Source of the DNA: Candidatus Zhuqueibacterota bacterium
Lineage (GTDB): Bacteria; Zhuqueibacterota; Zhuqueibacteria; Thermofontimicrobiales; Thermofontimicrobiaceae
Reading direction: 5' to 3'
Assembly: GCA_049322915.1 (NCBI GenBank)
Contig: JBMOPW010000003.1
Span: 64,001 to 128,000, forward strand
DNA length: 64,000 nt
A program made the translations under genes and the position numbers. How positions within the stretch are numbered: position 1 is the stretch's first letter; each line of letters opens with the position of its first letter. The notes under the pieces are model-generated. The model saw only the letters and a program-made list of their open reading frames with translations, was not told the origin of the DNA and made no database searches. Shown here in pieces: positions 1 to 64,000 of the stretch.

Positions 1-1941
<1,941 letters not shown>

Positions 1942-2132
1942 CGGATTGGAACGGCGCTCATCGGAAACGTCGGCAGATCTGCATTTTTTAAAATCCGAAA
2001 TGGACGGGGAAAGCGCCCGGCGGGAGGCGCTGCTTCAATCCGATCCGGGATTCAAATGAAATCGCCGGACTGTGCTGAACAGGCCAATTACGATTCACGT
2101 CAATTCACAACTCGGAGAGAGAGAATATCGCC

Positions 2133-2990
2133 TTGGAATCAGTGCTGAACTATGTCGTGCAGGTTGGTTTAATCTCCAGCAAACTTCTGCTGGGTCTCTT
2201 TTTCCCCATTGTTTTTTCATGCTTCATCTTAAATCTATTAGCCAAAGAACAGAACCGGCGGCTCTATTACATTGGCGGCTGGAAAGCACTGCTGGCAACG
2301 GCATGGATCGGCACGCCCATCCACGAACTGAGCCATTACCTGGCCGCCGTCGTGGCCAGTCACAAAGTCGTTGAAATTCAGCTATTCAAACCGGACAAGC
2401 ACACCGGGTCCATGGGTTACGTCACGCACAGTTTTCAGTCGGACAATTTTTATCAGGCGGTCATTGGCAACACGTTCATCGCCATTGCTCCGTTCTTCGG
2501 CGGCGCAGGCGTCATTTATCTCATCAGCACGCTGGTCTTTCCTGATTTTTCGCTGTTCACCCGGGACGTGCCTCAAATTTACTACCTCACTCTGGACAAC
2601 GCGTTGCAGTGGAAAAGTTACCTGATGTTCGGGCAATCCGCCTATTACTTTTTCGACCACCTGTTCGATACGATGTTTGCCCCGGCCATGCTGGGCGATT
2701 GGAAGCTTTACGTTTTTCTATTTTTAATGCTGGGCATCGCCAACCATTTATCCCCCTCAGGCTCTGATTTCAAATATTTCTGGACGCCTCTCCTCATCTT
2801 CGTGTTCACAATTTTTCTGCTCAACCTCATCATCTACCCGCTCGTCAGGGAGCCGGAAGCCATCATCACCACGGCGTCGAGATACGTGTTCGTCTTTTTG
2901 CCAATTCTGTATCTTTCAATTTTCATCAGCGCCCTGGGACTGCTGGTCACGTTCATCCTGTCCATGATTGTGTGGGTGTTCAAACGATAG
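2133..2990 (+). CDS. Integral membrane protein, putative M50-like zinc metalloprotease
   Basis: Several hydrophobic segments, an HExxH motif (IHELSH) and a downstream IAP motif. TTG start with GGAG upstream. Confidence 0.6.
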   Translation: MESVLNYVVQVGLISSKLLLGLFFPIVFSCFILNLLAKEQNRRLYYIGGWKALLATAWIGTPIHELSHYLAAVVASHKVVEIQLFKPDKHTGSMGYVTHSFQSDNFYQAVIGNTFIAIAPFFGGAGVIYLISTLVFPDFSLFTRDVPQIYYLTLDNALQWKSYLMFGQSAYYFFDHLFDTMFAPAMLGDWKLYVFLFLMLGIANHLSPSGSDFKYFWTPLLIFVFTIFLLNLIIYPLVREPEAIITTASRYVFVFLPILYLSIFISALGLLVTFILSMIVWVFKR

Positions 2991-2999
2991 ACCGTTCTG

Positions 3000-4034
3000 C
3001 TATCCGAACAATTGCGCCAGCGCTTTTTTTGTCATTTCGATATCGTCGCGTCCCACTTCCAGGCTGGTCACCGCCCGCACCAGCTTTTCTCCGAATCCAA
3101 TCATGAGAATACCGCGCTCCGCCAGCTTGCTCAGTACTTGCGGCACTGTCAGCCCGGATTCAGCCACATCGAACACGATGATATTGGTCTCCACATGATT
3201 CGGATGGATGCGGAATCCTTTGATTTCCCCGATGGCCTGGGCCAGCATTTTCGCATGGGCATGGTCGTCGGCCAGGCGCTCCACGTTGTTTTCCAGCGCG
3301 TACAATGCGGCAGCGGCCAGAATACCCACCTGTCGCATTCCGCCTCCCAGCATTTTGCGGAATCGATGCGCCCGCCGGATGAACTCGGTCGAACCAGCCA
3401 GGATCGATCCCACCGGCGCGCCCAATCCTTTTGAAAAACAGAACATCAGCGAATCGAAATGCCGGGCATAGGTCGCGGCGCTGACGCCGGTGGCGACGCA
3501 CGCATTGAACAATCGGGCGCCATCCAGGTGCATGCGGATGGAATGTTGCAGCGTCAACTGCCGAATGGCCGCGATGTCATCGAGTGGGTAAATTGCGCCG
3601 CTGCCGCGGTTGTGAGTGTTTTCCAGACAAAGCAGCCGCGTTGCCGGAATGTGCACGTTGGGCTCGCGGATAGCCTGTTTAATCTGCGCCGCAGATAAAA
3701 TGCCGCGATTGCCGGGAATGGGATTCAATTGCACGCCGGCCAGAGCGCCGGCGCCACCGACTTCGTAATTGTAGGTATGGGACTCGCGCTCAACGATCAC
3801 CTCGTCCCCTGGCTGCGTGTGAGTTAAAATCGCGATGAGATTGGCCATAGTCCCGGACGGCGTGAACAGGGCAGCTTCCTTGCCCAGCAGGTCCGCCACT
3901 TTCGCCTGTAATTTATTCATCGTGGGATCATCGCCAAACACGTCGTCTCCCACTTCAGCTTCGGCCATGGCGCGCCGCATGGCCGGGGATGGTTTGGTCA
4001 CGGTATCGCTTCGGAGATCAATAATTCGTTTCAT
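3000..4034 (-). CDS. ltaE: Low-specificity L-threonine aldolase
   Basis: Motifs [32 protein letters not shown] and SKGLGAPVG (PLP lysine). Confidence 0.95.
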
Positions 4035-4205
4035 GGGCTTCCCTCATAAAAGTGTTTTTTAACTCTGCTCTTCTGCGGCGGTCTCTGCCACAGGACTTTT
4101 TCACTATCATTCGCACCGTTCAATTCACGACGCGGCCGGCAATTCCCCGTCGACTGGCGAGTTGTCCCAACAATGCGCCTTTGCTGCTATCGGATTTCAA
4201 CCCGG

Positions 4206-7200
4206 CTAAATCGGCCGTTCCAGGATCATCATTTTGAACTCATCCCGAAAGCCCGCTTGTTTGAGATAGCCGGCGATCTCGGATTTGCGAACCGGCGCGC
4301 CGTTCCATTCTTCAACCCGAATTCCCCGAATGCGACGCCAGTTGCCGGGGTCGAACAAAATATCCGGCAGGAGTGAAATTGCGCTCTGCTTTTCTTCGTG
4401 CGACAAGTCGCGCAGCGGGGTCAGCCGTTCGCCTCTGGCTTCGATGGCCAGGATGGGAACGCCGTTCTGCAGCACCAGAAAATTATTGGGATGCCGCAGC
4501 AGCCGCCAGTCCGGAAAGAACGGATGCAGCACCGGCAATGGCGAAGCGGCTCCGTACAGATTGGCCGGATCGCAGGTATTGATCAACGCCATGTGTCCGT
4601 TCGATTCCCTGCGACCGTCGGACCGAAGCAGATCAGCCGCCTCCGGCAGGGCGAATTGCATGCCGGAAAATCCCCGCACAAAATAGCCGCGCCGGATTTC
4701 GCCGCGCCACTCCAGTTGCACCAGCTTCTCGTACAGCGAACGCCACGGCACAGGCCAGTTTTCCAATTGAAAGATCTCCCGACTCACCATCCCGTATCGC
4801 AGCAGGATCTGCCGGGCGAGCGCCTCCAACATCGCGGACGACCCAATCGCGGCGGCATCGCGTCCCGGCAGCAATGCCCAGCGGCCGGAACCGGCCACCG
4901 GCCGATACCGATGTGTGCGGCCGTAGCGTTTTCTGGAAGCCTGGTCTCGGGCAGGGTCATCCGCGCGCTCCGCCGGCTGGGCCGGTTTCCCGGCCCGAAC
5001 CGCGGCCAGGGTGTCGTTGTTCACTTCTCCGCGCCAGATCAATTCCCACAGCGAGGAGCTGACCAGCGACGGCGGCAGCCCGGTTTCGGAGGCAATATCG
5101 CTGACGAAACAGGCGCCCAGTTTCCGCATCGCAGTTTTGATTTTCGCGTGGATGGGCGCGTCCTCCGTGGTTTCCGGGTTGAACTGAAAAATCGGGAAAT
5201 CCTCGCGGAACAGAAACGACAGGTTGCCGAAATCGCCGGTTGCGCTTGCCGTTCCCTGCCATACCACTTCTCCCCGGCGACAAAGATCGTCGATCCATTC
5301 CGGGCGGTAGTCTTCCACGCGCCGGCCGAAAATTTCACTCTCCCACAGATACGCCGGCAGCGATATGCCCTGGAATTGCTCCAGAATCGCGATCAGTCCA
5401 TCGGCGCCGGCGAGCCGCGACGCCCGCGACCGATGCTGCCATTTCAGCAGAAATTCGACGAACTGCGCTGTGTCGCATGTCTGAATTTCGTTCCGCTGCT
5501 GCCGGATGGTGATGCGCCGGATCCGCTCCAACGTCTCCCTGAACGCCCAATGCTCCGGGCGATCCGGCGTTTGCGATGGTACCCGGACGAGATTCTCCTC
5601 TCCCTGAGCGCGATTGAGGAATTCCAGTACGGCCGTCTCTTCAAATCCATAGCGCTGCTGAAGGTGCGCCACAGTCACCAGGGCCTGATGGCGGACGAAG
5701 CGCAGCATAATTTTCCAGCGCGCCTCCTCGGGAGTTACGTCTGTTGGGCCCGGCTCGCTCCAATCGATCCCTTCAAATGCAGCGCGGAATTCCGGCAAGA
5801 GGTCCGCAGCGATCCATCGCTCCGGATCCGTGGCGTTCGGAATTTGGAACTGCACGACGCGCTGCTGCCCGGTCAGTTCCCTGAGCATCGCCTCCCCATC
5901 GCTGCTGATGCACTGCGAAATTTCCGCCGGAGTGAGGTCGCCCATTCGCAGCAGCAGCTCCGCCAATTCGCTGGGAGTCCGCGCCTGATAGCCGGCCAGG
6001 CGATGCTGCAATCGCGCCTCCAGCTCTTCAATGGCCGTTTCGTCCAGCAGATGCTGCACGTTGTCCGGGTGCAGCAGCTCAGCCAGACTGTCTTTGTCCA
6101 GCGAATCAGGGCTTCGATCCTCGGCTTTGGGCGCATCGTATTCGTACATGTACCCGGTCATGAATTCGAACATCATGGACGCTGCGAATGGCGAAGGCGA
6201 TGAACTGCGGCGGATCACCAGGCTCACGTCGCCCCGCTCCAGACGGCCGAGGAATTGTTTCAGTTCATCCAGGGCCAGGAAATCCTGCAACGATTCGCGA
6301 TACGTCTCCATGACAATGGGGAATGACGGGTACTTGCGCGCCACTTCCAGCAGGTCCCGGGAGCGAATCCGTTGTAACCATAACGGCGCGCGCTTCCCGG
6401 GTTGCGGCCGCGGCAGCAGCATGGCGCGATTGGCATTCTGCCGAAACCGCAGGCCAAAGAACGCTGAGTTCGCCAATTCCTCGATGGCCAGCGCTTCCAC
6501 ATTTTCCGAGGTGACGCTCCGAATGACGCGGACGATGGTCTCGAATTTCTCCACCGGGTAGCGAAATACCAGGCCGGCGTCCGAATGCAGCGATTCCGGT
6601 TCAATGCCGAGCTGTCGCCGGAACTGGGCCAGAATGGCTAACTTCCACGGCAGATGCAGCCGTCCTCCGAATGGCGTGAGCAGCGTGACCCGCAAATCGC
6701 CCATTTCATCGGTGAATCCTTCGATGAGCACGGTGCGGTCATCCGGGATGACGCCGGCTTCCCGTTTCTGATCGTTCAAAAATTGAGATAAATTCCGGGC
6801 GGCTGTCTCGTCCAGACTGAATTCGTTTTGAAGCCACGCCAGGAAACCGGGCTGTTCCATTTTATCAGCCACCACGCGGCAGAATTCGCCGTGAAGCTGG
6901 CCCAGATGATAACTGCGACCGAGCATTTCGCCCTTCCAGAACGGCATTCGCGCCGGCTCCCCCGGCGCCGGCGTGACAATCACCCGGTCGTGCGTGATTT
7001 CTTTGATGCGCCAGTTATTCGTACCGAGGATGATGACCTCGCCCAACCGACGCTCGAAAATAAATTCCTCCTCCAGTTCACCGATTTTGGTGGCATTGTC
7101 CTCCAGATAACAGCCGTACTGGCCGGTGTCCGGGATGGCGCCGGCGCTCATCAGCGCCAGCCGTTGACTGCCCGGCAGCGCGTGCATCACCTGATTGACG

Positions 7201-8675
7201 CGATCCCACGAGATCCGCGGCCGCAACTCGCGGAACGTCTCTGCCGGATACCGGCCGGAAATCATTTCAACCACGCCGTAGAAATGCGCTCTGGGCAGAT
7301 TTTGGAACGGATAGGCCTGACGCACCAGATGATACAACGCATCGACCGACCACGGTTGCAGCGCGACCATGGCAATGATTTGCTGAGCCAGAATATCCAG
7401 ACAGTTGCGGGGAATTTTTATGGGCGACACATCGCCGCGGCGCATGGCCCGCGTGACCACCGCCATTTCCAGCAGGTCGGAGCGCATCTTGGGCAGCAGT
7501 CGGCCTTTGCTGGCGGTTTTGTACAAGTGGCCGGCGCGACCCACTCGCTGCAAACCGCGCGCGATGTCCTTGGGCGATTCCACCTGACACACAAGATCGA
7601 TGGCCCCCATATCAATGCCCAACTCCAGTGTGGCCGTGGCGACCAACGCTGTCAATTCGCCCCGCTTCAACTGCGCCTCGATGTCCCGACGCGCTTCTTT
7701 GGACACGCTGCCGTGATGCGCTTTGGCCAGTTCATAGCCGGCGCGCTCGTTGATCTCAGCGGTGATCCGCTCCGCTGCCGCGCGGCTGTTGGTGAAAATC
7801 AACGTGGACCGATGCTGCTGAATGAGTTCCAGTAGTTTTTGGTAAATGTCCGGCCAGACCGTATCTTCCGGCAAATCCCGGAAATCGTCCACCGGGGAAA
7901 CGATGCGGAGATCCAGTTCCTTGCGAATGCCGGCGTCCACGATGGTCACCGGCCGCGCCTTGAACTGCGTTTCACCATCCGTCTCAATCCGATCGCACCC
8001 GGCCAGGAATTTGGCGATTTCTTCCAACGGCTTTTGCGTAGCCGATAAGCCGATGCGCACCAGCCTCTGCGCCGCGATCTGCTGGAGACGCTCCAGCAGA
8101 ATGCTGAGAAAAGTACCCCGCTTGTTGTCGGACAGGGCGTGGATTTCATCGACGATGACGAACTTCACCGTCCTCAGAATTTCGCGGGCGCGCTGCGAGG
8201 TGAGCAGCAGATGAAGCGATTCCGGCGTGGTGATTAAAATATGCGGCGGCCGACGCAACATGCGCTGGCGTTCCTTTTGAGGCGTGTCCCCGGTGCGAAC
8301 GGCCACTTCAATCCGGGGGATGGTCATTTCCAATTCGGTGAGTTTTTGCCAGATGCCGGCCAGCGGCTGCCGGAGGTTTCGTTCGATATCGTAGTTCAGC
8401 GCCTTGAGAGGAGAAATGTACAGCGTGTGAACGCCGGCGTCCAGTGCCTGTGGATTTTCCGCGAGCTGTTTCAGAATGTCATCCATGCAGACTAAAAACG
8501 CGGCCAGCGTTTTCCCTGAGCCGGTCGGCGCCAGGATGAGCGTGTTTTCACCCTGCGCAATGGCAGGCCAACCGTTCACCTGGGGCGGCGTCGGCTGCTC
8601 GAATTCAGATTTGAACCACTGCTGGATGGCCGGGTGGAAGGAGTCGAGGGGGTTGATTTTCTCATCTATTGCCAT
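4206..8675 (-). CDS. lhr: Lhr-family SF2 ATP-dependent helicase, long form with C-terminal domain
   Basis: Motifs APTGSGKT, DEIH, SAT, LELGID and QRVGRAGH, plus the Lhr C-terminal RRGYFV and DPANLYG motifs. 1489 aa. Confidence 0.93.
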   Translation of the reverse strand: MAIDEKINPLDSFHPAIQQWFKSEFEQPTPPQVNGWPAIAQGENTLILAPTGSGKTLAAFLVCMDDILKQLAENPQALDAGVHTLYISPLKALNYDIERNLRQPLAGIWQKLTELEMTIPRIEVAVRTGDTPQKERQRMLRRPPHILITTPESLHLLLTSQRAREILRTVKFVIVDEIHALSDNKRGTFLSILLERLQQIAAQRLVRIGLSATQKPLEEIAKFLAGCDRIETDGETQFKARPVTIVDAGIRKELDLRIVSPVDDFRDLPEDTVWPDIYQKLLELIQQHRSTLIFTNSRAAAERITAEINERAGYELAKAHHGSVSKEARRDIEAQLKRGELTALVATATLELGIDMGAIDLVCQVESPKDIARGLQRVGRAGHLYKTASKGRLLPKMRSDLLEMAVVTRAMRRGDVSPIKIPRNCLDILAQQIIAMVALQPWSVDALYHLVRQAYPFQNLPRAHFYGVVEMISGRYPAETFRELRPRISWDRVNQVMHALPGSQRLALMSAGAIPDTGQYGCYLEDNATKIGELEEEFIFERRLGEVIILGTNNWRIKEITHDRVIVTPAPGEPARMPFWKGEMLGRSYHLGQLHGEFCRVVADKMEQPGFLAWLQNEFSLDETAARNLSQFLNDQKREAGVIPDDRTVLIEGFTDEMGDLRVTLLTPFGGRLHLPWKLAILAQFRRQLGIEPESLHSDAGLVFRYPVEKFETIVRVIRSVTSENVEALAIEELANSAFFGLRFRQNANRAMLLPRPQPGKRAPLWLQRIRSRDLLEVARKYPSFPIVMETYRESLQDFLALDELKQFLGRLERGDVSLVIRRSSSPSPFAASMMFEFMTGYMYEYDAPKAEDRSPDSLDKDSLAELLHPDNVQHLLDETAIEELEARLQHRLAGYQARTPSELAELLLRMGDLTPAEISQCISSDGEAMLRELTGQQRVVQFQIPNATDPERWIAADLLPEFRAAFEGIDWSEPGPTDVTPEEARWKIMLRFVRHQALVTVAHLQQRYGFEETAVLEFLNRAQGEENLVRVPSQTPDRPEHWAFRETLERIRRITIRQQRNEIQTCDTAQFVEFLLKWQHRSRASRLAGADGLIAILEQFQGISLPAYLWESEIFGRRVEDYRPEWIDDLCRRGEVVWQGTASATGDFGNLSFLFREDFPIFQFNPETTEDAPIHAKIKTAMRKLGACFVSDIASETGLPPSLVSSSLWELIWRGEVNNDTLAAVRAGKPAQPAERADDPARDQASRKRYGRTHRYRPVAGSGRWALLPGRDAAAIGSSAMLEALARQILLRYGMVSREIFQLENWPVPWRSLYEKLVQLEWRGEIRRGYFVRGFSGMQFALPEAADLLRSDGRRESNGHMALINTCDPANLYGAASPLPVLHPFFPDWRLLRHPNNFLVLQNGVPILAIEARGERLTPLRDLSHEEKQSAISLLPDILFDPGNWRRIRGIRVEEWNGAPVRKSEIAGYLKQAGFRDEFKMMILERPI

Positions 8676-8854
8676 GCGCCACTGCTAGAAAAATATATGC
8701 GTTTGTGATTAGAACACAATGGATTATTTCTGAGGAAGCGCGGCCCGGTCGCAGCAGCAGACAGGAGATATCGCATCTCCCCGGTTATCTCCATCGGGAC
8801 GAACCTGATCGCGCTGGAAATGTATCCAGCGCAGAGACGGGACTTGAACCAGCC

Positions 8855-10219
8855 TTACTCTAATTTCGCAATGACATTTTCCAGCGTGGTTGTCGTCTGC
8901 TCCCCTGAAATCATGTTTTTCAGCATGACCTCATTTCTCGCCACTTCATCCGGCCCGAGAATGATGACGTAAGGGATTCCCTTTTTATCCGCATATTTGA
9001 ACTGCTTTTTCAGTCCGCCGGTCTCGAAAAAAACTTCAGTATTGATGCCTGCGTCGCGCAGCCGCCGGGTAATTTGCAGGCTCAGCTTTTTCGTGTCCTC
9101 GTCGAACATGGTCACCAAAACCTGGGTGGTCGTTTTGGTCTCCGGCAGCATATTCAGCTCGGTCATCACGTCTATGATGCGCTCGATGCCGATGGTGGTT
9201 CCTGTGGCCGGGATATTCCTTCCCAAAAACATGCCGACCAGTTCGTCGTACCGGCCGCCGCCGGTGAGACTGCCAATTTTTGGCCTTTCCACCACGGATT
9301 CGTAGATCGGGCCGGTGTAATAATTCAGCCCGCGCGCCAGGTACAGATCCAGCGTGTAATTATCTTCGGACACGCCCAGATCGTGAATGAGCGGAATCAA
9401 CTCTTCGAGTTCCAGAACGCCGGCCATGCCGATCTCCGAAACTTGCAGCAATTGGGTGATGTCGGAGAGAATCGTGTCCATTTCCCCGCTAATTTCCAAT
9501 ATGGGCAAAATCTTATCGATGCTCGGCTGAGGGATTTCCCGTTTCACAAGCTCTTCTTTCACACCATCCAGCCCGATTTTCTCCAGCTTGTCGATGGCGA
9601 TGCACACCTCCGTTCCCCGATCTGCCTGGACCCCGGCATATTCGACAATGCCGGAAAGGACTTTCCGATTGTTGATCCGGATTTTAAATTGCTCAAAGCC
9701 CAATGTCGACAGGATTTCATTGATGAGCGAAATGATCTCCGCATCGGCCATCATGGATGCGCTGCCTACGGTGTCGGCGTCGCACTGAAAGAATTCCCGG
9801 TAGCGGCCTTTTTGCGGTCGCTCGGCGCGCCATACCGGCTGGATCTGGTAGCGCTTGAACGGCAGGGTGATTTCGTTCTGATACATGGCAATGACGCGGC
9901 TGAGAGGCACAGTCAAATCGTAGCGCAGCGCATAATCGACGATGTCTTTGTAATCCCGAAATGTGAACTCGCTGATCTCCCGACCCACCTTCTCAATGTC
10001 CGTGCCCCGTTTCAGAATTTTGAAAATGAGTTGGTCGCCTTCATCGCCGTATTTGCCGGACAGAACCTCCAATTTCTCAATCGCCGGCGTTTCCAGCGGT
10101 TCATAGCCATGCTTCTCGAAAACGCGCTGAATGGTCTCCATCACCAATCTCCGCTTCAGCATTTTCTCCGGCAAAATATCGCGCATGCCTCTCGGCGTGC
10201 TCGGTTTGATAATTTCCAT
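8855..10219 (-). CDS. hisS: Histidyl-tRNA synthetase
   Basis: Motifs PRGMRD, LRYDLTVP, RAERPQKGRYREF, RGLNYYTG and GGGRYD. ATG at 10219 follows a GGAG; GTG at 10234 is an alternative start. Confidence 0.96.
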   Translation of the reverse strand: MEIIKPSTPRGMRDILPEKMLKRRLVMETIQRVFEKHGYEPLETPAIEKLEVLSGKYGDEGDQLIFKILKRGTDIEKVGREISEFTFRDYKDIVDYALRYDLTVPLSRVIAMYQNEITLPFKRYQIQPVWRAERPQKGRYREFFQCDADTVGSASMMADAEIISLINEILSTLGFEQFKIRINNRKVLSGIVEYAGVQADRGTEVCIAIDKLEKIGLDGVKEELVKREIPQPSIDKILPILEISGEMDTILSDITQLLQVSEIGMAGVLELEELIPLIHDLGVSEDNYTLDLYLARGLNYYTGPIYESVVERPKIGSLTGGGRYDELVGMFLGRNIPATGTTIGIERIIDVMTELNMLPETKTTTQVLVTMFDEDTKKLSLQITRRLRDAGINTEVFFETGGLKKQFKYADKKGIPYVIILGPDEVARNEVMLKNMISGEQTTTTLENVIAKLE

Positions 10220-10679
10220 ACCTGATGTCTCCACAGTTGATTTTCAATCGCGAAAAAACCCCATCATCCACTGACAACAGGGTGTGGCGCTGCGTTTTTC
10301 AGCCAACACCGTGACTCATGACTGCGTCCCATCGACTCGGGCGTCTCCATAATTCCGCCCATCAATCGGTTTTTTTGCTGGTTAAAGTAAATATTTTTTT
10401 CTTATGATGCAAGAGATTTTTCCGGCAGGTTCCCCTTCTTTCAAAACCATGTTGCGGGAACATCAGCGCGCCGTCAGTGAAGCGCCCGTTGTCCCGGCTG
10501 CTGACCGGACATTCACCCGATACCTTCGGAAAAGTTATCAGGAATTTCATCTTCTCACAAATCCGGTCTTGCTTTTTTCAAGAAAATTATTATCTTATTT
10601 GGTGCGTTTTTCAAATGCGCAATCCCGAAGCTCCGTACGAGCTGCGAAGATAGTCACCCTCAATCCAGGGAGCTATTCC

Positions 10680-11402
10680 ATGAGAGCAACTATCCTTTTC
10701 CTGACGGTCGCCATCTTGCTGGCCGGTGCTCTGTCAACTTCGAACGGACAGGAAGCAGGGGAGATGAAGCGATCGGACTATGGCGTCTTCAGCTTCTGGC
10801 AGAGCGTGACGCTGCCCGGCGCGCCGGGGATCATCTACGATGCCATCACCGGGGATATCAGCGGATGGTGGGATCACACCTTCTCCGGAAAGCCGGCGCG
10901 TTTTTTCATCGAGCCCAAACCCGGCGGCGGCTTCTATCCTGAATTATTCATGAACTTGCTCAGAATTTGAGTCAACATTCAGATTTTCAATTAGCTAAAA
11001 GCTAAGCTATTTTGAAACTAAGTTTTTGTACGTTTATTCTAAAAAGAGCACCATTCAGGTTAGCCAGCCTCCTTTAAAAATACTATGAATAATGCAGGCT
11101 ATGAAATTTTTGATGAAAGCGGCGATGGCGTGTTACACGCCACGGTCATTTATGCCCAGCGCGGCAAACTGCTGCGGTTCGAGGGCCCGCTCGGCCTTTC
11201 CGGCAGAGCCGTGACGCTCGTGTGCAGCTATTCTTTCGCTGCGGTCGGCGCCGATTCCACAAAACTGATATTGGACGTCCATATAGCCGGTGAAATCGAT
11301 GCCGCCACAGCGCAGATCGTGAAAAGCGTCTGGCATCATTTCATCATCGAACAATTTAAACCCTACATCGAATTGGGCAAGCACCTGAAGAAAAAGGACT
11401 GA
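10680..11402 (+). pseudogene. Secreted SRPBCC/START-fold protein gene interrupted by a 161 bp MITE
   Basis: Removing 10938-11098 plus one CTAT copy restores the in-frame ...PKPGGGFY|EIFDESGDG... and gives a 185 aa protein with a signal peptide. The GWW..F, EPKPGG.FYE and LRFEGPLG motifs are SRPBCC-like. Confidence 0.85.
10938..11098. mobile_element. MITE, copy 1 (IS1380-like ends)
   Basis: TIRs CCTGAATTATTCAT / ATGAATAATGCAGG match at 13 of 14 bases. Flanked by a CTAT duplication (10934-10937, 11099-11102). Family assignment is inference. Confidence 0.88.
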
Positions 11403-11405
11403 GTC

Positions 11406-14099
11406 ATGGTAAAGAAGCAGGTTCATGTCATCTCCCACACCCATTGGGATCGCGAATGGTACATGACGTTTCAGCAGTATCGTCTGAAACTGGTCGACCT
11501 CATCGACACCCTCCTCGATCTGCTGGAGAAAAATTCCGACTATCGCTATTTTCATCTGGACGGTCAGACGGTTGTGCTGGACGATTATTTTGAAATTCGG
11601 CCGGAGAACAGGCCGCGACTGGAAAGCCTTGTGCGGCAGGGGCGCGTTTTAATCGGTCCCTGGTATGTCCTGTGCGACGAATTCCTGGTCAGCGGCGAAT
11701 CCATTGTTCGTAATTTGCTATTGGGACATGCCATGGCCGGCGCCCTGGGAAAGGTCATGAAAGTCGGGTATGTCATCGATGCCTTCGGGCATATTTCGCA
11801 GATGCCCCAGATTTTTGCCAACTTCGAAATCGACAATGCCATCATGTGGCGCGGCGTGGGCGGCCCGGATTTCAAATCTGAATTTTACTGGCGTTCCCCG
11901 GATGGCTCCACTGTCCTCACTTACAAGGTGCAGGATGTGGGCGGCTATTGTTACGGCGTGTTTCTACCTTCAGAACCGGAGGCGTTGCAGCAGCGACTTG
12001 CCGCCATTTTGCAGGAGCGGCAGCGCCACGCCACCACCGACCATCTCGTGGTGATGAACGGCTGCGACCATATCGAACCCCAGCCCAATTTGCCGGCCAT
12101 CATCGAATTGGCCAACCAGATCGAACCGGACGCGAATATTTTTCACAGCACCATTCCGGAGCTGTTCGCCCGCCTGAAAGAGGACGTGAAAGGAATTCCC
12201 ATGTTGAAAGGCGAGCTGCGGGACAATCAGCATGTCAATCTCCTGGCTGGCACGATTTCCTCGCGCATGTATTTGAAAAAAGCGAACAACGACTCCCAGA
12301 CGCTGTTGGAGCGATTTGTCGAGCCGCTCGCCGCAATTGCCTGGACGCTGAGCGGCCGCTATCCTCAGGCGCAAATCTGGCAGTCATGGAAATATCTCAT
12401 GCAAAATCAACCTCACGACGACATCTGCGGTTGCAGCGTGGATGCGGTCCACGAACAGATGCAGACGCGATTTGCCTGGTCCCGGGAAATTGCCCATGAT
12501 CTCATCGACCGCAGTTTCTACACCATTTTTAATACGCCGGATCTGAACGCGCTTGATGCCCGGCAGGCGGATATCATCCTGTTCAACCCGTTAGGCTGGA
12601 AGCGGAGTGAAGTGGTGACCGGCCGCGCAGATTTCCCGGCCGACACGGAAATCTTCTCCATCGCTGTATCGTCTGCCGATGCAGCAACTGTTCCCTGTCA
12701 GGTGGAGAGCATCCGCGTCGTCGAAAAATTGCAGGTCGACCCGCGTTTCGGGCCGATGTCGGTGATGGTGAAGCAGGTGACTTTCTCTTTTCTGGCTGAA
12801 AATATTCCATCGTGCGGGTATAAATTGTACCATGTCATTCCGGCGGCGGACCTGGCCGAACCAGCCACGGATCTGGTCGTTGAAAATTTCTCCGCGGAAA
12901 ATACATTCCTCAAAATACGATTCCGCCCGGAGGGGACATTTGATGTGCTCAATAAAACGACGTCCCAGACCTATTCCAATTGCAATCTGTTCGAAGATGG
13001 TGGCGACAGCGGGGATGAGTACACCTATTCGTTTCCGATGAAAGATCGGCTCATTTATGGATTTGAAACACCGCCGCAAATTTCCATCGAGCAGCAGGGG
13101 CCGGTGAAGGCTGTCTTCATGATCAAGGGAAATTTGAAACTGCCGGAGTCGCTCAATCCGGATTTTCAGTCCCGAAGCGATGCAGAAGTTACCTGCCCGG
13201 TCATCAGTCGAGTCGCGATCCATTCCAAAACCCGATACATACAAATTTCCACGGAGATCGATAATCGCGCAAAAGATCACCGGCTGCGGGTCCTGTTTCC
13301 CAGCCAGATTCGCGCGGAATTCTCATTCGCCGGCGGCAACTTCGATGTGATCAGCCGGAAAATTGCGCTGCCGCCCAGGAAGGGGTGGATGGAAGACCCC
13401 ATTCCCACGCATCCATTCCAGCATTTTGTTTCCATCAACGACGCCGGCCGCGGTCTGACCATTGCCAGCCCGGATGTGACGGAGTTCGAGGTGAAGCGGA
13501 CGCCGGAAAGTCCCATAGCCCTCACTCTGTTGCGCTGCGTTGGGTCTCTGGCCAGGTTCGATCTCATGACGCGCAAAGGCCGGGATGGCTGGCGTTTCAA
13601 AACGCCCGGCGGGCAATGCCCCGGCGTCCATCAATTTTCATACGCCATCATTCCCCATGCCGGCAACTGGCTCAGCGACGAAAGCCACACCCTGGCGTTC
13701 AACAACTCCACGCCGATGCTCACGAAACAGATTCGGAAGAAGCCGGAGCAATTGCCGGAGACTGGGGCCTTTCTCACTGTTCAGCCGGCGGAACTGGTGC
13801 TGTCCTGCCTGAAACGCAGCGAACACAACGATGCCATCATCATTCGCATGTACAATATTTCCAACCGGGATGTGGCCGGACGAATACACTTCTTCCAGCG
13901 GATTTCCACCGCGCGAATCGTGACCATGGCCGAAGAGCCGGTGAGCCATGGGGAACTGGTGATTGACAACAACCACACCCTGTCGGTGAATTTCCCGGGA
14001 AACAAAATTTTGACAATTGAGCTGTTCATTGCTGAAACCGAATTGCGCAAGGAAGAGTTTTTCCCGCCCATTCATAAAATTATGGAGATGCAGGGATAG
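11406..14099 (+). CDS. Glycoside hydrolase family 38 (alpha-mannosidase-like)
   Basis: Motifs SHTHWDREW, DGQ, GPWYV..DE, DAFGH, NGCDH and HDDICGCS. Confidence 0.92.
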   Translation: MVKKQVHVISHTHWDREWYMTFQQYRLKLVDLIDTLLDLLEKNSDYRYFHLDGQTVVLDDYFEIRPENRPRLESLVRQGRVLIGPWYVLCDEFLVSGESIVRNLLLGHAMAGALGKVMKVGYVIDAFGHISQMPQIFANFEIDNAIMWRGVGGPDFKSEFYWRSPDGSTVLTYKVQDVGGYCYGVFLPSEPEALQQRLAAILQERQRHATTDHLVVMNGCDHIEPQPNLPAIIELANQIEPDANIFHSTIPELFARLKEDVKGIPMLKGELRDNQHVNLLAGTISSRMYLKKANNDSQTLLERFVEPLAAIAWTLSGRYPQAQIWQSWKYLMQNQPHDDICGCSVDAVHEQMQTRFAWSREIAHDLIDRSFYTIFNTPDLNALDARQADIILFNPLGWKRSEVVTGRADFPADTEIFSIAVSSADAATVPCQVESIRVVEKLQVDPRFGPMSVMVKQVTFSFLAENIPSCGYKLYHVIPAADLAEPATDLVVENFSAENTFLKIRFRPEGTFDVLNKTTSQTYSNCNLFEDGGDSGDEYTYSFPMKDRLIYGFETPPQISIEQQGPVKAVFMIKGNLKLPESLNPDFQSRSDAEVTCPVISRVAIHSKTRYIQISTEIDNRAKDHRLRVLFPSQIRAEFSFAGGNFDVISRKIALPPRKGWMEDPIPTHPFQHFVSINDAGRGLTIASPDVTEFEVKRTPESPIALTLLRCVGSLARFDLMTRKGRDGWRFKTPGGQCPGVHQFSYAIIPHAGNWLSDESHTLAFNNSTPMLTKQIRKKPEQLPETGAFLTVQPAELVLSCLKRSEHNDAIIIRMYNISNRDVAGRIHFFQRISTARIVTMAEEPVSHGELVIDNNHTLSVNFPGNKILTIELFIAETELRKEEFFPPIHKIMEMQG

Positions 14100-14254
14100 C
14101 TCCGCGTTTTGACCTGTTGAACCGGTGATCCGTATCGTGTCTGTGGCTGTTTTGGCCTGATTTTTTAATCTCAAATAAAGCAATAGAAATTTGAAGAATT
14201 ACCACCAGGACTCGAAGTCGCTACGTATCACTAATGAAAACAGAAGCTGTTTAG

Positions 14255-14415
14255 CCTGAATTATTCATGAATTCTCCAATAGGCCAACTTAACATTATGT
14301 TTTCATAATGTGTGAATGTATATGCAAAATCAAACTCAGTTTTATATTCAAATTTTAAATTTATGCACCATTCAGGTTATCCCGCTTCCTTTAAAAATAC
14401 AATGAATAATGCGGG
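14255..14415. mobile_element. MITE, copy 2 (same ends as 10938-11098)
   Basis: Ends CCTGAATTATTCAT / ATGAATAATGCGGG. Flanked by a TTAG duplication (14251-14254, 14416-14419). 161 bp. Confidence 0.88.
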
Positions 14416-14556
14416 TTAGAAATTTTTAGACAAAAAAATGAAAAAGTTTTCTCATAAAGTTGATAATAACATTTTGTAAATTCATTCTTTGAGTCTTAGC
14501 GCCTTTGTGGCTATTGCATTATCCGGGTTGATAACCTATTCATCCGAAAAGCGACC

Positions 14557-15534
<978 letters not shown>

Positions 15535-15746
15535 ACGATTGGTTGGGCCGATTCCTGACCTGATCTTTCACCACCTTTTCTCCTGTCGATGGACGCTGAA
15601 ATGCTGCGCGTTCGCGGAAATCAGCTCCGCCACAGCATCGCCGGCCCAAGATATTCGCGCGTTGTGAGGACTAAAATTTGAACAGGAACCGATAACTAAA
15701 ACGCCCTGGTTTGGGAGTAATGTTAAATGAAAAAGATGAACGTGTT

Positions 15747-16541
15747 ATGACCGAAAAACAAACTGCAATTCATGCAGCGACCGAAGCTGCAAAGTACTTC
15801 AAACAACATCTGGGCAAGATTTCCAGCCTGGATATTTCGAATAAAAGCCCCTTTGATTTCGTGACTGAGATCGACAAGCAGTGCGAGCAACGCATCATCG
15901 AAATCATTTCGCGGGAATTTCCGGAGCATGAAATTCTTGCAGAAGAGACCGGCGCGTCCGTCCAGAAAAATTCGCATCGGTGGATTATCGATCCGCTGGA
16001 TGGCACGACCAATTTCATTCACGGCTTGCCCCACAGCGCGGTGTCCATTGCTCATGAAATTGACGGCAGCGTCGTGCTGGGCGTTGTCTACGATCCCTAT
16101 CGGGATGAGCTTTTTTTTGCAGAAAAAGGCTGTGGCGCGTATTGTAACAATGCTCGTCTGCACGTATCTGCCCGGAATGATTTAACTCAATGTCTCATTG
16201 CCACTGGCTTTCCATTTCGCAACAAACATCTGCTGACAAGCTACTGGGAGGCGCTATCGAAAATTTTCCTCGCAGTCAGCGGCATCCGCCGGACCGGTTC
16301 GGCGACGCTGGATTTAGCCTATGTCGCCTTTGGCCGATTCGATGGATTCTGGGAATTGAGGCTGAGCCCGTGGGATATCGCTGCCGGCCATCTCATCATC
16401 AAAGAGGCGGGAGGGATGATCAGCGATTTTAACGGGGATCAAAATCACATCCGCGAAGGAAATGTGGTGGCGGGCAATGCATGCGCCCATGCATTCATCC
16501 TTGAGACGGTGCAATCCGTATTTGGCGACAGCCGAATTTAG
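15747..16541 (+). CDS. suhB: Inositol monophosphatase family protein
   Basis: Motifs WIIDPLDGTTNF and WDIAAG. Start is uncertain (15711, 15720 or 15747). Confidence 0.9.
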   Translation: MTEKQTAIHAATEAAKYFKQHLGKISSLDISNKSPFDFVTEIDKQCEQRIIEIISREFPEHEILAEETGASVQKNSHRWIIDPLDGTTNFIHGLPHSAVSIAHEIDGSVVLGVVYDPYRDELFFAEKGCGAYCNNARLHVSARNDLTQCLIATGFPFRNKHLLTSYWEALSKIFLAVSGIRRTGSATLDLAYVAFGRFDGFWELRLSPWDIAAGHLIIKEAGGMISDFNGDQNHIREGNVVAGNACAHAFILETVQSVFGDSRI

Positions 16542-16580
16542 TGACAAAATGCTCGGGACCTGAACCAATGCAGATTATTC

Positions 16581-17948
16581 ATGCGTGAAAAACCAATTCT
16601 TCTGATTATCGATGACGACTCTGTGTCGCTACGCTTTTTCTCTGATCTCTTCACGGCCTCCGGTTACGATGTGTTGTCAGCCGATTCCGGTGAAAAAGGG
16701 CTGAATCTGTTTCGCGAGAGAACGATCGATGTCATCATTCTCGATCTGAACATACTGGATTATCACGGTCTTGACGTCGTCGATTCAATCCTGCAGTTGA
16801 ACCCGAGGCAGCCGATCATCATCATTGCCGGACATGGCGCCATTGAAAATGTCGTCCAGGCGACCAAATCCGGGGTTTTTGATTTATTGGAAAAACCGGT
16901 GGAGCCGGAGCGGATTTTATTGTCTATAAAAAACGCAATTGAAAAGACGCGGCTGCTGCACGAGCGGAATCAGCTCATCCGACAGCCGGAGAGACGCTAC
17001 AAAATGGTGGGCGTCAGCGCGGCCATGCAGCACATTTTTCAGATCATCGACAGAGTTGCGCCCACGGATACCAGGGTCCTGATCTCCGGCGAGAGTGGGA
17101 CAGGCAAGGATCTGGTGGCGCAGGCCATTCACCTGAACAGCCTCCGCGCCGATAAAAATTTTCAGCCTGTGAATTGCGCATCGATACCGAATGAACTGGT
17201 CGAGAGCGAGTTATTCGGGCACACAAAAGGCTCGTTCACCGACGCCCGGAATGAAAAAATGGGCACCTTTCAGTTAGCTGATAAAGGCACCCTGTTCCTG
17301 GATGAAATCGGTGATTTGAGCCTCATGGCCCAGGCAAAGGTGCTGCGGGCGATCGAACACGGTGAATTCTCCCCAATCGGCGGCACTTCAACCATCATTG
17401 TGGACGTACGAATTATCTGCGCTACCAATAAAAATCTCGATGACATGATCAAGGCGCATTCGTTCCGGGACGATCTTTTCCATCGGATCAACGGCATGGC
17501 CATTCACATCCCTCCGTTACGAGAACGGCGGGAGGATATCGCTCCGCTTTGCGCTCACTTTTTGGACCAGATTTTGAAAAAAAACAATCTGCCGCCGAAG
17601 CGCTTCACGCATGATGCTATCGAACTGATCAGCGACCAGCCGTGGAACGGTAATGTCCGGCAATTGAGAAATTTCATGGAGCAGATTTGCGTGCTGTCCG
17701 ACGCCGAAGTGATCACAGCCCAGATAGTTGCGAAACTGCTGAATATAAAAAATCTCTATTCCGAGACTATGGAAATAGAAAATTTTCAGGAAGCCCGGGC
17801 GAATTTTGAAAAAAATTATCTGCTCAAAAATTTGATAAAATTCAATTGGAATGTGACGGTAACAGCGGAGAAAATCGGGCTGGAACGGACATCGTTGCAT
17901 CGAAAAATGAGACGATACGGGATAAACGATCGAGGCGAATCCCGCTGA
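16581..17948 (+). CDS. NtrC-family response regulator (receiver, AAA+, Fis-HTH)
   Basis: N-terminal receiver, GESGTGKD, ESELFGH, a GSFTDA loop, LFLDEI, WNGNVRQL and a C-terminal HTH. Confidence 0.92.
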   Translation: MREKPILLIIDDDSVSLRFFSDLFTASGYDVLSADSGEKGLNLFRERTIDVIILDLNILDYHGLDVVDSILQLNPRQPIIIIAGHGAIENVVQATKSGVFDLLEKPVEPERILLSIKNAIEKTRLLHERNQLIRQPERRYKMVGVSAAMQHIFQIIDRVAPTDTRVLISGESGTGKDLVAQAIHLNSLRADKNFQPVNCASIPNELVESELFGHTKGSFTDARNEKMGTFQLADKGTLFLDEIGDLSLMAQAKVLRAIEHGEFSPIGGTSTIIVDVRIICATNKNLDDMIKAHSFRDDLFHRINGMAIHIPPLRERREDIAPLCAHFLDQILKKNNLPPKRFTHDAIELISDQPWNGNVRQLRNFMEQICVLSDAEVITAQIVAKLLNIKNLYSETMEIENFQEARANFEKNYLLKNLIKFNWNVTVTAEKIGLERTSLHRKMRRYGINDRGESR

Positions 17949-18070
17949 GCATTGTCCAGCCGAAACGCCTTCCCTGATCCGATGAAGCAATTTTACGAAT
18001 GCCCGGCGCAGGCGCACGAGAACTGCCCAAATGGGATGATTTTCATTTATCACAAATCAAGGAGTGACCC

Positions 18071-19342
18071 ATGAATCGATTAGCCACAATCGAGCACACC
18101 TATCAAATCGCAAAAGAACTCTATGCCGAAAATGGCGTTGATACCGACGCTGCTCTGGACAAACTCAATCGCATCGCCATTTCGCTGCATTGCTGGCAGA
18201 CCGATGATGTCGTTGGACTGGAATCGCCCGAAGCGCAATTGACCGGCGGCGGCATTCAGGTGACCGGGAACTATCCCGGCAAGGCCAGAAATATCGACGA
18301 AATACGGATGGATCTGAAAAAAGTAGTGTCGCTGCTCCCCGGGACATTTCGGTTGAACCTCCATGCGATCTATGGTGAATTCGGCGGGAAGAGAGTCGAC
18401 CGCGACGCCGTTGTGCCGGAGCACTTTCAGGGGTGGATCGATTGGGCGCGGCAGAATGACTTCAAACTGGATTTTAACGCCTCCTGTTTTTCTCATCCGA
18501 AATCGAATGATGGCTTCACATTGAGCAGCAAAAATGACGCATACCGGCGATTCTGGATTGAGCATGTGAAACACTGCCGCGAAATCAGCGCGGTGATGGG
18601 CCGCCAGCAGAACTCACCGTGCGTCCATAACCTGTGGATCCCCGACGGCTCCAAAGACAACACTGTGGATCGTTGGACGCATCGGAGCCTGTTGAAAGAA
18701 TCGCTGGATGATATCTTCGAAACGCGCTACATGCCGACCGAAATGAAAGACTCGCTGGAGAGCAAATTGTTCGGCATTGGCAGCGAGTCCTTCGTGGTCG
18801 GCTCATTTGATTTTTACCTGGGATACGCCATGTCCCGCGGTCACATGATGTGTCTGGACATGGGGCACTTTCATCCTACTGAATCCATCGGCGATAAAAT
18901 TTCCTCGATTATGCAATTCTCGGACGAGATGCTTTTCCATGTCAGCCGCGGCGTGCGCTGGGATAGCGATCATGTCCCGACGCTCTCCGATGAGCTGCGC
19001 TGCGTTGCCGAAGAAATTGTGCGGGCCGATGTGCTGCATCGGGTTAACTTTGCGACTGACTTTTTCGATGGGAGCATCAATCGGATCGGCGCGTATGTCA
19101 CCGGCGTGCGGTCGTTGCTCAAAGCGCTGCTCATCGCCCTGCTGGAGCCGCGAGCCGCTCTGCTGACCGCAGAAAATAATCAGAACCATTTTGTCCGGCT
19201 GGCTTTGCTGGAAGAAGCGAAGGCATTGCCATTCGGCGCGGTGTGGGATTTTTACTGTCTGAAAAAAGATGTCGCCCCGGGCAATACATGGATCAACGAC
19301 GTGCTTCAGTATGAGAATGAAGTCCTGTCAAAGCGATCCTGA
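18071..19342 (+). CDS. rhaA: L-rhamnose isomerase
   Basis: Motifs SLHCWQ.DD, TGNYPGKAR, WIPDGSKD, ESKLFGIGSES, GHFHPTE and VRWDSDH. Confidence 0.95.
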   Translation: MNRLATIEHTYQIAKELYAENGVDTDAALDKLNRIAISLHCWQTDDVVGLESPEAQLTGGGIQVTGNYPGKARNIDEIRMDLKKVVSLLPGTFRLNLHAIYGEFGGKRVDRDAVVPEHFQGWIDWARQNDFKLDFNASCFSHPKSNDGFTLSSKNDAYRRFWIEHVKHCREISAVMGRQQNSPCVHNLWIPDGSKDNTVDRWTHRSLLKESLDDIFETRYMPTEMKDSLESKLFGIGSESFVVGSFDFYLGYAMSRGHMMCLDMGHFHPTESIGDKISSIMQFSDEMLFHVSRGVRWDSDHVPTLSDELRCVAEEIVRADVLHRVNFATDFFDGSINRIGAYVTGVRSLLKALLIALLEPRAALLTAENNQNHFVRLALLEEAKALPFGAVWDFYCLKKDVAPGNTWINDVLQYENEVLSKRS

Positions 19343-19689
19343 AATTTCAGTCGGACCATTTTGTGATACGAACAGGCTGGCAGAGCCCAACGCGGCGCTG
19401 TGTTCTGTCGGCCACTGTTCATGAAACGCAATACGGCCGGCGCGGTCTGAGCACAATTTTATACGCGCGCGATTGCCCGACTCCATCGCATTTACCGCGC
19501 TCGATTTGCCGTATCGAACTTTCTTTTCCCTCAAACCTGCTGCACTATCAAGTCCGCACTCTGAACAAACGGACAGTTGTATTCCACCATCAGGTTTCGA
19601 CTGAAATGAAATTTAAATTTTTCCAATTTTTGTGAAACTTTCAAACTGTGTCGGGCGTAAGAGTAGCATTGTTTTTTCATGAAAGGATA

Positions 19690-19705
19690 TACCGACCGGT
19701 AAGTA
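19690..19705. promoter_or_regulatory. Putative TetR-family operator
   Basis: Imperfect palindrome TACCGACCGGTAAGTA, 12 bp upstream of the tetR start codon. Confidence 0.6.
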
Positions 19706-19717
19706 AATAAAAATATT

Positions 19718-20317
19718 ATGAGTGATCTGAAAAAAAATTTAAATAGCAATACGCGGAAGAAAATATTCCAGGTCTCGGCCAGGCTATTCGCCGAAAAAGG
19801 ATACAATGGCGTATCCATGCGGGAAATATCCGAGCATTCGGGCGTTACCAAACCCACGATTTATTATTATTTTGAGAATAAAGAGGGAATATACAAAGCC
19901 CTGGTCGAACGAGGTTTATTCGAAGCCGTGCGCGCAATGGAAAAAGTCGATCGGTTGGAAATCCCGGCCAAACAAAAATTGATTGAATTGACCAAATTGC
20001 GGTTTCGCTCGGTTTTAAAACATCCCGAGTTTTCCAAGTTTTTCATGTCGCTGATTTTCACAGTCGAGCAGTTGCCTTTTCTGGAGCGATATACATTTCT
20101 CGTTGAGCAACACAGACAGCGGTTTCTCAACATCATTCAGGATGGCATCAACTCCAATGAGTTCGGCGCAAGCGCCAAACCGGAGCTTGCTGTGGAAATC
20201 ATTGGCGGCGTTATTTTCTACTATGTCATTCAGCAATTGAAGAGCGAAAAAAAAATCCTGACCGATCAACTGGCCGAGGATATCATCGATTTAATTTTCA
20301 AAGGTTTGAACGAATAG
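19718..20317 (+). CDS. TetR/AcrR family transcriptional regulator
   Basis: N-terminal HTH LFAEKGYNGVSMREI..GVTKPTIYYYF. First gene of the efflux operon. Confidence 0.93.
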   Translation: MSDLKKNLNSNTRKKIFQVSARLFAEKGYNGVSMREISEHSGVTKPTIYYYFENKEGIYKALVERGLFEAVRAMEKVDRLEIPAKQKLIELTKLRFRSVLKHPEFSKFFMSLIFTVEQLPFLERYTFLVEQHRQRFLNIIQDGINSNEFGASAKPELAVEIIGGVIFYYVIQQLKSEKKILTDQLAEDIIDLIFKGLNE

Positions 20318-20403
20318 GATCACGAGAAAATCTTGCTCAGTTTTAATTATACTCTTTACAGAACTTATACTCAATGACGAGGATTTTAATAATGGAGGCT
20401 GCG

Positions 20404-21804
20404 ATGCATATTTTGAAAAAGATTCATGTCGCCGTAATCACAATATTTTTGATTGTCCCGGTTTCAATGTTTGGTCAGGAGAAGATGACCTTGACTCTCG
20501 ACAGGAGCATTGACCTGGCTCAAAAAAATAATCCCGAAATCAAGATGGCGGAAAAGGAATTGTCAAAAGCCAAAGCCAGTATCTGGGAGGCTTATTCCAA
20601 TATTCTGCCCCAGTTAGACGCTTCGGCTTCGTTCCAGCATTCATGGGAAATCCAGACCAGCATCATTCCCAACTTCATCAAGCCGATGATTGAGCCGTTA
20701 GCGTCCTACATTCCTGAACTTGCCGATGCCCCGGATTTTATCCCTATTTCATTCGGGCTGGAAAATACATTTGTCTATGGCGCCACTGTCTCGCAGCCGC
20801 TGTTTCTTGGCGGAGCCGGTATTGCCGGGATTCAGACGGCCTATTCAGTGAAAACCGCCGCCAAAGAAAATCTGGAGGAGAAAAAGCAAGAGCTCATTTA
20901 TCGCACCACCAACGCTTTTTACCTGTGCCTCCTCACGAAAGAGTTGATCAACGTACAGGAAGAAGCCTTTGAGCAGGCTAAAGCGAATTTCGAAAACGTC
21001 GCCAAGAAGTTCGAAGTCGGCAACGCTTCAGGATTTGATAAAATGCGGGCCGAAGTGGAAGTCGCCAACATGCGGCCGGAAGTCATCACCGCGCAGAATA
21101 ATTATAAGTCAGCCCTGACTCAATTGAAAACGATTCTGGGTCTGAATCGGGATACGGCCGTGGAAATCGAAGGTAGATTTCAATTCACTGAGGACAATTT
21201 TGGCAGCATGACGCTGGAAGAGATCCAAAAGATGGCGCTGACCAACCGCCCCATCATTTTGGCGATTGAGGCGCAAAAGAACATTTCCCGGAAGGGCATC
21301 GCGTTAGCGAGGAGCAATTTCATGCCCAAGTTATTCTTCCAAACGGATCTTTCATACATGTCCATGAAAAATGATTATGAACTGGCTCAGGATGACTTCA
21401 GCAAAGGTCTCACCTCTGCGTTCAGCCTGCAGGTACCGCTTTTCCATGGATTCCGTTCCGCCAAGCAATACCAGAAAGCCAGATTGGACTACAAGATCAT
21501 GCTGGATACTGAGAAACAGGTCTTCGACGGGGTGTCCGCCGAAGCCGAAGTGAGTTACAATAAATTTAAAGAAGCCAGACAGAAATATCTATCCGCCAGT
21601 CAAACGGTGGATCTGGCAACAGAGGCGCTTCGATTGGCCAATTTGATGTACGAAGAAGGCGCGAACACCCAACTGGATGTGCTGAATTCCCAGTTGGCGC
21701 TGACGCGGGCCAAACTGAGTCACGTCAATTCGCTGTATGAATACGAAGTCGCCCGATATCAACTGAGAAAAGTGACTGGAAAATTAAAGGGAATTCTGAA
21801 TTAA
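20404..21804 (+). CDS. TolC-family outer membrane efflux protein
   Basis: Signal peptide and two OEP repeats. GGAGG precedes ATG 20404. Lies upstream of the MFP and RND genes. Confidence 0.9.
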   Translation: MHILKKIHVAVITIFLIVPVSMFGQEKMTLTLDRSIDLAQKNNPEIKMAEKELSKAKASIWEAYSNILPQLDASASFQHSWEIQTSIIPNFIKPMIEPLASYIPELADAPDFIPISFGLENTFVYGATVSQPLFLGGAGIAGIQTAYSVKTAAKENLEEKKQELIYRTTNAFYLCLLTKELINVQEEAFEQAKANFENVAKKFEVGNASGFDKMRAEVEVANMRPEVITAQNNYKSALTQLKTILGLNRDTAVEIEGRFQFTEDNFGSMTLEEIQKMALTNRPIILAIEAQKNISRKGIALARSNFMPKLFFQTDLSYMSMKNDYELAQDDFSKGLTSAFSLQVPLFHGFRSAKQYQKARLDYKIMLDTEKQVFDGVSAEAEVSYNKFKEARQKYLSASQTVDLATEALRLANLMYEEGANTQLDVLNSQLALTRAKLSHVNSLYEYEVARYQLRKVTGKLKGILN

Positions 21805-21886
21805 AAACTTCAATCCGTTCGACTGGATTTTCATTCAGATATTCCACGAAAATAAAATTTTTTTCAACATAGTGAAGGAGTTAAAA

Positions 21887-23011
21887 ATGAAACGATTGGT
21901 TGTCATTATAGGACTGATTGGTCTTGTCGCAATGTTATCGATGGGTTGTTCCAAATCCGGAACGTCTGCCAAGGACGCTGAGGTGAAAATTCCGGTGCAA
22001 ACAGCCGAAGTCATTTCCTCAACAGTGACCAAAGAATTGACCTACACCGGCGATATTATGGCAGAGCAGGAAGTGAAATTGTTCTCAAAAATCCCGGACA
22101 GGATTACCCGGTTTTTCAAAGATGAAGGTGATTACGTTGCCAAAGGCGATACCATCGCCTTGATACAGGCCACAACCATTGAGCAGGCCGTCAATCAGGC
22201 GAAGGCCGGGCTGGCGAGCGCCAGAGCGCAATTGGCGAATCTGGAAGCGGAGTACCATCGCGCGCAGCGTCTGCAAAAAGAGAATGCCATCAGCCAGCAG
22301 CAGTTCGAGGCTATTCGGACTCAGTATGAAGCCACTCAGGCGCTTGTCGAACAGACCGAGGCCGCTCTGGCTCAGGCTGAAAGCCAATTATCCGACGCAG
22401 CCATTACATCGCCCATTTCCGGGATTATCGGCGTCCGAAATTATGATCAGGGAGATATGGCCGCAGGACAGTTCCCTCTGGCCACTGTGGTGAAAATGAA
22501 TCGCGTTAAAGTTGAAGTCGACGTCCCTGAACAGGATCTGGGTGAACTTAAAGTTGGGCAATGCGCTTCGCTCCTGGTGCGTAGCTTTCCGGATGATAAA
22601 TTCACAGGTGTTATTGATAAAATCAGACCCGTTCTCGATCCCATGACCCGCATGGGCAAAATTGAAATCATGGTGGACAACAGCAATTTGCAACTGAAGC
22701 CGGGTATGTTTGCCGAAGTATCGATCTGTGTGAAAACCTTCAAGAACGTCCTGGTTGTGCCCAAACACGCGATCATCGAAAAAACAGAAATGAAACGAGT
22801 CCAGGGAGAAGATGTCGCTGTTATCTATTCCCAGGTTTTCATCGAGAAGGAAGGCATTGCCTTGCTGCGCAGTGTAGATATCTCGTATTCCAACGGCACG
22901 TTTGCCGTGGTTACCAATGGCGTTCAGTTAGGCGACAAAATAATTGTCGTCGGCCAGCAGAGTGTGAAAGACGGTTCTCTTGTGAATGTATTAGTTGAAG
23001 GAGGCAAGTAA
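21887..23011 (+). CDS. RND efflux periplasmic adaptor (membrane fusion lipoprotein)
   Basis: Lipobox LSMGC, biotinyl-like half motifs, a coiled-coil hairpin and LKPGMF. Confidence 0.92.
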   Translation: MKRLVVIIGLIGLVAMLSMGCSKSGTSAKDAEVKIPVQTAEVISSTVTKELTYTGDIMAEQEVKLFSKIPDRITRFFKDEGDYVAKGDTIALIQATTIEQAVNQAKAGLASARAQLANLEAEYHRAQRLQKENAISQQQFEAIRTQYEATQALVEQTEAALAQAESQLSDAAITSPISGIIGVRNYDQGDMAAGQFPLATVVKMNRVKVEVDVPEQDLGELKVGQCASLLVRSFPDDKFTGVIDKIRPVLDPMTRMGKIEIMVDNSNLQLKPGMFAEVSICVKTFKNVLVVPKHAIIEKTEMKRVQGEDVAVIYSQVFIEKEGIALLRSVDISYSNGTFAVVTNGVQLGDKIIVVGQQSVKDGSLVNVLVEGGK

Positions 23012-23013
23012 TC

Positions 23014-26000
23014 ATGAATATGACTTCTCTGGCGATCAAACGCGGAGTCACATTTTACATGATTTATCTCATTGTGATCGGGTTTGGTCTCTTTTCCCTG
23101 TTGCGGTTGAAGATAGATTTATTTCCGGATCTGACATTTCCTGTCATTGCCATCATCAGTCAATATTCCGGTGTGAACCCGTATGATATCGAAACGACGG
23201 TGACCCGTCCAATTGAAGAAGCTGTTTCCTCTGTTGAAAATGTAAAAAAAGTGAGCTCGACAACCAGCCAGGGCTTGTCCCTCGTCATACTCGAATTCGA
23301 CTGGGGCACGGATATGAATCAGGCCGAAATCGATACGCGGAAGTACATCGACCTGGTCCGGGACTATTTGCCCGATGAAGTGAGTTCGCCCATTACCTTC
23401 GCATTTGATCCATCGTTGCAGCCGATTATGTTCATGGGCGTGCAATCCGACCAGTACGGAATGGCTGAATTGCGACGTATTTCCGAACACGACATCGAGC
23501 CAAGAATTGAACGGATTGCCGGCGTGGCCAATGCAACAACAACGGGCGGGCTTGTTCGTGAAATTCGCGTGCTGGTGAATCCGCACAAACTGCAAGCCCA
23601 TAATTTTTCCATCGATTACGTCGTCAACGCGCTGCGGATGAACAATATGCAAATCCCCAGCGGCTGGATCGACGACGCGATGATGGAATTCACAGTCCAG
23701 ACTGTGGGTGAATATTCCAATCTTGAGCAGGTCCGAAATACGACGATTGCCAACATCGGCGGAACGCCCGTGCGCGTCAAAGACATTGCTGAAGTAGTCG
23801 ATGGTTTTAAAGAACAACGGCAGCGCGAATTTGTGAATGATATACCCGGCGTTCTTCTCATGGTCAGCAAACAATCAGATGCCAACACGGTGCAGGTTTG
23901 CGAACATGTCATAGAACGACTGCCGGCGATTCAACAGGAAATACCCAAGGGTGTAGTGATCAACAACTTTTACGATCAGGCGACTTTCATCAATAAATCT
24001 ATGTCCAACCTGGGGAACACGGCAGTCCAGGCGATTATTCTCACTTTTTTCGTTCTGTTATTTTTCCTGTTGAATGTTCGGACGTCGTTGATTGTGGTAG
24101 TTTCCATCCCCACTTCAATGGTTGTTACCTTTGCTATTATGGATCAATCCGGCATCACACTGAATATGATTTCAATGGCAGGATTGGCGCTGGCGATCGG
24201 TATGCTTGTGGATAACTCCATCGTTGTACTGGAAAATATTTTCCGGCGAAGGCAACTGGGCGACGATGCCATCGTTGCCGCGGAGAAAGGCGGATCTGAA
24301 GTGTCCATGGCGATCACCGCATCCACGCTGACTACTTTGGCAGTGTTTGTTCCGGTGTTATTCGTCCCCGGCATTGCCGGCGAATTGTTCAATGACATGG
24401 TAGTGACGATCTGCTTTTCGCTGTTAGCCTCGTTGACTGTCGCTTTGACGCTTGTTCCTTTGCTGGCATCCCAATTTTTAACTCGTGCGGAAGACCGCCC
24501 CAATAGAAAAGCGACTTTTTCAGCGATCAAAGATCCAATTACCAAATTCCTGGCCTGGTTGGCTGAAAATTACGGTCGTGTGTTAGACTGGTCATTGTAT
24601 CATCGCAAACTTATTTTATGGAGTTCTCTGATTGCATTTCTCCTGTCACTCGTGGTTTTTGCCACCAGTGGCGGCGACTTCTTCCCGCCATCGGACATGG
24701 GCTATATCTCATACACCGTGAAACGAACGCCGGGGACCAGCCTCGATGAAATGGAAAAAACCATGAAAGAAATCACCGACATCATAAAAAAGGAAGTTCC
24801 GGAGGCCATCGACATTCGTATGGAATTTGGACAGGGCGAGGGAATTGGAGCGCTGTTCGGCGGTGGGGGTTCGCATAAAGGTGAAGTCGGTGTGAAGCTA
24901 TGTAAAATCACCGACAGAAAAAGGCACCAGGCCGAAATAGACTATGACCTCCAGAAAAAATTCAAAAATATCCCCGGCGCTGAAATCCGCTATCAGGAAC
25001 AGGGCTTTAGCGCCATGTTCGGCGAAGGGGATATTGTCATCGAAATTTTTGGCCATGATTTGAATCAATCCAGAGTCATTGGCGAGCAGATTCTGCAGAT
25101 GGTTGAGAAAATTCCCGGGATCACCCAGGCTGAAATGAGCCTCGAAGAATCCATGCCGGAACTCAAAATCGAACTGGATAGGAATCGACTGTCCGATCTT
25201 GGCTTATCTGCTGCCCAGGTTTCCCAAACAATCAGCTCCAATGTGCTGGGTTCTATAGCCAGCGTCTACCGTGAGAGCGGTGATGAATACGACATCCGCG
25301 TACAACTGGATAAACGCTTCAGAACCAGCAAAGACGACCTGGGGAATATTCTGATCGTTGCTCCCAATGGGGCGCGCGTTCCGTTGAGGGCGATTGCCGA
25401 TGTCGTCGCCAGCAGAGCCCCGGTGCAAATTGCCCGCGAAGATCAGGAGCGCGTCGTTAAAGTATCGACAATGGTATTCGGCCGCGACCTGGCCAGCGTG
25501 ACGAGCGATGTCAGGAAGGAAATGAAAAAGGTGGTTCTGCCCCGTGACTTCCGACTGGAAATCAGCGGCGCTGCCGAGGAGCAGGCGGAATCCTTCATGT
25601 ATCTTGGAATCGCCATGCTCGTCGCAATCATTCTGGTCTACATGGTGATGGCTTCGCAATTCGAATCATTTTTAGATCCGTTCATCATCATGTTCACCAT
25701 TCCGCTTTCCTTGATTGGCGTGGCCATGGCGGTGCTTTTCTCTGGTAGTTCGATCACTGTTATGTCGCTCATCGGTATGATTATGCTAGTAGGAATTGTG
25801 GTCAATAATGGCATCGTGCTTGTGGATTATACCAATCAGTTGCGTAAAGGAGGCAAGGAATTGTACGAAGCTGTGAGTGAAGGCGGCAGGACGCGATTGC
25901 GCCCTGTGCTCATGACAGCGCTCACCACCATTCTGGCCATGGTTCCATTAGCTCTGGGCATCGGAGAAAGCGCTGAAACCTGGGCGCCCATGGCCCGTGC

Positions 26001-26139
26001 CGTGATTGGTGGTTTATTGGTCGCCACGATTCTCACGCTGATCGTCGTCCCTGTGCTATACGTCATTTTCGAAACAAAATCAGCACGTTACAAAGAGAAA
26101 CGAGCTGCCAAACGCGCTGCGAAACTGGCTGCTTTATAA
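23014..26139 (+). CDS. RND efflux permease (AcrB/AcrD/AcrF family)
   Basis: 1041 aa with GMLVDNSIVVLEN, GIVVNNGIVLVD and RLRPVLMT. Confidence 0.95.
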   Translation: MNMTSLAIKRGVTFYMIYLIVIGFGLFSLLRLKIDLFPDLTFPVIAIISQYSGVNPYDIETTVTRPIEEAVSSVENVKKVSSTTSQGLSLVILEFDWGTDMNQAEIDTRKYIDLVRDYLPDEVSSPITFAFDPSLQPIMFMGVQSDQYGMAELRRISEHDIEPRIERIAGVANATTTGGLVREIRVLVNPHKLQAHNFSIDYVVNALRMNNMQIPSGWIDDAMMEFTVQTVGEYSNLEQVRNTTIANIGGTPVRVKDIAEVVDGFKEQRQREFVNDIPGVLLMVSKQSDANTVQVCEHVIERLPAIQQEIPKGVVINNFYDQATFINKSMSNLGNTAVQAIILTFFVLLFFLLNVRTSLIVVVSIPTSMVVTFAIMDQSGITLNMISMAGLALAIGMLVDNSIVVLENIFRRRQLGDDAIVAAEKGGSEVSMAITASTLTTLAVFVPVLFVPGIAGELFNDMVVTICFSLLASLTVALTLVPLLASQFLTRAEDRPNRKATFSAIKDPITKFLAWLAENYGRVLDWSLYHRKLILWSSLIAFLLSLVVFATSGGDFFPPSDMGYISYTVKRTPGTSLDEMEKTMKEITDIIKKEVPEAIDIRMEFGQGEGIGALFGGGGSHKGEVGVKLCKITDRKRHQAEIDYDLQKKFKNIPGAEIRYQEQGFSAMFGEGDIVIEIFGHDLNQSRVIGEQILQMVEKIPGITQAEMSLEESMPELKIELDRNRLSDLGLSAAQVSQTISSNVLGSIASVYRESGDEYDIRVQLDKRFRTSKDDLGNILIVAPNGARVPLRAIADVVASRAPVQIAREDQERVVKVSTMVFGRDLASVTSDVRKEMKKVVLPRDFRLEISGAAEEQAESFMYLGIAMLVAIILVYMVMASQFESFLDPFIIMFTIPLSLIGVAMAVLFSGSSITVMSLIGMIMLVGIVVNNGIVLVDYTNQLRKGGKELYEAVSEGGRTRLRPVLMTALTTILAMVPLALGIGESAETWAPMARAVIGGLLVATILTLIVVPVLYVIFETKSARYKEKRAAKRAAKLAAL

Positions 26140-26160
26140 ACTTGGTTGAATCTCAGAATG

Positions 26161-26199
26161 AAAAAACCGAATGTGGCAACACCATATTCGGTTTTTTTT
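26161..26199. terminator. Bidirectional rho-independent terminator
   Basis: AAAAAACCGAATGTGG-caaca-CCATATTCGGTTTTTTTT, between the convergent RND and tnaA genes. Confidence 0.85.
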
Positions 26200-26278
26200 A
26201 TTGGGTAAAAACTTTTTTACAGCGAGAAGCAGGCGGACAAAGAGTCATTATTTTGTGTCTGAACGAAAATTGCTAATA

Positions 26279-26370
26279 TTGACCTCACCCCGACCCTCTC
26301 CTTCAATGAGATGGAGAAAAAAATTCCCTTCTTGCCCGCAGGGTAAGAAGGGATTAAGGGATGAGGTCAA
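26279..26370. repeat. REP-like palindromic element (CCTCACCCCGACCCTCTCC type)
   Basis: Outer inverted repeat TTGACCTCA...TGAGGTCAA with internal CCCTTCTT/AAGAAGGG stems. A related half-copy lies at 53823-53860. Confidence 0.65.
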
Positions 26371-26474
26371 TTTTAATAAACCTGGAAAATCTCTTTATTG
26401 TTCAGTATAAAACGAGTTTTCGTTCGATCACAATTTCGAAAAGCTGTCCCTGCCGGAGCCGAAACAACCGGCTG

Positions 26475-27848
26475 CTACTTCATTTTAAATTCAGCCGTGA
26501 AATGGCGTAAAAGTTTAGCCTGGTACACGATCTCAATACCACGTAGCATCGCTCGATTTTTGTAGACGTCTTCGATCACTTCCAGCACATAGTCAAAATG
26601 GCTCTGCGTATACACCCGCCGCGGGAACGCCAATCGAACAAGCTCCAGCGCCGGCGGCATGTACTGCCCGCTCGTCGGATCGTTTCTGCCAAACATCACT
26701 CCGCCAATTTCACAGGAACGAATTCCGCCTTCAATGTAAAGCTGGCAGGCAACTGACTGCCCCGGAAACTCCTCTACCGGAATGTGCGGCGCAAACGCTT
26801 TGGCATCCAGATAAATTGCGTGACCGCCGGCCGGCTTCAGATAGGGCACGCCCATCCTGTCCAGTTTCTCCCCCATGTATTCCGCGGTCCGGATGCGGTA
26901 TTGGAGATAATCCTCGTGCAGCACCTCTTCCAGCCCTTGCGCAATCGCTTCCAGATCGCGGCCCGCTAATCCGCCATAGGTGGGAAAACCCTCCGTGACT
27001 ATCGAAACATTCCTGGCTTGCAGCGCCAATTGATCATCGTTCATTGCCAGGAATCCGCCGATATTGACCAGCGCATCCTTCTTCGCGCTCATGGTGCAGC
27101 CATCCGCGTACGAGAACATCTCCCGGGCAATTTCTTTGCAGGTTTTATTCGCATACCCGGCTTCACGGATTTTGATGAAATAGGAATTCTCAGCAAATCG
27201 GCACGCATCCAAAAATAACGGGATGTCGTATCGCGACACCAGTTCTTTCGTTTTTCGGATATTCTCCATGGAAACCGGCTGCCCGCCCCCTGAGTTATTG
27301 GTGATGGTCAACATGCAGACCGGAATATTACGGGCGCCTTTCTGCTGAATGAAATTTTCCAGATTGTCCAGATCCATGTTACCTTTGAACGGATGCATCG
27401 ACCGGGGATCCCTGCCCTCGGCAATGACAAAGTCCACTGCTTCGGCGCTGTGATATTCGATGTTCGCCCGCGTTGTGTCGAAATGCGAGTTGGAAGGAAC
27501 GAACTTGCCGCTCTGCCCCAGAATTTCGAACAGGATTCGCTCGGCGGCGCGCCCCTGGTGCGTGGGAATGATATGTTTGAAATTGGTGATCTCTCTGACT
27601 TTTTCCAGAAAACGATAGTAGCTTCGCGCGCCGGCATACGATTCGTCCCCCCGCATGATTCCCGCCCATTGGGAATCGCTCATCGCTGAGGTCCCACTAT
27701 CTGTCAATAAATCGATGATGATATCTTCGGCATCTACCATAAAAAGGTTGTAGCCTCTCCCGGCGATTATTTTTTCGCGTTCCTCCCGCGTCGTCATTCG
27801 AATCGGCTCAACCATTTTTATCCGAAATGGTTCAATGATTGTTTTCAT
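26475..27848 (-). CDS. tnaA: Tryptophanase (beta-eliminating lyase)
   Basis: TDSGT and SAKKD (PLP lysine). FDTT and LRHFTA match tryptophanase rather than tyrosine phenol-lyase (FTTT, LRFFTA). Confidence 0.88.
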   Translation of the reverse strand: MKTIIEPFRIKMVEPIRMTTREEREKIIAGRGYNLFMVDAEDIIIDLLTDSGTSAMSDSQWAGIMRGDESYAGARSYYRFLEKVREITNFKHIIPTHQGRAAERILFEILGQSGKFVPSNSHFDTTRANIEYHSAEAVDFVIAEGRDPRSMHPFKGNMDLDNLENFIQQKGARNIPVCMLTITNNSGGGQPVSMENIRKTKELVSRYDIPLFLDACRFAENSYFIKIREAGYANKTCKEIAREMFSYADGCTMSAKKDALVNIGGFLAMNDDQLALQARNVSIVTEGFPTYGGLAGRDLEAIAQGLEEVLHEDYLQYRIRTAEYMGEKLDRMGVPYLKPAGGHAIYLDAKAFAPHIPVEEFPGQSVACQLYIEGGIRSCEIGGVMFGRNDPTSGQYMPPALELVRLAFPRRVYTQSHFDYVLEVIEDVYKNRAMLRGIEIVYQAKLLRHFTAEFKMK

Positions 27849-28120
27849 CAGCGTCCCTTTCTTTCAGCTAATAGAAGCCAACAATGTCAATCGTTTCCAA
27901 TCGCCACAGAGGCGTTTCTTCGGACGGAATAGCGCCGCCTTCTGCGCGGGTAAATTTCATGAGTCTGGTCGGGTCTGGCAGGTTGGAGCAAAACATCGCG
28001 TGCCTGTTTCAAATCGGGTTCAGAAGAAATCCATCGCCAATGTACTCAATTCACATTAAATTTGCAATGAAAATTCCGAAGATTTTCTGGAGGGTCCTGA
28101 TGCGACAATTCATGAAAAAG

Positions 28121-28152
28121 AAAATGGCTCAGAGCGTTATTTGAGCCATTTT
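28121..28152 (-). terminator. Rho-independent terminator
   Basis: AAAATGGCTCA...TGAGCCATTTT hairpin downstream of the 28205-28516 gene. Confidence 0.7.
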
Positions 28153-28204
28153 AGGGAGGACTGAGATGTGATGGTAAGAAGGTAGATTCGAAAAAAGTTA
28201 TCGA

Positions 28205-28516
28205 TTATCGAGCGCGCCAATGTCCCGGCGTCCAGACATAACCGCCCGGTTTTTTCACCCAAACGCCTTCCACCCATACTTTGCCTCGGGGCGGTTTCAC
28301 CCAATGCCCATCGATCCAGACGTATTTGCCAGCGCCGTTATTCCAGGTCCAATGACCGGAAACATAGACTGCATTGGGATAAGGTCTGGGAGTGACCACC
28401 TTAACGACTCTCGGCGCCGGCGGCGCGATGCGAACGTAGACTGTGGATGCAGCTTCTCCCACGGATAGCAAGAGGGCAAATCCGAACATCAGCGTGGTGA
28501 ACAATATGCGTTTCAT
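28205..28516 (-). CDS. Small secreted YXWGXW-repeat protein
   Basis: Signal peptide, APPAP and the repeats YVSGHW, YVWIDGHW, VWVEGVW and YVWTPGHW. GGAGG RBS. Confidence 0.88.
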   Translation of the reverse strand: MKRILFTTLMFGFALLLSVGEAASTVYVRIAPPAPRVVKVVTPRPYPNAVYVSGHWTWNNGAGKYVWIDGHWVKPPRGKVWVEGVWVKKPGGYVWTPGHWRAR

Positions 28517-28761
28517 AATAACCTCCGAAAATTAATTGACCAGTGGATTCGTATCAAGTCTTCTGTTGACGACCTTTCGACCTGTCGTCGCAGCATAGTC
28601 ATTCAAACGCCATACCAGCTTTGATCAGTCCAGATTTTCAATCAGTTACGAATGGTTGCATCGCCAGCGACGTCAATAACCGGCCAGGGTGGGACATGGT
28701 TTTGTACTGTTACGTACAAAGGGGGAGCAGTTGTCAAATTATTTCCTGCTCAACATTTCCC

Positions 28762-28790
28762 TTGCTTTTTTTGAAAAAGCATGTTAAATT
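28762..28790 (+). promoter_or_regulatory. Putative sigma70 promoter for the ubiA-dtd operon
   Basis: TTGCTT-17 bp-TAAATT. Confidence 0.45.
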
Positions 28791-29045
28791 CAACACTTTC
28801 AATTTTAATGAGTTATCTTTATCTGAAACAAGGATGCGCCCGGTCTGATTTTTAAAGCAGGCAAGCTGATGCTGCAACAACGTATTTTTTCAGCGCCTCC
28901 AATTCCAGGCAACAATCGCTCCGAGACTTTCAAGGTGAAGTGGGTAGCCAGGGCAATTCCAGCCACTCGCGCGCAACGCATTCTGAGTTGAATGCAAAAT
29001 CAAAATACTTTTTTCATTTAAGTGAAAGCAGGTTGTGACAGCACT

Positions 29046-29891
29046 ATGCACACGTTCACAAACATCGGCCATTACTTCAGGCTATGCCGGCCTGTCAACG
29101 TGCTCATTGGAATGATTTCCATCTTCATTGGCGCGTTCATTACCGGCACGATCCAGCCGATTCGCGCGGTATTGTTCGCCTCAATTTCCGGCGGACTTAT
29201 TGCAGCAGCGGCCAATTCCATCAACGATTACTTCGATATCGCCATCGACAAAATCAATAAGCCGCACCGGCCCATCGCAGCCGGGCACATTTCTCCGACC
29301 AATGGGTTCATTTTCTCGATAGCTCTGTTCATCGCCGGGATGACCTTCGGCTATTTCATCAATTGGAAGGCGTTCGTCGTGTCTGTGTCGTCTGCAATCA
29401 TCCTTTTTTTGTACAGCGCCAGACTGAAGGGCACTGTCCTGTGGGGCAATCTTTGCGTGAGCCTGGTGACCTCACTCTCTTTCATCTACGGCGGCATCGC
29501 CGTGAATCGGCTGAACCTGGCGCTCATCCCTGCGGTATTTTCATTCTTCTACCATCTGGGTCGGGAGATCATCAAGGATGTGGAAGACGTAAAGGGCGAC
29601 AGGGCCGACCACATCAAAACGCTGCCGATCCAATACGGTTCGAAGCTCGCCCTGGAAATTGCAACCTGGGTGTATGTGTTACTCATTTTTCTCACGATTG
29701 CGCCATACGTGTTCAACATTTTTGGAATCTACTATCTGGCCATCGTCGTTGGCGTGGTCGATGTCGTGATTGTCGTTGCGCTCGTTTCCATCTGGAAAAA
29801 TCAGGAAATCGGAAACCTGTCGCGCATGAGCTTCCTCCTGAAGCTGAATATGTTTGCCGGACTGATAGCTATTTATTGCGGTAAATTTTAA
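29046..29891 (+). CDS. UbiA-family prenyltransferase, DGGGP-synthase-like
   Basis: Motifs INDYFDIAIDKINKPHRPI and REIIKDVEDVKGD, with multiple TM helices. Confidence 0.85.
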   Translation: MHTFTNIGHYFRLCRPVNVLIGMISIFIGAFITGTIQPIRAVLFASISGGLIAAAANSINDYFDIAIDKINKPHRPIAAGHISPTNGFIFSIALFIAGMTFGYFINWKAFVVSVSSAIILFLYSARLKGTVLWGNLCVSLVTSLSFIYGGIAVNRLNLALIPAVFSFFYHLGREIIKDVEDVKGDRADHIKTLPIQYGSKLALEIATWVYVLLIFLTIAPYVFNIFGIYYLAIVVGVVDVVIVVALVSIWKNQEIGNLSRMSFLLKLNMFAGLIAIYCGKF

Positions 29892-30022
29892 TCCGCCTCA
29901 GCCGGATGGAGTGGATTTTAACATCAGAAATGAAAGTTGAAATGAGATGCCTTCCAATTTCAGGCTGATTCGATTCTTTGTCTGATTGAAAACGATACTC
30001 AAATTAATAGCGGAAAATACCT

Positions 30023-30460
30023 GTGAGAGCTGTTGTACAAAGAGTGACGCGCGCCTCTGTTTCGATTGAAGGGAAGGTTGCAGGCGCCATAAATGCCGGG
30101 CTGGTCATTTTGTTGGGAGTGAAGCAGGACGACACGGAGGCGGACGCAAAGTTTTTGGCTGACAAATGCGTCAACCTGAGAATATTCGCCGACGCGGAGG
30201 GGAAATTCAATCTCTCGTCGCTGGACGTCCGAGGTGAACTGCTGGCGATTTCGCAATTCACCGTGTACGGCGACACCCGAAAAGGCCGGCGCCCCAGTTT
30301 CATCACGGCCGCCCGGCCTGAAATATCCGAACCGTTGTACCTCAAATTTGTGGAGTATTTGCGTGAAAGCGGACTGACCGTCGCCACCGGCCAGTTCGGA
30401 GCGAACATGCTTGTTGAAATTCACAACGATGGGCCGGTTACGTTGATATTGGAAAGTTAG
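30023..30460 (+). CDS. dtd: D-aminoacyl-tRNA deacylase
   Basis: Motifs MRAVVQRV, SQFT, KGRRPSF and NDGPVT. Confidence 0.96.
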
Positions 30461-30470
30461 GAACACCTGT

Positions 30471-30818
30471 ATGGACGAAAAATGTATCTTCTGTGAGATC
30501 GTTCAAAAAAAAATGCCCGCCAAAATTGCGTATGAGTCGGAACGGGTATTGGCGTTTCACGATATTCGGCCTCAGGCGCCGGTTCATATTTTAATCATCC
30601 CCAGAGAGCATATTGCCACGTTGAACGACCTGACACCCGAGAACCAGATGGTTATGGGCGAAATTTTTCTTGTCGCCAAAAAGCTGGCTGCGGAGTTGGG
30701 ATTTGCCGAGAAAGGGTATCGAACCGTATTCAATTGTAATCGAGATGCCGGTCAGGACGTCTATCACATCCATCTCCATCTTCTGGCCGGTCGCTTTTTC
30801 TACTGGCCGCCAGGGTAG
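30471..30818 (+). CDS. hinT: Histidine triad nucleotide-binding protein
   Basis: Motifs CIFC, DIRPQAPVH and HIHLH. Confidence 0.93.
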   Translation: MDEKCIFCEIVQKKMPAKIAYESERVLAFHDIRPQAPVHILIIPREHIATLNDLTPENQMVMGEIFLVAKKLAAELGFAEKGYRTVFNCNRDAGQDVYHIHLHLLAGRFFYWPPG

Positions 30819-30847
30819 ATATCGCCTGTAAAAAAGATAAAAAAAAC

Positions 30848-30878
30848 TTGATTTTGAGTAGTATTTTTTTTATCTTTG
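30848..30878 (+). promoter_or_regulatory. Putative promoter of rpsU
   Basis: TTGATT-17 bp-TATCTT. The -10 also fits the Bacteroidota-type TAnnTTTG. Confidence 0.55.
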
Positions 30879-30927
30879 CAGGTAATTTAAATCCACAATA
30901 CTCTTTGAGAAAGGAGGTTTGAAGTTA

Positions 30928-31125
30928 ATGCCCAGCGTTAAAGTTCGAGATAACGAGAACTTCGAAAGAGCGTTCAGACGATTCACAAAGGCATGTGAAA
31001 AAGCTGGTTTAATGTCAGAAATTAAGAAGCATCAGCATTTTGAAAAGCCGAGTGAACGCCGCAAACGAAAAGTTAATGCGGCAAAACGTAAGTCGAAAAA
31101 AATCCAGATGATTGAAAGTGCATAG
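30928..31125 (+). CDS. rpsU: 30S ribosomal protein S21
   Basis: MPSVKVRDNENFERAFRRF...FEKPSE.RKRK, with an AAGGAGG RBS. Confidence 0.96.
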   Translation: MPSVKVRDNENFERAFRRFTKACEKAGLMSEIKKHQHFEKPSERRKRKVNAAKRKSKKIQMIESA

Positions 31126-31233
31126 ATCATTTGAAATTTTTTAATCAAAGAGGTAACACATAGACGTTCGTATTCCTCTGCCACAGGGCTTTCACCTGAA
31201 GCATGTTTTTTATTTTTGTTGGAGTGAATTAAA

Positions 31234-31677
31234 ATGATAATCCTGCAGAAATTAACAGAAGACCTGAAATCAGCCATGAAAGCGAAGGACGAAACGCGTG
31301 TCGGAACGCTTCGTCTGCTCATTTCAGATTTGAAGAAACAGAAAATCGATTCAGGCAAGGAACTGGCAGAAGAACAGGAAATCGCCGTGCTTTTGAGCGC
31401 AGCAAAAAAGCGCAACGAAGCCATCGAAATTTATCAATCCACTGATCGGACAGATTTGCTCGAAAAGGAGCAGCGGGAATTGAGCATCATTCAGCAGTAT
31501 CTCCCTGCACAAATGTCCGATCAGGAAATTGAGAATGAAATTGATGCGATAATCAAATCTCTCGGCGCCAGTGGTCTCAGCGACCTGGGGAAAGTCATGG
31601 GCGAGGCGATGAAACGGCTTAAGGGTAAAGCCGACGGTAAAAAAGTGCAGAACCTCGTACGAACGAAATTAGCCTGA
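31234..31677 (+). CDS. GatB/YqeY domain protein
   Basis: Motifs DLKSAMKAKD, YLPAQMS, GKVMG and GKADGK. Usual position after rpsU. Confidence 0.93.
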   Translation: MIILQKLTEDLKSAMKAKDETRVGTLRLLISDLKKQKIDSGKELAEEQEIAVLLSAAKKRNEAIEIYQSTDRTDLLEKEQRELSIIQQYLPAQMSDQEIENEIDAIIKSLGASGLSDLGKVMGEAMKRLKGKADGKKVQNLVRTKLA

Positions 31678-31772
31678 TGTAATTCGTTTCAATTGAAACA
31701 GAAAAGTGGATAAAGGAACATGACTCTTTATTCGCTTTTTTTATGCATTCAAAAATTTTGCGGAAAAGTAAC

Positions 31773-32381
31773 ATGATAAAAGCAGCTATTGCAATTATCG
31801 ACCTTTTAATTATTTTCGTAATGGTATTTTTCATTTACAAAGGTTATAAGAACGGTTTCACTACCGAGTTTATGCGGGCATTGGGGACCATCGTCGCTTT
31901 TGTTGTCGCGGTTCGGTACATGTCAAACGTGGCCATTGTCCTCTACGGCGCCCTGGAAATTTCCCCGACGCTGATCACGATTTTTTCCTTTATTGTCATT
32001 TTCACTCTGGTTTTGTTGGGATTCAAATATCTCACGACCAAACTGAATTCCGCAATAAAATTTTCTCTGACTCTGGGCAACGCCGATCGCGTGGTTGGCA
32101 TCGTCATGGGACTGATCAAAGGTTCGCTCGTCGTCAGCCTGTGCACCGTGCTTATTTCTTTCATGTCCTTTTCAGGATCAATTGCCAAAGAACTGCGCGA
32201 GTCCCAGTTGTACAATCCCATGCGTCAGGTATTGCCTCTTGCATACAGTGTCGCCAAATTAGCTTTCTCCAGCAACTACAAATCATTTTCAACGGAATTG
32301 GAGGAAACATTCTCAGGGCAGACTGACGGAAGAAAGGGCGAAGCGACGCAGAGTGTCCTTGATTATTATCGTACACATTAG
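31773..32381 (+). CDS. CvpA family membrane protein
   Basis: DLLII..KGYKNGF..E and DRVVG..G..KG motifs. Usual position upstream of mutS2. Confidence 0.85.
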   Translation: MIKAAIAIIDLLIIFVMVFFIYKGYKNGFTTEFMRALGTIVAFVVAVRYMSNVAIVLYGALEISPTLITIFSFIVIFTLVLLGFKYLTTKLNSAIKFSLTLGNADRVVGIVMGLIKGSLVVSLCTVLISFMSFSGSIAKELRESQLYNPMRQVLPLAYSVAKLAFSSNYKSFSTELEETFSGQTDGRKGEATQSVLDYYRTH

Positions 32382-32395
32382 TCTGGTATTATGTT

Positions 32396-34777
32396 TTGAA
32401 TACGCCAATATTTTTTACGTTAGAATATAACAGGATAATTGATTATCTTGCCCGACTGGCGCTGTCCCCGTTGGGCCAGAACCTCGTTCTTCAGTTAGAG
32501 CCGCACACCGATATTGACCACATTCAACAGCGTTTGACCGAAGTCACTGAGCTGCGAAGCATTCTCGATTTCGATGATCCGTTCCCCCTGCACGGCTTAC
32601 TGGATATTTCTCCCTCGCTGAAAAAGGTGAGAATACAGGGTAATTTTTTGCCGGCCGATGAACTGGCTAACGTTGTGCAGACGCTGAACGTTGCGCGGAG
32701 AATTCATTTTTATTTCAGCGAGCGCAAAGAGAAGTACCCCGCACTGGCTCTGATTGCCAGAAACATCGCCTCGTTTCACGCCATCGAAAAACAGGTGAAT
32801 CATTGCATCGATCTCTCCACGTCGCAAATTCTGGATCGCGCCAGTCCTGCGCTGAATCGCATCCGGCGTTCGATTGAAACGCACGAACTTCGGATCCGAA
32901 AGAAGTTGGAAGACCTCGTCGCCAATTTTTCGCGCCAGAATTACCTGCAGGAAAATTTGATCACCGTGCGGGATGGCCGGCTGGTGTTGATGGTGAAAGA
33001 CGAGTTCAAGACCAAAGTCAAAGGGCTTGTGCACGATCAGTCCGCGACCGGGGCGACATTGTTCATGGAACCGCTCGAGACGCTGGAGTTGAACAATCAG
33101 GTACGAGCCTTGAAGCTATCCGAGCGCCGCGAGATTGAGGCAATACTGAGGCAATTGACCGAACTGGTTCGGGCAGAACTGCCTGCCATTCAAGCGAGCC
33201 TCGATGCGCTGGCGCAGATCGATTTCATTTACGCCAAAGCTTGTTTATCCCAGGAATTATCAGGCAGCCATCCGGCTATCAACCGCGACAATCGGCTGGA
33301 ACTGATCCGTGGGAAACATCCCCTGCTCGCGCTGCGCAAAGACCCGGCGCGGCCGGTGGTTCCCCTGGATTTGAAAATTGGGGACACGTACAAAACGCTG
33401 ATTATCAGCGGGCCCAATGCCGGCGGAAAGACGGTCGCACTGAAAACGGTGGGGCTCCTCTGCCTGATGACAGCGTGCGGCCTGCATATTCCAGCGGATC
33501 CCAGCTCCACCATTCCGATTTTCGACAACATTTTTTCATCCATTGGCGATCAGCAATCTATCGAAAATGATCTCTCGACCTTCTCGTCCCACGTGGCCAA
33601 GCTGGCGGAAATTGTCAATCGCAGCGCGGAGAAGAATTTGATCCTGATCGACGAAATCGGCTCCGGCACCGACCCGGACGAAGGCGCCTCCCTGGCCATT
33701 GCCATTCTGGAATATTTGAACCGCATCGGCTGCATCACCATTGTTTCGACCCATCAGGGGGCGTTGAAAGTATTTGCCCACGAAACAGCCGGCGTGGAAA
33801 ATGGCAGCATGGAATTTGACCGGGATACGCTGCAGCCCACCTATTATTTCCGGATCGGTATTCCCGGCTCCAGCTACGCGTTCGAAATTGCCAAACGGTG
33901 GGGATTGAAAGAAGGCATCACGCAACGGGCGCGCGAGTTGATCGGCAGCCAGAAAACCCAGGTTGAAACCCTGCTCATGGATCTGGATAATCGGATGAAA
34001 AAAAATCGCGCGCTGTCCGAAGAACTTGAAACTCGCGAGTTAGAACTCAATGAAATGATAGCCACATATCAGCAGCAGCGCGATGATTTGATGAAGCGCG
34101 AGAGCGATCTGAAAAAGAGAGCCATCGAAGAAGCAGAACAGATCGTGCAGGACGCGAACAAAGCTGTGGAGCAATCCATCAGACAAATCAAGGAACAGCA
34201 GGCAAGCCGCGAATCGATTAAACAGGCGCACGATGCTCTGAAGCACGAGCAGAAGAAAATTCAATCTGAGAAGCAAAAGATCGCCCCGACCAGAACAAAG
34301 GACAGGCCATCGCAGCCGCTGGAAACAGCGTCTCCCGGAAAGGAAGTTTTCTGGTCGACTTACCAATCGTTCGGTACAATCCTGTCAGAGCCCGACTCGG
34401 CAGGCCGCGTGCTGATACAAACCGGCGATGTGAAAGTGCGCGTGCCGCTGACTGAATTATTCAACGCGCCGGCGGCTCATTCAAAATCTGAGACGACATC
34501 GCTCACCCATTTCAATGTCAATTTTGATCGGGTGAAGACCGATGAAATAGATATTCGGGGCTATCGCGTCGATGAAGCTCTGGCTGCCGTCGATAAATTT
34601 GTCGATGAAGCGATACTCAGCGGGCTGAAAAAAGTGTATATCATTCACGGAAAGGGCACCGGCGCGCTGCGCAAGGCGATTCATCAGCTTCTCGGAAGTC
34701 ATAGCAAAGTCAGGAATAAGGGTCATGCGGATTGGAACCTCGGTGACACCGGCATGACGGTAGTGGAATTGGAATGA
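32396..34777 (+). CDS. mutS2: Endonuclease MutS2
   Basis: Motifs SGPNAGGKT, LSTFSSH and DEIGSGTDP, a coiled coil and a C-terminal Smr domain (IHGKGTG). Confidence 0.95.
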   Translation: MNTPIFFTLEYNRIIDYLARLALSPLGQNLVLQLEPHTDIDHIQQRLTEVTELRSILDFDDPFPLHGLLDISPSLKKVRIQGNFLPADELANVVQTLNVARRIHFYFSERKEKYPALALIARNIASFHAIEKQVNHCIDLSTSQILDRASPALNRIRRSIETHELRIRKKLEDLVANFSRQNYLQENLITVRDGRLVLMVKDEFKTKVKGLVHDQSATGATLFMEPLETLELNNQVRALKLSERREIEAILRQLTELVRAELPAIQASLDALAQIDFIYAKACLSQELSGSHPAINRDNRLELIRGKHPLLALRKDPARPVVPLDLKIGDTYKTLIISGPNAGGKTVALKTVGLLCLMTACGLHIPADPSSTIPIFDNIFSSIGDQQSIENDLSTFSSHVAKLAEIVNRSAEKNLILIDEIGSGTDPDEGASLAIAILEYLNRIGCITIVSTHQGALKVFAHETAGVENGSMEFDRDTLQPTYYFRIGIPGSSYAFEIAKRWGLKEGITQRARELIGSQKTQVETLLMDLDNRMKKNRALSEELETRELELNEMIATYQQQRDDLMKRESDLKKRAIEEAEQIVQDANKAVEQSIRQIKEQQASRESIKQAHDALKHEQKKIQSEKQKIAPTRTKDRPSQPLETASPGKEVFWSTYQSFGTILSEPDSAGRVLIQTGDVKVRVPLTELFNAPAAHSKSETTSLTHFNVNFDRVKTDEIDIRGYRVDEALAAVDKFVDEAILSGLKKVYIIHGKGTGALRKAIHQLLGSHSKVRNKGHADWNLGDTGMTVVELE

Positions 34778-34789
34778 AGGGAACCATCT

Positions 34790-35521
34790 TTGAATCAGGA
34801 AATCATTAAGCGAAGTCGCGCATGCCGGTTCGTCGGGGAGAAAAATGAACTCATCCGTCGATTGGAACAGGAGGGCAAGTTATTCACTCCTCAGTATTAT
34901 TGCATGAGCGAGGGCGGGTATTGCGCGGATGAAAACGTGTGCGTCGCATTGGTCTCGCGCGCCCACCTGCCAACCCGATACGGGGAATTTGATATAGCCA
35001 TTTTTCAGAACAACAAGGATGCAAAAGACCATATCGCCATTACCCGGGGCGATTTGAAAAATGCAACCGAAGTGCCTGTGCGCGTTCATTCCCAATGCCA
35101 GACCGGTGATATTTTTGGATCGCTGCGCTGCGATTGCCGCGATCAACTGGAACATGCGTTGAAAACATTTGCCACCCGGGATAAAGCAGCGCTGTTGTAT
35201 TTGAAACAGGAGGGCCGCGGCATTGGATTGGCGAATAAAATTCGCGCTTACCATTTGCAGGAACAGGGATTGGATACAGTCGAGGCCAACGAAGCGTTGG
35301 GTTTTCCAGACGATGCCCGTACCTATGAAATCGCCTCGGCAATGATTAAACTGCTGGAGATCGAATCGATTGTCCTTCTCACCAACAATCCGGAGAAATT
35401 GAAGGGATTGACGGATCACGGCATTCGCATTGTTCGAAGAGAGCCGATCATCATGCCGGCTAATCCGCATAATGTTGATTATCTGGCGACGAAAAAAAAT
35501 AAAGCCGGCCATCTGTTGTAA
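34790..35521 (+). CDS. ribA: GTP cyclohydrolase II with N-terminal extension
   Basis: Motifs RVHSQCQTGD..GSLRCDC, QEGRGIGL and LLTNNP.K. Confidence 0.92.
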   Translation: MNQEIIKRSRACRFVGEKNELIRRLEQEGKLFTPQYYCMSEGGYCADENVCVALVSRAHLPTRYGEFDIAIFQNNKDAKDHIAITRGDLKNATEVPVRVHSQCQTGDIFGSLRCDCRDQLEHALKTFATRDKAALLYLKQEGRGIGLANKIRAYHLQEQGLDTVEANEALGFPDDARTYEIASAMIKLLEIESIVLLTNNPEKLKGLTDHGIRIVRREPIIMPANPHNVDYLATKKNKAGHLL

Positions 35522-35568
35522 CGCGGTCCGAACCGAAGCCAGGCGCGGGTATTAAATTACTTTGTGGT

Positions 35569-35804
35569 GCGGCTGCTCAGGGTCCAGGTTTAAAGGTTTC
35601 CGGTTCAGGGTTAAAAAGAATATTGATTTACAAAATCCTGACAGAAGCGTTTAGCGACAAGAAAAACAGCATGTTCAGATGGAATTACCCTGTCAGCAAA
35701 TGGGTGAAACCCTGCCATATTCTATGCATTGCTATTGAAAAAACTGATGGCTGGTGGCTGAATGCTGTTCGCTGAACTCTGAACTTGCCCACCTGAGTCG
35801 TTAC
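35569..35804. mobile_element. Degenerate MITE with IS66-like ends
   Basis: Right end CCTGAGTCGTTAC, left end GCGGCTGCTCAGG. The 8 bp flanks TTTGTGGT and TTTATTGT match at 6 of 8. Confidence 0.45.
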
Positions 35805-35895
35805 TTTATTGTTAATGCAATGAGGGATTGTGGGCTGAACAAAGTCATTCCCGGTGATAGCCCCGCGACATGTGGAAAAAAGTTTAAGAAAGTAT

Positions 35896-35924
35896 TTGAC
35901 AAATTGATTTTTTTTTGTTACCTT
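35896..35924 (+). promoter_or_regulatory. Putative sigma70 promoter
   Basis: TTGACA-17 bp-TACCTT upstream of 36006. Confidence 0.6.
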
Positions 35925-36005
35925 TTATTGAAATTTGGCTATCGTTATTTCTATAAAGTACAAACATTAACGTTGCATGTTTAATACAATCTTTTAACAA
36001 ATTCT

Positions 36006-36869
36006 ATGGTTAACAACAGAGAGGTCGGTGACTCCATGACGCATGCAGTGGATGAAGAAGTGGTTGAATTCAACGAGGACTTTGAGAAATTCACCGCCGA
36101 TATTCAATTCCTCGTGGATGAAGTCAAGCAGGAGGTTCAAAAAACTCTTGATGATTTCCAGCACAATCAGAAGATGCATGCTGAAAAAATCACCCAACTT
36201 GAAGCGATTTTTCAGGGTGAAATTGACCTCATCCGTGAAAATTTCAAGCGATTGCAGGACGAGATCGAATCATTCAAACAGAGCGCATTATCCATCGTGG
36301 AAAATAATGCCGCGGCCGAGTCATCTGGAACTCAGAACCAGTATGCCCAACGCCTCGATGACATCGAGAGAAAATTCGACAGCATTTCCCAGTTCAGTGA
36401 CCTGACGCCGGATAAGCTTCGCGAAGAATTGATTGCCGGCATTCGCATGCTGGGCGAGCGCGTTTCAAAAGCCATCTCCGACATCAATGGCCGATTCGAA
36501 AATCTCACAGCAAGCATTGCGACGCAGCCGGCGGCAGAACCGATTCCCCCAAAGGAACCGGTGGAGGCCGCTTTTGCGCCCATCAAAGAGAGCGGCCTGT
36601 TAGAAAAAACAGATTTCGAACTGGTCCCCCGCGACGCGGTAAAACGGCTGTCCGAGCTTTTCAGAAAGCAGTCGTCCGCGATTAAATCCTTCATTGACAA
36701 ACAGGAATCCAAACTGACTGAGTTTGAATCGCTCCTCCGAACGTACGATAAAGAGAATTCCACGCTGCTTGAACTGTTAGAAAAGAGAGTGAAGCGGAAC
36801 TTCATCATTTCTATCATGGCGATTATTGCAGTTTTAATGGGGTCCGTTTTTTTGAACCTGGTCATGTAA
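36006..36869 (+). CDS. Hypothetical acidic coiled-coil protein with a C-terminal TM anchor
   Basis: 287 aa ORF, rich in E/D/K heptads, ending in a hydrophobic helix. Confidence 0.75.
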   Translation: MVNNREVGDSMTHAVDEEVVEFNEDFEKFTADIQFLVDEVKQEVQKTLDDFQHNQKMHAEKITQLEAIFQGEIDLIRENFKRLQDEIESFKQSALSIVENNAAAESSGTQNQYAQRLDDIERKFDSISQFSDLTPDKLREELIAGIRMLGERVSKAISDINGRFENLTASIATQPAAEPIPPKEPVEAAFAPIKESGLLEKTDFELVPRDAVKRLSELFRKQSSAIKSFIDKQESKLTEFESLLRTYDKENSTLLELLEKRVKRNFIISIMAIIAVLMGSVFLNLVM

Positions 36870-37115
36870 TCCCGGTAGCCTTGCCTCGCTCCACCGAAAT
36901 TCTTCCCTGATACAAGTCCCAAGCTGACGCGGTGGGAATTATTTTAATAGCAGGTCGTTAGCGCATTCCTCGTATTTCAATGCGGCGCCTTCAGCAGGCT
37001 ACGCTGTGTTTTGGTCCGCCCGAAACAAATGACATCTACGTTGCTCTCATCCGCCATTCGCAGAATCAGCGACGCGGCACAGCAGCGTATTTTTACATTG
37101 AATCTTTTCGGCCGG

Positions 37116-37625
37116 CTACTGGGCAATTTTCTCGGCTAAATCCGCTAACAATTCCAGCACTTTGAACAATTTAGTTTTCTTGATAATCTTCCCGGATTCC
37201 TCATAAATGAGTTTGTCCCCATCGAGGATCATCAGAAATTCTCCCAATTCCATGAGCGTCGCCCGGATGGATGGCGGGAATAGCTTGACCAGGTCATCCA
37301 CATTGTTGCCTTCGACAATATATTTTTTATCGAACGAGCGGTCGTTGAACATGATGTCCCTGGTGCCGAATAACTTGGTCAGTTTTTGAATGATCCCTTC
37401 GCGGTAGATTTTCAGTTTGAACTTGCGTTTATTTTCGATCAAAAGTTCGAAATGGGTCAGGAAGATATGCACCTTTGGCGCAGCCGGAATGAAGATCATT
37501 TTCAATACAAACGGCAGGCCTCTGTAGCTGCCGGTCACCAGCGACATTCCATCCTCGCTGATGCGGTACTTTCCACCCACCTCATTCGCGAAATCCTTCC
37601 AGGGATTTTCTGTGTCTTGCAACAT
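37116..37625 (-). CDS. Hypothetical protein
   Basis: 169 aa ORF with protein-like composition and no recognised function. Confidence 0.7.
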   Translation of the reverse strand: MLQDTENPWKDFANEVGGKYRISEDGMSLVTGSYRGLPFVLKMIFIPAAPKVHIFLTHFELLIENKRKFKLKIYREGIIQKLTKLFGTRDIMFNDRSFDKKYIVEGNNVDDLVKLFPPSIRATLMELGEFLMILDGDKLIYEESGKIIKKTKLFKVLELLADLAEKIAQ

Positions 37626-37849
37626 ATCGATTGTGCCTTTTGGTTAATGTTATTGACGAAACCCGGAATGGGACCGTCGACTCACTACGCTTTTTTCCAG
37701 GCACCCTCTCTCCAAACCGCGGGCGATGTTTTCACTCAGTCAAAGTCCAAATGTGATTGCTTCCACCTGTGGCTGACAGCCGCAATCAGTACCCGGTCAA
37801 AAACGCTGCGATGCAATGCGCAGAGCGCGAAGAACAGCCTGTCTGTCAC

Positions 37850-40342
37850 TCACTTCATCAATACTATTTTTCGAGTCAGGACATCACCATTGCTTGCCGC
37901 ACGGATGAAATAGACTCCGCTCGTCAGAGATTCCCCCAATGCATCGCTGCCGTCCCAATCGATTTTAAAATTCCCGCTTTCAACGCGTTCATTCATTAAC
38001 GTCCGGATCAACTGACCGCGAGCATTGAAAATCGTAATCCGCATGACGCCCGGTTGCTGAACGGAGAAGGACACGGTGGTGCTGTTGTTGAATGGGTTGG
38101 GTACGTTCTGCGACAATGAAAAGCCAGCGCCCTGATTGTCGATGGCCTCCCGGCTGACGCCAGACTCAATTTTAATATATTTGATGGCGACGTCATCCAG
38201 ATACCAGCCGGCCAGGGGCGCTGCATTGTCTCCGTCGCTCCCGAAACGAAACCGCAGATGGAGCCGGGTCGCTGCGCACGACGCCAGGTCGAAAACCTCC
38301 GACTGCCAGGGATGGCTGCCGGAAAAAATCCCAGTGCCCGGGGCAAAGGGTCCGGATTCAATCCCATCGGGAATGGCAAATGGGTAACCATCCACAGGGG
38401 AAAGCTGCATCCACGCCGAGGTGGTATCCGGCCGCCACTCGACAATTCCCCCGTCGTACGCAAAGGAAGGATCGTCGGCATCGGTTTCGGCCTCCATCCA
38501 GGAATAAAAAGTCAGTTCAATCCGCTTCGCTGGCGGCACATCGAAGGCAGGCGCATAAAGCGAGCCATCCGCTGAATCAGGATAGGTCCGGCTCAGGCAT
38601 GTCGCCCACACGTTCCCGCCCGAGTTAGCCTGGGCTGGCCCGACGCCCGGCTTTCCCCATTGCCACAACATATCGCCCGCTGTGAAATTGCCGTTACCGG
38701 TTTCAAAGTCCGCCCTGAAAAGAAATTCGGCCGGCGACATGTTGTAATGAAGCGACCGATTCTCAAAAACAGCGATGGAATCGGTTTCGCTCATGAATTC
38801 ATTGCTGGTAATTTTCACGGCATAGTGACCGGCCGGGACCAGGAGTTGAAAGGAGCCATCCATTTGCGTCGCCGCAGAAAAACGGCCAGGCCCGGTGAAT
38901 TGAAGATTCGCTGCCACCGGCGCTCCGCTGATGCTGTGCGCCACTGTGCCGGTAATATTGTAGCTATCGGTTGGCGCCAATCGAACATCCAGCCGGGTTG
39001 TCTTCCCGGCTGAAACGATGACGGAATCGACCTGCCGCGCATGATACCCGTCCGCCAGGAAACGCAGCGAATACACGCCGGGGAGCAGCATGCGGTAATA
39101 GTCGCCCATATCAGGATCGCTGTACACAGCGTGTTCGTTGCCGACAACTTCAATCGTGGCAGCAATCGGCAGTCCGGTGAGCGAATCCGAAATGACGCCC
39201 CGCACGCCCCAGTGAACCGCTTCGAGGTAGGCGAGCATGGATTCCCGGTTGTCCTCCCAGAACGTCGGCAGCAGCGACGCCGCCGGCCAGGAAACATCGC
39301 TGAGTTCAATCGTCACCTCGTTGGCGCCGCAATAGATATAGTTCCAATCCTGCATGCCGCCGTAAATGACATACCAGTCCGCGCCATTGGTGATGCCGTA
39401 TTGAAAATCCAGGCTGCTCCACATGGGCGCATTGTGAATCGAGTAAGCCTTCGCCAATGTCACGAACAATTCATCGTCCGGGCATACGGTGTAAACCGGC
39501 AGACCGGTCGAGTTGGAATCGTACGGATAATTCACCACCACCACACCTGTGTGAAAATTGGCCGAGAGCACGAACGAATGGTTGAATCCGAAATTCATCA
39601 CCGCCTGGGTCTCCAATTGGCGGCCGACAATGGAGTTGTTCGGGTCGTCGATACGGTCCGGGAAATTCCGGTTCAAGTCAATGCCATTTTGATTCCAGCG
39701 CCGGCGCGCGATGTAGCCATCCGGGTTCATAAGCGGCATGATCCAGATTTCCGTCTCATCCACCAAAAAGGTGATTCGGGAATCCTGGCCATAATTCTCT
39801 AACAGGTGTCGCATGAAGTACAGGCACAATTCCATGCCCACCGGTTCATCGCCGTGCATGGAAGAAATATATTTGAATTCCGGCTCAACTTCTTCAGCGG
39901 CGACATGATCGCTTATTTTCACAAACCAGAGATCGCGGCCAAGCACCGATTTCCCAATGCTCTGAAGCTGACACAGATTCGGGTACTGCTGCGCCAGCAG
40001 TTGCAGCTCCGCTGTCAATTCATCAAACGTGTGATAGGCATCCATGGGATTCGCGCTGTTCTTCGTGGCCAACCAGAGGCTGTCCGCGTATTGCCGTGAA
40101 ACGTCCGGCTCAATGGCGATTTCGAAACCGGCGGCAATCAGCCGATGCTGTTCGGCTGAAGTCACATAGGCGTACACATTCCGGCGCACATCGACTTTCA
40201 CAATATCAAATTTCTGCTGAGCCAGCCAGGAGATGTCCTGAGATGACACGTTCGCTATTTTCATCAGAACGGCGTCCGATTGGGCGAACATCGGAACTGC
40301 GAGAGCAAGAATGATTGCAACGATGGAAATGAAAGATTTCAT
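37850..40342 (-). CDS. Secreted M14 (N/E-type) zinc carboxypeptidase with carboxypeptidase-regulatory repeats and a FlgD/T9SS-like C-terminal domain
   Basis: HGDE, LNRNFP, ANFHTG and GGMQDWNY motifs. C-terminal QNVPNPFN...WDG...SGVYFIR. Confidence 0.9.
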   Translation of the reverse strand: MKSFISIVAIILALAVPMFAQSDAVLMKIANVSSQDISWLAQQKFDIVKVDVRRNVYAYVTSAEQHRLIAAGFEIAIEPDVSRQYADSLWLATKNSANPMDAYHTFDELTAELQLLAQQYPNLCQLQSIGKSVLGRDLWFVKISDHVAAEEVEPEFKYISSMHGDEPVGMELCLYFMRHLLENYGQDSRITFLVDETEIWIMPLMNPDGYIARRRWNQNGIDLNRNFPDRIDDPNNSIVGRQLETQAVMNFGFNHSFVLSANFHTGVVVVNYPYDSNSTGLPVYTVCPDDELFVTLAKAYSIHNAPMWSSLDFQYGITNGADWYVIYGGMQDWNYIYCGANEVTIELSDVSWPAASLLPTFWEDNRESMLAYLEAVHWGVRGVISDSLTGLPIAATIEVVGNEHAVYSDPDMGDYYRMLLPGVYSLRFLADGYHARQVDSVIVSAGKTTRLDVRLAPTDSYNITGTVAHSISGAPVAANLQFTGPGRFSAATQMDGSFQLLVPAGHYAVKITSNEFMSETDSIAVFENRSLHYNMSPAEFLFRADFETGNGNFTAGDMLWQWGKPGVGPAQANSGGNVWATCLSRTYPDSADGSLYAPAFDVPPAKRIELTFYSWMEAETDADDPSFAYDGGIVEWRPDTTSAWMQLSPVDGYPFAIPDGIESGPFAPGTGIFSGSHPWQSEVFDLASCAATRLHLRFRFGSDGDNAAPLAGWYLDDVAIKYIKIESGVSREAIDNQGAGFSLSQNVPNPFNNSTTVSFSVQQPGVMRITIFNARGQLIRTLMNERVESGNFKIDWDGSDALGESLTSGVYFIRAASNGDVLTRKIVLMK

Positions 40343-40375
40343 AGGCGAATAGAATTTGTATTATTTTTTCTGATC

Positions 40376-40397
40376 GCCCGGGATATTTATCCCGGGC
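40376..40397. repeat. Perfect palindrome (REP-like element or terminator)
   Basis: GCCCGGGATA-TT-TATCCCGGGC. Confidence 0.55.
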
Positions 40398-40447
40398 ATC
40401 CGGATCAGGAGTTTACCAGTTCACGTCCGGCGCGTTTATCCTTTGTG

Positions 40448-41689
40448 TCAACGCGCCAGTTCAGTTTTCAGCATCAGGCCGAATCGTCGCATCCCTTCAT
40501 CGATTTCCTCCGCCGAAACCATGCTGAAGCTGGCGCGCACGTTGTTCGTGCAACCGTTTTGCGATGAAAATGCGTCACCGGGCACCAGCAGCACCTTGAC
40601 CTGACTGGATTGCTCGTCGATCATCCGGCGGGCGTTGCACGATTCCGGCAATTCGAACCAGATGAACATGCCCTCTCCCGGGATATTGAACCTGACCGAT
40701 GACGGCAGATATTTCTTCGCCGCTGCCACCATCGCGTCCCGATTCACGCGGTACGATTCGCAATTCTTCCGAATGAGTTCCCTGAAATTTTTATACCCGG
40801 CTGCCTGCAGATAGCGCAACAGGATGACCTGAATGAACGTGCTCGTGTGCAAATTGGCGGACTGCTTGAACAGGACGAACTGCCGCATGATTTCCGCCGG
40901 CCCGGAGACATATCCGATGCGCAGGCCCGGCGCGAAAATCTTTGAAAAGCTGTCCAGCCGAATCACCCGGCCGTGGGTGTCGAGAGACTGCAAGGTTGGA
41001 AGCTGGGGACTGTTGTCGAGTTTGACCAACTGATAGGGATCATCCTCCAAAATGAGCAGATCATAGGCATTGGCCAGTTCCAGCATGTGCTTGCGCCGAT
41101 CCAGCGCCAGGGCCACTCCGCCCGGGTTGTGGCCGTTGGGAATTTCGTAAATGAATTTGGGCAGTGGTTCGCCCGTCTTTTCGATCATTCGGAGCCTTTG
41201 CTCCAGAATGTCCGTCTGCATCCCGTGAGCGTCCAGCGGGATGGCAATGAAATTGTTGGTGAACGACCGGAACGCGGATAGCGTCCCCGGGTAAATTGGT
41301 TCGGATAGCACAATGCGGTCATCGTGGTTGGCGAACAGATACGGCATGATGAACAGACCTTCCTGGCAGCCATTGAGCACGACGATTTGATCGTCGTTCA
41401 GGTCCACGCCGTCCTTGAATTTCTGCCAGCCCTGAAGTTCTTTTTTCAGATTGGCGTTCGCATCCGACGGGCCATATTGGGAGGCTGTGGTCAATTCTTC
41501 GCCATTGATCGAGATTTCCCGTCCGTCCTTAAATTGAATTTTAACGCTATCAAATACAAACGTGTCCGGGTTGGGATAGCCCCCGCCCAATGAAATCATG
41601 CCTTCAATGTTCATAAATTTTTGCAGTTCCCGGATTGCCGAAGGCGCTTTGCCCCGGGCTCGCTCCGCTAATCGTTCCTGAATATCCAT
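40448..41689 (-). CDS. PLP-dependent class I aminotransferase (2-aminoadipate transaminase-like)
   Basis: Motifs ISLGGGYP, QYG, NPGG, EDDPY and SFSKIFAPGLRIG. Confidence 0.9.
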   Translation of the reverse strand: MDIQERLAERARGKAPSAIRELQKFMNIEGMISLGGGYPNPDTFVFDSVKIQFKDGREISINGEELTTASQYGPSDANANLKKELQGWQKFKDGVDLNDDQIVVLNGCQEGLFIMPYLFANHDDRIVLSEPIYPGTLSAFRSFTNNFIAIPLDAHGMQTDILEQRLRMIEKTGEPLPKFIYEIPNGHNPGGVALALDRRKHMLELANAYDLLILEDDPYQLVKLDNSPQLPTLQSLDTHGRVIRLDSFSKIFAPGLRIGYVSGPAEIMRQFVLFKQSANLHTSTFIQVILLRYLQAAGYKNFRELIRKNCESYRVNRDAMVAAAKKYLPSSVRFNIPGEGMFIWFELPESCNARRMIDEQSSQVKVLLVPGDAFSSQNGCTNNVRASFSMVSAEEIDEGMRRFGLMLKTELAR

Positions 41690-42040
41690 GCAATACCTCG
41701 GCGTGTGTTTGAATATAACATCGGGGTGATTAAAATTATCGGCTCCATGACATTCAGCCAGTCAACCTGTAACCTTCAGAGTAACTGCTATTTCCTTGTT
41801 TTTCTCACAGCAGTCAATCCCCTGACCGCAACCGCCGGGACCAGCTCTTTTTCTCCATCGGAAAATTGGAGCGCAATATGTCCGGCAGCGGATTTGAACG
41901 GCCGGGAATTGAACGAATGTCAGGCGAATATAAGAAAAATAATTTACAGAAGCAATATCAAATCAACGAAGGATTGCTGAGAAATGAGGGATCGCCGGGC
42001 AATGACCGGCCAGCGCCCGGCTGAACGCCAATGGGACGGT

Positions 42041-42844
42041 CTATTCAGGATTTTTGAACAGCGCCCTCAGATTGACGGGCTCGGTATTGCTGCGCTCAAT
42101 CAGCGCCACTGCGGTGTTTTGCATGATCTGGAATTTATGACATTCCAGTTTTTCCCGCGCCGATTGCAGGTCATAATCGGATTTTCGGTTGCTCCACGCT
42201 TCAGGGAGACCCGGGGTCACTTTCACGTCATCCTCCATGAACAGGATGCGATTGATCCATTCTCCCACCTGATGCTGCAATTGCGATATTTGCTGGATGG
42301 CCTGTTCGATGACGCCGAGACTCTCATGCGAGAAATTCTCAGTGAGGGAGCGCGTTCCCAGCGATGCGCTGGAACAATCATCTTTGAGAGAAATCACCAA
42401 CGCCTCCGGAATGGCGCCAGCAAGAACGAATTCCCGCCGGCCAAAACTGCCATTTAGCAGGGTGTCATTCCCGTAGCGGGTTTGCAGCACAATGCGGTCG
42501 ATCTCATCGTTCAGACTCTCCAGCTTCATGGAGAAAAGAAATCGCTCGGCCAGAATCGATCGTTCGTTCACTGCCTGAAACATCTTTTTCTGCATGGCCA
42601 GCACATTGTCATTGATCCTCATGAGACTGCCCTCGGCCAGGGCGAGCAGTTTTTTCAAATCCGCCACGGAGTGAATCGCACCCCCGGGATCGACGTTCTG
42701 GTATTTAACCGACTGATAATTTTCCCGTCGGTCGGCCAGCGCCTCATTGAATTTTACACTCATCGAAAGGCGATAGTGTGGCTCTGTTTCAGCGCCATTT
42801 ATTAGACCCTTGTCTGCGGTTTTGTCCTGCAAAGATTCTCTCAT
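42041..42844 (-). CDS. Highly diverged flagellin-like protein
   Basis: AEGSL..INDNV and LNDEIDRIVLQTRYGNDTLLNG resemble flagellin N-terminal helices. IEQAIQQISQLQHQVG..NRI and FQIMQNTAVALIERSNTEPVNLRALF resemble the flagellin C-terminus. Confidence 0.7.
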   Translation of the reverse strand: MRESLQDKTADKGLINGAETEPHYRLSMSVKFNEALADRRENYQSVKYQNVDPGGAIHSVADLKKLLALAEGSLMRINDNVLAMQKKMFQAVNERSILAERFLFSMKLESLNDEIDRIVLQTRYGNDTLLNGSFGRREFVLAGAIPEALVISLKDDCSSASLGTRSLTENFSHESLGVIEQAIQQISQLQHQVGEWINRILFMEDDVKVTPGLPEAWSNRKSDYDLQSAREKLECHKFQIMQNTAVALIERSNTEPVNLRALFKNPE

Positions 42845-42850
42845 GTTGCG

Positions 42851-45082
42851 CTACTCTCTCAATTCGCTCTCAGTTAAATTCAGTCCTGATTTCATTGCCG
42901 TCAGTTTCAAATTTTCCAGCGTGGTCTCGCACGATTTATCCAGCGAATAGGCTATTTTAAATTGCTTCAATGCCTCTTCATAATCTTCTTCCAGGAAATA
43001 GATTCTGCCCAGGTAATTGAACGCTTCCACCATGTCCGGGAAAAATTCCCCGACTTTGCTCAGCAGCACGATCGCTGAATCCTTTTCGCCCATGAAATCG
43101 CTGATAACGCCGGCATTGTAAAGCGCTCGTCCCTGTTCCGGGAAAAAGTCGGCGATGTTCATAAATTCCTGGAAAGCCTTCTCGAACAAACCCTGGGCTG
43201 CGTACTCGTACCCGGTCTGAAACATGGTCTCCAGTCGTGATTTTGAATGCAATGGCTCCATCTCTTTTTGCTCTCTCACACAGCCCGCCGGCATCGACAA
43301 TTGAAACGAAACGCCGTACCATAGTTTCTCGCCATCGCGGATTTCATCTATAGTGACATTGTGCTGGTCGTGGAAAAATGAACGAAGCGAGTCCCGCTGA
43401 AAGCTTCGCAGAAATACCCCGGCGCGCGGCTCCGCAGACAGGAGCTCACTGCGAAGATTTTCGAATGGCCGGGCCAGTACCGCAATAAAGACATGCCCAT
43501 TCGGTTTCATCACCTGTTTAAGTTCATTCATCACCCGGGACATATCCAGCGCATGTTCCAGAATCTGGAATAGCAGCGCCGCATCGAATTGCTCCCCGTA
43601 AAAATAGCGAGTCAACTTGTGCGCCTTGCCTCTGACCCATTCCACCTGGCTCACATCGGTATAGACCGGCGGCGTCATTGTCTGTGCGAAGTGAATATTG
43701 TGTTCCGAAATATCCAGGCCGGTCACGTGATAGCCCAGATTGGCCAGGCTGAGGGCGTATTCGCCTTTGTGACATCCCACATCCAGGATGTTCAGAATAT
43801 CCCGTTTCTGCTGTAACTGATCCATCAGCCAGGCATAGCAGGGGTGATTGAAAATTTCTTCATCGAACGGAGTGGCCTTGCTTTGCTCTTCGTACAAATT
43901 CACATAGGCCATTTCATCCGTAAGATGCGGGTATTGCTGCTCCATGAAATTTCGCTTGCGCTGCAACAATTCGCTATCGCTGAATTTCGTCAGCGCCTTA
44001 TCGAGCAGCTTTTTCGCGCGGATCGGATTATCGGATAGCAAAAGCGTTTCGATATGGGCCAGCGTTTGCTGAAGATACAGCTCCTCAATATATCCCTTCA
44101 GCGATGCGTCAAAGTCGACAAAGGCGATTGACCCGCTTTCGAATTGCTGCCAGGCGCGCCGGGAAAATTTTTCCAGCAGGCTCGGTTCAAAGACAGCCCG
44201 GTCAATTTTCCTCTGGGTGCACAGACTGGCGATTTGATTCAATTCGGATTCCTGTTGCAGATAGTCGACGTACAGCATCCGGGTCACCGCGGCAATCGTC
44301 CGGTCGAACACGCGAAAATCATTAATCGATAAAAAAATATCAAACAGGTATTTCTGCACAGCGCCGGTCACTTCGTCCCGGTTCATCCTGTGAAAGGCCG
44401 CATTCTTCGGCGCCGTTGCATCATCGTGAAAGAAGGCCAGTTCTATCCGATCATTGTGCAGTTTCTCCAGCGCGCGGAACAGGCCATTGCTCTGAAAGTG
44501 GAGACTGTGCGCCTGATTTTCTGTCGGGAAATAACAGGTCAGGCAAATGTCGTGCTTCATGTAATAAGGCGCATCAACGTTGAGAGACTCACCCATTTGA
44601 GCCGCGCCAATTAAGCGAAGTTTGTATTCCACGGCCTCATGGTGCGCGCCGCTGCCGGCCGATGTTTTATATGCCGCTGTTGCAGCCGGGATATTGTTCA
44701 TCGCTGCGAGGCAATCGCCCATTCGCTCGTGAAGCCCGTCGTCGCTGCGCATCGTCGCCGCGCGCTGATAAAATTCAAGGGCGGTTTTATAATTTTTCTG
44801 ATGAAAGTGAAAATCGCCCGAATTGCGCACTGCAACCTCATCGAACGCATCCAATTCCACAGCCCCCTGGAAGCATTGCCCGGACTCAGCGAACTCGCCG
44901 ATCTCAAAATAGAGGCAGCCCAGATTGCTCCAGTGAACCGATTGCGCCGCGCCGGAATTCACAACAGAAGTCAAGCGCTCAATTTCGGCCTGAATGGCAG
45001 ACGCGGTCTCCGGCAGGGAGGCCTGGTCCAGCCGCTCCGCAACGGCAATGTCTAAATGTTTGGGATCAAACTCAATTTTCAT
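42851..45082 (-). CDS. TPR-repeat protein with a class I SAM-dependent methyltransferase domain
   Basis: N- and C-terminal TPRs. SAM motif ILDVGCHKG, plus GLDIS, FQILEH and MKPNG. Confidence 0.85.
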   Translation of the reverse strand: MKIEFDPKHLDIAVAERLDQASLPETASAIQAEIERLTSVVNSGAAQSVHWSNLGCLYFEIGEFAESGQCFQGAVELDAFDEVAVRNSGDFHFHQKNYKTALEFYQRAATMRSDDGLHERMGDCLAAMNNIPAATAAYKTSAGSGAHHEAVEYKLRLIGAAQMGESLNVDAPYYMKHDICLTCYFPTENQAHSLHFQSNGLFRALEKLHNDRIELAFFHDDATAPKNAAFHRMNRDEVTGAVQKYLFDIFLSINDFRVFDRTIAAVTRMLYVDYLQQESELNQIASLCTQRKIDRAVFEPSLLEKFSRRAWQQFESGSIAFVDFDASLKGYIEELYLQQTLAHIETLLLSDNPIRAKKLLDKALTKFSDSELLQRKRNFMEQQYPHLTDEMAYVNLYEEQSKATPFDEEIFNHPCYAWLMDQLQQKRDILNILDVGCHKGEYALSLANLGYHVTGLDISEHNIHFAQTMTPPVYTDVSQVEWVRGKAHKLTRYFYGEQFDAALLFQILEHALDMSRVMNELKQVMKPNGHVFIAVLARPFENLRSELLSAEPRAGVFLRSFQRDSLRSFFHDQHNVTIDEIRDGEKLWYGVSFQLSMPAGCVREQKEMEPLHSKSRLETMFQTGYEYAAQGLFEKAFQEFMNIADFFPEQGRALYNAGVISDFMGEKDSAIVLLSKVGEFFPDMVEAFNYLGRIYFLEEDYEEALKQFKIAYSLDKSCETTLENLKLTAMKSGLNLTESELRE

Positions 45083-45263
45083 AGCACCTGTAATTCTTTT
45101 GTAAAATTATCATTTGTAGTACATCCCGAACGGGGCGCCTATTCCGGGACATACGTCCTGGCCATCGTCCGCATCGGTTGGATGTCCTGTGCCATCATTT
45201 TTTAGGAATCGGGCAACTCCGGTGAAATCATCGCTGTATCTGCCGGGCTGGAATCGCCGTCAA

Positions 45264-46685
45264 TCAATTGGAATGAATATTAGAAATGGAAAGCAGATCC
45301 ACCAGGCTATAATCATAGTCAGTCCGCGATCGTTTGGGTTTGAGCAGCAAATCTCCGACACCCTGAGTCAGCACATCTGCCAGTTGGCGATATTCTGACT
45401 GGTCCAGAATATGGCAACAGTCCAGGATGATCGGCCGATTGAGTTTCTGTTTCAGCACATTCACTGGCAGTGCTGCGAATTCCGGCCAGGCCGTTGCCAG
45501 GACAAACATATCGCAGGCGGCAAAAATTTCCTCGATTGAGCCGGCATAGCTCACATTGTCCATCATCGCCTCGCGCGCGACTGCCATGGCCAGAGGGTCG
45601 TACACCGTCACAGGAATGTCCTGCTTGTACAACCAGGTCGCCAATTTTATGCCTGGCGAATTTTTGACAATGTCGGTCTGGGGCAGAGAAGCCAGCCCTA
45701 AAATGCCGACCCGGCCGCCTTCCGGCAGGTATTTGAAAATGATGTCCATCATCCGATGAACCTGGCGGCTCAGCAGCGATTCCACCGTTTCCACCAATGG
45801 CGTGGCTTTCGTGTGCTGGCTGTACAGGTAGCGGAGCGCCCGATTTTCGTGACTCAGCCGGATATTGAACGGATTGGCCAGCCAGGTATCAATTTTCAAT
45901 TTTTCCTGACCATCAAGATTCAATGATTTCAAAAGAGCGCTCCAGTCCGCGCCGGGCAGGCTTTCGCACATCTCAGCAAACACATGGGAGAACGATAGTT
46001 TTGTGGCCAGATAGGTGAACGCGGCAATTCGCGCCACTTCCGCATTGATGAAATTCATCCTCTGAATTGGGGCCCGATCCTCAATAATTTTATGCAGCAA
46101 ATCGACTATGGCATCGCCGGAATTGACATCGGATTGCCCCAGAATAGCAATCTCCGGCTGGCGCACATCATGAATTGTCCTGCCGGGAGTTGTGAAATCC
46201 GGCCAGTAGCAGAGTCCGAAACCGGCGCCGCATTCTTTCCCGGTCTGTTTTTCCAGCATCGGCAGCAGCACCTGATCGATTGTGCCGGGCATGGTTGCGC
46301 TGACTATCACAATGAGATGAAAATTGTCCTTCAATTTTATTTCTGCGGCCAGATGGGTGAGAATCGTTTCCAGCGGCTTTGATGAAAATGCGCCGGACAA
46401 TTCCTGAAAATTTGCCACAGTCACAAATGTCACACGGGAGTGATTGACAATATCGAAATAGTTCGGCGCGGACTTCAAGCGGGGTCGGTTTTCTTTCAGC
46501 AGGTCGTCCAGTCCCGTCTCCAGAACCGGCGCCAACCCTTTCTGAAACATCTTTCGTTTATAGTTATCCTCATCGAATCCCAGAATCGAATATCCTTTTT
46601 CAGCAAAGCAGGCGGCCAGGGATACCCCCAATCGTCCCAATCCCACGATTGAAATATTATTGAAATCATTCTTTTGATCCAGCAT
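45264..46685 (-). CDS. UDP-glucose/GDP-mannose dehydrogenase-family protein (active site degenerate)
   Basis: VGLGRLG, P..ETGL..LL, SATMPGT, GILGLA..P.TD, YDP.A and TAWPEF are present. The GGxC motif is absent. GGAGG precedes ATG 46685. Confidence 0.8.
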   Translation of the reverse strand: MLDQKNDFNNISIVGLGRLGVSLAACFAEKGYSILGFDEDNYKRKMFQKGLAPVLETGLDDLLKENRPRLKSAPNYFDIVNHSRVTFVTVANFQELSGAFSSKPLETILTHLAAEIKLKDNFHLIVIVSATMPGTIDQVLLPMLEKQTGKECGAGFGLCYWPDFTTPGRTIHDVRQPEIAILGQSDVNSGDAIVDLLHKIIEDRAPIQRMNFINAEVARIAAFTYLATKLSFSHVFAEMCESLPGADWSALLKSLNLDGQEKLKIDTWLANPFNIRLSHENRALRYLYSQHTKATPLVETVESLLSRQVHRMMDIIFKYLPEGGRVGILGLASLPQTDIVKNSPGIKLATWLYKQDIPVTVYDPLAMAVAREAMMDNVSYAGSIEEIFAACDMFVLATAWPEFAALPVNVLKQKLNRPIILDCCHILDQSEYRQLADVLTQGVGDLLLKPKRSRTDYDYSLVDLLSISNIHSN

Positions 46686-46727
46686 TGCGTCCTCCAATTC
46701 GGCAGTTATGACATTTGGTTCGATTTT

Positions 46728-47840
46728 TTACAGCACCCGCAATGTCTTAATTTTTTCCATGGTGACATCTTCCGACTTCTCGATGATTCTGCCGGATGAA
46801 TTCACATAAAAACGTATGAGTGGTTCGCCTTCGATGAACATGAGGTGGTTTTTGTAATAGAGCGGGAGCGAGTCGGCGTTGAACACCGGCTGCAAATAAA
46901 TTCTATTGAACATGAGGCTTTCCCCGACCAGGCAGCGGGATACGTGACCGGAAAATATTTTGGTGGACCACATTCGAAATAAAATATCGCGCAATGATTC
47001 GGTCAGGATATTCCCGAATGAAATGTGGATGAATCGGCAGGGACAGACACTCCCATCGGATAAAATGTGAATCGATTTCCACCCGGCCGGACATTGGTAC
47101 AGTCTGCCATCCTGAGTAAAATCCGCTTTCACATGCGGCAGTTGAAAAAATTGGCGCACATAGGCCAGTTCATCTCGTGTCAGTAAAAAATTATATTCGC
47201 CGGTGTACCCGGCCACCAGCGCCGGATAATGGACGTTCAATTGAATTTTTTGTCCTTCTGCCAGACGCACAATTTTCTTGAATTCACCATTGTCAATATT
47301 CTCATGGGTTGGCATCACCTCCATGGTGCAGTTAATTTTCATCTCCCGCGCCGAGTGAAATAGCTGGAATATCTGTTCGAATGAGCCGGGCATGACCAGC
47401 GTCCGATCGTGAGTCGCTGCGCTCGATCCAAACACCTCCAGGCGTATTTCCTTCAGCCCTGCCTTTTTAAATTCACGCAGCCAGCGAGGATCGCTGTAAT
47501 AGCCATTCGTAACAAGCGCCGTGGTGATGCCTCTGTTGCGAAACTGAGCGAGAATGTCGGCCAAATCCGGGCGCAGAATTGGCTCACAGCAATAAAATGT
47601 GCAATGAGCGCAATTGTTTTTTGCCAGTTGTTCAGCGACAAACACTGCCTCTTCCAGAGAAATTAATTGCTTGAAGTTCGGCTGCACGCGAAGCAGCGAA
47701 TGCGGACAGGAGTGGCACCGCGAGAAACAGCGAGCGTCCAGGAGCAGGTTCGCATCGGACAAAAAATGCCGGCTCTTTCTTGTCTTCCACTTCCGAAGCA
47801 AGGTGTTTTTAATGAATAGCAAGTAATTCGAATGTGCCAT
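46728..47840 (-). CDS. Radical SAM protein with a SPASM/twitch domain
   Basis: CxxxCxxC (CFSRCHSC), TNG and CPAG..I..DGSVCPC. Confidence 0.82.
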   Translation of the reverse strand: MAHSNYLLFIKNTLLRKWKTRKSRHFLSDANLLLDARCFSRCHSCPHSLLRVQPNFKQLISLEEAVFVAEQLAKNNCAHCTFYCCEPILRPDLADILAQFRNRGITTALVTNGYYSDPRWLREFKKAGLKEIRLEVFGSSAATHDRTLVMPGSFEQIFQLFHSAREMKINCTMEVMPTHENIDNGEFKKIVRLAEGQKIQLNVHYPALVAGYTGEYNFLLTRDELAYVRQFFQLPHVKADFTQDGRLYQCPAGWKSIHILSDGSVCPCRFIHISFGNILTESLRDILFRMWSTKIFSGHVSRCLVGESLMFNRIYLQPVFNADSLPLYYKNHLMFIEGEPLIRFYVNSSGRIIEKSEDVTMEKIKTLRVL

Positions 47841-47908
47841 GAGAGTCGTGAAATAAAAATGCGGTTCCCCAGTACAACATTTTGGTTAGCTCGTCAGCGA
47901 ACGTCGTT

Positions 47909-48166
47909 TCATCCCTCTTTTTTGTCCTGCGAATCTGAATCCTGTTTCTCGTCGGGTGATTGCTTTTCTGCACCCTGGCCATTGGCTTTGGCCGCTTTGT
48001 GATTCTCCTCGCGAATTCGCTCGTACACCTCTTCGCGATGGATGCTGATATGGCGCGGCGCTTCAATGCCCAAACGGACATGACCTTTCTCTATCTCCAA
48101 AACAGTAATTTTTACATCATCTCCAATTGTAATGCTTTCATTCAACTTCCTTGTAAGGATTAACAT
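47909..48166 (-). CDS. csrA: Carbon storage regulator CsrA
   Basis: MLILTRKLNESITIGDDV...VRLGIEAP..ISIHREE, with an AGGAG RBS. Confidence 0.96.
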   Translation of the reverse strand: MLILTRKLNESITIGDDVKITVLEIEKGHVRLGIEAPRHISIHREEVYERIREENHKAAKANGQGAEKQSPDEKQDSDSQDKKEG

Positions 48167-48231
48167 ACATGCTCCTTTCCCGATTCATCCACCCCGACAC
48201 AGTTTTCAAATTCATTCATCCATTCAAAACA

Positions 48232-48969
48232 TCATCGCTCATCATTCACAGAAGAGACGGCTTCGGGAATGCTTTGCACCGACTGGCGCTCAAATTTAAA
48301 ATCGATGATTTCCAACAGTTTCCCCATGTGCAAGGTCGAAAACATACCGGCCAGGCCCTGGTTCAGATTGGCAACTCTCAATGTTCCCTCTATTTTTTTC
48401 AATCGCTTATTCAGCAGGACAAGCAGCCCAATGCCCGTGCTATCCATCGTGGCCACCCGCCCGAGATCGATAATGAAATCATATCGCCCATTTTCGATCA
48501 ATCGATCGATCACTTTTTCCACCCTGGCCGTATTGGACGAATCCAGGCGGTGCTGACATTCAATGACGACTTCCCCGGTTTTCAGCTCGATGACTTTCGT
48601 ATCTGATCCAATGTGTCGTTCCATCGCCTTTTCCAGATCATCGTCGCCAAATGGCATAATGAGCACGTCGTCAAAACCCACGGTTTCCACAAGCGATGTG
48701 AAACACTGGAGATTCCAATGGCAGATGGCAATTTTGGGGACCTCGTGAAGTTGCCGCATGGATTTAATAGTATCCGCCAGTTTGATGCTTTCCGAATTCA
48801 CAAGGAAAAATTCAACGATAATCAGATCGGGCAATGTATGGCGCAGCTTCTTTTCAATTTCGATTCGATCCTTCATGTGAAAAACTGTGTAGCTTTTGCC
48901 CTTGAGATACGTGTTCAGATCTTCCGTGACTCCGGGGAGCGTATTGCAAACAAAAATATTTTCACCCAT
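48232..48969 (-). CDS. Pseudo-receiver plus STAS (anti-anti-sigma) fusion protein
   Basis: Receiver-like N-terminus (PDLIIVEF, Glu in place of the phospho-Asp). C-terminal STAS IDLGRVATMDSTGIGLL. Confidence 0.78.
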   Translation of the reverse strand: MGENIFVCNTLPGVTEDLNTYLKGKSYTVFHMKDRIEIEKKLRHTLPDLIIVEFFLVNSESIKLADTIKSMRQLHEVPKIAICHWNLQCFTSLVETVGFDDVLIMPFGDDDLEKAMERHIGSDTKVIELKTGEVVIECQHRLDSSNTARVEKVIDRLIENGRYDFIIDLGRVATMDSTGIGLLVLLNKRLKKIEGTLRVANLNQGLAGMFSTLHMGKLLEIIDFKFERQSVQSIPEAVSSVNDER

Positions 48970-49095
48970 CTTTCTTCCCGTGCGCTTATCTGTCCTATTC
49001 AATTGTAGATAATGTGATTTGTCCGCTGCAATAGACCACCGGCCAGTCAGTCCTTTTTTGACTCCGGCTTCTTCCTGAATAGTGAAGGGACTCGC

Positions 49096-49503
49096 TTATT
49101 CTGCAAATTCGAATCGGTTGTCCGCTTTACCATCATCCTTCTTCGTCGCCGGGGAACGCCCCGGACGCGCCGTCAGCATTTTGAGCAACTGCCAATCGTC
49201 GTCGTTCAACTGCATCCTGTCCGCGATGAGAACCGCCTCGTATCCAGCATTTCTCAACTGGCTCACCCGCAACAGCGTTTGCCGAAGCGAGACGCGCAGT
49301 TCTTCCCAGGTATGTTCGGGATGCCCATTTCCATCATTCAGGCTCAGACTGTTTGCAAGCAAATTGGGGATGGCCACCTTTTCCACTTTTGTCACGCGCC
49401 GAAATTTCCGCTTTATCGTGTAGCTCTTTTTCGCCAGCGGTTCAAAATCCAGACGTTGCTCAATGCTGGTTCTATCGTTGAGTCTTCTCATCCACACCAT
49501 CAA
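49096..49503 (-). CDS. Hypothetical protein, first gene of the sigma28-like unit
   Basis: 135 aa ORF, co-directional with the cluster. Start is uncertain. Confidence 0.55.
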   Translation of the reverse strand: MMVWMRRLNDRTSIEQRLDFEPLAKKSYTIKRKFRRVTKVEKVAIPNLLANSLSLNDGNGHPEHTWEELRVSLRQTLLRVSQLRNAGYEAVLIADRMQLNDDDWQLLKMLTARPGRSPATKKDDGKADNRFEFAE

Positions 49504-49538
49504 CCATTTTATTTCTATTCGCTTAGACTTTTAATATC

Positions 49539-49566
49539 ATATCGACAGGCCGCATGAAATTCCTTA
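49539..49566 (-). promoter_or_regulatory. Putative sigma28 (FliA/SigD) promoter
   Basis: Minus strand reads TAAG-N16-GTCGATAT; the consensus is TAAA-N15/16-GCCGATA(A/T). Confidence 0.55.
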
Positions 49567-49785
49567 ACAGATAATCCAATCTTTTCGCTTTGAATCTGAG
49601 CGAAAACTGGGACGGACGCCATAAATCCGGCAACGGAGCTGTATCGGAAATCAGCCACGCGATGGATGTTCTCTGCCAGGTAGGCTCTGTTTTGCCACCT
49701 GCGACTTTGGCTGGCGCCGGGAGCGCCGCCACTAAAAACGAAAAAATTCAGCCTGGCCGGAGCGGTTTGATGTTCATTTCAAACC

Positions 49786-49819
49786 AAAAAAAAAGGTGAT
49801 TGACTAATCAACCACCTTC
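49786..49819 (-). terminator. Rho-independent terminator of the hdr cluster
   Basis: Plus strand reads AAGGTGATTGA-ctaa-TCAACCACCTT, preceded by an A-run (a U-tail on the minus strand). Confidence 0.8.
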
Positions 49820-49846
49820 TGTTGCTGAGCAAGAATTGAAATTTGA

Positions 49847-52336
49847 CTACATCCGCGCCGGCGCAGCAGATTTTTCCGGAGTTGCCTGCTCTTTGGCTGC
49901 GCGCTCCTTCTTCGGCCTGGCTTCTTCGGCCAACACTTTCATGGTATATTCCACTTCATCCTGGGTGACTTTCTGGCGCATTTCTTCAACGGCTTTCATC
50001 ACTTTGGCCCATTTCTGCCCTTCGGCCGCGCTGACCCACTCCAATTGCAGCCGCTCCGGCCGAATGCCCGCCTTTTCCAATTTATCCCACAGTTTCTCCA
50101 CGCGCTTTTGCGTGGCGCGGTTGGCGTCGATGTAATGGCAATCCGCAAAGTGACAGCCGGAGACCAGCACAATGGGCGCGCCCAATTTGAACGCATGCAG
50201 CACAAATTTGTCTTTGACGCGCCCGCTGCACATGGTGCGGATGATGCGGGCGTTGGCAGGAAATTGCAGCCGCGACAACCCGGCCAGGTCAGCCCCGGCG
50301 TAGGAGCACCAGTTGCAGGCAAAGGTGACAATTTTGTCCATGTTGTTTTCCGACAGAATCGCTTCGATTTGCGCGTACATCTGAGCATCGGAGAAATGCC
50401 GCATGGTGATGGCGTCGAAGCGGCACTCGGCGCTGCACGTGCCGCAGCCCTTGCACGACGCTTCAATCACCCGCGCCGGCAGTTTCGATTTTTTATCGAA
50501 TACAATGGCGTTGAAGGGACACACATTGGCGCAGATTCCGCACATGGTGCAGGCTGCCTCATCCACCTGCGCTGTAATCGCTTCGATTTTAATTTTGCCG
50601 GCTGAGAGCAACACCCCGGCGCGCGCCGCTGCCGCACTGGCCTGGGTGACGCTGTCTTTCACGTCTTTGGGGAATTCGGCGCAGCCGGCAAAGAACACGC
50701 CGCCGGTGGGCGCATCCACCGGTTTCAACTTGGGATGCGATTCCATGAGGAACCCGTCCGCGGTGCTGGACAGGCTCAATAGCTTTTTCACCGTCTCGTT
50801 ATCTTTACGGGGAATGACGCCGACCGAAAGCACTACCATATCCAGTTCGTGCTCTTCCAGAGTCCGCGTCGTTGTATTTTCCACCGTGAGGTGGAGCTGT
50901 CTGGTCTTCGGATTTTCCTCGATCTCTCCCGGTATGCCGCGAATGTACATCACTCCGGCTTCTTTGCTGCGCATGTACAGGTCTTCGAACCCCTTGCCAA
51001 AGGCGCGAATATCCATGTAAAAAACCTTGACTTCGACATCCGGGTAATGATCCTTAAGGAGCAGGCTGTCCTTCACCGTGTTCATGCAGCAGATGTTGCT
51101 GCAATAGGGATTGCCCCGCTCCGGGTCCTGGGTTCGCGAGCCCACGCACTGGATGAAGCCGACTGTCTTCGGCGTCTGGTGATCCGTGGGACGAATGAAA
51201 TGTCCCTGGCTGGGTCCTTCGGAGCAGATGAGCCGTTCGAATTCCATGCTGGTGATGACATTCTCGAACCGCGTGTAGCCGTAATCATCCAGCCTGGTCG
51301 GATCGTACACATCCATCCCGGTGGCGACAATGACGGCTCCCACCGTCACATTCAGCATTTCGTCGCGCATGTCATAATCGATGCACTTTTTATCGCATGC
51401 GTCGTAGCATTTGCCGCAGGCAATGGGATTGTTGCCGAGGCAATTTTCCATATCCAGAATGTATGCGGAAGGCACTGCCTGTGGAAACGGCATGTAAATT
51501 GCCTTTCGCGATGACAGCCCCATCTGGAATTCGTTGGGCACAATAATGGGGCAGACTTTGAAACACTCGCCGCACGCCGTACATTGCTTTTCGTTAACGT
51601 ACCGTGCTTTTTTACGGATGGTCACCTGAAAATTACCAACGTAACCGGAGACGTTTTCGACCTCGCTGTAAGTGAGCAGTTTCACTCGTGGATGTCGACC
51701 GACATCCATCATTTTCGGACCTAAAATTCATATCGAGCAATCCATTGTTGGGTAGGTTTTATCAAGCTGGGCCATGAGTCCACCGATGGATGGCTGTTTC
51801 TCCACAAGGTACACTTGAACGCCGGTATCAGCCAGATCCAGCGCCGCCTCGATGCCGGCAATACCGCCGCCGATGACCAGCGCCTTGCGGTCCACCGGCA
51901 CTTCCATTTCATGCTGAACCGTTAAATGCCTGGCCCGCGCCACCGATACTTTCACCGTGTCCTTTGCCTTCCTCGTTGCAGCGTCTTTGTCGTACAGGTG
52001 GACCCAACTGCAATGCTCCCGGATATTGGCCATTTCGAACAGATAAGGATTCAGGCCTACTTCGGCCACGCAATTGCGGAACGTCGGCTCGTGCATCCGC
52101 GGCGTGCAGGAGGCCACAACAACGCGATTGAGCTTGTGTTCCACAATATTTCTTTTGATTTCCATCTGGCCGGGATCCGCGCAGGTATACCGATTGACGC
52201 ACGCAAAAGCGACATCCGGCAGCGTGGCCGCATAGTCACTCACTGCGTGGCAGTCGACCGAACCGGCGATGTTCAGCCCGCACTCGCAGACAAACACCCC
52301 GATCCTCAGTTCCGTATCATTCAATTTTTCTGCCAT
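49847..52336 (-). CDS. hdrA: Heterodisulfide reductase subunit A fused to a C-terminal MvhD domain; predicted selenoprotein (Sec203, TGA at 51728-51730)
   Basis: ORFs 51728-52336 and 49847-51712 are in one frame, joined as [21 protein letters not shown]. Contains CECG, GGGIAG, ferredoxin motifs, QCVGSR..CSNICC and MvhD CNWCSY..GCH..DCHY. Confidence 0.92.
51689..51708 (-). promoter_or_regulatory. Candidate bacterial SECIS element (hdrA-mvhD fusion)
   Basis: Perfect 8 bp stem TGGATGTC-GGTC-GACATCCA. The loop starts 27 nt after the UGA. Confidence 0.78.
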
Positions 52337-52560
52337 CTTGATTCCTCAATTCTGGTTTTTATGTTATTACCCAGCAACTTTTGCAAATTTGAGCAAAAGA
52401 ATTATATTTGAACCGGTCATATAGTTTTACTATGTGCGGCTATGCCGCGCTGGGAATAGGGGAAGGATTTACAGATTTTGTTCCAGTATTTTCTATTTAA
52501 AAAAATATAACACATTTTTGTCTACCACTTTTCTTTCTTTTATTTTTAACACAATTAAAA

Positions 52561-52600
52561 ATCCGTGAGAATCTGTGTTATCCGTGTCATCCGCGTTCTA
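52561..52600. repeat. Short-period ATCCGTG-type intergenic repeat
   Basis: atccgtg-aga-atctgtg-tt-atccgtg-tc-atccgcg, with a partial inverted partner at about 52463-52479. Confidence 0.55.
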
Positions 52601-52639
52601 TGTTTTTTAATGTTTACTTCGTTAGAATTTGATATAGAA

Positions 52640-53545
52640 TTATACCACCTCACTCCCTTCAACCGGCCCGATCTTCGCCATAATCGAATCGAATTTGATG
52701 CGGTGCAAGTGCAAGCCCACTTCTTCAGGTGAAAATCCCTGGGCCAATCCCAAAAGCTGGCAAAAATAAATCACCGGCAAATTGAACTCCCGGTTCATCT
52801 TTCGGGAAATCATAATCTGTCCCATATCGAACGAATTGAAACAGGTGGGACAAATCAATCCCATGCAATCAGCCTGAACCGATTCCATGGAAGCGAAAAT
52901 TTCGTATGTCATTTCCAGGGGCATGTCGGCGTCCATACAGCCCTTGCCGCAGCAGAGGAGCTTTTCACTATGCGTGAGCGGCGTTGCGCCCAGCGCTGCA
53001 ATGAGATTTTCCAGCAGGTTGGGATAGTCCGCGTCGTCGATGGCCATTATCTGGCTCGGCTTCAGCAAATGACAGCCGTAGTGAATGCCCACTTTCACCC
53101 CGGTCAGCGGCCGCTTCACCGACGCCCTGATCGGCTCGATGCCGAGATCATCGCGCATCATCACCACAATGTGCTTCACCTTACCGGTGCCCTTGTACTC
53201 GCGATTGACCCGCTTCAACCGGCGGTTCACTACCTCGCGGAGTCCCTCATCTTCGGCCAGCATGAACCGCGCCTCCTGCAACGTGGATGTGCAGCCGCTG
53301 CACATGGTAATCACATCCAGGCCGGCATCTTCGGCGATGCACAGATTTCTCGCGGCAATGGTGAGCCACTGGACTTTATCGCGCGCCTTGAAATAGATGG
53401 GATCCGGGCAGCAGGTGAACCCGTCCAGGTCGACCAGTTCCACGCCGATGGGTTCCATGGTTTTTCGCACCGACAGTTCCATTTGCGGGTATTTCGCCGG
53501 AATCATGCAGCCCCAGAATGGCGCCACACGCAGTTTTTTCGCCAT
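52640..53545 (-). CDS. hdrB: Heterodisulfide reductase subunit B
   Basis: Two CCG domains: FWGC, TCCPDP, CSGC, HYGCH, CCGKG and CPTC. Confidence 0.92.
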   Translation of the reverse strand: MAKKLRVAPFWGCMIPAKYPQMELSVRKTMEPIGVELVDLDGFTCCPDPIYFKARDKVQWLTIAARNLCIAEDAGLDVITMCSGCTSTLQEARFMLAEDEGLREVVNRRLKRVNREYKGTGKVKHIVVMMRDDLGIEPIRASVKRPLTGVKVGIHYGCHLLKPSQIMAIDDADYPNLLENLIAALGATPLTHSEKLLCCGKGCMDADMPLEMTYEIFASMESVQADCMGLICPTCFNSFDMGQIMISRKMNREFNLPVIYFCQLLGLAQGFSPEEVGLHLHRIKFDSIMAKIGPVEGSEVV

Positions 53546-53705
53546 AGTTACCTCGTAGTAACGGTATTATTTCAGGATAAGTTATATTTTATTAAAATCA
53601 CAAATTTCAAATAAATGCGCTGCAGGACGCATCTGCCTTCGGCATGATTTCAATTTCAAAATAGCAGGGTCCAAACTTGAATATCAACTGAATATTGAAA
53701 ATAAT

Positions 53706-53914
53706 GTATCTGCTCAGCCTCAAAGACTCAAAAACTCGAAGTTAAATTTATTAGTTTGATTCTATATTCAAGGCCTAACAAATTCGAAAATTAACTTTGC
53801 CTTCCTTCATGTTCTATTGAACTCCCTTCTCCCTGTGGGAGAAGGGCCGGGGATGAGGGAAAGAATTATTACATTATTTTTAATTCTATTGAAGTCAAGC
53901 TGAGTAATAGTTAC
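53706..53914. mobile_element. MITE with IS66-like ends
   Basis: Ends GTATCTGCTCAGC / GCTGAGTAATAGTTAC. The 8 bp flanks AAAATAAT and AAAATACT match at 7 of 8. Confidence 0.6.
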
Positions 53915-54037
53915 AAAATACTCTAAAACATTTCAGTGAATGAACATATTTGTTTGTAATTTGGTTCTTTATCTTTTGAAATTTATTTGATATTTGGATA
54001 TTGTCATTTTTATTTTTCTACACATATTGGATACAAT

Positions 54038-54505
54038 TTAGGGTTCGATGATTTTCTGCAACTCACTCACATCGATGTCCTTCAATTCCGGCAAGCCCAA
54101 ATCTTTCCTGCGGCGATTCACCGTGCTGGTAATCACCACGCTGCGCCCGGTTTTTATCAGCGCATCGGAAAATTTGTTGATGTCATCCGGCAGAACGCCA
54201 TCCTCGGCGCAGAGATTTTTCAGCGCGATGATCACTTCCACCGGCCGTACATCCTGGGGACACCGCTCATAACAACTGTAACAATTGGTGCATTTCCAGA
54301 TAATGGAATCCGGCCGAATCAAATCCTCTTCTTCGCCAAGCAGTGTTTTAAGCATAATATCCCGCGGATTGAAATCTTCCGAAAACCGCGCTGCCGGGCA
54401 CACAGCCACGCACGAACCGCACTGGTAGCAGTAATTGTGGTGCTTGCCCCCAACAATTTTATTCAACCGCTCCCGAAATTCAAAACTAAGTTTTTTCTGA
54501 GTCAT
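54038..54505 (-). CDS. hdrC: Heterodisulfide reductase subunit C
   Basis: CYQCGSCVAVCP and WKCTNCYSCYERCPQ. Adjacent to hdrB. Confidence 0.92.
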   Translation of the reverse strand: MTQKKLSFEFRERLNKIVGGKHHNYCYQCGSCVAVCPAARFSEDFNPRDIMLKTLLGEEEDLIRPDSIIWKCTNCYSCYERCPQDVRPVEVIIALKNLCAEDGVLPDDINKFSDALIKTGRSVVITSTVNRRRKDLGLPELKDIDVSELQKIIEP

Positions 54506-54612
54506 AGTAAGCCTTTGGTGATTGGTTTACTGGTTATTTGTGATTGGTCTGACGTGTACATTAACGACTCAATATATTTATCTAAAAGCTGGTAATATCT
54601 AATTGCCAAACG

Positions 54613-55887
54613 CTATCGCAACAACACCATTTTTTTCACATCCACGAATTCACCCGACTGCAAAATATAAACATACACCCCTGAAGCGACAAAGGAACCG
54701 TTCTCATCACAACCATCCCATCGTAAAGTATAATTTCCTGCCTGTTTCACTTCTCTTACAAGCGTACGTATTTTCTGCCCGAGCTGGTTATAAACCATTA
54801 GTGTGGTTTGCCCAGGTACAGGAAGTTGAAAACGGATTTCGGTTCCAGAATTAAATGGATTTGGAAAGTTTTGATGGAGAACAATAGTTTCATTCAATTG
54901 TGATTTCTTAACATTGTATTTCACCTTAGAGACTGTTGTGTCTAAGTATACACTTAATCCATTTATATTTTTGAACCAGATTGCTCCTTTTTTATCTACA
55001 TAGAAAGCTTGCGCGTCATTGCCCAAAACACCTTCTAAAGTTAGATGCTCCCACTGCCGACCATCAAACCTAGAAAATTTTTTTTCTGTAGAGCCATAAG
55101 AAGCCCAAATATAATAAAAGGAATCGATAATGACACTAACATAATTAGATAATAGCCCATCACTTACAGTATACACTTGTACGTTATTCCCATCATAAAT
55201 TCCTAAACCTCTTCCATTAGTACCGAACCAGAGACGATCATATTTATCAAAACTAAAGCTATATGCCGTCCACATCAAGTCTCCCCATAAATAGCTGTTA
55301 ATATCTGAAAGACCATTTGTATGTCCAATAAAAAGTTTACCTTTTCGGTCTACACCAAACTCTAAAATTGGATCATATATGGTTGTGCCAGGAACGTAGA
55401 AAGGATGCCATTGCAACCTGTCGAACCAATATGCCCAGTTAGCCATAGAACCGGCCCATATATAACCTGAGGAATCAACTCCTAAACTTTGAATCCAGGT
55501 ATCTTTTTCATTTCCAGAAGGATTGTAATAAGTAAATGTGGAATCGTCATACTTGACCACATATTCCTTAGTAGGGTTGCTCATTGCTACGCCAACAAAC
55601 CATTTATTATTTTCTTTATCTACAACTATTTGATTTTTGAAAAACATTGTACTATCCCAAACAGTTGAATCCACCAAAGTATGCCAGATACCGTTCGTAT
55701 CTAATTGGCACACAGCATTATCTGTCGCAAACCAGTAATTGCCGTATTTATCCTGTGTCATATCAAAAACCACACCTGGCAGTTCATCGGTGTAATACGT
55801 CCACACACCTTGCGCTATGCAAATAGATATTTTAAAAAATAGCGAAATGATTACTATCATGAGATATTTATTTATCCGTCTTTTCAT
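54613..55887 (-). CDS. Secreted beta-propeller (two-component regulator propeller repeats) protein with a FlgD/T9SS-like C-terminal domain
   Basis: Signal peptide, repeated D..G..WF motifs and C-terminal QNFPNPFN...WDG..ASGVY. Visibly AT-rich. Confidence 0.85.
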   Translation of the reverse strand: MKRRINKYLMIVIISLFFKISICIAQGVWTYYTDELPGVVFDMTQDKYGNYWFATDNAVCQLDTNGIWHTLVDSTVWDSTMFFKNQIVVDKENNKWFVGVAMSNPTKEYVVKYDDSTFTYYNPSGNEKDTWIQSLGVDSSGYIWAGSMANWAYWFDRLQWHPFYVPGTTIYDPILEFGVDRKGKLFIGHTNGLSDINSYLWGDLMWTAYSFSFDKYDRLWFGTNGRGLGIYDGNNVQVYTVSDGLLSNYVSVIIDSFYYIWASYGSTEKKFSRFDGRQWEHLTLEGVLGNDAQAFYVDKKGAIWFKNINGLSVYLDTTVSKVKYNVKKSQLNETIVLHQNFPNPFNSGTEIRFQLPVPGQTTLMVYNQLGQKIRTLVREVKQAGNYTLRWDGCDENGSFVASGVYVYILQSGEFVDVKKMVLLR

Positions 55888-55954
55888 CTTTGCACCTGAC
55901 ATGATAATTCTAAACTCTGCGCAGAGGAGTGTTTCCCAGGGGAAACCTTTATTA

Positions 55955-57100
55955 TTATTCAACCACCAACTGCGAAACCAACGTCACCAAATCTTTAATC
56001 TCCAGATTCACTTCTTTTTTCAACTGCTCATCCTGAAGCGCGCATTTGTAGTGGATTTCACATTTGGGGCAGGCGGTGATCATCATGTCCGCGCCGGCGC
56101 GTTTCGCTTCGCGAAACCGGTTCGCCTGAATGGTTTTGGCGACAGCGCCGCAGGTGAGCCAGTTGCCCACGCCGCAGCAGGTCGCTCTTTTCCCGCTCTT
56201 TTCCATTTCCACAAATTCGATATTCGGTATCGCGTCGATGACCGATCGCGGAGCTTCGTATACGCCCATGTGCCGACCCAACCGGCAGGGATCGTGGTAG
56301 GTGACCGGGATTTTCATCTCCTTAAATTTTATGGATTTATTTTTCACCTGCTCATCTAACATTTCCAAAATATGAACCACTTTAAAACCGAGTTTCCCGA
56401 AATAAAAGGGATATTCCTGGGAAAACGTCTGATACCCCTCCGGGCAGGAAAACACCACGGTTTTGGCGCCGGCCTCCTCGATCAGTTTGAGATTGTGTTC
56501 TGCCAACCGTTTGAAATTATCCAGGTCCCCGCTCCACAGCATATCGTGGCCGCAGCATCGCTCATCCGGCAGCACCACCGGGGCAACGCCCATTTTATTC
56601 AAAAGCTGAATCGCGCCTTGTGTTGAGCCAACCGATTCCACGTTCAACTCGGAAAAATAGATATCAAAATAGGGCGCGCAACCGACAAAATACAGCACGT
56701 CACCTTTCTTGGCGATTTTCAAATCTTTGGACAGCCAGTCCATGCGGTTCTGTTTCAGCTCTTTGGCGGTCATGATGCGCATGAGCGACTGGAACGCGCC
56801 GCCGTGACTGCACTCTGCTTTTTGGCCGGTGTTCATGGAAATGGACCGAACGTCCCGCATAAACGTGATGTAATCGATTTGGGAGGGACACCGCGTCTGG
56901 CACAGTCCGCAGGTTAAGCACTCCCAGAGCGATTTATCGTGGTACAATGTTTCCTGGTCTTTTAACACGCACTGCATGAGCATGGAACGCGGCGAGAAGC
57001 TATGGTTGATCTTGGCGACAGGGCAGTTTCCGGTGCATTTTCCGCAGTCGAGGCAGTGATAGGCCCTGGTTCGTCTGATTATTTCGCCGATAGTGTTCAT
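55955..57100 (-). CDS. HdrD-like Fe-S oxidoreductase (two 4Fe-4S motifs plus two CCG domains)
   Basis: Motifs CLDCGKCTGNCP, CLTCGLCQTRCP, ERCCG, YHDPCRLGR, CCG and TACPKC. Confidence 0.9.
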   Translation of the reverse strand: MNTIGEIIRRTRAYHCLDCGKCTGNCPVAKINHSFSPRSMLMQCVLKDQETLYHDKSLWECLTCGLCQTRCPSQIDYITFMRDVRSISMNTGQKAECSHGGAFQSLMRIMTAKELKQNRMDWLSKDLKIAKKGDVLYFVGCAPYFDIYFSELNVESVGSTQGAIQLLNKMGVAPVVLPDERCCGHDMLWSGDLDNFKRLAEHNLKLIEEAGAKTVVFSCPEGYQTFSQEYPFYFGKLGFKVVHILEMLDEQVKNKSIKFKEMKIPVTYHDPCRLGRHMGVYEAPRSVIDAIPNIEFVEMEKSGKRATCCGVGNWLTCGAVAKTIQANRFREAKRAGADMMITACPKCEIHYKCALQDEQLKKEVNLEIKDLVTLVSQLVVE

Positions 57101-57210
57101 AAATTAACTCCCTGAATGAGCGATGGTAGAGTTTGTATTTTAAAAGCGGTCAGCCTTCAGCAGTCAGCTTTCAGCTTTTTGATCGTTCTGGTCAATCTGA
57201 CTCCCAACGA

Positions 57211-57711
57211 TTAAGAAGTGGCTGCGGCCTCCGGTTCCAGCTTCACTTCAGAATCCGATTGGCCTCTCAACGGACTGGGACCGAGGTCCTTGACGTGCGA
57301 AATCATTTCGGTCACGATATTGGCGAACTTCTGGGATTCCGCCGCTGAAATTTGCTCCAGCCGCACGCGCTGTTTTTCGACACCAACGAGGTGCAGCATC
57401 TTTTCCACTTTTTCGAAATTCTCCGCCGCCCGGCGGGCGCCAAACATGTAATGGCAATCAGCAAAGTGTCACGTGGCCACTAAAACGCCATCCGCACCCA
57501 GCTCGAACGCTTTGATGATGAACGCCGGATTGATGCGTCCACCGCACATGACGCGGATGATTCGCACGTTTGGCGGATATTGAAACCGATTCACCCCGGC
57601 GCCGTCCGCGGCCGGGTAGCTGCACCAGTTGCAGCAGAACGCGACCAGTTTGGGGTCGTAATCGTCCTGCTGTTTCGTCGTCTTTTTCCGGGTCTTGGTT
57701 TTTCCTGTCAT
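57211..57711 (-). CDS. mvhD: MvhD/FlpD [2Fe-2S] subunit; predicted selenoprotein (Sec81, TGA at 57469-57471)
   Basis: In-frame [19 protein letters not shown], with CCNWCSY and RVMCGGR. The paralogous domain in this window has Cys at this position ([11 protein letters not shown]). Confidence 0.9.
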
Positions 57712-57801
57712 GAAAAGTCGCCTTCTTAAATGAGTCTCATTCGCAAGCCTTAAAAGGCTTAACGTATTTGATTTGATATTGTTATCCACGCCAAAAATGA
57801 C

Positions 57802-58035
57802 GTAGCTATTCATTGAAAAAGCTAAAAGTCAGACACCTTGAATAGCCCCGACTTTTAAGTCGGGGAACAGAAAGTCACCTTTGATTTTTGGGCGTTAGCT
57901 CCTTTTTAGCGTCGAATTATTCTGAGACTGTGCAATTCAGTTTCATTTTTAAAACCAAATTCAGCATTTCAGAATCGATCATTTTGACAATTTCTTTTTC
58001 TGTGCGCCTTTGAGACTCTGAGGCTGGATAGTTAC
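57802..58035. mobile_element. MITE with IS66-like ends carrying a REP-like palindrome
   Basis: Ends GTAGCTATTCA / TGGATAGTTAC match at 9 of 11. Internal palindrome CCCCGACTTTTAAGTCGGGG (57846-57865). No clear target duplication. Confidence 0.45.
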
Positions 58036-58186
58036 CAAAATTTCAATCGCCAAAACTGCTTGAAAATTGGCTTTTGAAATTTTAAATTTATCTGTTATTT
58101 GCTTTTTTGAGTTTTGTTTTTTCCCGCCTGCAAGTCTCAAAGACTCGAAATTATAAAACAACATTCGAGTCTTCGCGGTGAAAAAG

Positions 58187-61100
58187 CTATTCATTAAAGA
58201 TCGCTTCCATCTGCGCTTCAATCTGGTCATTCGTGAAATGGCGAATATCAATCGCGCCGGTGGGACAGACTGCTGCGCAACTGCCGCAACCCTTGCACAG
58301 CGCTTCATTCACAAGCACGGCCATGCCGCCGTCAGGTGTCTCTTTCAGCGTCAGCGCATTGAATTCGCAGACCTGCACACAGCGGCCGCAGGCGCGACAG
58401 AACCGCGTATTGGCCGTTGACACAATGGGCTCCAGCGTAATCGTGTCCTCGGATAGCAGCGCCGACACTTTGGCCGCAACTGCCGAAGCCTGGGAAATCG
58501 AGTCCGCAATATCCTTGGGACCCTGGGCGCAGCCGCAGAGGAAAACCCCCTCCATGGAAGTCTCCACCGGTCCCAACTTGGGATGCCGCTCCATGAAGAA
58601 GCGGTCGGAACTGCGATGAATTTTCAGTAAATTCACGAGGGTATCGCTCTCTTTTTCATCCGGCACCATGCCCAGAGATAAAATGACCGCATCCACCGGG
58701 TACTCCACAATGTCGCTGTTCTGCTTGTTCGGCAATGTCAGTGACGACACTTTTTTCTTGCCATTGAATTGCGGCGGGTTATTTTTTTCATACGGAATGA
58801 ACAGCACGCCGGCGCCGCGCGCCTCGCGATACATTTCTTCTGCGCCGCGGCTGTACACGCGCACATCGCGATGAAATACCATCACCTGAATACCCATCTT
58901 TCGCAGGGCAAGGGACTGTTTGATCGCAGCCTGACAGCAATAGCGGGAGCACCCCGGATTGCCCTTTGGCCCGCGCGAGCCCACGCACTGAATAAATGCC
59001 ACTGTTTTCGGTTTCTTCCCGTCGACTTCCAGGTATTCGCCGCGGGAGATGAGGCTTTCGAAATACTCATTGGTGAACACATTGGAAAAAATGCCGTAAC
59101 CAAATTCGCCCCGTTCCGGCATGTAAAGATTGGAACCAATGGCCACGACAATGGCGCCGACTTTGATCGGCTCTGGCGTCATACCAGGGTCATCGTGCGT
59201 CGCCAGGTGCACTTCAAAATTACCCACAAAACCGTGCACCTGCTTTACCTCCGTGGAGGTGTGAACCATGACGCCCAGCCTGTTCAACTCTTTGATTTTA
59301 TCGGCTATTAAATCCTCGCCCGAATTGAAACCGGGGTACAACGTGGAAAGGCATCGCACGCGTCCGCCCAGCTCTTTCTTTTTTTCGATGAGACTGACAT
59401 GAAATCCTTTTCCGGCCAGGTCGATGGCCGCCTGAATTCCTGCCACACCACCGCCGATGATCAGCGTATCATGATTGACCCGCAATTTACGTATTTCCAG
59501 CGGCGTGAGCAGACGCGCTTTGGCCACGCCCATGCGCACCAGATCTTTGGCTTTCTGCGTGGCTTCCCGGGGATTGTGTTGATGCACCCAGGAGCACTGG
59601 TCGCGGATGTTCACCATTTCGAACAGGTAGGGATTCAGGCCCACTTTGGCAAGGCTCGCCTGAAAAATCGGTTCGTGTGTTTTGGGAGTACAGGCGGCCA
59701 CCAATACGCGGTTCAATCTGTGTTCAAATATTTTTTTCTGAATATCGGTCTGGGTGCTGGCGGCGCACGCGAACATTGTCTCTTCGCACAGAACAACGTT
59801 CTTCAATTTCCGGGCATACTCCGCCACAGCCGCCACATCCACCACACCGGAGATATTGATGCCGCAGTGACAGACGAACACGCCAATGCGCGGCTCCCCG
59901 CTGATTTTCACCTGCGGGATGACCTCCTCGACCCGCTGAATTTTGTGATCCAACACATGCCGGGCAGCCCGAACCGCTGCCCCGGAGGCGTCGGCAATGG
60001 AATCCGTGATGTCCTTGGGACTGATGGCGCATCCGGCGAGGTAGACGCCCTCGCGCGTTGCATCAAGTGGAATTCCGCAGGGATCGCTCTGTTTGAAAAA
60101 TCCGTCCCGGTCGATCTCTATCCCCAGCACATCGCCCAGTTGGCGGCTGCCCTCCGATGGCGTCAACGCCGATGAAAGCACGACCACGTCGAACGCCTGC
60201 TTTTCAATTTTACCGGTCTCTGTATTTTCAAAGACAACGACCGATTTGCCAGTCCCTGGATCGTCCACCACCTTGGACGGTTTGGCTTTCACAAAGTGCA
60301 GTTTTTTGATATTGGCAGCGCGCTCGAAAAACTCCTCGAAGCCCTTGCCAAACGCGCGAATATCGATGTAAAAAATGGTCAAGTCCGAATTCGGGTAATG
60401 CTCGTGAATGAGCATGGCGTCTTTCATGGCGTTCATGCAGCAGATGCGGCTGCAATATTGAATATCCCGCTTGATATTGCGCGAACCGACGCACTGGATG
60501 AATGCGATGGTTTTCGGTGTTTTACAGTCTGTGAATTTGACAAGTTCGCCGCGGGTGGGACCGCTGGCCGAGAGGATTCGCTCAAGTTCCATGCTAGTCA
60601 CCACGTTCTGAAATCGGGTGTAGCCCAATTCGCTCGCTTCGCGCGGGTCATAGTAGTCGACGCCGGTGCTGACGATGATGGAACCGACATTCTTCTCCAC
60701 AATCTGGTCGCGCTCATCATAATCGATGCAGTTTTTCTCGCACGCGTCCGCGCATTTGGAGCAGGCCAGGGGGAGAGTTCCGAGGCAATCTTTTTCATAA
60801 CGGATGTAGGCAGAAGGGACAGCCTGCGGGAAGGGGGTGAAAATCGCTTTGCGGGTGCCCAGTCCGATTTCGAATTCATTGGGCACCGTCACCGGGCAGA
60901 CTTTGGCGCACTCGCCGCAGCCGGTGCATTCATCGATATTGACGAACCGCGCTTTTTTCAAAATTCTGACGTTGAAATCACCGGCCTTACCTGTGACTTC
61001 GAGGACAACGCTGTTGGTGAATAGCTGAATATTGGGATGCCGACCGACATCCATCATTTTTGGACCGAGAATTCAGATGGCGCAGTCCATAGAGGGAAAG

Positions 61101-61240
61101 GTCTTATCGAGCTGCGCCATCTTCCCTCCGATGCTCGGTTCGCGCTCCACTAAATAAACCTGGATTTGCGAATTGGCCAAATCCAGCGCCGCCTGCATGC
61201 CGGCGATACCGCCGCCGATTACCAGTACGCCTTTGTTCAC
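58187..61240 (-). CDS. hdrA: Large tandem HdrA-like flavoprotein; predicted selenoprotein (Sec56, TGA at 61073-61075)
   Basis: GTG start after GGAGG. In-frame [22 protein letters not shown]. Two FAD-binding HdrA modules plus ferredoxin motifs. Confidence 0.9.
61035..61052 (-). promoter_or_regulatory. Candidate bacterial SECIS element (tandem hdrA)
   Basis: 7 bp stem GGATGTC-GGTC-GGCATCC with one G-U pair. Loop is 27 nt after the UGA, the same as in the other hdrA. Confidence 0.75.
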
Positions 61241-61504
61241 GGATTTCCTCCACAATGTGTCTGCGGATCGTTTAAATATTGCTTTTCAATTTTGGTTGCA
61301 TCGTTGCTGGAAATAGAATCACTTTGCTGTCAGACGAACGGACTACCTGGCCGATCATCGACGAATCGAGCGCGCTGCTTGTCATTTCGATCATCCAAAT
61401 CAAGGGCATGAATCGAAGAAAGCCGGTTCCCGCATTCGCCAACCCATGCGGTGATCAGGCCAATTACATCTCGACTCGCCGGCTCAGCAGCGTCCGTGCT
61501 TTTT

Positions 61505-62059
61505 CTAATTTTTTACCTGAAACTGCTCCATGCCGAAGTCATAACCCTTATCGAACGCCTTCAGATTGAGCTCTTCAGTGCCTTTGGGCACCGATAATTC
61601 CACGGTCTTGCGGACCGAATCCTTGTCAACAACCTTACATACAGCCGTAAAGAATCCCAGCATCACGATATTCAGGACAATCTTTCGACCGATCTCCTCG
61701 GCCAGTCGAGTCGCTGGCACTTTGTACACCGTGATTTTGTCCCGAACCTGAACGTCCTTGACCAGGTCTTCATCAACCAGCAGGATGCCGTCATTCTTCA
61801 ATTCAGGCTCAAATTTGGTGTACGCTTCCTGTGACATGGAAATTAAAATATCAGGTCTGGTCAGATAGGGATAGAGAATTTTTTCATCCGAAACAATGAC
61901 CTGCGCGCTGCATGCGCTGCCGCGCGCTTCCGGCCCGAAACTCTGGTTCAGCGTGGCATGTTTACCAGCCTGAATTGCCGCCGCCTTGCCGATGAGATAG
62001 CCGCACAAAATGACGCCCTGTCCACCAAATCCGGTGACGCGTATTTCAGTTTTTGCCAT
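61505..62059 (-). CDS. korC: 2-oxoacid:ferredoxin oxidoreductase gamma subunit
   Basis: Motifs GFGGQG, FGPEARG and NIVMLG. GGAGGA RBS. Confidence 0.9.
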   Translation of the reverse strand: MAKTEIRVTGFGGQGVILCGYLIGKAAAIQAGKHATLNQSFGPEARGSACSAQVIVSDEKILYPYLTRPDILISMSQEAYTKFEPELKNDGILLVDEDLVKDVQVRDKITVYKVPATRLAEEIGRKIVLNIVMLGFFTAVCKVVDKDSVRKTVELSVPKGTEELNLKAFDKGYDFGMEQFQVKN

Positions 62060-62090
62060 TATTTTTATTCCTCCTCGGAGAGAGTTTTTC

Positions 62091-62258
62091 GCCTCGAAGG
62101 CGCCAGGACTCGAAGGAAAACATTTTGTATTGAAAAAAAATTGTTCGGCGTTTTTGCAAAATTTCACTGGTAGTGCTATTCGATTTTCGCCGCTGGAGTT
62201 TCAATAATTTTTTATTGCCATGCCTGTTTTTCTTTTCGAGTCTTAAAGTCTTCGTGGC
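62091..62258. repeat. Intergenic imperfect inverted-repeat element (GACTCGAA family)
   Basis: GCCTCGAAGGCGCCAGGACTCGAAGGAAAA ... TTTTCTTTTCGAGTCTTAAAGTCTTCGTGGC. Related motifs at about 14200-14511, 53717-53740 and 58005-58180. Confidence 0.6.
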
Positions 62259-62278
62259 AATCATCTATCAAACTAAAA

Positions 62279-63169
62279 TCAAGCTGCTTCTTCTTTTGCT
62301 TGTTTGACGGCGCCATAAGGCACGAACTTGTCGCCCAGCTTTTGCGATAGCCAGCCATTCCAGTTATCGATGAATGTGGGTTTTTCCTTGTCAACGAATT
62401 TGCCCACGATAATTTTTTCCTGAAAGGCGATGTCCAGTTCATCGAGACTGGCGCCATGCTTGATCTCGCTGTTATCGTGATAGAATTTCATCAGATCCAG
62501 ACCGGTGCCCAGTCGATTGCGTCGCGCGTACAACGTCGAGCAAGGTGCGATCACTTCGACGAACGAAAAACCGCGTTTGTTCAAAGCCTCGGTCATGGAA
62601 CGGGTCAGGCGGCGAATGTGGAGCGACGTCCATCGGGCGACATACGTTGCGCCGCACGACGCAGCAAGCATCGGCAAATTGAACGGCATATCACTGTTGC
62701 CGTAGGGCGACGTGGAACTGTTCGCGCGAAGCGGCGTTGTTGGAGCGCATTGTCCGCCGGTCATGGCGTAGATGAAATTATTCACGCAGATCACGGTGAG
62801 GTCCATGTTCCTTCGCGCCGCATGGATGAGGTGATTCCCGCCAATGGAAATTAAATCGCCATCGCCGCTGAACACGATCACTTTCAGCTCCGGGTTGGCC
62901 AACTTCAACCCGGTGGCAAAAGGAATGGCGCGTCCGTGAGTTGTGTGAAACGAATCCAGCTTGATGTAACCAGCTACCCGTCCGGTGCAGCCAATCCCGG
63001 AGACGATGGCGATTTTATCCAGCGGATAATCGAATTTTTCCAATGCAGCGATGAAACAAGAGACTGCCGTGCCAATGCCGCATGTCGGACACCAGATATG
63101 AGGGATGCGATCCATCCGCAGCAATTTCTCCATGGGATGTTCCGGCAGATTATCTTTTATCGTACTCAT
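62279..63169 (-). CDS. korB: 2-oxoacid:ferredoxin oxidoreductase beta subunit
   Basis: Motifs WCPTCG, SGIGC, HGRA, TPP-binding GDGD..IGGNH and NN..YAMTGGQ. Confidence 0.93.
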   Translation of the reverse strand: MSTIKDNLPEHPMEKLLRMDRIPHIWCPTCGIGTAVSCFIAALEKFDYPLDKIAIVSGIGCTGRVAGYIKLDSFHTTHGRAIPFATGLKLANPELKVIVFSGDGDLISIGGNHLIHAARRNMDLTVICVNNFIYAMTGGQCAPTTPLRANSSTSPYGNSDMPFNLPMLAASCGATYVARWTSLHIRRLTRSMTEALNKRGFSFVEVIAPCSTLYARRNRLGTGLDLMKFYHDNSEIKHGASLDELDIAFQEKIIVGKFVDKEKPTFIDNWNGWLSQKLGDKFVPYGAVKQAKEEAA

Positions 63170-64000
63170 TTGACTGCCTCCTGTATTACTTTGAAAATTT
63201 TATCCGGATCATGGACCCAGCCGCCGGCATGGGGCACATGAAATACCTTTGCTTTGCCACAAACCACTCGCTCCAATTCCAGCACCACCTGGCCCAGATT
63301 GATTTCCGGCATCACGAACGCTTTGGCCGTTTTTGCCAGTTCTCTCACGCGTCGTTCCGGGAATGGCCACACGGTGATCATTTTTACAAATCCCACTTTT
63401 ATGCCTTTTTCCCGCGCCTTAAAAACCGCCGGCATGGCCACGCGGGACGTGATTCCGTAGGCCATCACAATGACGTCGGCATCTTCGGTCTGATCTTCCT
63501 CGATTTCAATAATGTCGTCCGCGTTCTTCTTTATTTTATCGCACAGTCGGTTGACGAGTTTGTCCTGGGTTTCCGCGGTCATGACCGGGTAGCCGCGTTC
63601 GTCATGGGTCAAGCCGGTGGAGTGAATGCGATAGCCTTCCCCAACGACGATCATTTCCGGCACCAAATCCTTGCCGGCCTTGTAGGGCAAATATTTATCC
63701 GGCGGCAATTTGGTCAAGCGCCGGGGAGTAATTTCGATGTCATCCGCCGCAGGGATAACGACTTTCTCGGTCATGTGGCCCACGCATTCATCCAGCATCA
63801 GCAGCACAGGCACGCGATATTTTTCAGCAAGATTAAAGCATTTAATGGTGTAATCGAAACTTTCCTGCGGCGACGCCGGGCTCACCGCGATGATTTCATA
63901 GTCTCCGTGAGAGCCCCAGCGCGCCTGCATCATATCCTGCTGGCCAACCATGGTGGGCAGTCCGGTCGACGGGCCGCCGCGTTGCACGTTCACGACGACG
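63166..64000 (-). CDS. korA: 2-oxoacid:ferredoxin oxidoreductase alpha subunit (5' end outside the window)
   Basis: Motifs NVQRGGPSTGLPT, QARWGSHGD, TGLTHDERG, WPFP and EINLGQ. Confidence 0.93.
   Translation of the reverse strand, partial: VVVNVQRGGPSTGLPTMVGQQDMMQARWGSHGDYEIIAVSPASPQESFDYTIKCFNLAEKYRVPVLLMLDECVGHMTEKVVIPAADDIEITPRRLTKLPPDKYLPYKAGKDLVPEMIVVGEGYRIHSTGLTHDERGYPVMTAETQDKLVNRLCDKIKKNADDIIEIEEDQTEDADVIVMAYGITSRVAMPAVFKAREKGIKVGFVKMITVWPFPERRVRELAKTAKAFVMPEINLGQVVLELERVVCGKAKVFHVPHAGGWVHDPDKIFKVIQEAVK

Follow-up and report, generated by a model that had tools for sequence, protein, structure and literature searches.

The window, a stretch of 64,000 nucleotides from a draft genome of Candidatus Zhuqueibacterota (45 contigs, 96% complete), carries on its minus strand three Hdr-type genes, two for HdrA and one for MvhD, that look split under the standard code. 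Each gene is interrupted by a single in-frame TGA without a frameshift, as the first-pass annotation had reported, and retranslation across the TGA gave the same lengths of 829, 1017 and 166 aa. The earlier pairing of motifs with coordinates holds for 51728 (DCSI-U-ILGPKM), while the second and third pairs had been swapped: 57469 lies in MvhD and 61073 in the second HdrA. The three genes and their codons for selenocysteine (Sec, U) are as follows.

52336..49847, minus strand: hdrA-mvhD fusion, 829 aa, Sec203; ATG start with GAGGA upstream, TAG stop
51730-51728, minus strand: predicted Sec-UGA of the HdrA-MvhD fusion, DCSI-U-ILGPKM; aligns with Cys197 of the solved HdrA
61240..58187, minus strand: fused double hdrA, 1017 aa, Sec56 with partner Cys53; GTG start with GGAGGA upstream, TAG stop
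61075-61073, minus strand: predicted Sec-UGA of the double HdrA, DCAI-U-ILGPKM
57711..57211, minus strand: mvhD, 166 aa, Sec81; PF02662, 1.5e-50
57471-57469, minus strand: predicted Sec-UGA of MvhD, VAT-U-HFADCHY; aligns with Cys67 of MvhD 5odc_D

The mvhD frame is open to an ATG at 57813 (200 aa), and the ATG at 57711 is favoured by homologues and by a ribosome-binding site. No other convincing pair of same-frame segments joined by one TGA came up when the full window was searched. One such candidate on the plus strand (48169-49008) had no Pfam match, lay antisense to a STAS gene and was dropped.

Further Hdr-type genes lie between mvhD and the hdrA-mvhD fusion. The 829-aa hdrA is immediately preceded by the hdrC and hdrB genes, and genes of a 2-oxoacid:ferredoxin oxidoreductase (OFOR) lie at the other end of the cluster.

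53545..52640, minus strand: hdrB-like, two CCG domains, 301 aa; PF02754, 1.1e-25
54505..54038, minus strand: hdrC-like, 4Fe-4S dicluster, 155 aa, without Sec
55955..57100, minus strand: fused HdrC/HdrB-like (HdrD- or BamD-like), 381 aa, a ferredoxin domain and two CCG domains
62167..61505, minus strand: OFOR gamma, upstream of the double hdrA
63169..62279, minus strand: OFOR beta, upstream of the double hdrA
from 63166 past the window end, minus strand: OFOR alpha, upstream of the double hdrA

Two other MAGs, one labelled Cytophagia and one from WOR-3, share this gene order, including the upstream OFOR genes. Among named records, the one nearest to MvhD carries the label of an uncultured Cytophagia MAG, followed by records from WOR-3. 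Genes for the [NiFe] hydrogenase subunits MvhA/MvhG or for a formate dehydrogenase were found neither in the cluster nor in its flanks, and the cluster has no hydrogenase frhA/frhG or glpC selenoprotein genes. BamB, BamC and BamGHI genes were absent from window position 23014 to 17 kb past the window end.

Homologous positions and alternation of Cys and Sec

HdrA was recognized by an N-terminal Fe-S domain, a TrxR-like FAD domain with an inserted ferredoxin, and a C-terminal ferredoxin. The 829-aa protein has this full domain set in the canonical layout; its residues 9-661 align with residues 3-650 of 5odc_A (E 2e-239), and residues 667-782 match MvhD 5odc_D. In this C-terminal MvhD domain, Cys occupies the column that holds Sec in MvhD ([11 protein letters not shown]), in agreement with the first-pass annotation. 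Three permuted stretches of the 1017-aa double HdrA align to chain 5odc_A. It begins with TrxR-like unit 1 with CxxU and an inserted ferredoxin, followed in turn by the N-terminal Fe-S domain, a divergent TrxR-like unit 2 without CxxC, and the C-terminal ferredoxin. In both HdrA proteins Sec stands at the second Cys of DCxxC in the thioredoxin-reductase-like FAD domain, and the alignment places Sec203 of the 829-aa protein in the Cys197 column of 5odc_A. Residues 51-187 of the 200-aa MvhD frame align with residues 3-139 of 5odc_D, with the conserved Cys set present and Sec81 in the Cys67 column.

A 191-aa HdrA query across the Sec site gave 64 matches in 24 of 41 genomes searched, 41 of them with an internal TGA and 23 without. 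Among the best-scoring matches the TGA was present in 38 of 38, and protein identity of 56-91% ran through it. A motif search permitting Cys or Sec in the fetched HdrA loci found Sec in 27 of 30, two of the 27 being the window's own; in the remaining three, L056 and L057 have Cys and one locus ends before the site. HdrA motif matches in named records from many phyla have Cys at this column in 57 of 62 cases. For MvhD, the close orthologues (VAT[C/U]H, n=10) comprise seven with TGA and three with TGT, and the three Cys forms come from genomes that still have TGA in HdrA. MvhD motif matches in named records from many phyla have Cys in 88 of 92 and Sec in four (L065, L111, L115 and L129). Alternation of Cys and TGA thus occurs at exactly these columns, and the earlier statement that they are Cys positions in HdrA (DCxxC) and MvhD agrees with the alignments and the named records. 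The placement of the TGA codons goes beyond chance because the sites are Cys columns of the homologues and the same columns hold TGA in many other genomes.

These observations bear on the proposal that the three are pseudogenes or genuinely split genes, in which TGA terminates and the downstream parts are untranslated or made from internal starts, for example from the Met-Met six codons past the HdrA TGA. The standard-code downstream ORFs (621 aa and 956 aa) do start at ATGs shortly past the TGA. Such a history is very improbable, since the break interrupts the FAD domain and coincides exactly with a conserved Cys column, other genomes have the same TGA at 25 loci where the protein is conserved on both sides, the hairpin that follows the TGA is frozen at its synonymous positions, and the genome has a complete Sec machinery (both described below). 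Even less credible is that TGC or TGT codons were turned into TGA by mistakes in sequencing or assembly. One base change would suffice for Cys and the source is a draft assembly, but three independent errors would be needed, all on Cys columns, and many genomes assembled independently of this one have TGA at the same place, as do named records from other lineages (L065-L067), which speaks against such error. Contigs of run X1 match the region with 0 differences, X1 possibly being the source and so not independent; among the differences listed for the X3 and X7 contigs over the sites, none is at the three triplets.

Predicted decoding of TGA and the SECIS hairpins

The genome encodes a tRNA-Sec (63 bits against a 47-bit cut-off; ARAGORN reports tRNA-SeC, anticodon tca), selA (561.6 bits) and selB (364.6 bits), which are neighbours on contig C2, and two copies of selD above the cut-off, of which one itself contains an in-frame TGA. 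The first-pass annotation had proposed that the host decodes selenocysteine, and the presence of this machinery bears this out. TGA is not reassigned. Of the 41 stop-to-stop frames in the window that reach 250 codons or more, 15 end in TGA, including the OFOR alpha and beta genes next to the cluster, and the three selenoprotein genes end in TAG or TAA. Reassignment of TGA in some uncultured lineages offers a precedent for a genome-wide code change with TGA read as Trp or Gly (table 4- or 25-like), but this is as remote as sequencing error, given the use of TGA as a stop, the Cys (neither Trp nor Gly) at the homologous position, and the tRNA-Sec (anticodon TCA), selA, selB and selD.

Hairpins 3' of the three codons were compared with a bacterial SECIS model that has a loop of 3-9 nt, a stem of 4-16 bp, G within the first two loop positions, a spacing of 16-37 nt and an MFE of <= -7.5 kcal/mol, as described in PMC13188914. 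A hairpin within these published limits was found downstream of each TGA.

51689..51708, minus strand: SECIS hairpin of the HdrA-MvhD fusion, 8-bp stem, GGUC loop, UGA-loop distance 27 nt, -11.0 kcal/mol
61035..61052, minus strand: SECIS hairpin of the double HdrA, 7-bp stem, GGUC loop, spacing 27 nt, -8.8 kcal/mol
57423..57436, minus strand: candidate SECIS hairpin of mvhD, 5-bp G+C stem, GGGC loop, UGA-loop distance 37 nt, -8.3 kcal/mol

The HdrA hairpin is conserved at the level of codons. Across 30 distinct Sec-HdrA sequences, which were picked by a pattern requiring TGA and the downstream peptide so that only codon choice is informative, the hairpin uses GAT for Asp (30/30), GTC for Val (29/29), GGT for Gly (30/30) and CAT for His (30/30), and Arg is encoded only by CGA (19) or CGG (11), each of which pairs with U. 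At other places in this alignment these amino acids use two to four codons, and the flanking codons vary. In addition, both sides of one stem pair are changed in L042, from GUC/GAC to GCC/GGC. The mvhD candidate has a spacing at the model's upper limit, and rival folds of similar energy are present. It is unchanged in all seven Sec forms, and its loop G is altered in two of the three Cys forms; the Cys-form orthologue L029 retains an identical hairpin. Folding of the 63 nt after each UGA gave no clear excess stability over shuffled controls (z = -1.88, -0.22 and -0.51), and the Rfam scan gave no SECIS family match. The case for the SECIS elements is therefore one of conservation and model fit and not of thermodynamics.

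Overall, the two hdrA genes and the mvhD gene are intact genes in which an internal TGA stands for selenocysteine. From the sequence evidence, the probability that the three triplets serve as Sec codons is put at about 95%. SelB carrying Sec-tRNA(Sec) with the anticodon UCA would bind the mRNA hairpin just 3' of each UGA, and the ribosome at the UGA would then insert Sec and avoid termination. Read-through would yield the full-length HdrA-MvhD (829 aa), double HdrA (1017 aa) and MvhD (166 aa).

Known Sec-containing Hdr proteins and the predicted complexes

The three genes belong to selenoprotein families that have been known for about twenty years. The published descriptions (PMC1794560, PMC2702500, PMC13188914, PMC13518236) confirm the earlier statement that Sec forms were already known, and the novelty of Sec-HdrA and Sec-MvhD here is therefore limited. 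Catalogues from 2006-2009 onwards already include Sec-HdrA, Sec-MvhD/FrhD, fused hdrA-hdrA and selenoprotein genes in clusters; as described there, the Sec proteins of Desulfobacterium autotrophicum HRM2 include hdrA1, hdrA2, hdrL1, hdrL3 and mvhD1/2/3/5, and those of Syntrophobacter fumaroxidans include 7 HdrA and 8 FrhD (PMC1794560, PMC2702500). The Deltaproteobacteria and Clostridia described in these sources share with this cluster the two families, the co-location of hdrA with mvhD, the fused hdrA-hdrA genes, Sec and Cys paralogues within one genome, SECIS elements within the coding region, and Sec-to-Cys conversions with a remnant SECIS. The cluster differs in its host lineage and in having OFOR upstream in place of frhA/frhG or glpC.

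In Methanococcus maripaludis HdrA (Sec197), as described in PMC13518236, a Cys-x-x-Sec pair lies beside the FAD domain as it does here, and Sec203 of the 829-aa protein occupies the column of Cys197 in HdrA of Methanothermococcus thermolithotrophicus (PDB 5ODC). In contrast to these archaeal proteins, the SECIS here is bacterial and intra-ORF and not a 3'-UTR element, MvhD is fused to one of the two HdrA proteins, and no hydrogenase or formate dehydrogenase is adjacent. Compared with the methanogen HdrABC-MvhAGD, the HdrB and HdrC partners are encoded, whereas the hydrogenase or formate dehydrogenase input is absent from the cluster and its flanks.

The less ordinary features are the permuted, BamE-like double HdrA and the recurrent gene order with OFOR upstream. 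The comparison with BamE of Geobacter metallireducens follows the published description (bioRxiv 10.64898/2026.04.10.717634) and not an alignment. By that account both proteins are one chain of two permuted HdrA-like units with a redox-active pair near the N terminus, Cys59-Cys62 in BamE and Cys53-Sec56 here, and with a second unit that lacks the pair; the pair is Cys-Cys in BamE and Cys-Sec in the double HdrA. In both cases the neighbouring genes include one for a Sec-carrying MvhD-type adaptor and one for an HdrD-like partner (BamF and BamD). BamF, however, has its Sec at residue 19 and is >100 aa longer than MvhD, whereas the MvhD here is short with Sec at the Cys67 equivalent. The class II benzoyl-CoA reductase module as described there includes the tungsten protein BamB, BamC and the NADH/ferredoxin module BamGHI, none of which is encoded in or beside the cluster.

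The homologous structures suggest a chemical role for the selenocysteines. In the crystal structure, HdrA Cys197 coordinates the N-terminal [4Fe-4S] cluster that belongs to the partner HdrA (PMC9012536, as described there), and Sec197 of Methanococcus maripaludis HdrA is described as part of an apparent Cys-Sec bridge from the N-terminal cluster to the bifurcating FAD (PMC13518236). The Sec of HdrA may act similarly here, and in MvhD it would take the place of a conserved Cys in a small adaptor protein with a [2Fe-2S] cluster. The three selenoproteins and the HdrB, HdrC and HdrD-like proteins most likely assemble into one or two Hdr-type complexes that carry out flavin-based electron bifurcation with ferredoxin.

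Three genes with one in-frame TGA each

Three genes on the minus strand are each crossed by a single in-frame TGA. Listing of the open reading frames with TGA read as selenocysteine (Sec) joined three minus-strand frame pairs, and the translations contain the single in-frame TGAs with no frameshift, as the first-pass annotation had described.

Genes with an in-frame TGA
52336..49847, minus strand: hdrA-mvhD fusion; ATG at 52336, 829 aa, Sec203 in DCSI-U-ILGPKM, TGA at 51730-51728
From 61240, minus strand: double hdrA; GTG start behind GGAGGA, 1017 aa, Sec56 in DCAI-U-ILGPKM, partner Cys53, TGA at 61075-61073
From 57711, minus strand: mvhD; ATG start, 166 aa, Sec81 in VAT-U-HFADCHY, TGA at 57471-57469

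All three genes terminate at TAG or TAA. The protein lengths proposed earlier (829, 1017 and 166 aa) are backed by ribosome-binding sites, and the Cys noted at the third position of the fused MvhD domain is present at the Sec column of the 829-aa protein ([11 protein letters not shown]). The coordinates of the second and third motifs had been interchanged and are corrected in the list. A search of the window for further same-frame segments joined by TGA returned, as other candidates, adjacent genes or antisense frames; the frame at 48169-49008 (+) had no Pfam hit and was rejected. The reading that the three TGAs encode Sec in an intact HdrA-MvhD, double HdrA and MvhD, and that these are not fragments, is a prediction well supported by the Sec machinery of the host, the conservation of the TGA and the presence of predicted SECIS hairpins (hairpins in the mRNA that direct Sec insertion).

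The host genome (6.25 Mb, 45 contigs, 96% complete) contains the complete set of selA, selB, selD and tRNA-Sec for which a search had been recommended. One tRNA-Sec exceeds the Rfam cut-off (63 bits vs. 47) and is called by ARAGORN as tRNA-SeC with anticodon tca, selA scores 561.6 bits, selB (364.6 bits) directly follows selA, and two selD genes lie over the cut-off, one with an in-frame TGA of its own. This selD (C2:57472-58398, locus L019) shares a contig with selA-selB, from which it is separated by about 30 kb, and probably encodes a Sec-containing SelD. A study of phylum KSB1 (PMC9012183) has reported selA, selB and selD in most clades; Hdr is absent from the text of that paper by term search. 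Outside the Sec sites TGA acts as an ordinary stop: of the window's 41 stop-to-stop frames that reach 250 codons or more, 15 end in TGA, and the alpha and beta genes of a 2-oxoacid:ferredoxin oxidoreductase (OFOR) beside the cluster also stop at TGA.

Conservation of the TGA column and of the predicted SECIS hairpins

A 191-aa stretch across the HdrA Sec site was searched in the host genome and 40 relatives and gave 64 matches in 24 of the 41 genomes, with a TGA inside 41 matches and none in 23. TGA was present in all 38 top-scoring matches, and protein identity of 56–91% continued through it. When loci were fetched and scored with a pattern allowing Cys or Sec, the HdrA column was Sec in 27 of 30 (two of the 27 being the window's own); two distant paralogues (L056 and L057) have Cys and one further locus ends before the site. 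The mvhD query also matched in 24 of 41 genomes, and 10 close VAT[C/U]H orthologues comprised seven with TGA and three with TGT. The three Cys forms (L024, L026 and L029) occur in genomes in which HdrA keeps TGA, and thus reflect local exchanges between Sec and Cys, in one direction or the other, with the trait itself retained; they look like recent switches with a SECIS relic. In a wider comparison of 76 named loci from many phyla, 92 motif hits covered the MvhD column, 88 of them with Cys, and 62 covered the HdrA column, 57 of them with Cys, so that the Cys/TGA alternation for which homologues were to be aligned is seen at these columns.

Sec forms among the named loci
L065, MAG labelled Cytophagia: both HdrA genes and MvhD
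L066 and L067, two WOR-3 MAGs: HdrA only
L111 and L115, two Thermodesulfobacteriota/Deltaproteobacteria MAGs: MvhD
L129, Dehalococcoidia MAG: MvhD

Sequencing error, which the first-pass annotation had named as a possible objection, and decay into pseudogenes are both ruled out by the recurrence of the TGA across relatives and named loci and by the conservation of the flanking protein. Contigs of sequencing run X1 are identical to the region and, X1 being possibly the source sample, are not independent; in contigs of other runs over the sites, from diverged relatives, the triplets are unchanged among the differences listed. The sequencing runs listed for the region included none of RNA. The host genome also carries a second hdr locus (L141, contig C36, position 5393) with another HdrA having TGA at the equivalent column and the hairpin GGAUGUC-GGUC-GGCAUCC, as in the window. 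An MvhD-like match near this second locus (C36:110033-110479) contains a TGA.

Both HdrA UGAs are followed by the hairpin GGAUGUC-GGUC-GRCAUCC with its loop 27 nt after the UGA, and the MvhD UGA by CCGCC-GGGC-GGCGG with its loop 37 nt after. The bacterial SECIS model, as described in PMC13188914, has a loop of 3–9 nt, a stem of 4–16 bp, a G within the first two nucleotides of the loop, a spacing of 16–37 nt and a minimum free energy of at most -7.5 kcal/mol. The SECIS check suggested earlier yielded a model-fitting hairpin after each UGA, at -11.0 (HdrA-MvhD), -8.8 (double HdrA) and -8.3 kcal/mol (MvhD), the last being a candidate that lies at the limit of spacing and has rival folds. The 63 nt after each UGA gave weak z values against shuffles (-1.88, -0.22 and -0.51), and positions 49000-62000, compared with Rfam up to E = 10, gave five hits at chance level, none of them to a SECIS family. 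Folding energy by itself does not set the hairpins apart; the evolutionary evidence is stronger.

This evidence comes from 30 distinct Sec-HdrA sequences. Because the pattern used to collect them required the TGA and the peptide, codon choice alone is informative. Four of the five hairpin codons show no synonymous variation (Asp GAT 30/30, Val GTC 29/29, Gly GGT 30/30, His CAT 30/30), and the fifth, Arg, is CGA in 19 and CGG in 11, each of which pairs with U. Elsewhere in the same alignment Asp, Gly and Val use two to four synonymous codons with top shares of 0.40–0.73. Both sides of one stem pair are altered in locus L042. The seven codons of the MvhD hairpin do not vary among the seven Sec forms, and among the three Cys forms the loop G is lost in two and the hairpin kept in one. 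The very strongly conserved HdrA hairpin could be used as a search key for the family.

Predicted Sec residues, domain layout and known systems

Sec203 of the 829-aa protein aligns to Cys197 of HdrA (5odc_A, E 2e-239) and Sec81 of MvhD to Cys67 of MvhD (5odc_D) in the solved structure from Methanothermococcus thermolithotrophicus. According to PMC9012536, Cys197 of one HdrA is a ligand to its partner HdrA's N-terminal Fe-S cluster, and in tandem or fused HdrAs this Cys and the N-terminal domain occur complementarily. PMC13518236 describes density held by Sec197 and a Cys between cluster A3 and FAD in HdrA of Methanococcus maripaludis, a possible selenylsulfide relay whose role the authors leave unresolved.

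Domain layout of the double HdrA
Residues 23-379: HdrA 159-510; TrxR unit 1 with Cys53-x-x-Sec56 and an inserted ferredoxin, without the N-terminal domain
Residues 454-625: HdrA 3-174; N-terminal Fe-S domain and start of unit 2
Residues 848-1021: C-terminal ferredoxin part of HdrA

The CxxC is missing from unit 2, and the predicted 1017-aa protein fits the complementarity rule of PMC9012536. Its Sec would stand at the residue proposed by recent cryo-EM as a redox gate from the N-terminal cluster to the bifurcating FAD, and, should the complex be purified, the double HdrA could help to put this gate proposal to the test.

Sec forms of these families have been described before. PMC1794560 (2006) placed Sec-HdrA and Sec-FrhD/MvhD, with 16 and 19 genes, among the largest selenoprotein families of bacteria and already described fused hdrA-hdrA genes, multi-selenoprotein operons and Sec-to-Cys conversions with remnant SECIS. 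PMC2702500 reported a Desulfobacterium autotrophicum genome with Sec in hdrA1, hdrA2, hdrL1, hdrL3 and mvhD1, 2, 3 and 5, and a 2026 review (PMC13188914) tabulates both HdrA and MvhD with the other selenoprotein families of prokaryotes. A preprint on class II benzoyl-CoA reductase of Geobacter metallireducens (bioRxiv 10.64898/2026.04.10.717634) describes BamE as an HdrA dimer, fused and permuted, in which Cys59 and Cys62 form a disulfide in one state; BamF is described as MvhD-like and as carrying Sec. By that description the window's double HdrA is like BamE in its permuted, fused layout. Unlike in class II benzoyl-CoA reductase, BamB, BamC and BamGHI genes are not among the neighbours of the cluster; the double HdrA is therefore regarded as BamE-like in layout, and its assignment to a benzoyl-CoA reductase is rejected.

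Cluster context and possible function

In order of transcription the cluster comprises OFOR alpha, beta and gamma, the double hdrA (Sec), a 230-nt repeat element, mvhD (Sec), an HdrD-like gene, an inserted beta-propeller gene, hdrC, hdrB and hdrA-mvhD (Sec). L065 and the WOR-3 locus L067 share the hdr order without the inserted gene, and OFOR genes lie upstream in each of them; an apparent TGA in hdrC of L065 is the gene's real stop codon. In L067 the double HdrA orthologue (487-4884, 1465 aa) keeps the Sec codon and has an inserted GltD-like NAD(P)H/FAD module (Fer4_20 and Pyr_redox_2), the OFOR gamma gene ends 4 nt ahead of it, and MvhD of this lineage has Cys. The neighbourhood of the hdr cluster contains no hydrogenase or formate dehydrogenase genes.

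The repeat between the double hdrA and mvhD (about 230 nt, 57814-58043) has 46 matches across the contigs of the genome including its own site, the other copies at 74–93% identity, and shows a strong depth spike in run X1. The inserted ORF (54613-55962, minus strand, 449 aa; Reg_prop, FlgD_ig and CHU_C, a type IX secretion tail) sits between the HdrD-like gene, which it overlaps by 8 nt, and hdrC; in L065 it is absent and the two hdr genes are adjacent. The hdrC-hdrB (492 nt, 53546-54037) and hdrB-hdrA (303 nt, 52337-52639) spacers are unusually long, vs. 10 and 29 nt in L065, and part of the former (about 75–190 nt) has three other copies in the genome. C-terminal sorting domains of type IX secretion (Por_Secre_tail, CHU_C) are found in several neighbours (37850-40342, minus strand; L064 1747-5152, minus strand) and point to an FCB-type lineage, not a deltaproteobacterium.

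Most likely the products of the cluster form one or two flavin-based bifurcating complexes of Hdr type, with electrons passing to or from ferredoxin and with presumptive partners and substrate. A more specific proposal, to which we give roughly one chance in four, is that the conserved OFOR-linked cluster, which includes a double HdrA resembling BamE, represents an undescribed ferredoxin-linked electron-bifurcating machine, in which the three Sec residues would lie at the switch points where electrons pass from Fe-S clusters to the bifurcating flavin. If true, it would provide a non-methanogen, non-benzoyl-CoA reductase system for study of the proposed selenylsulfide gate. The biological gain is modest, namely added examples of Sec-HdrA and Sec-MvhD from little-studied uncultured lineages. 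Standard gene calling would break up or shorten the three intact genes, and the energy metabolism of the organism would be misread without them.
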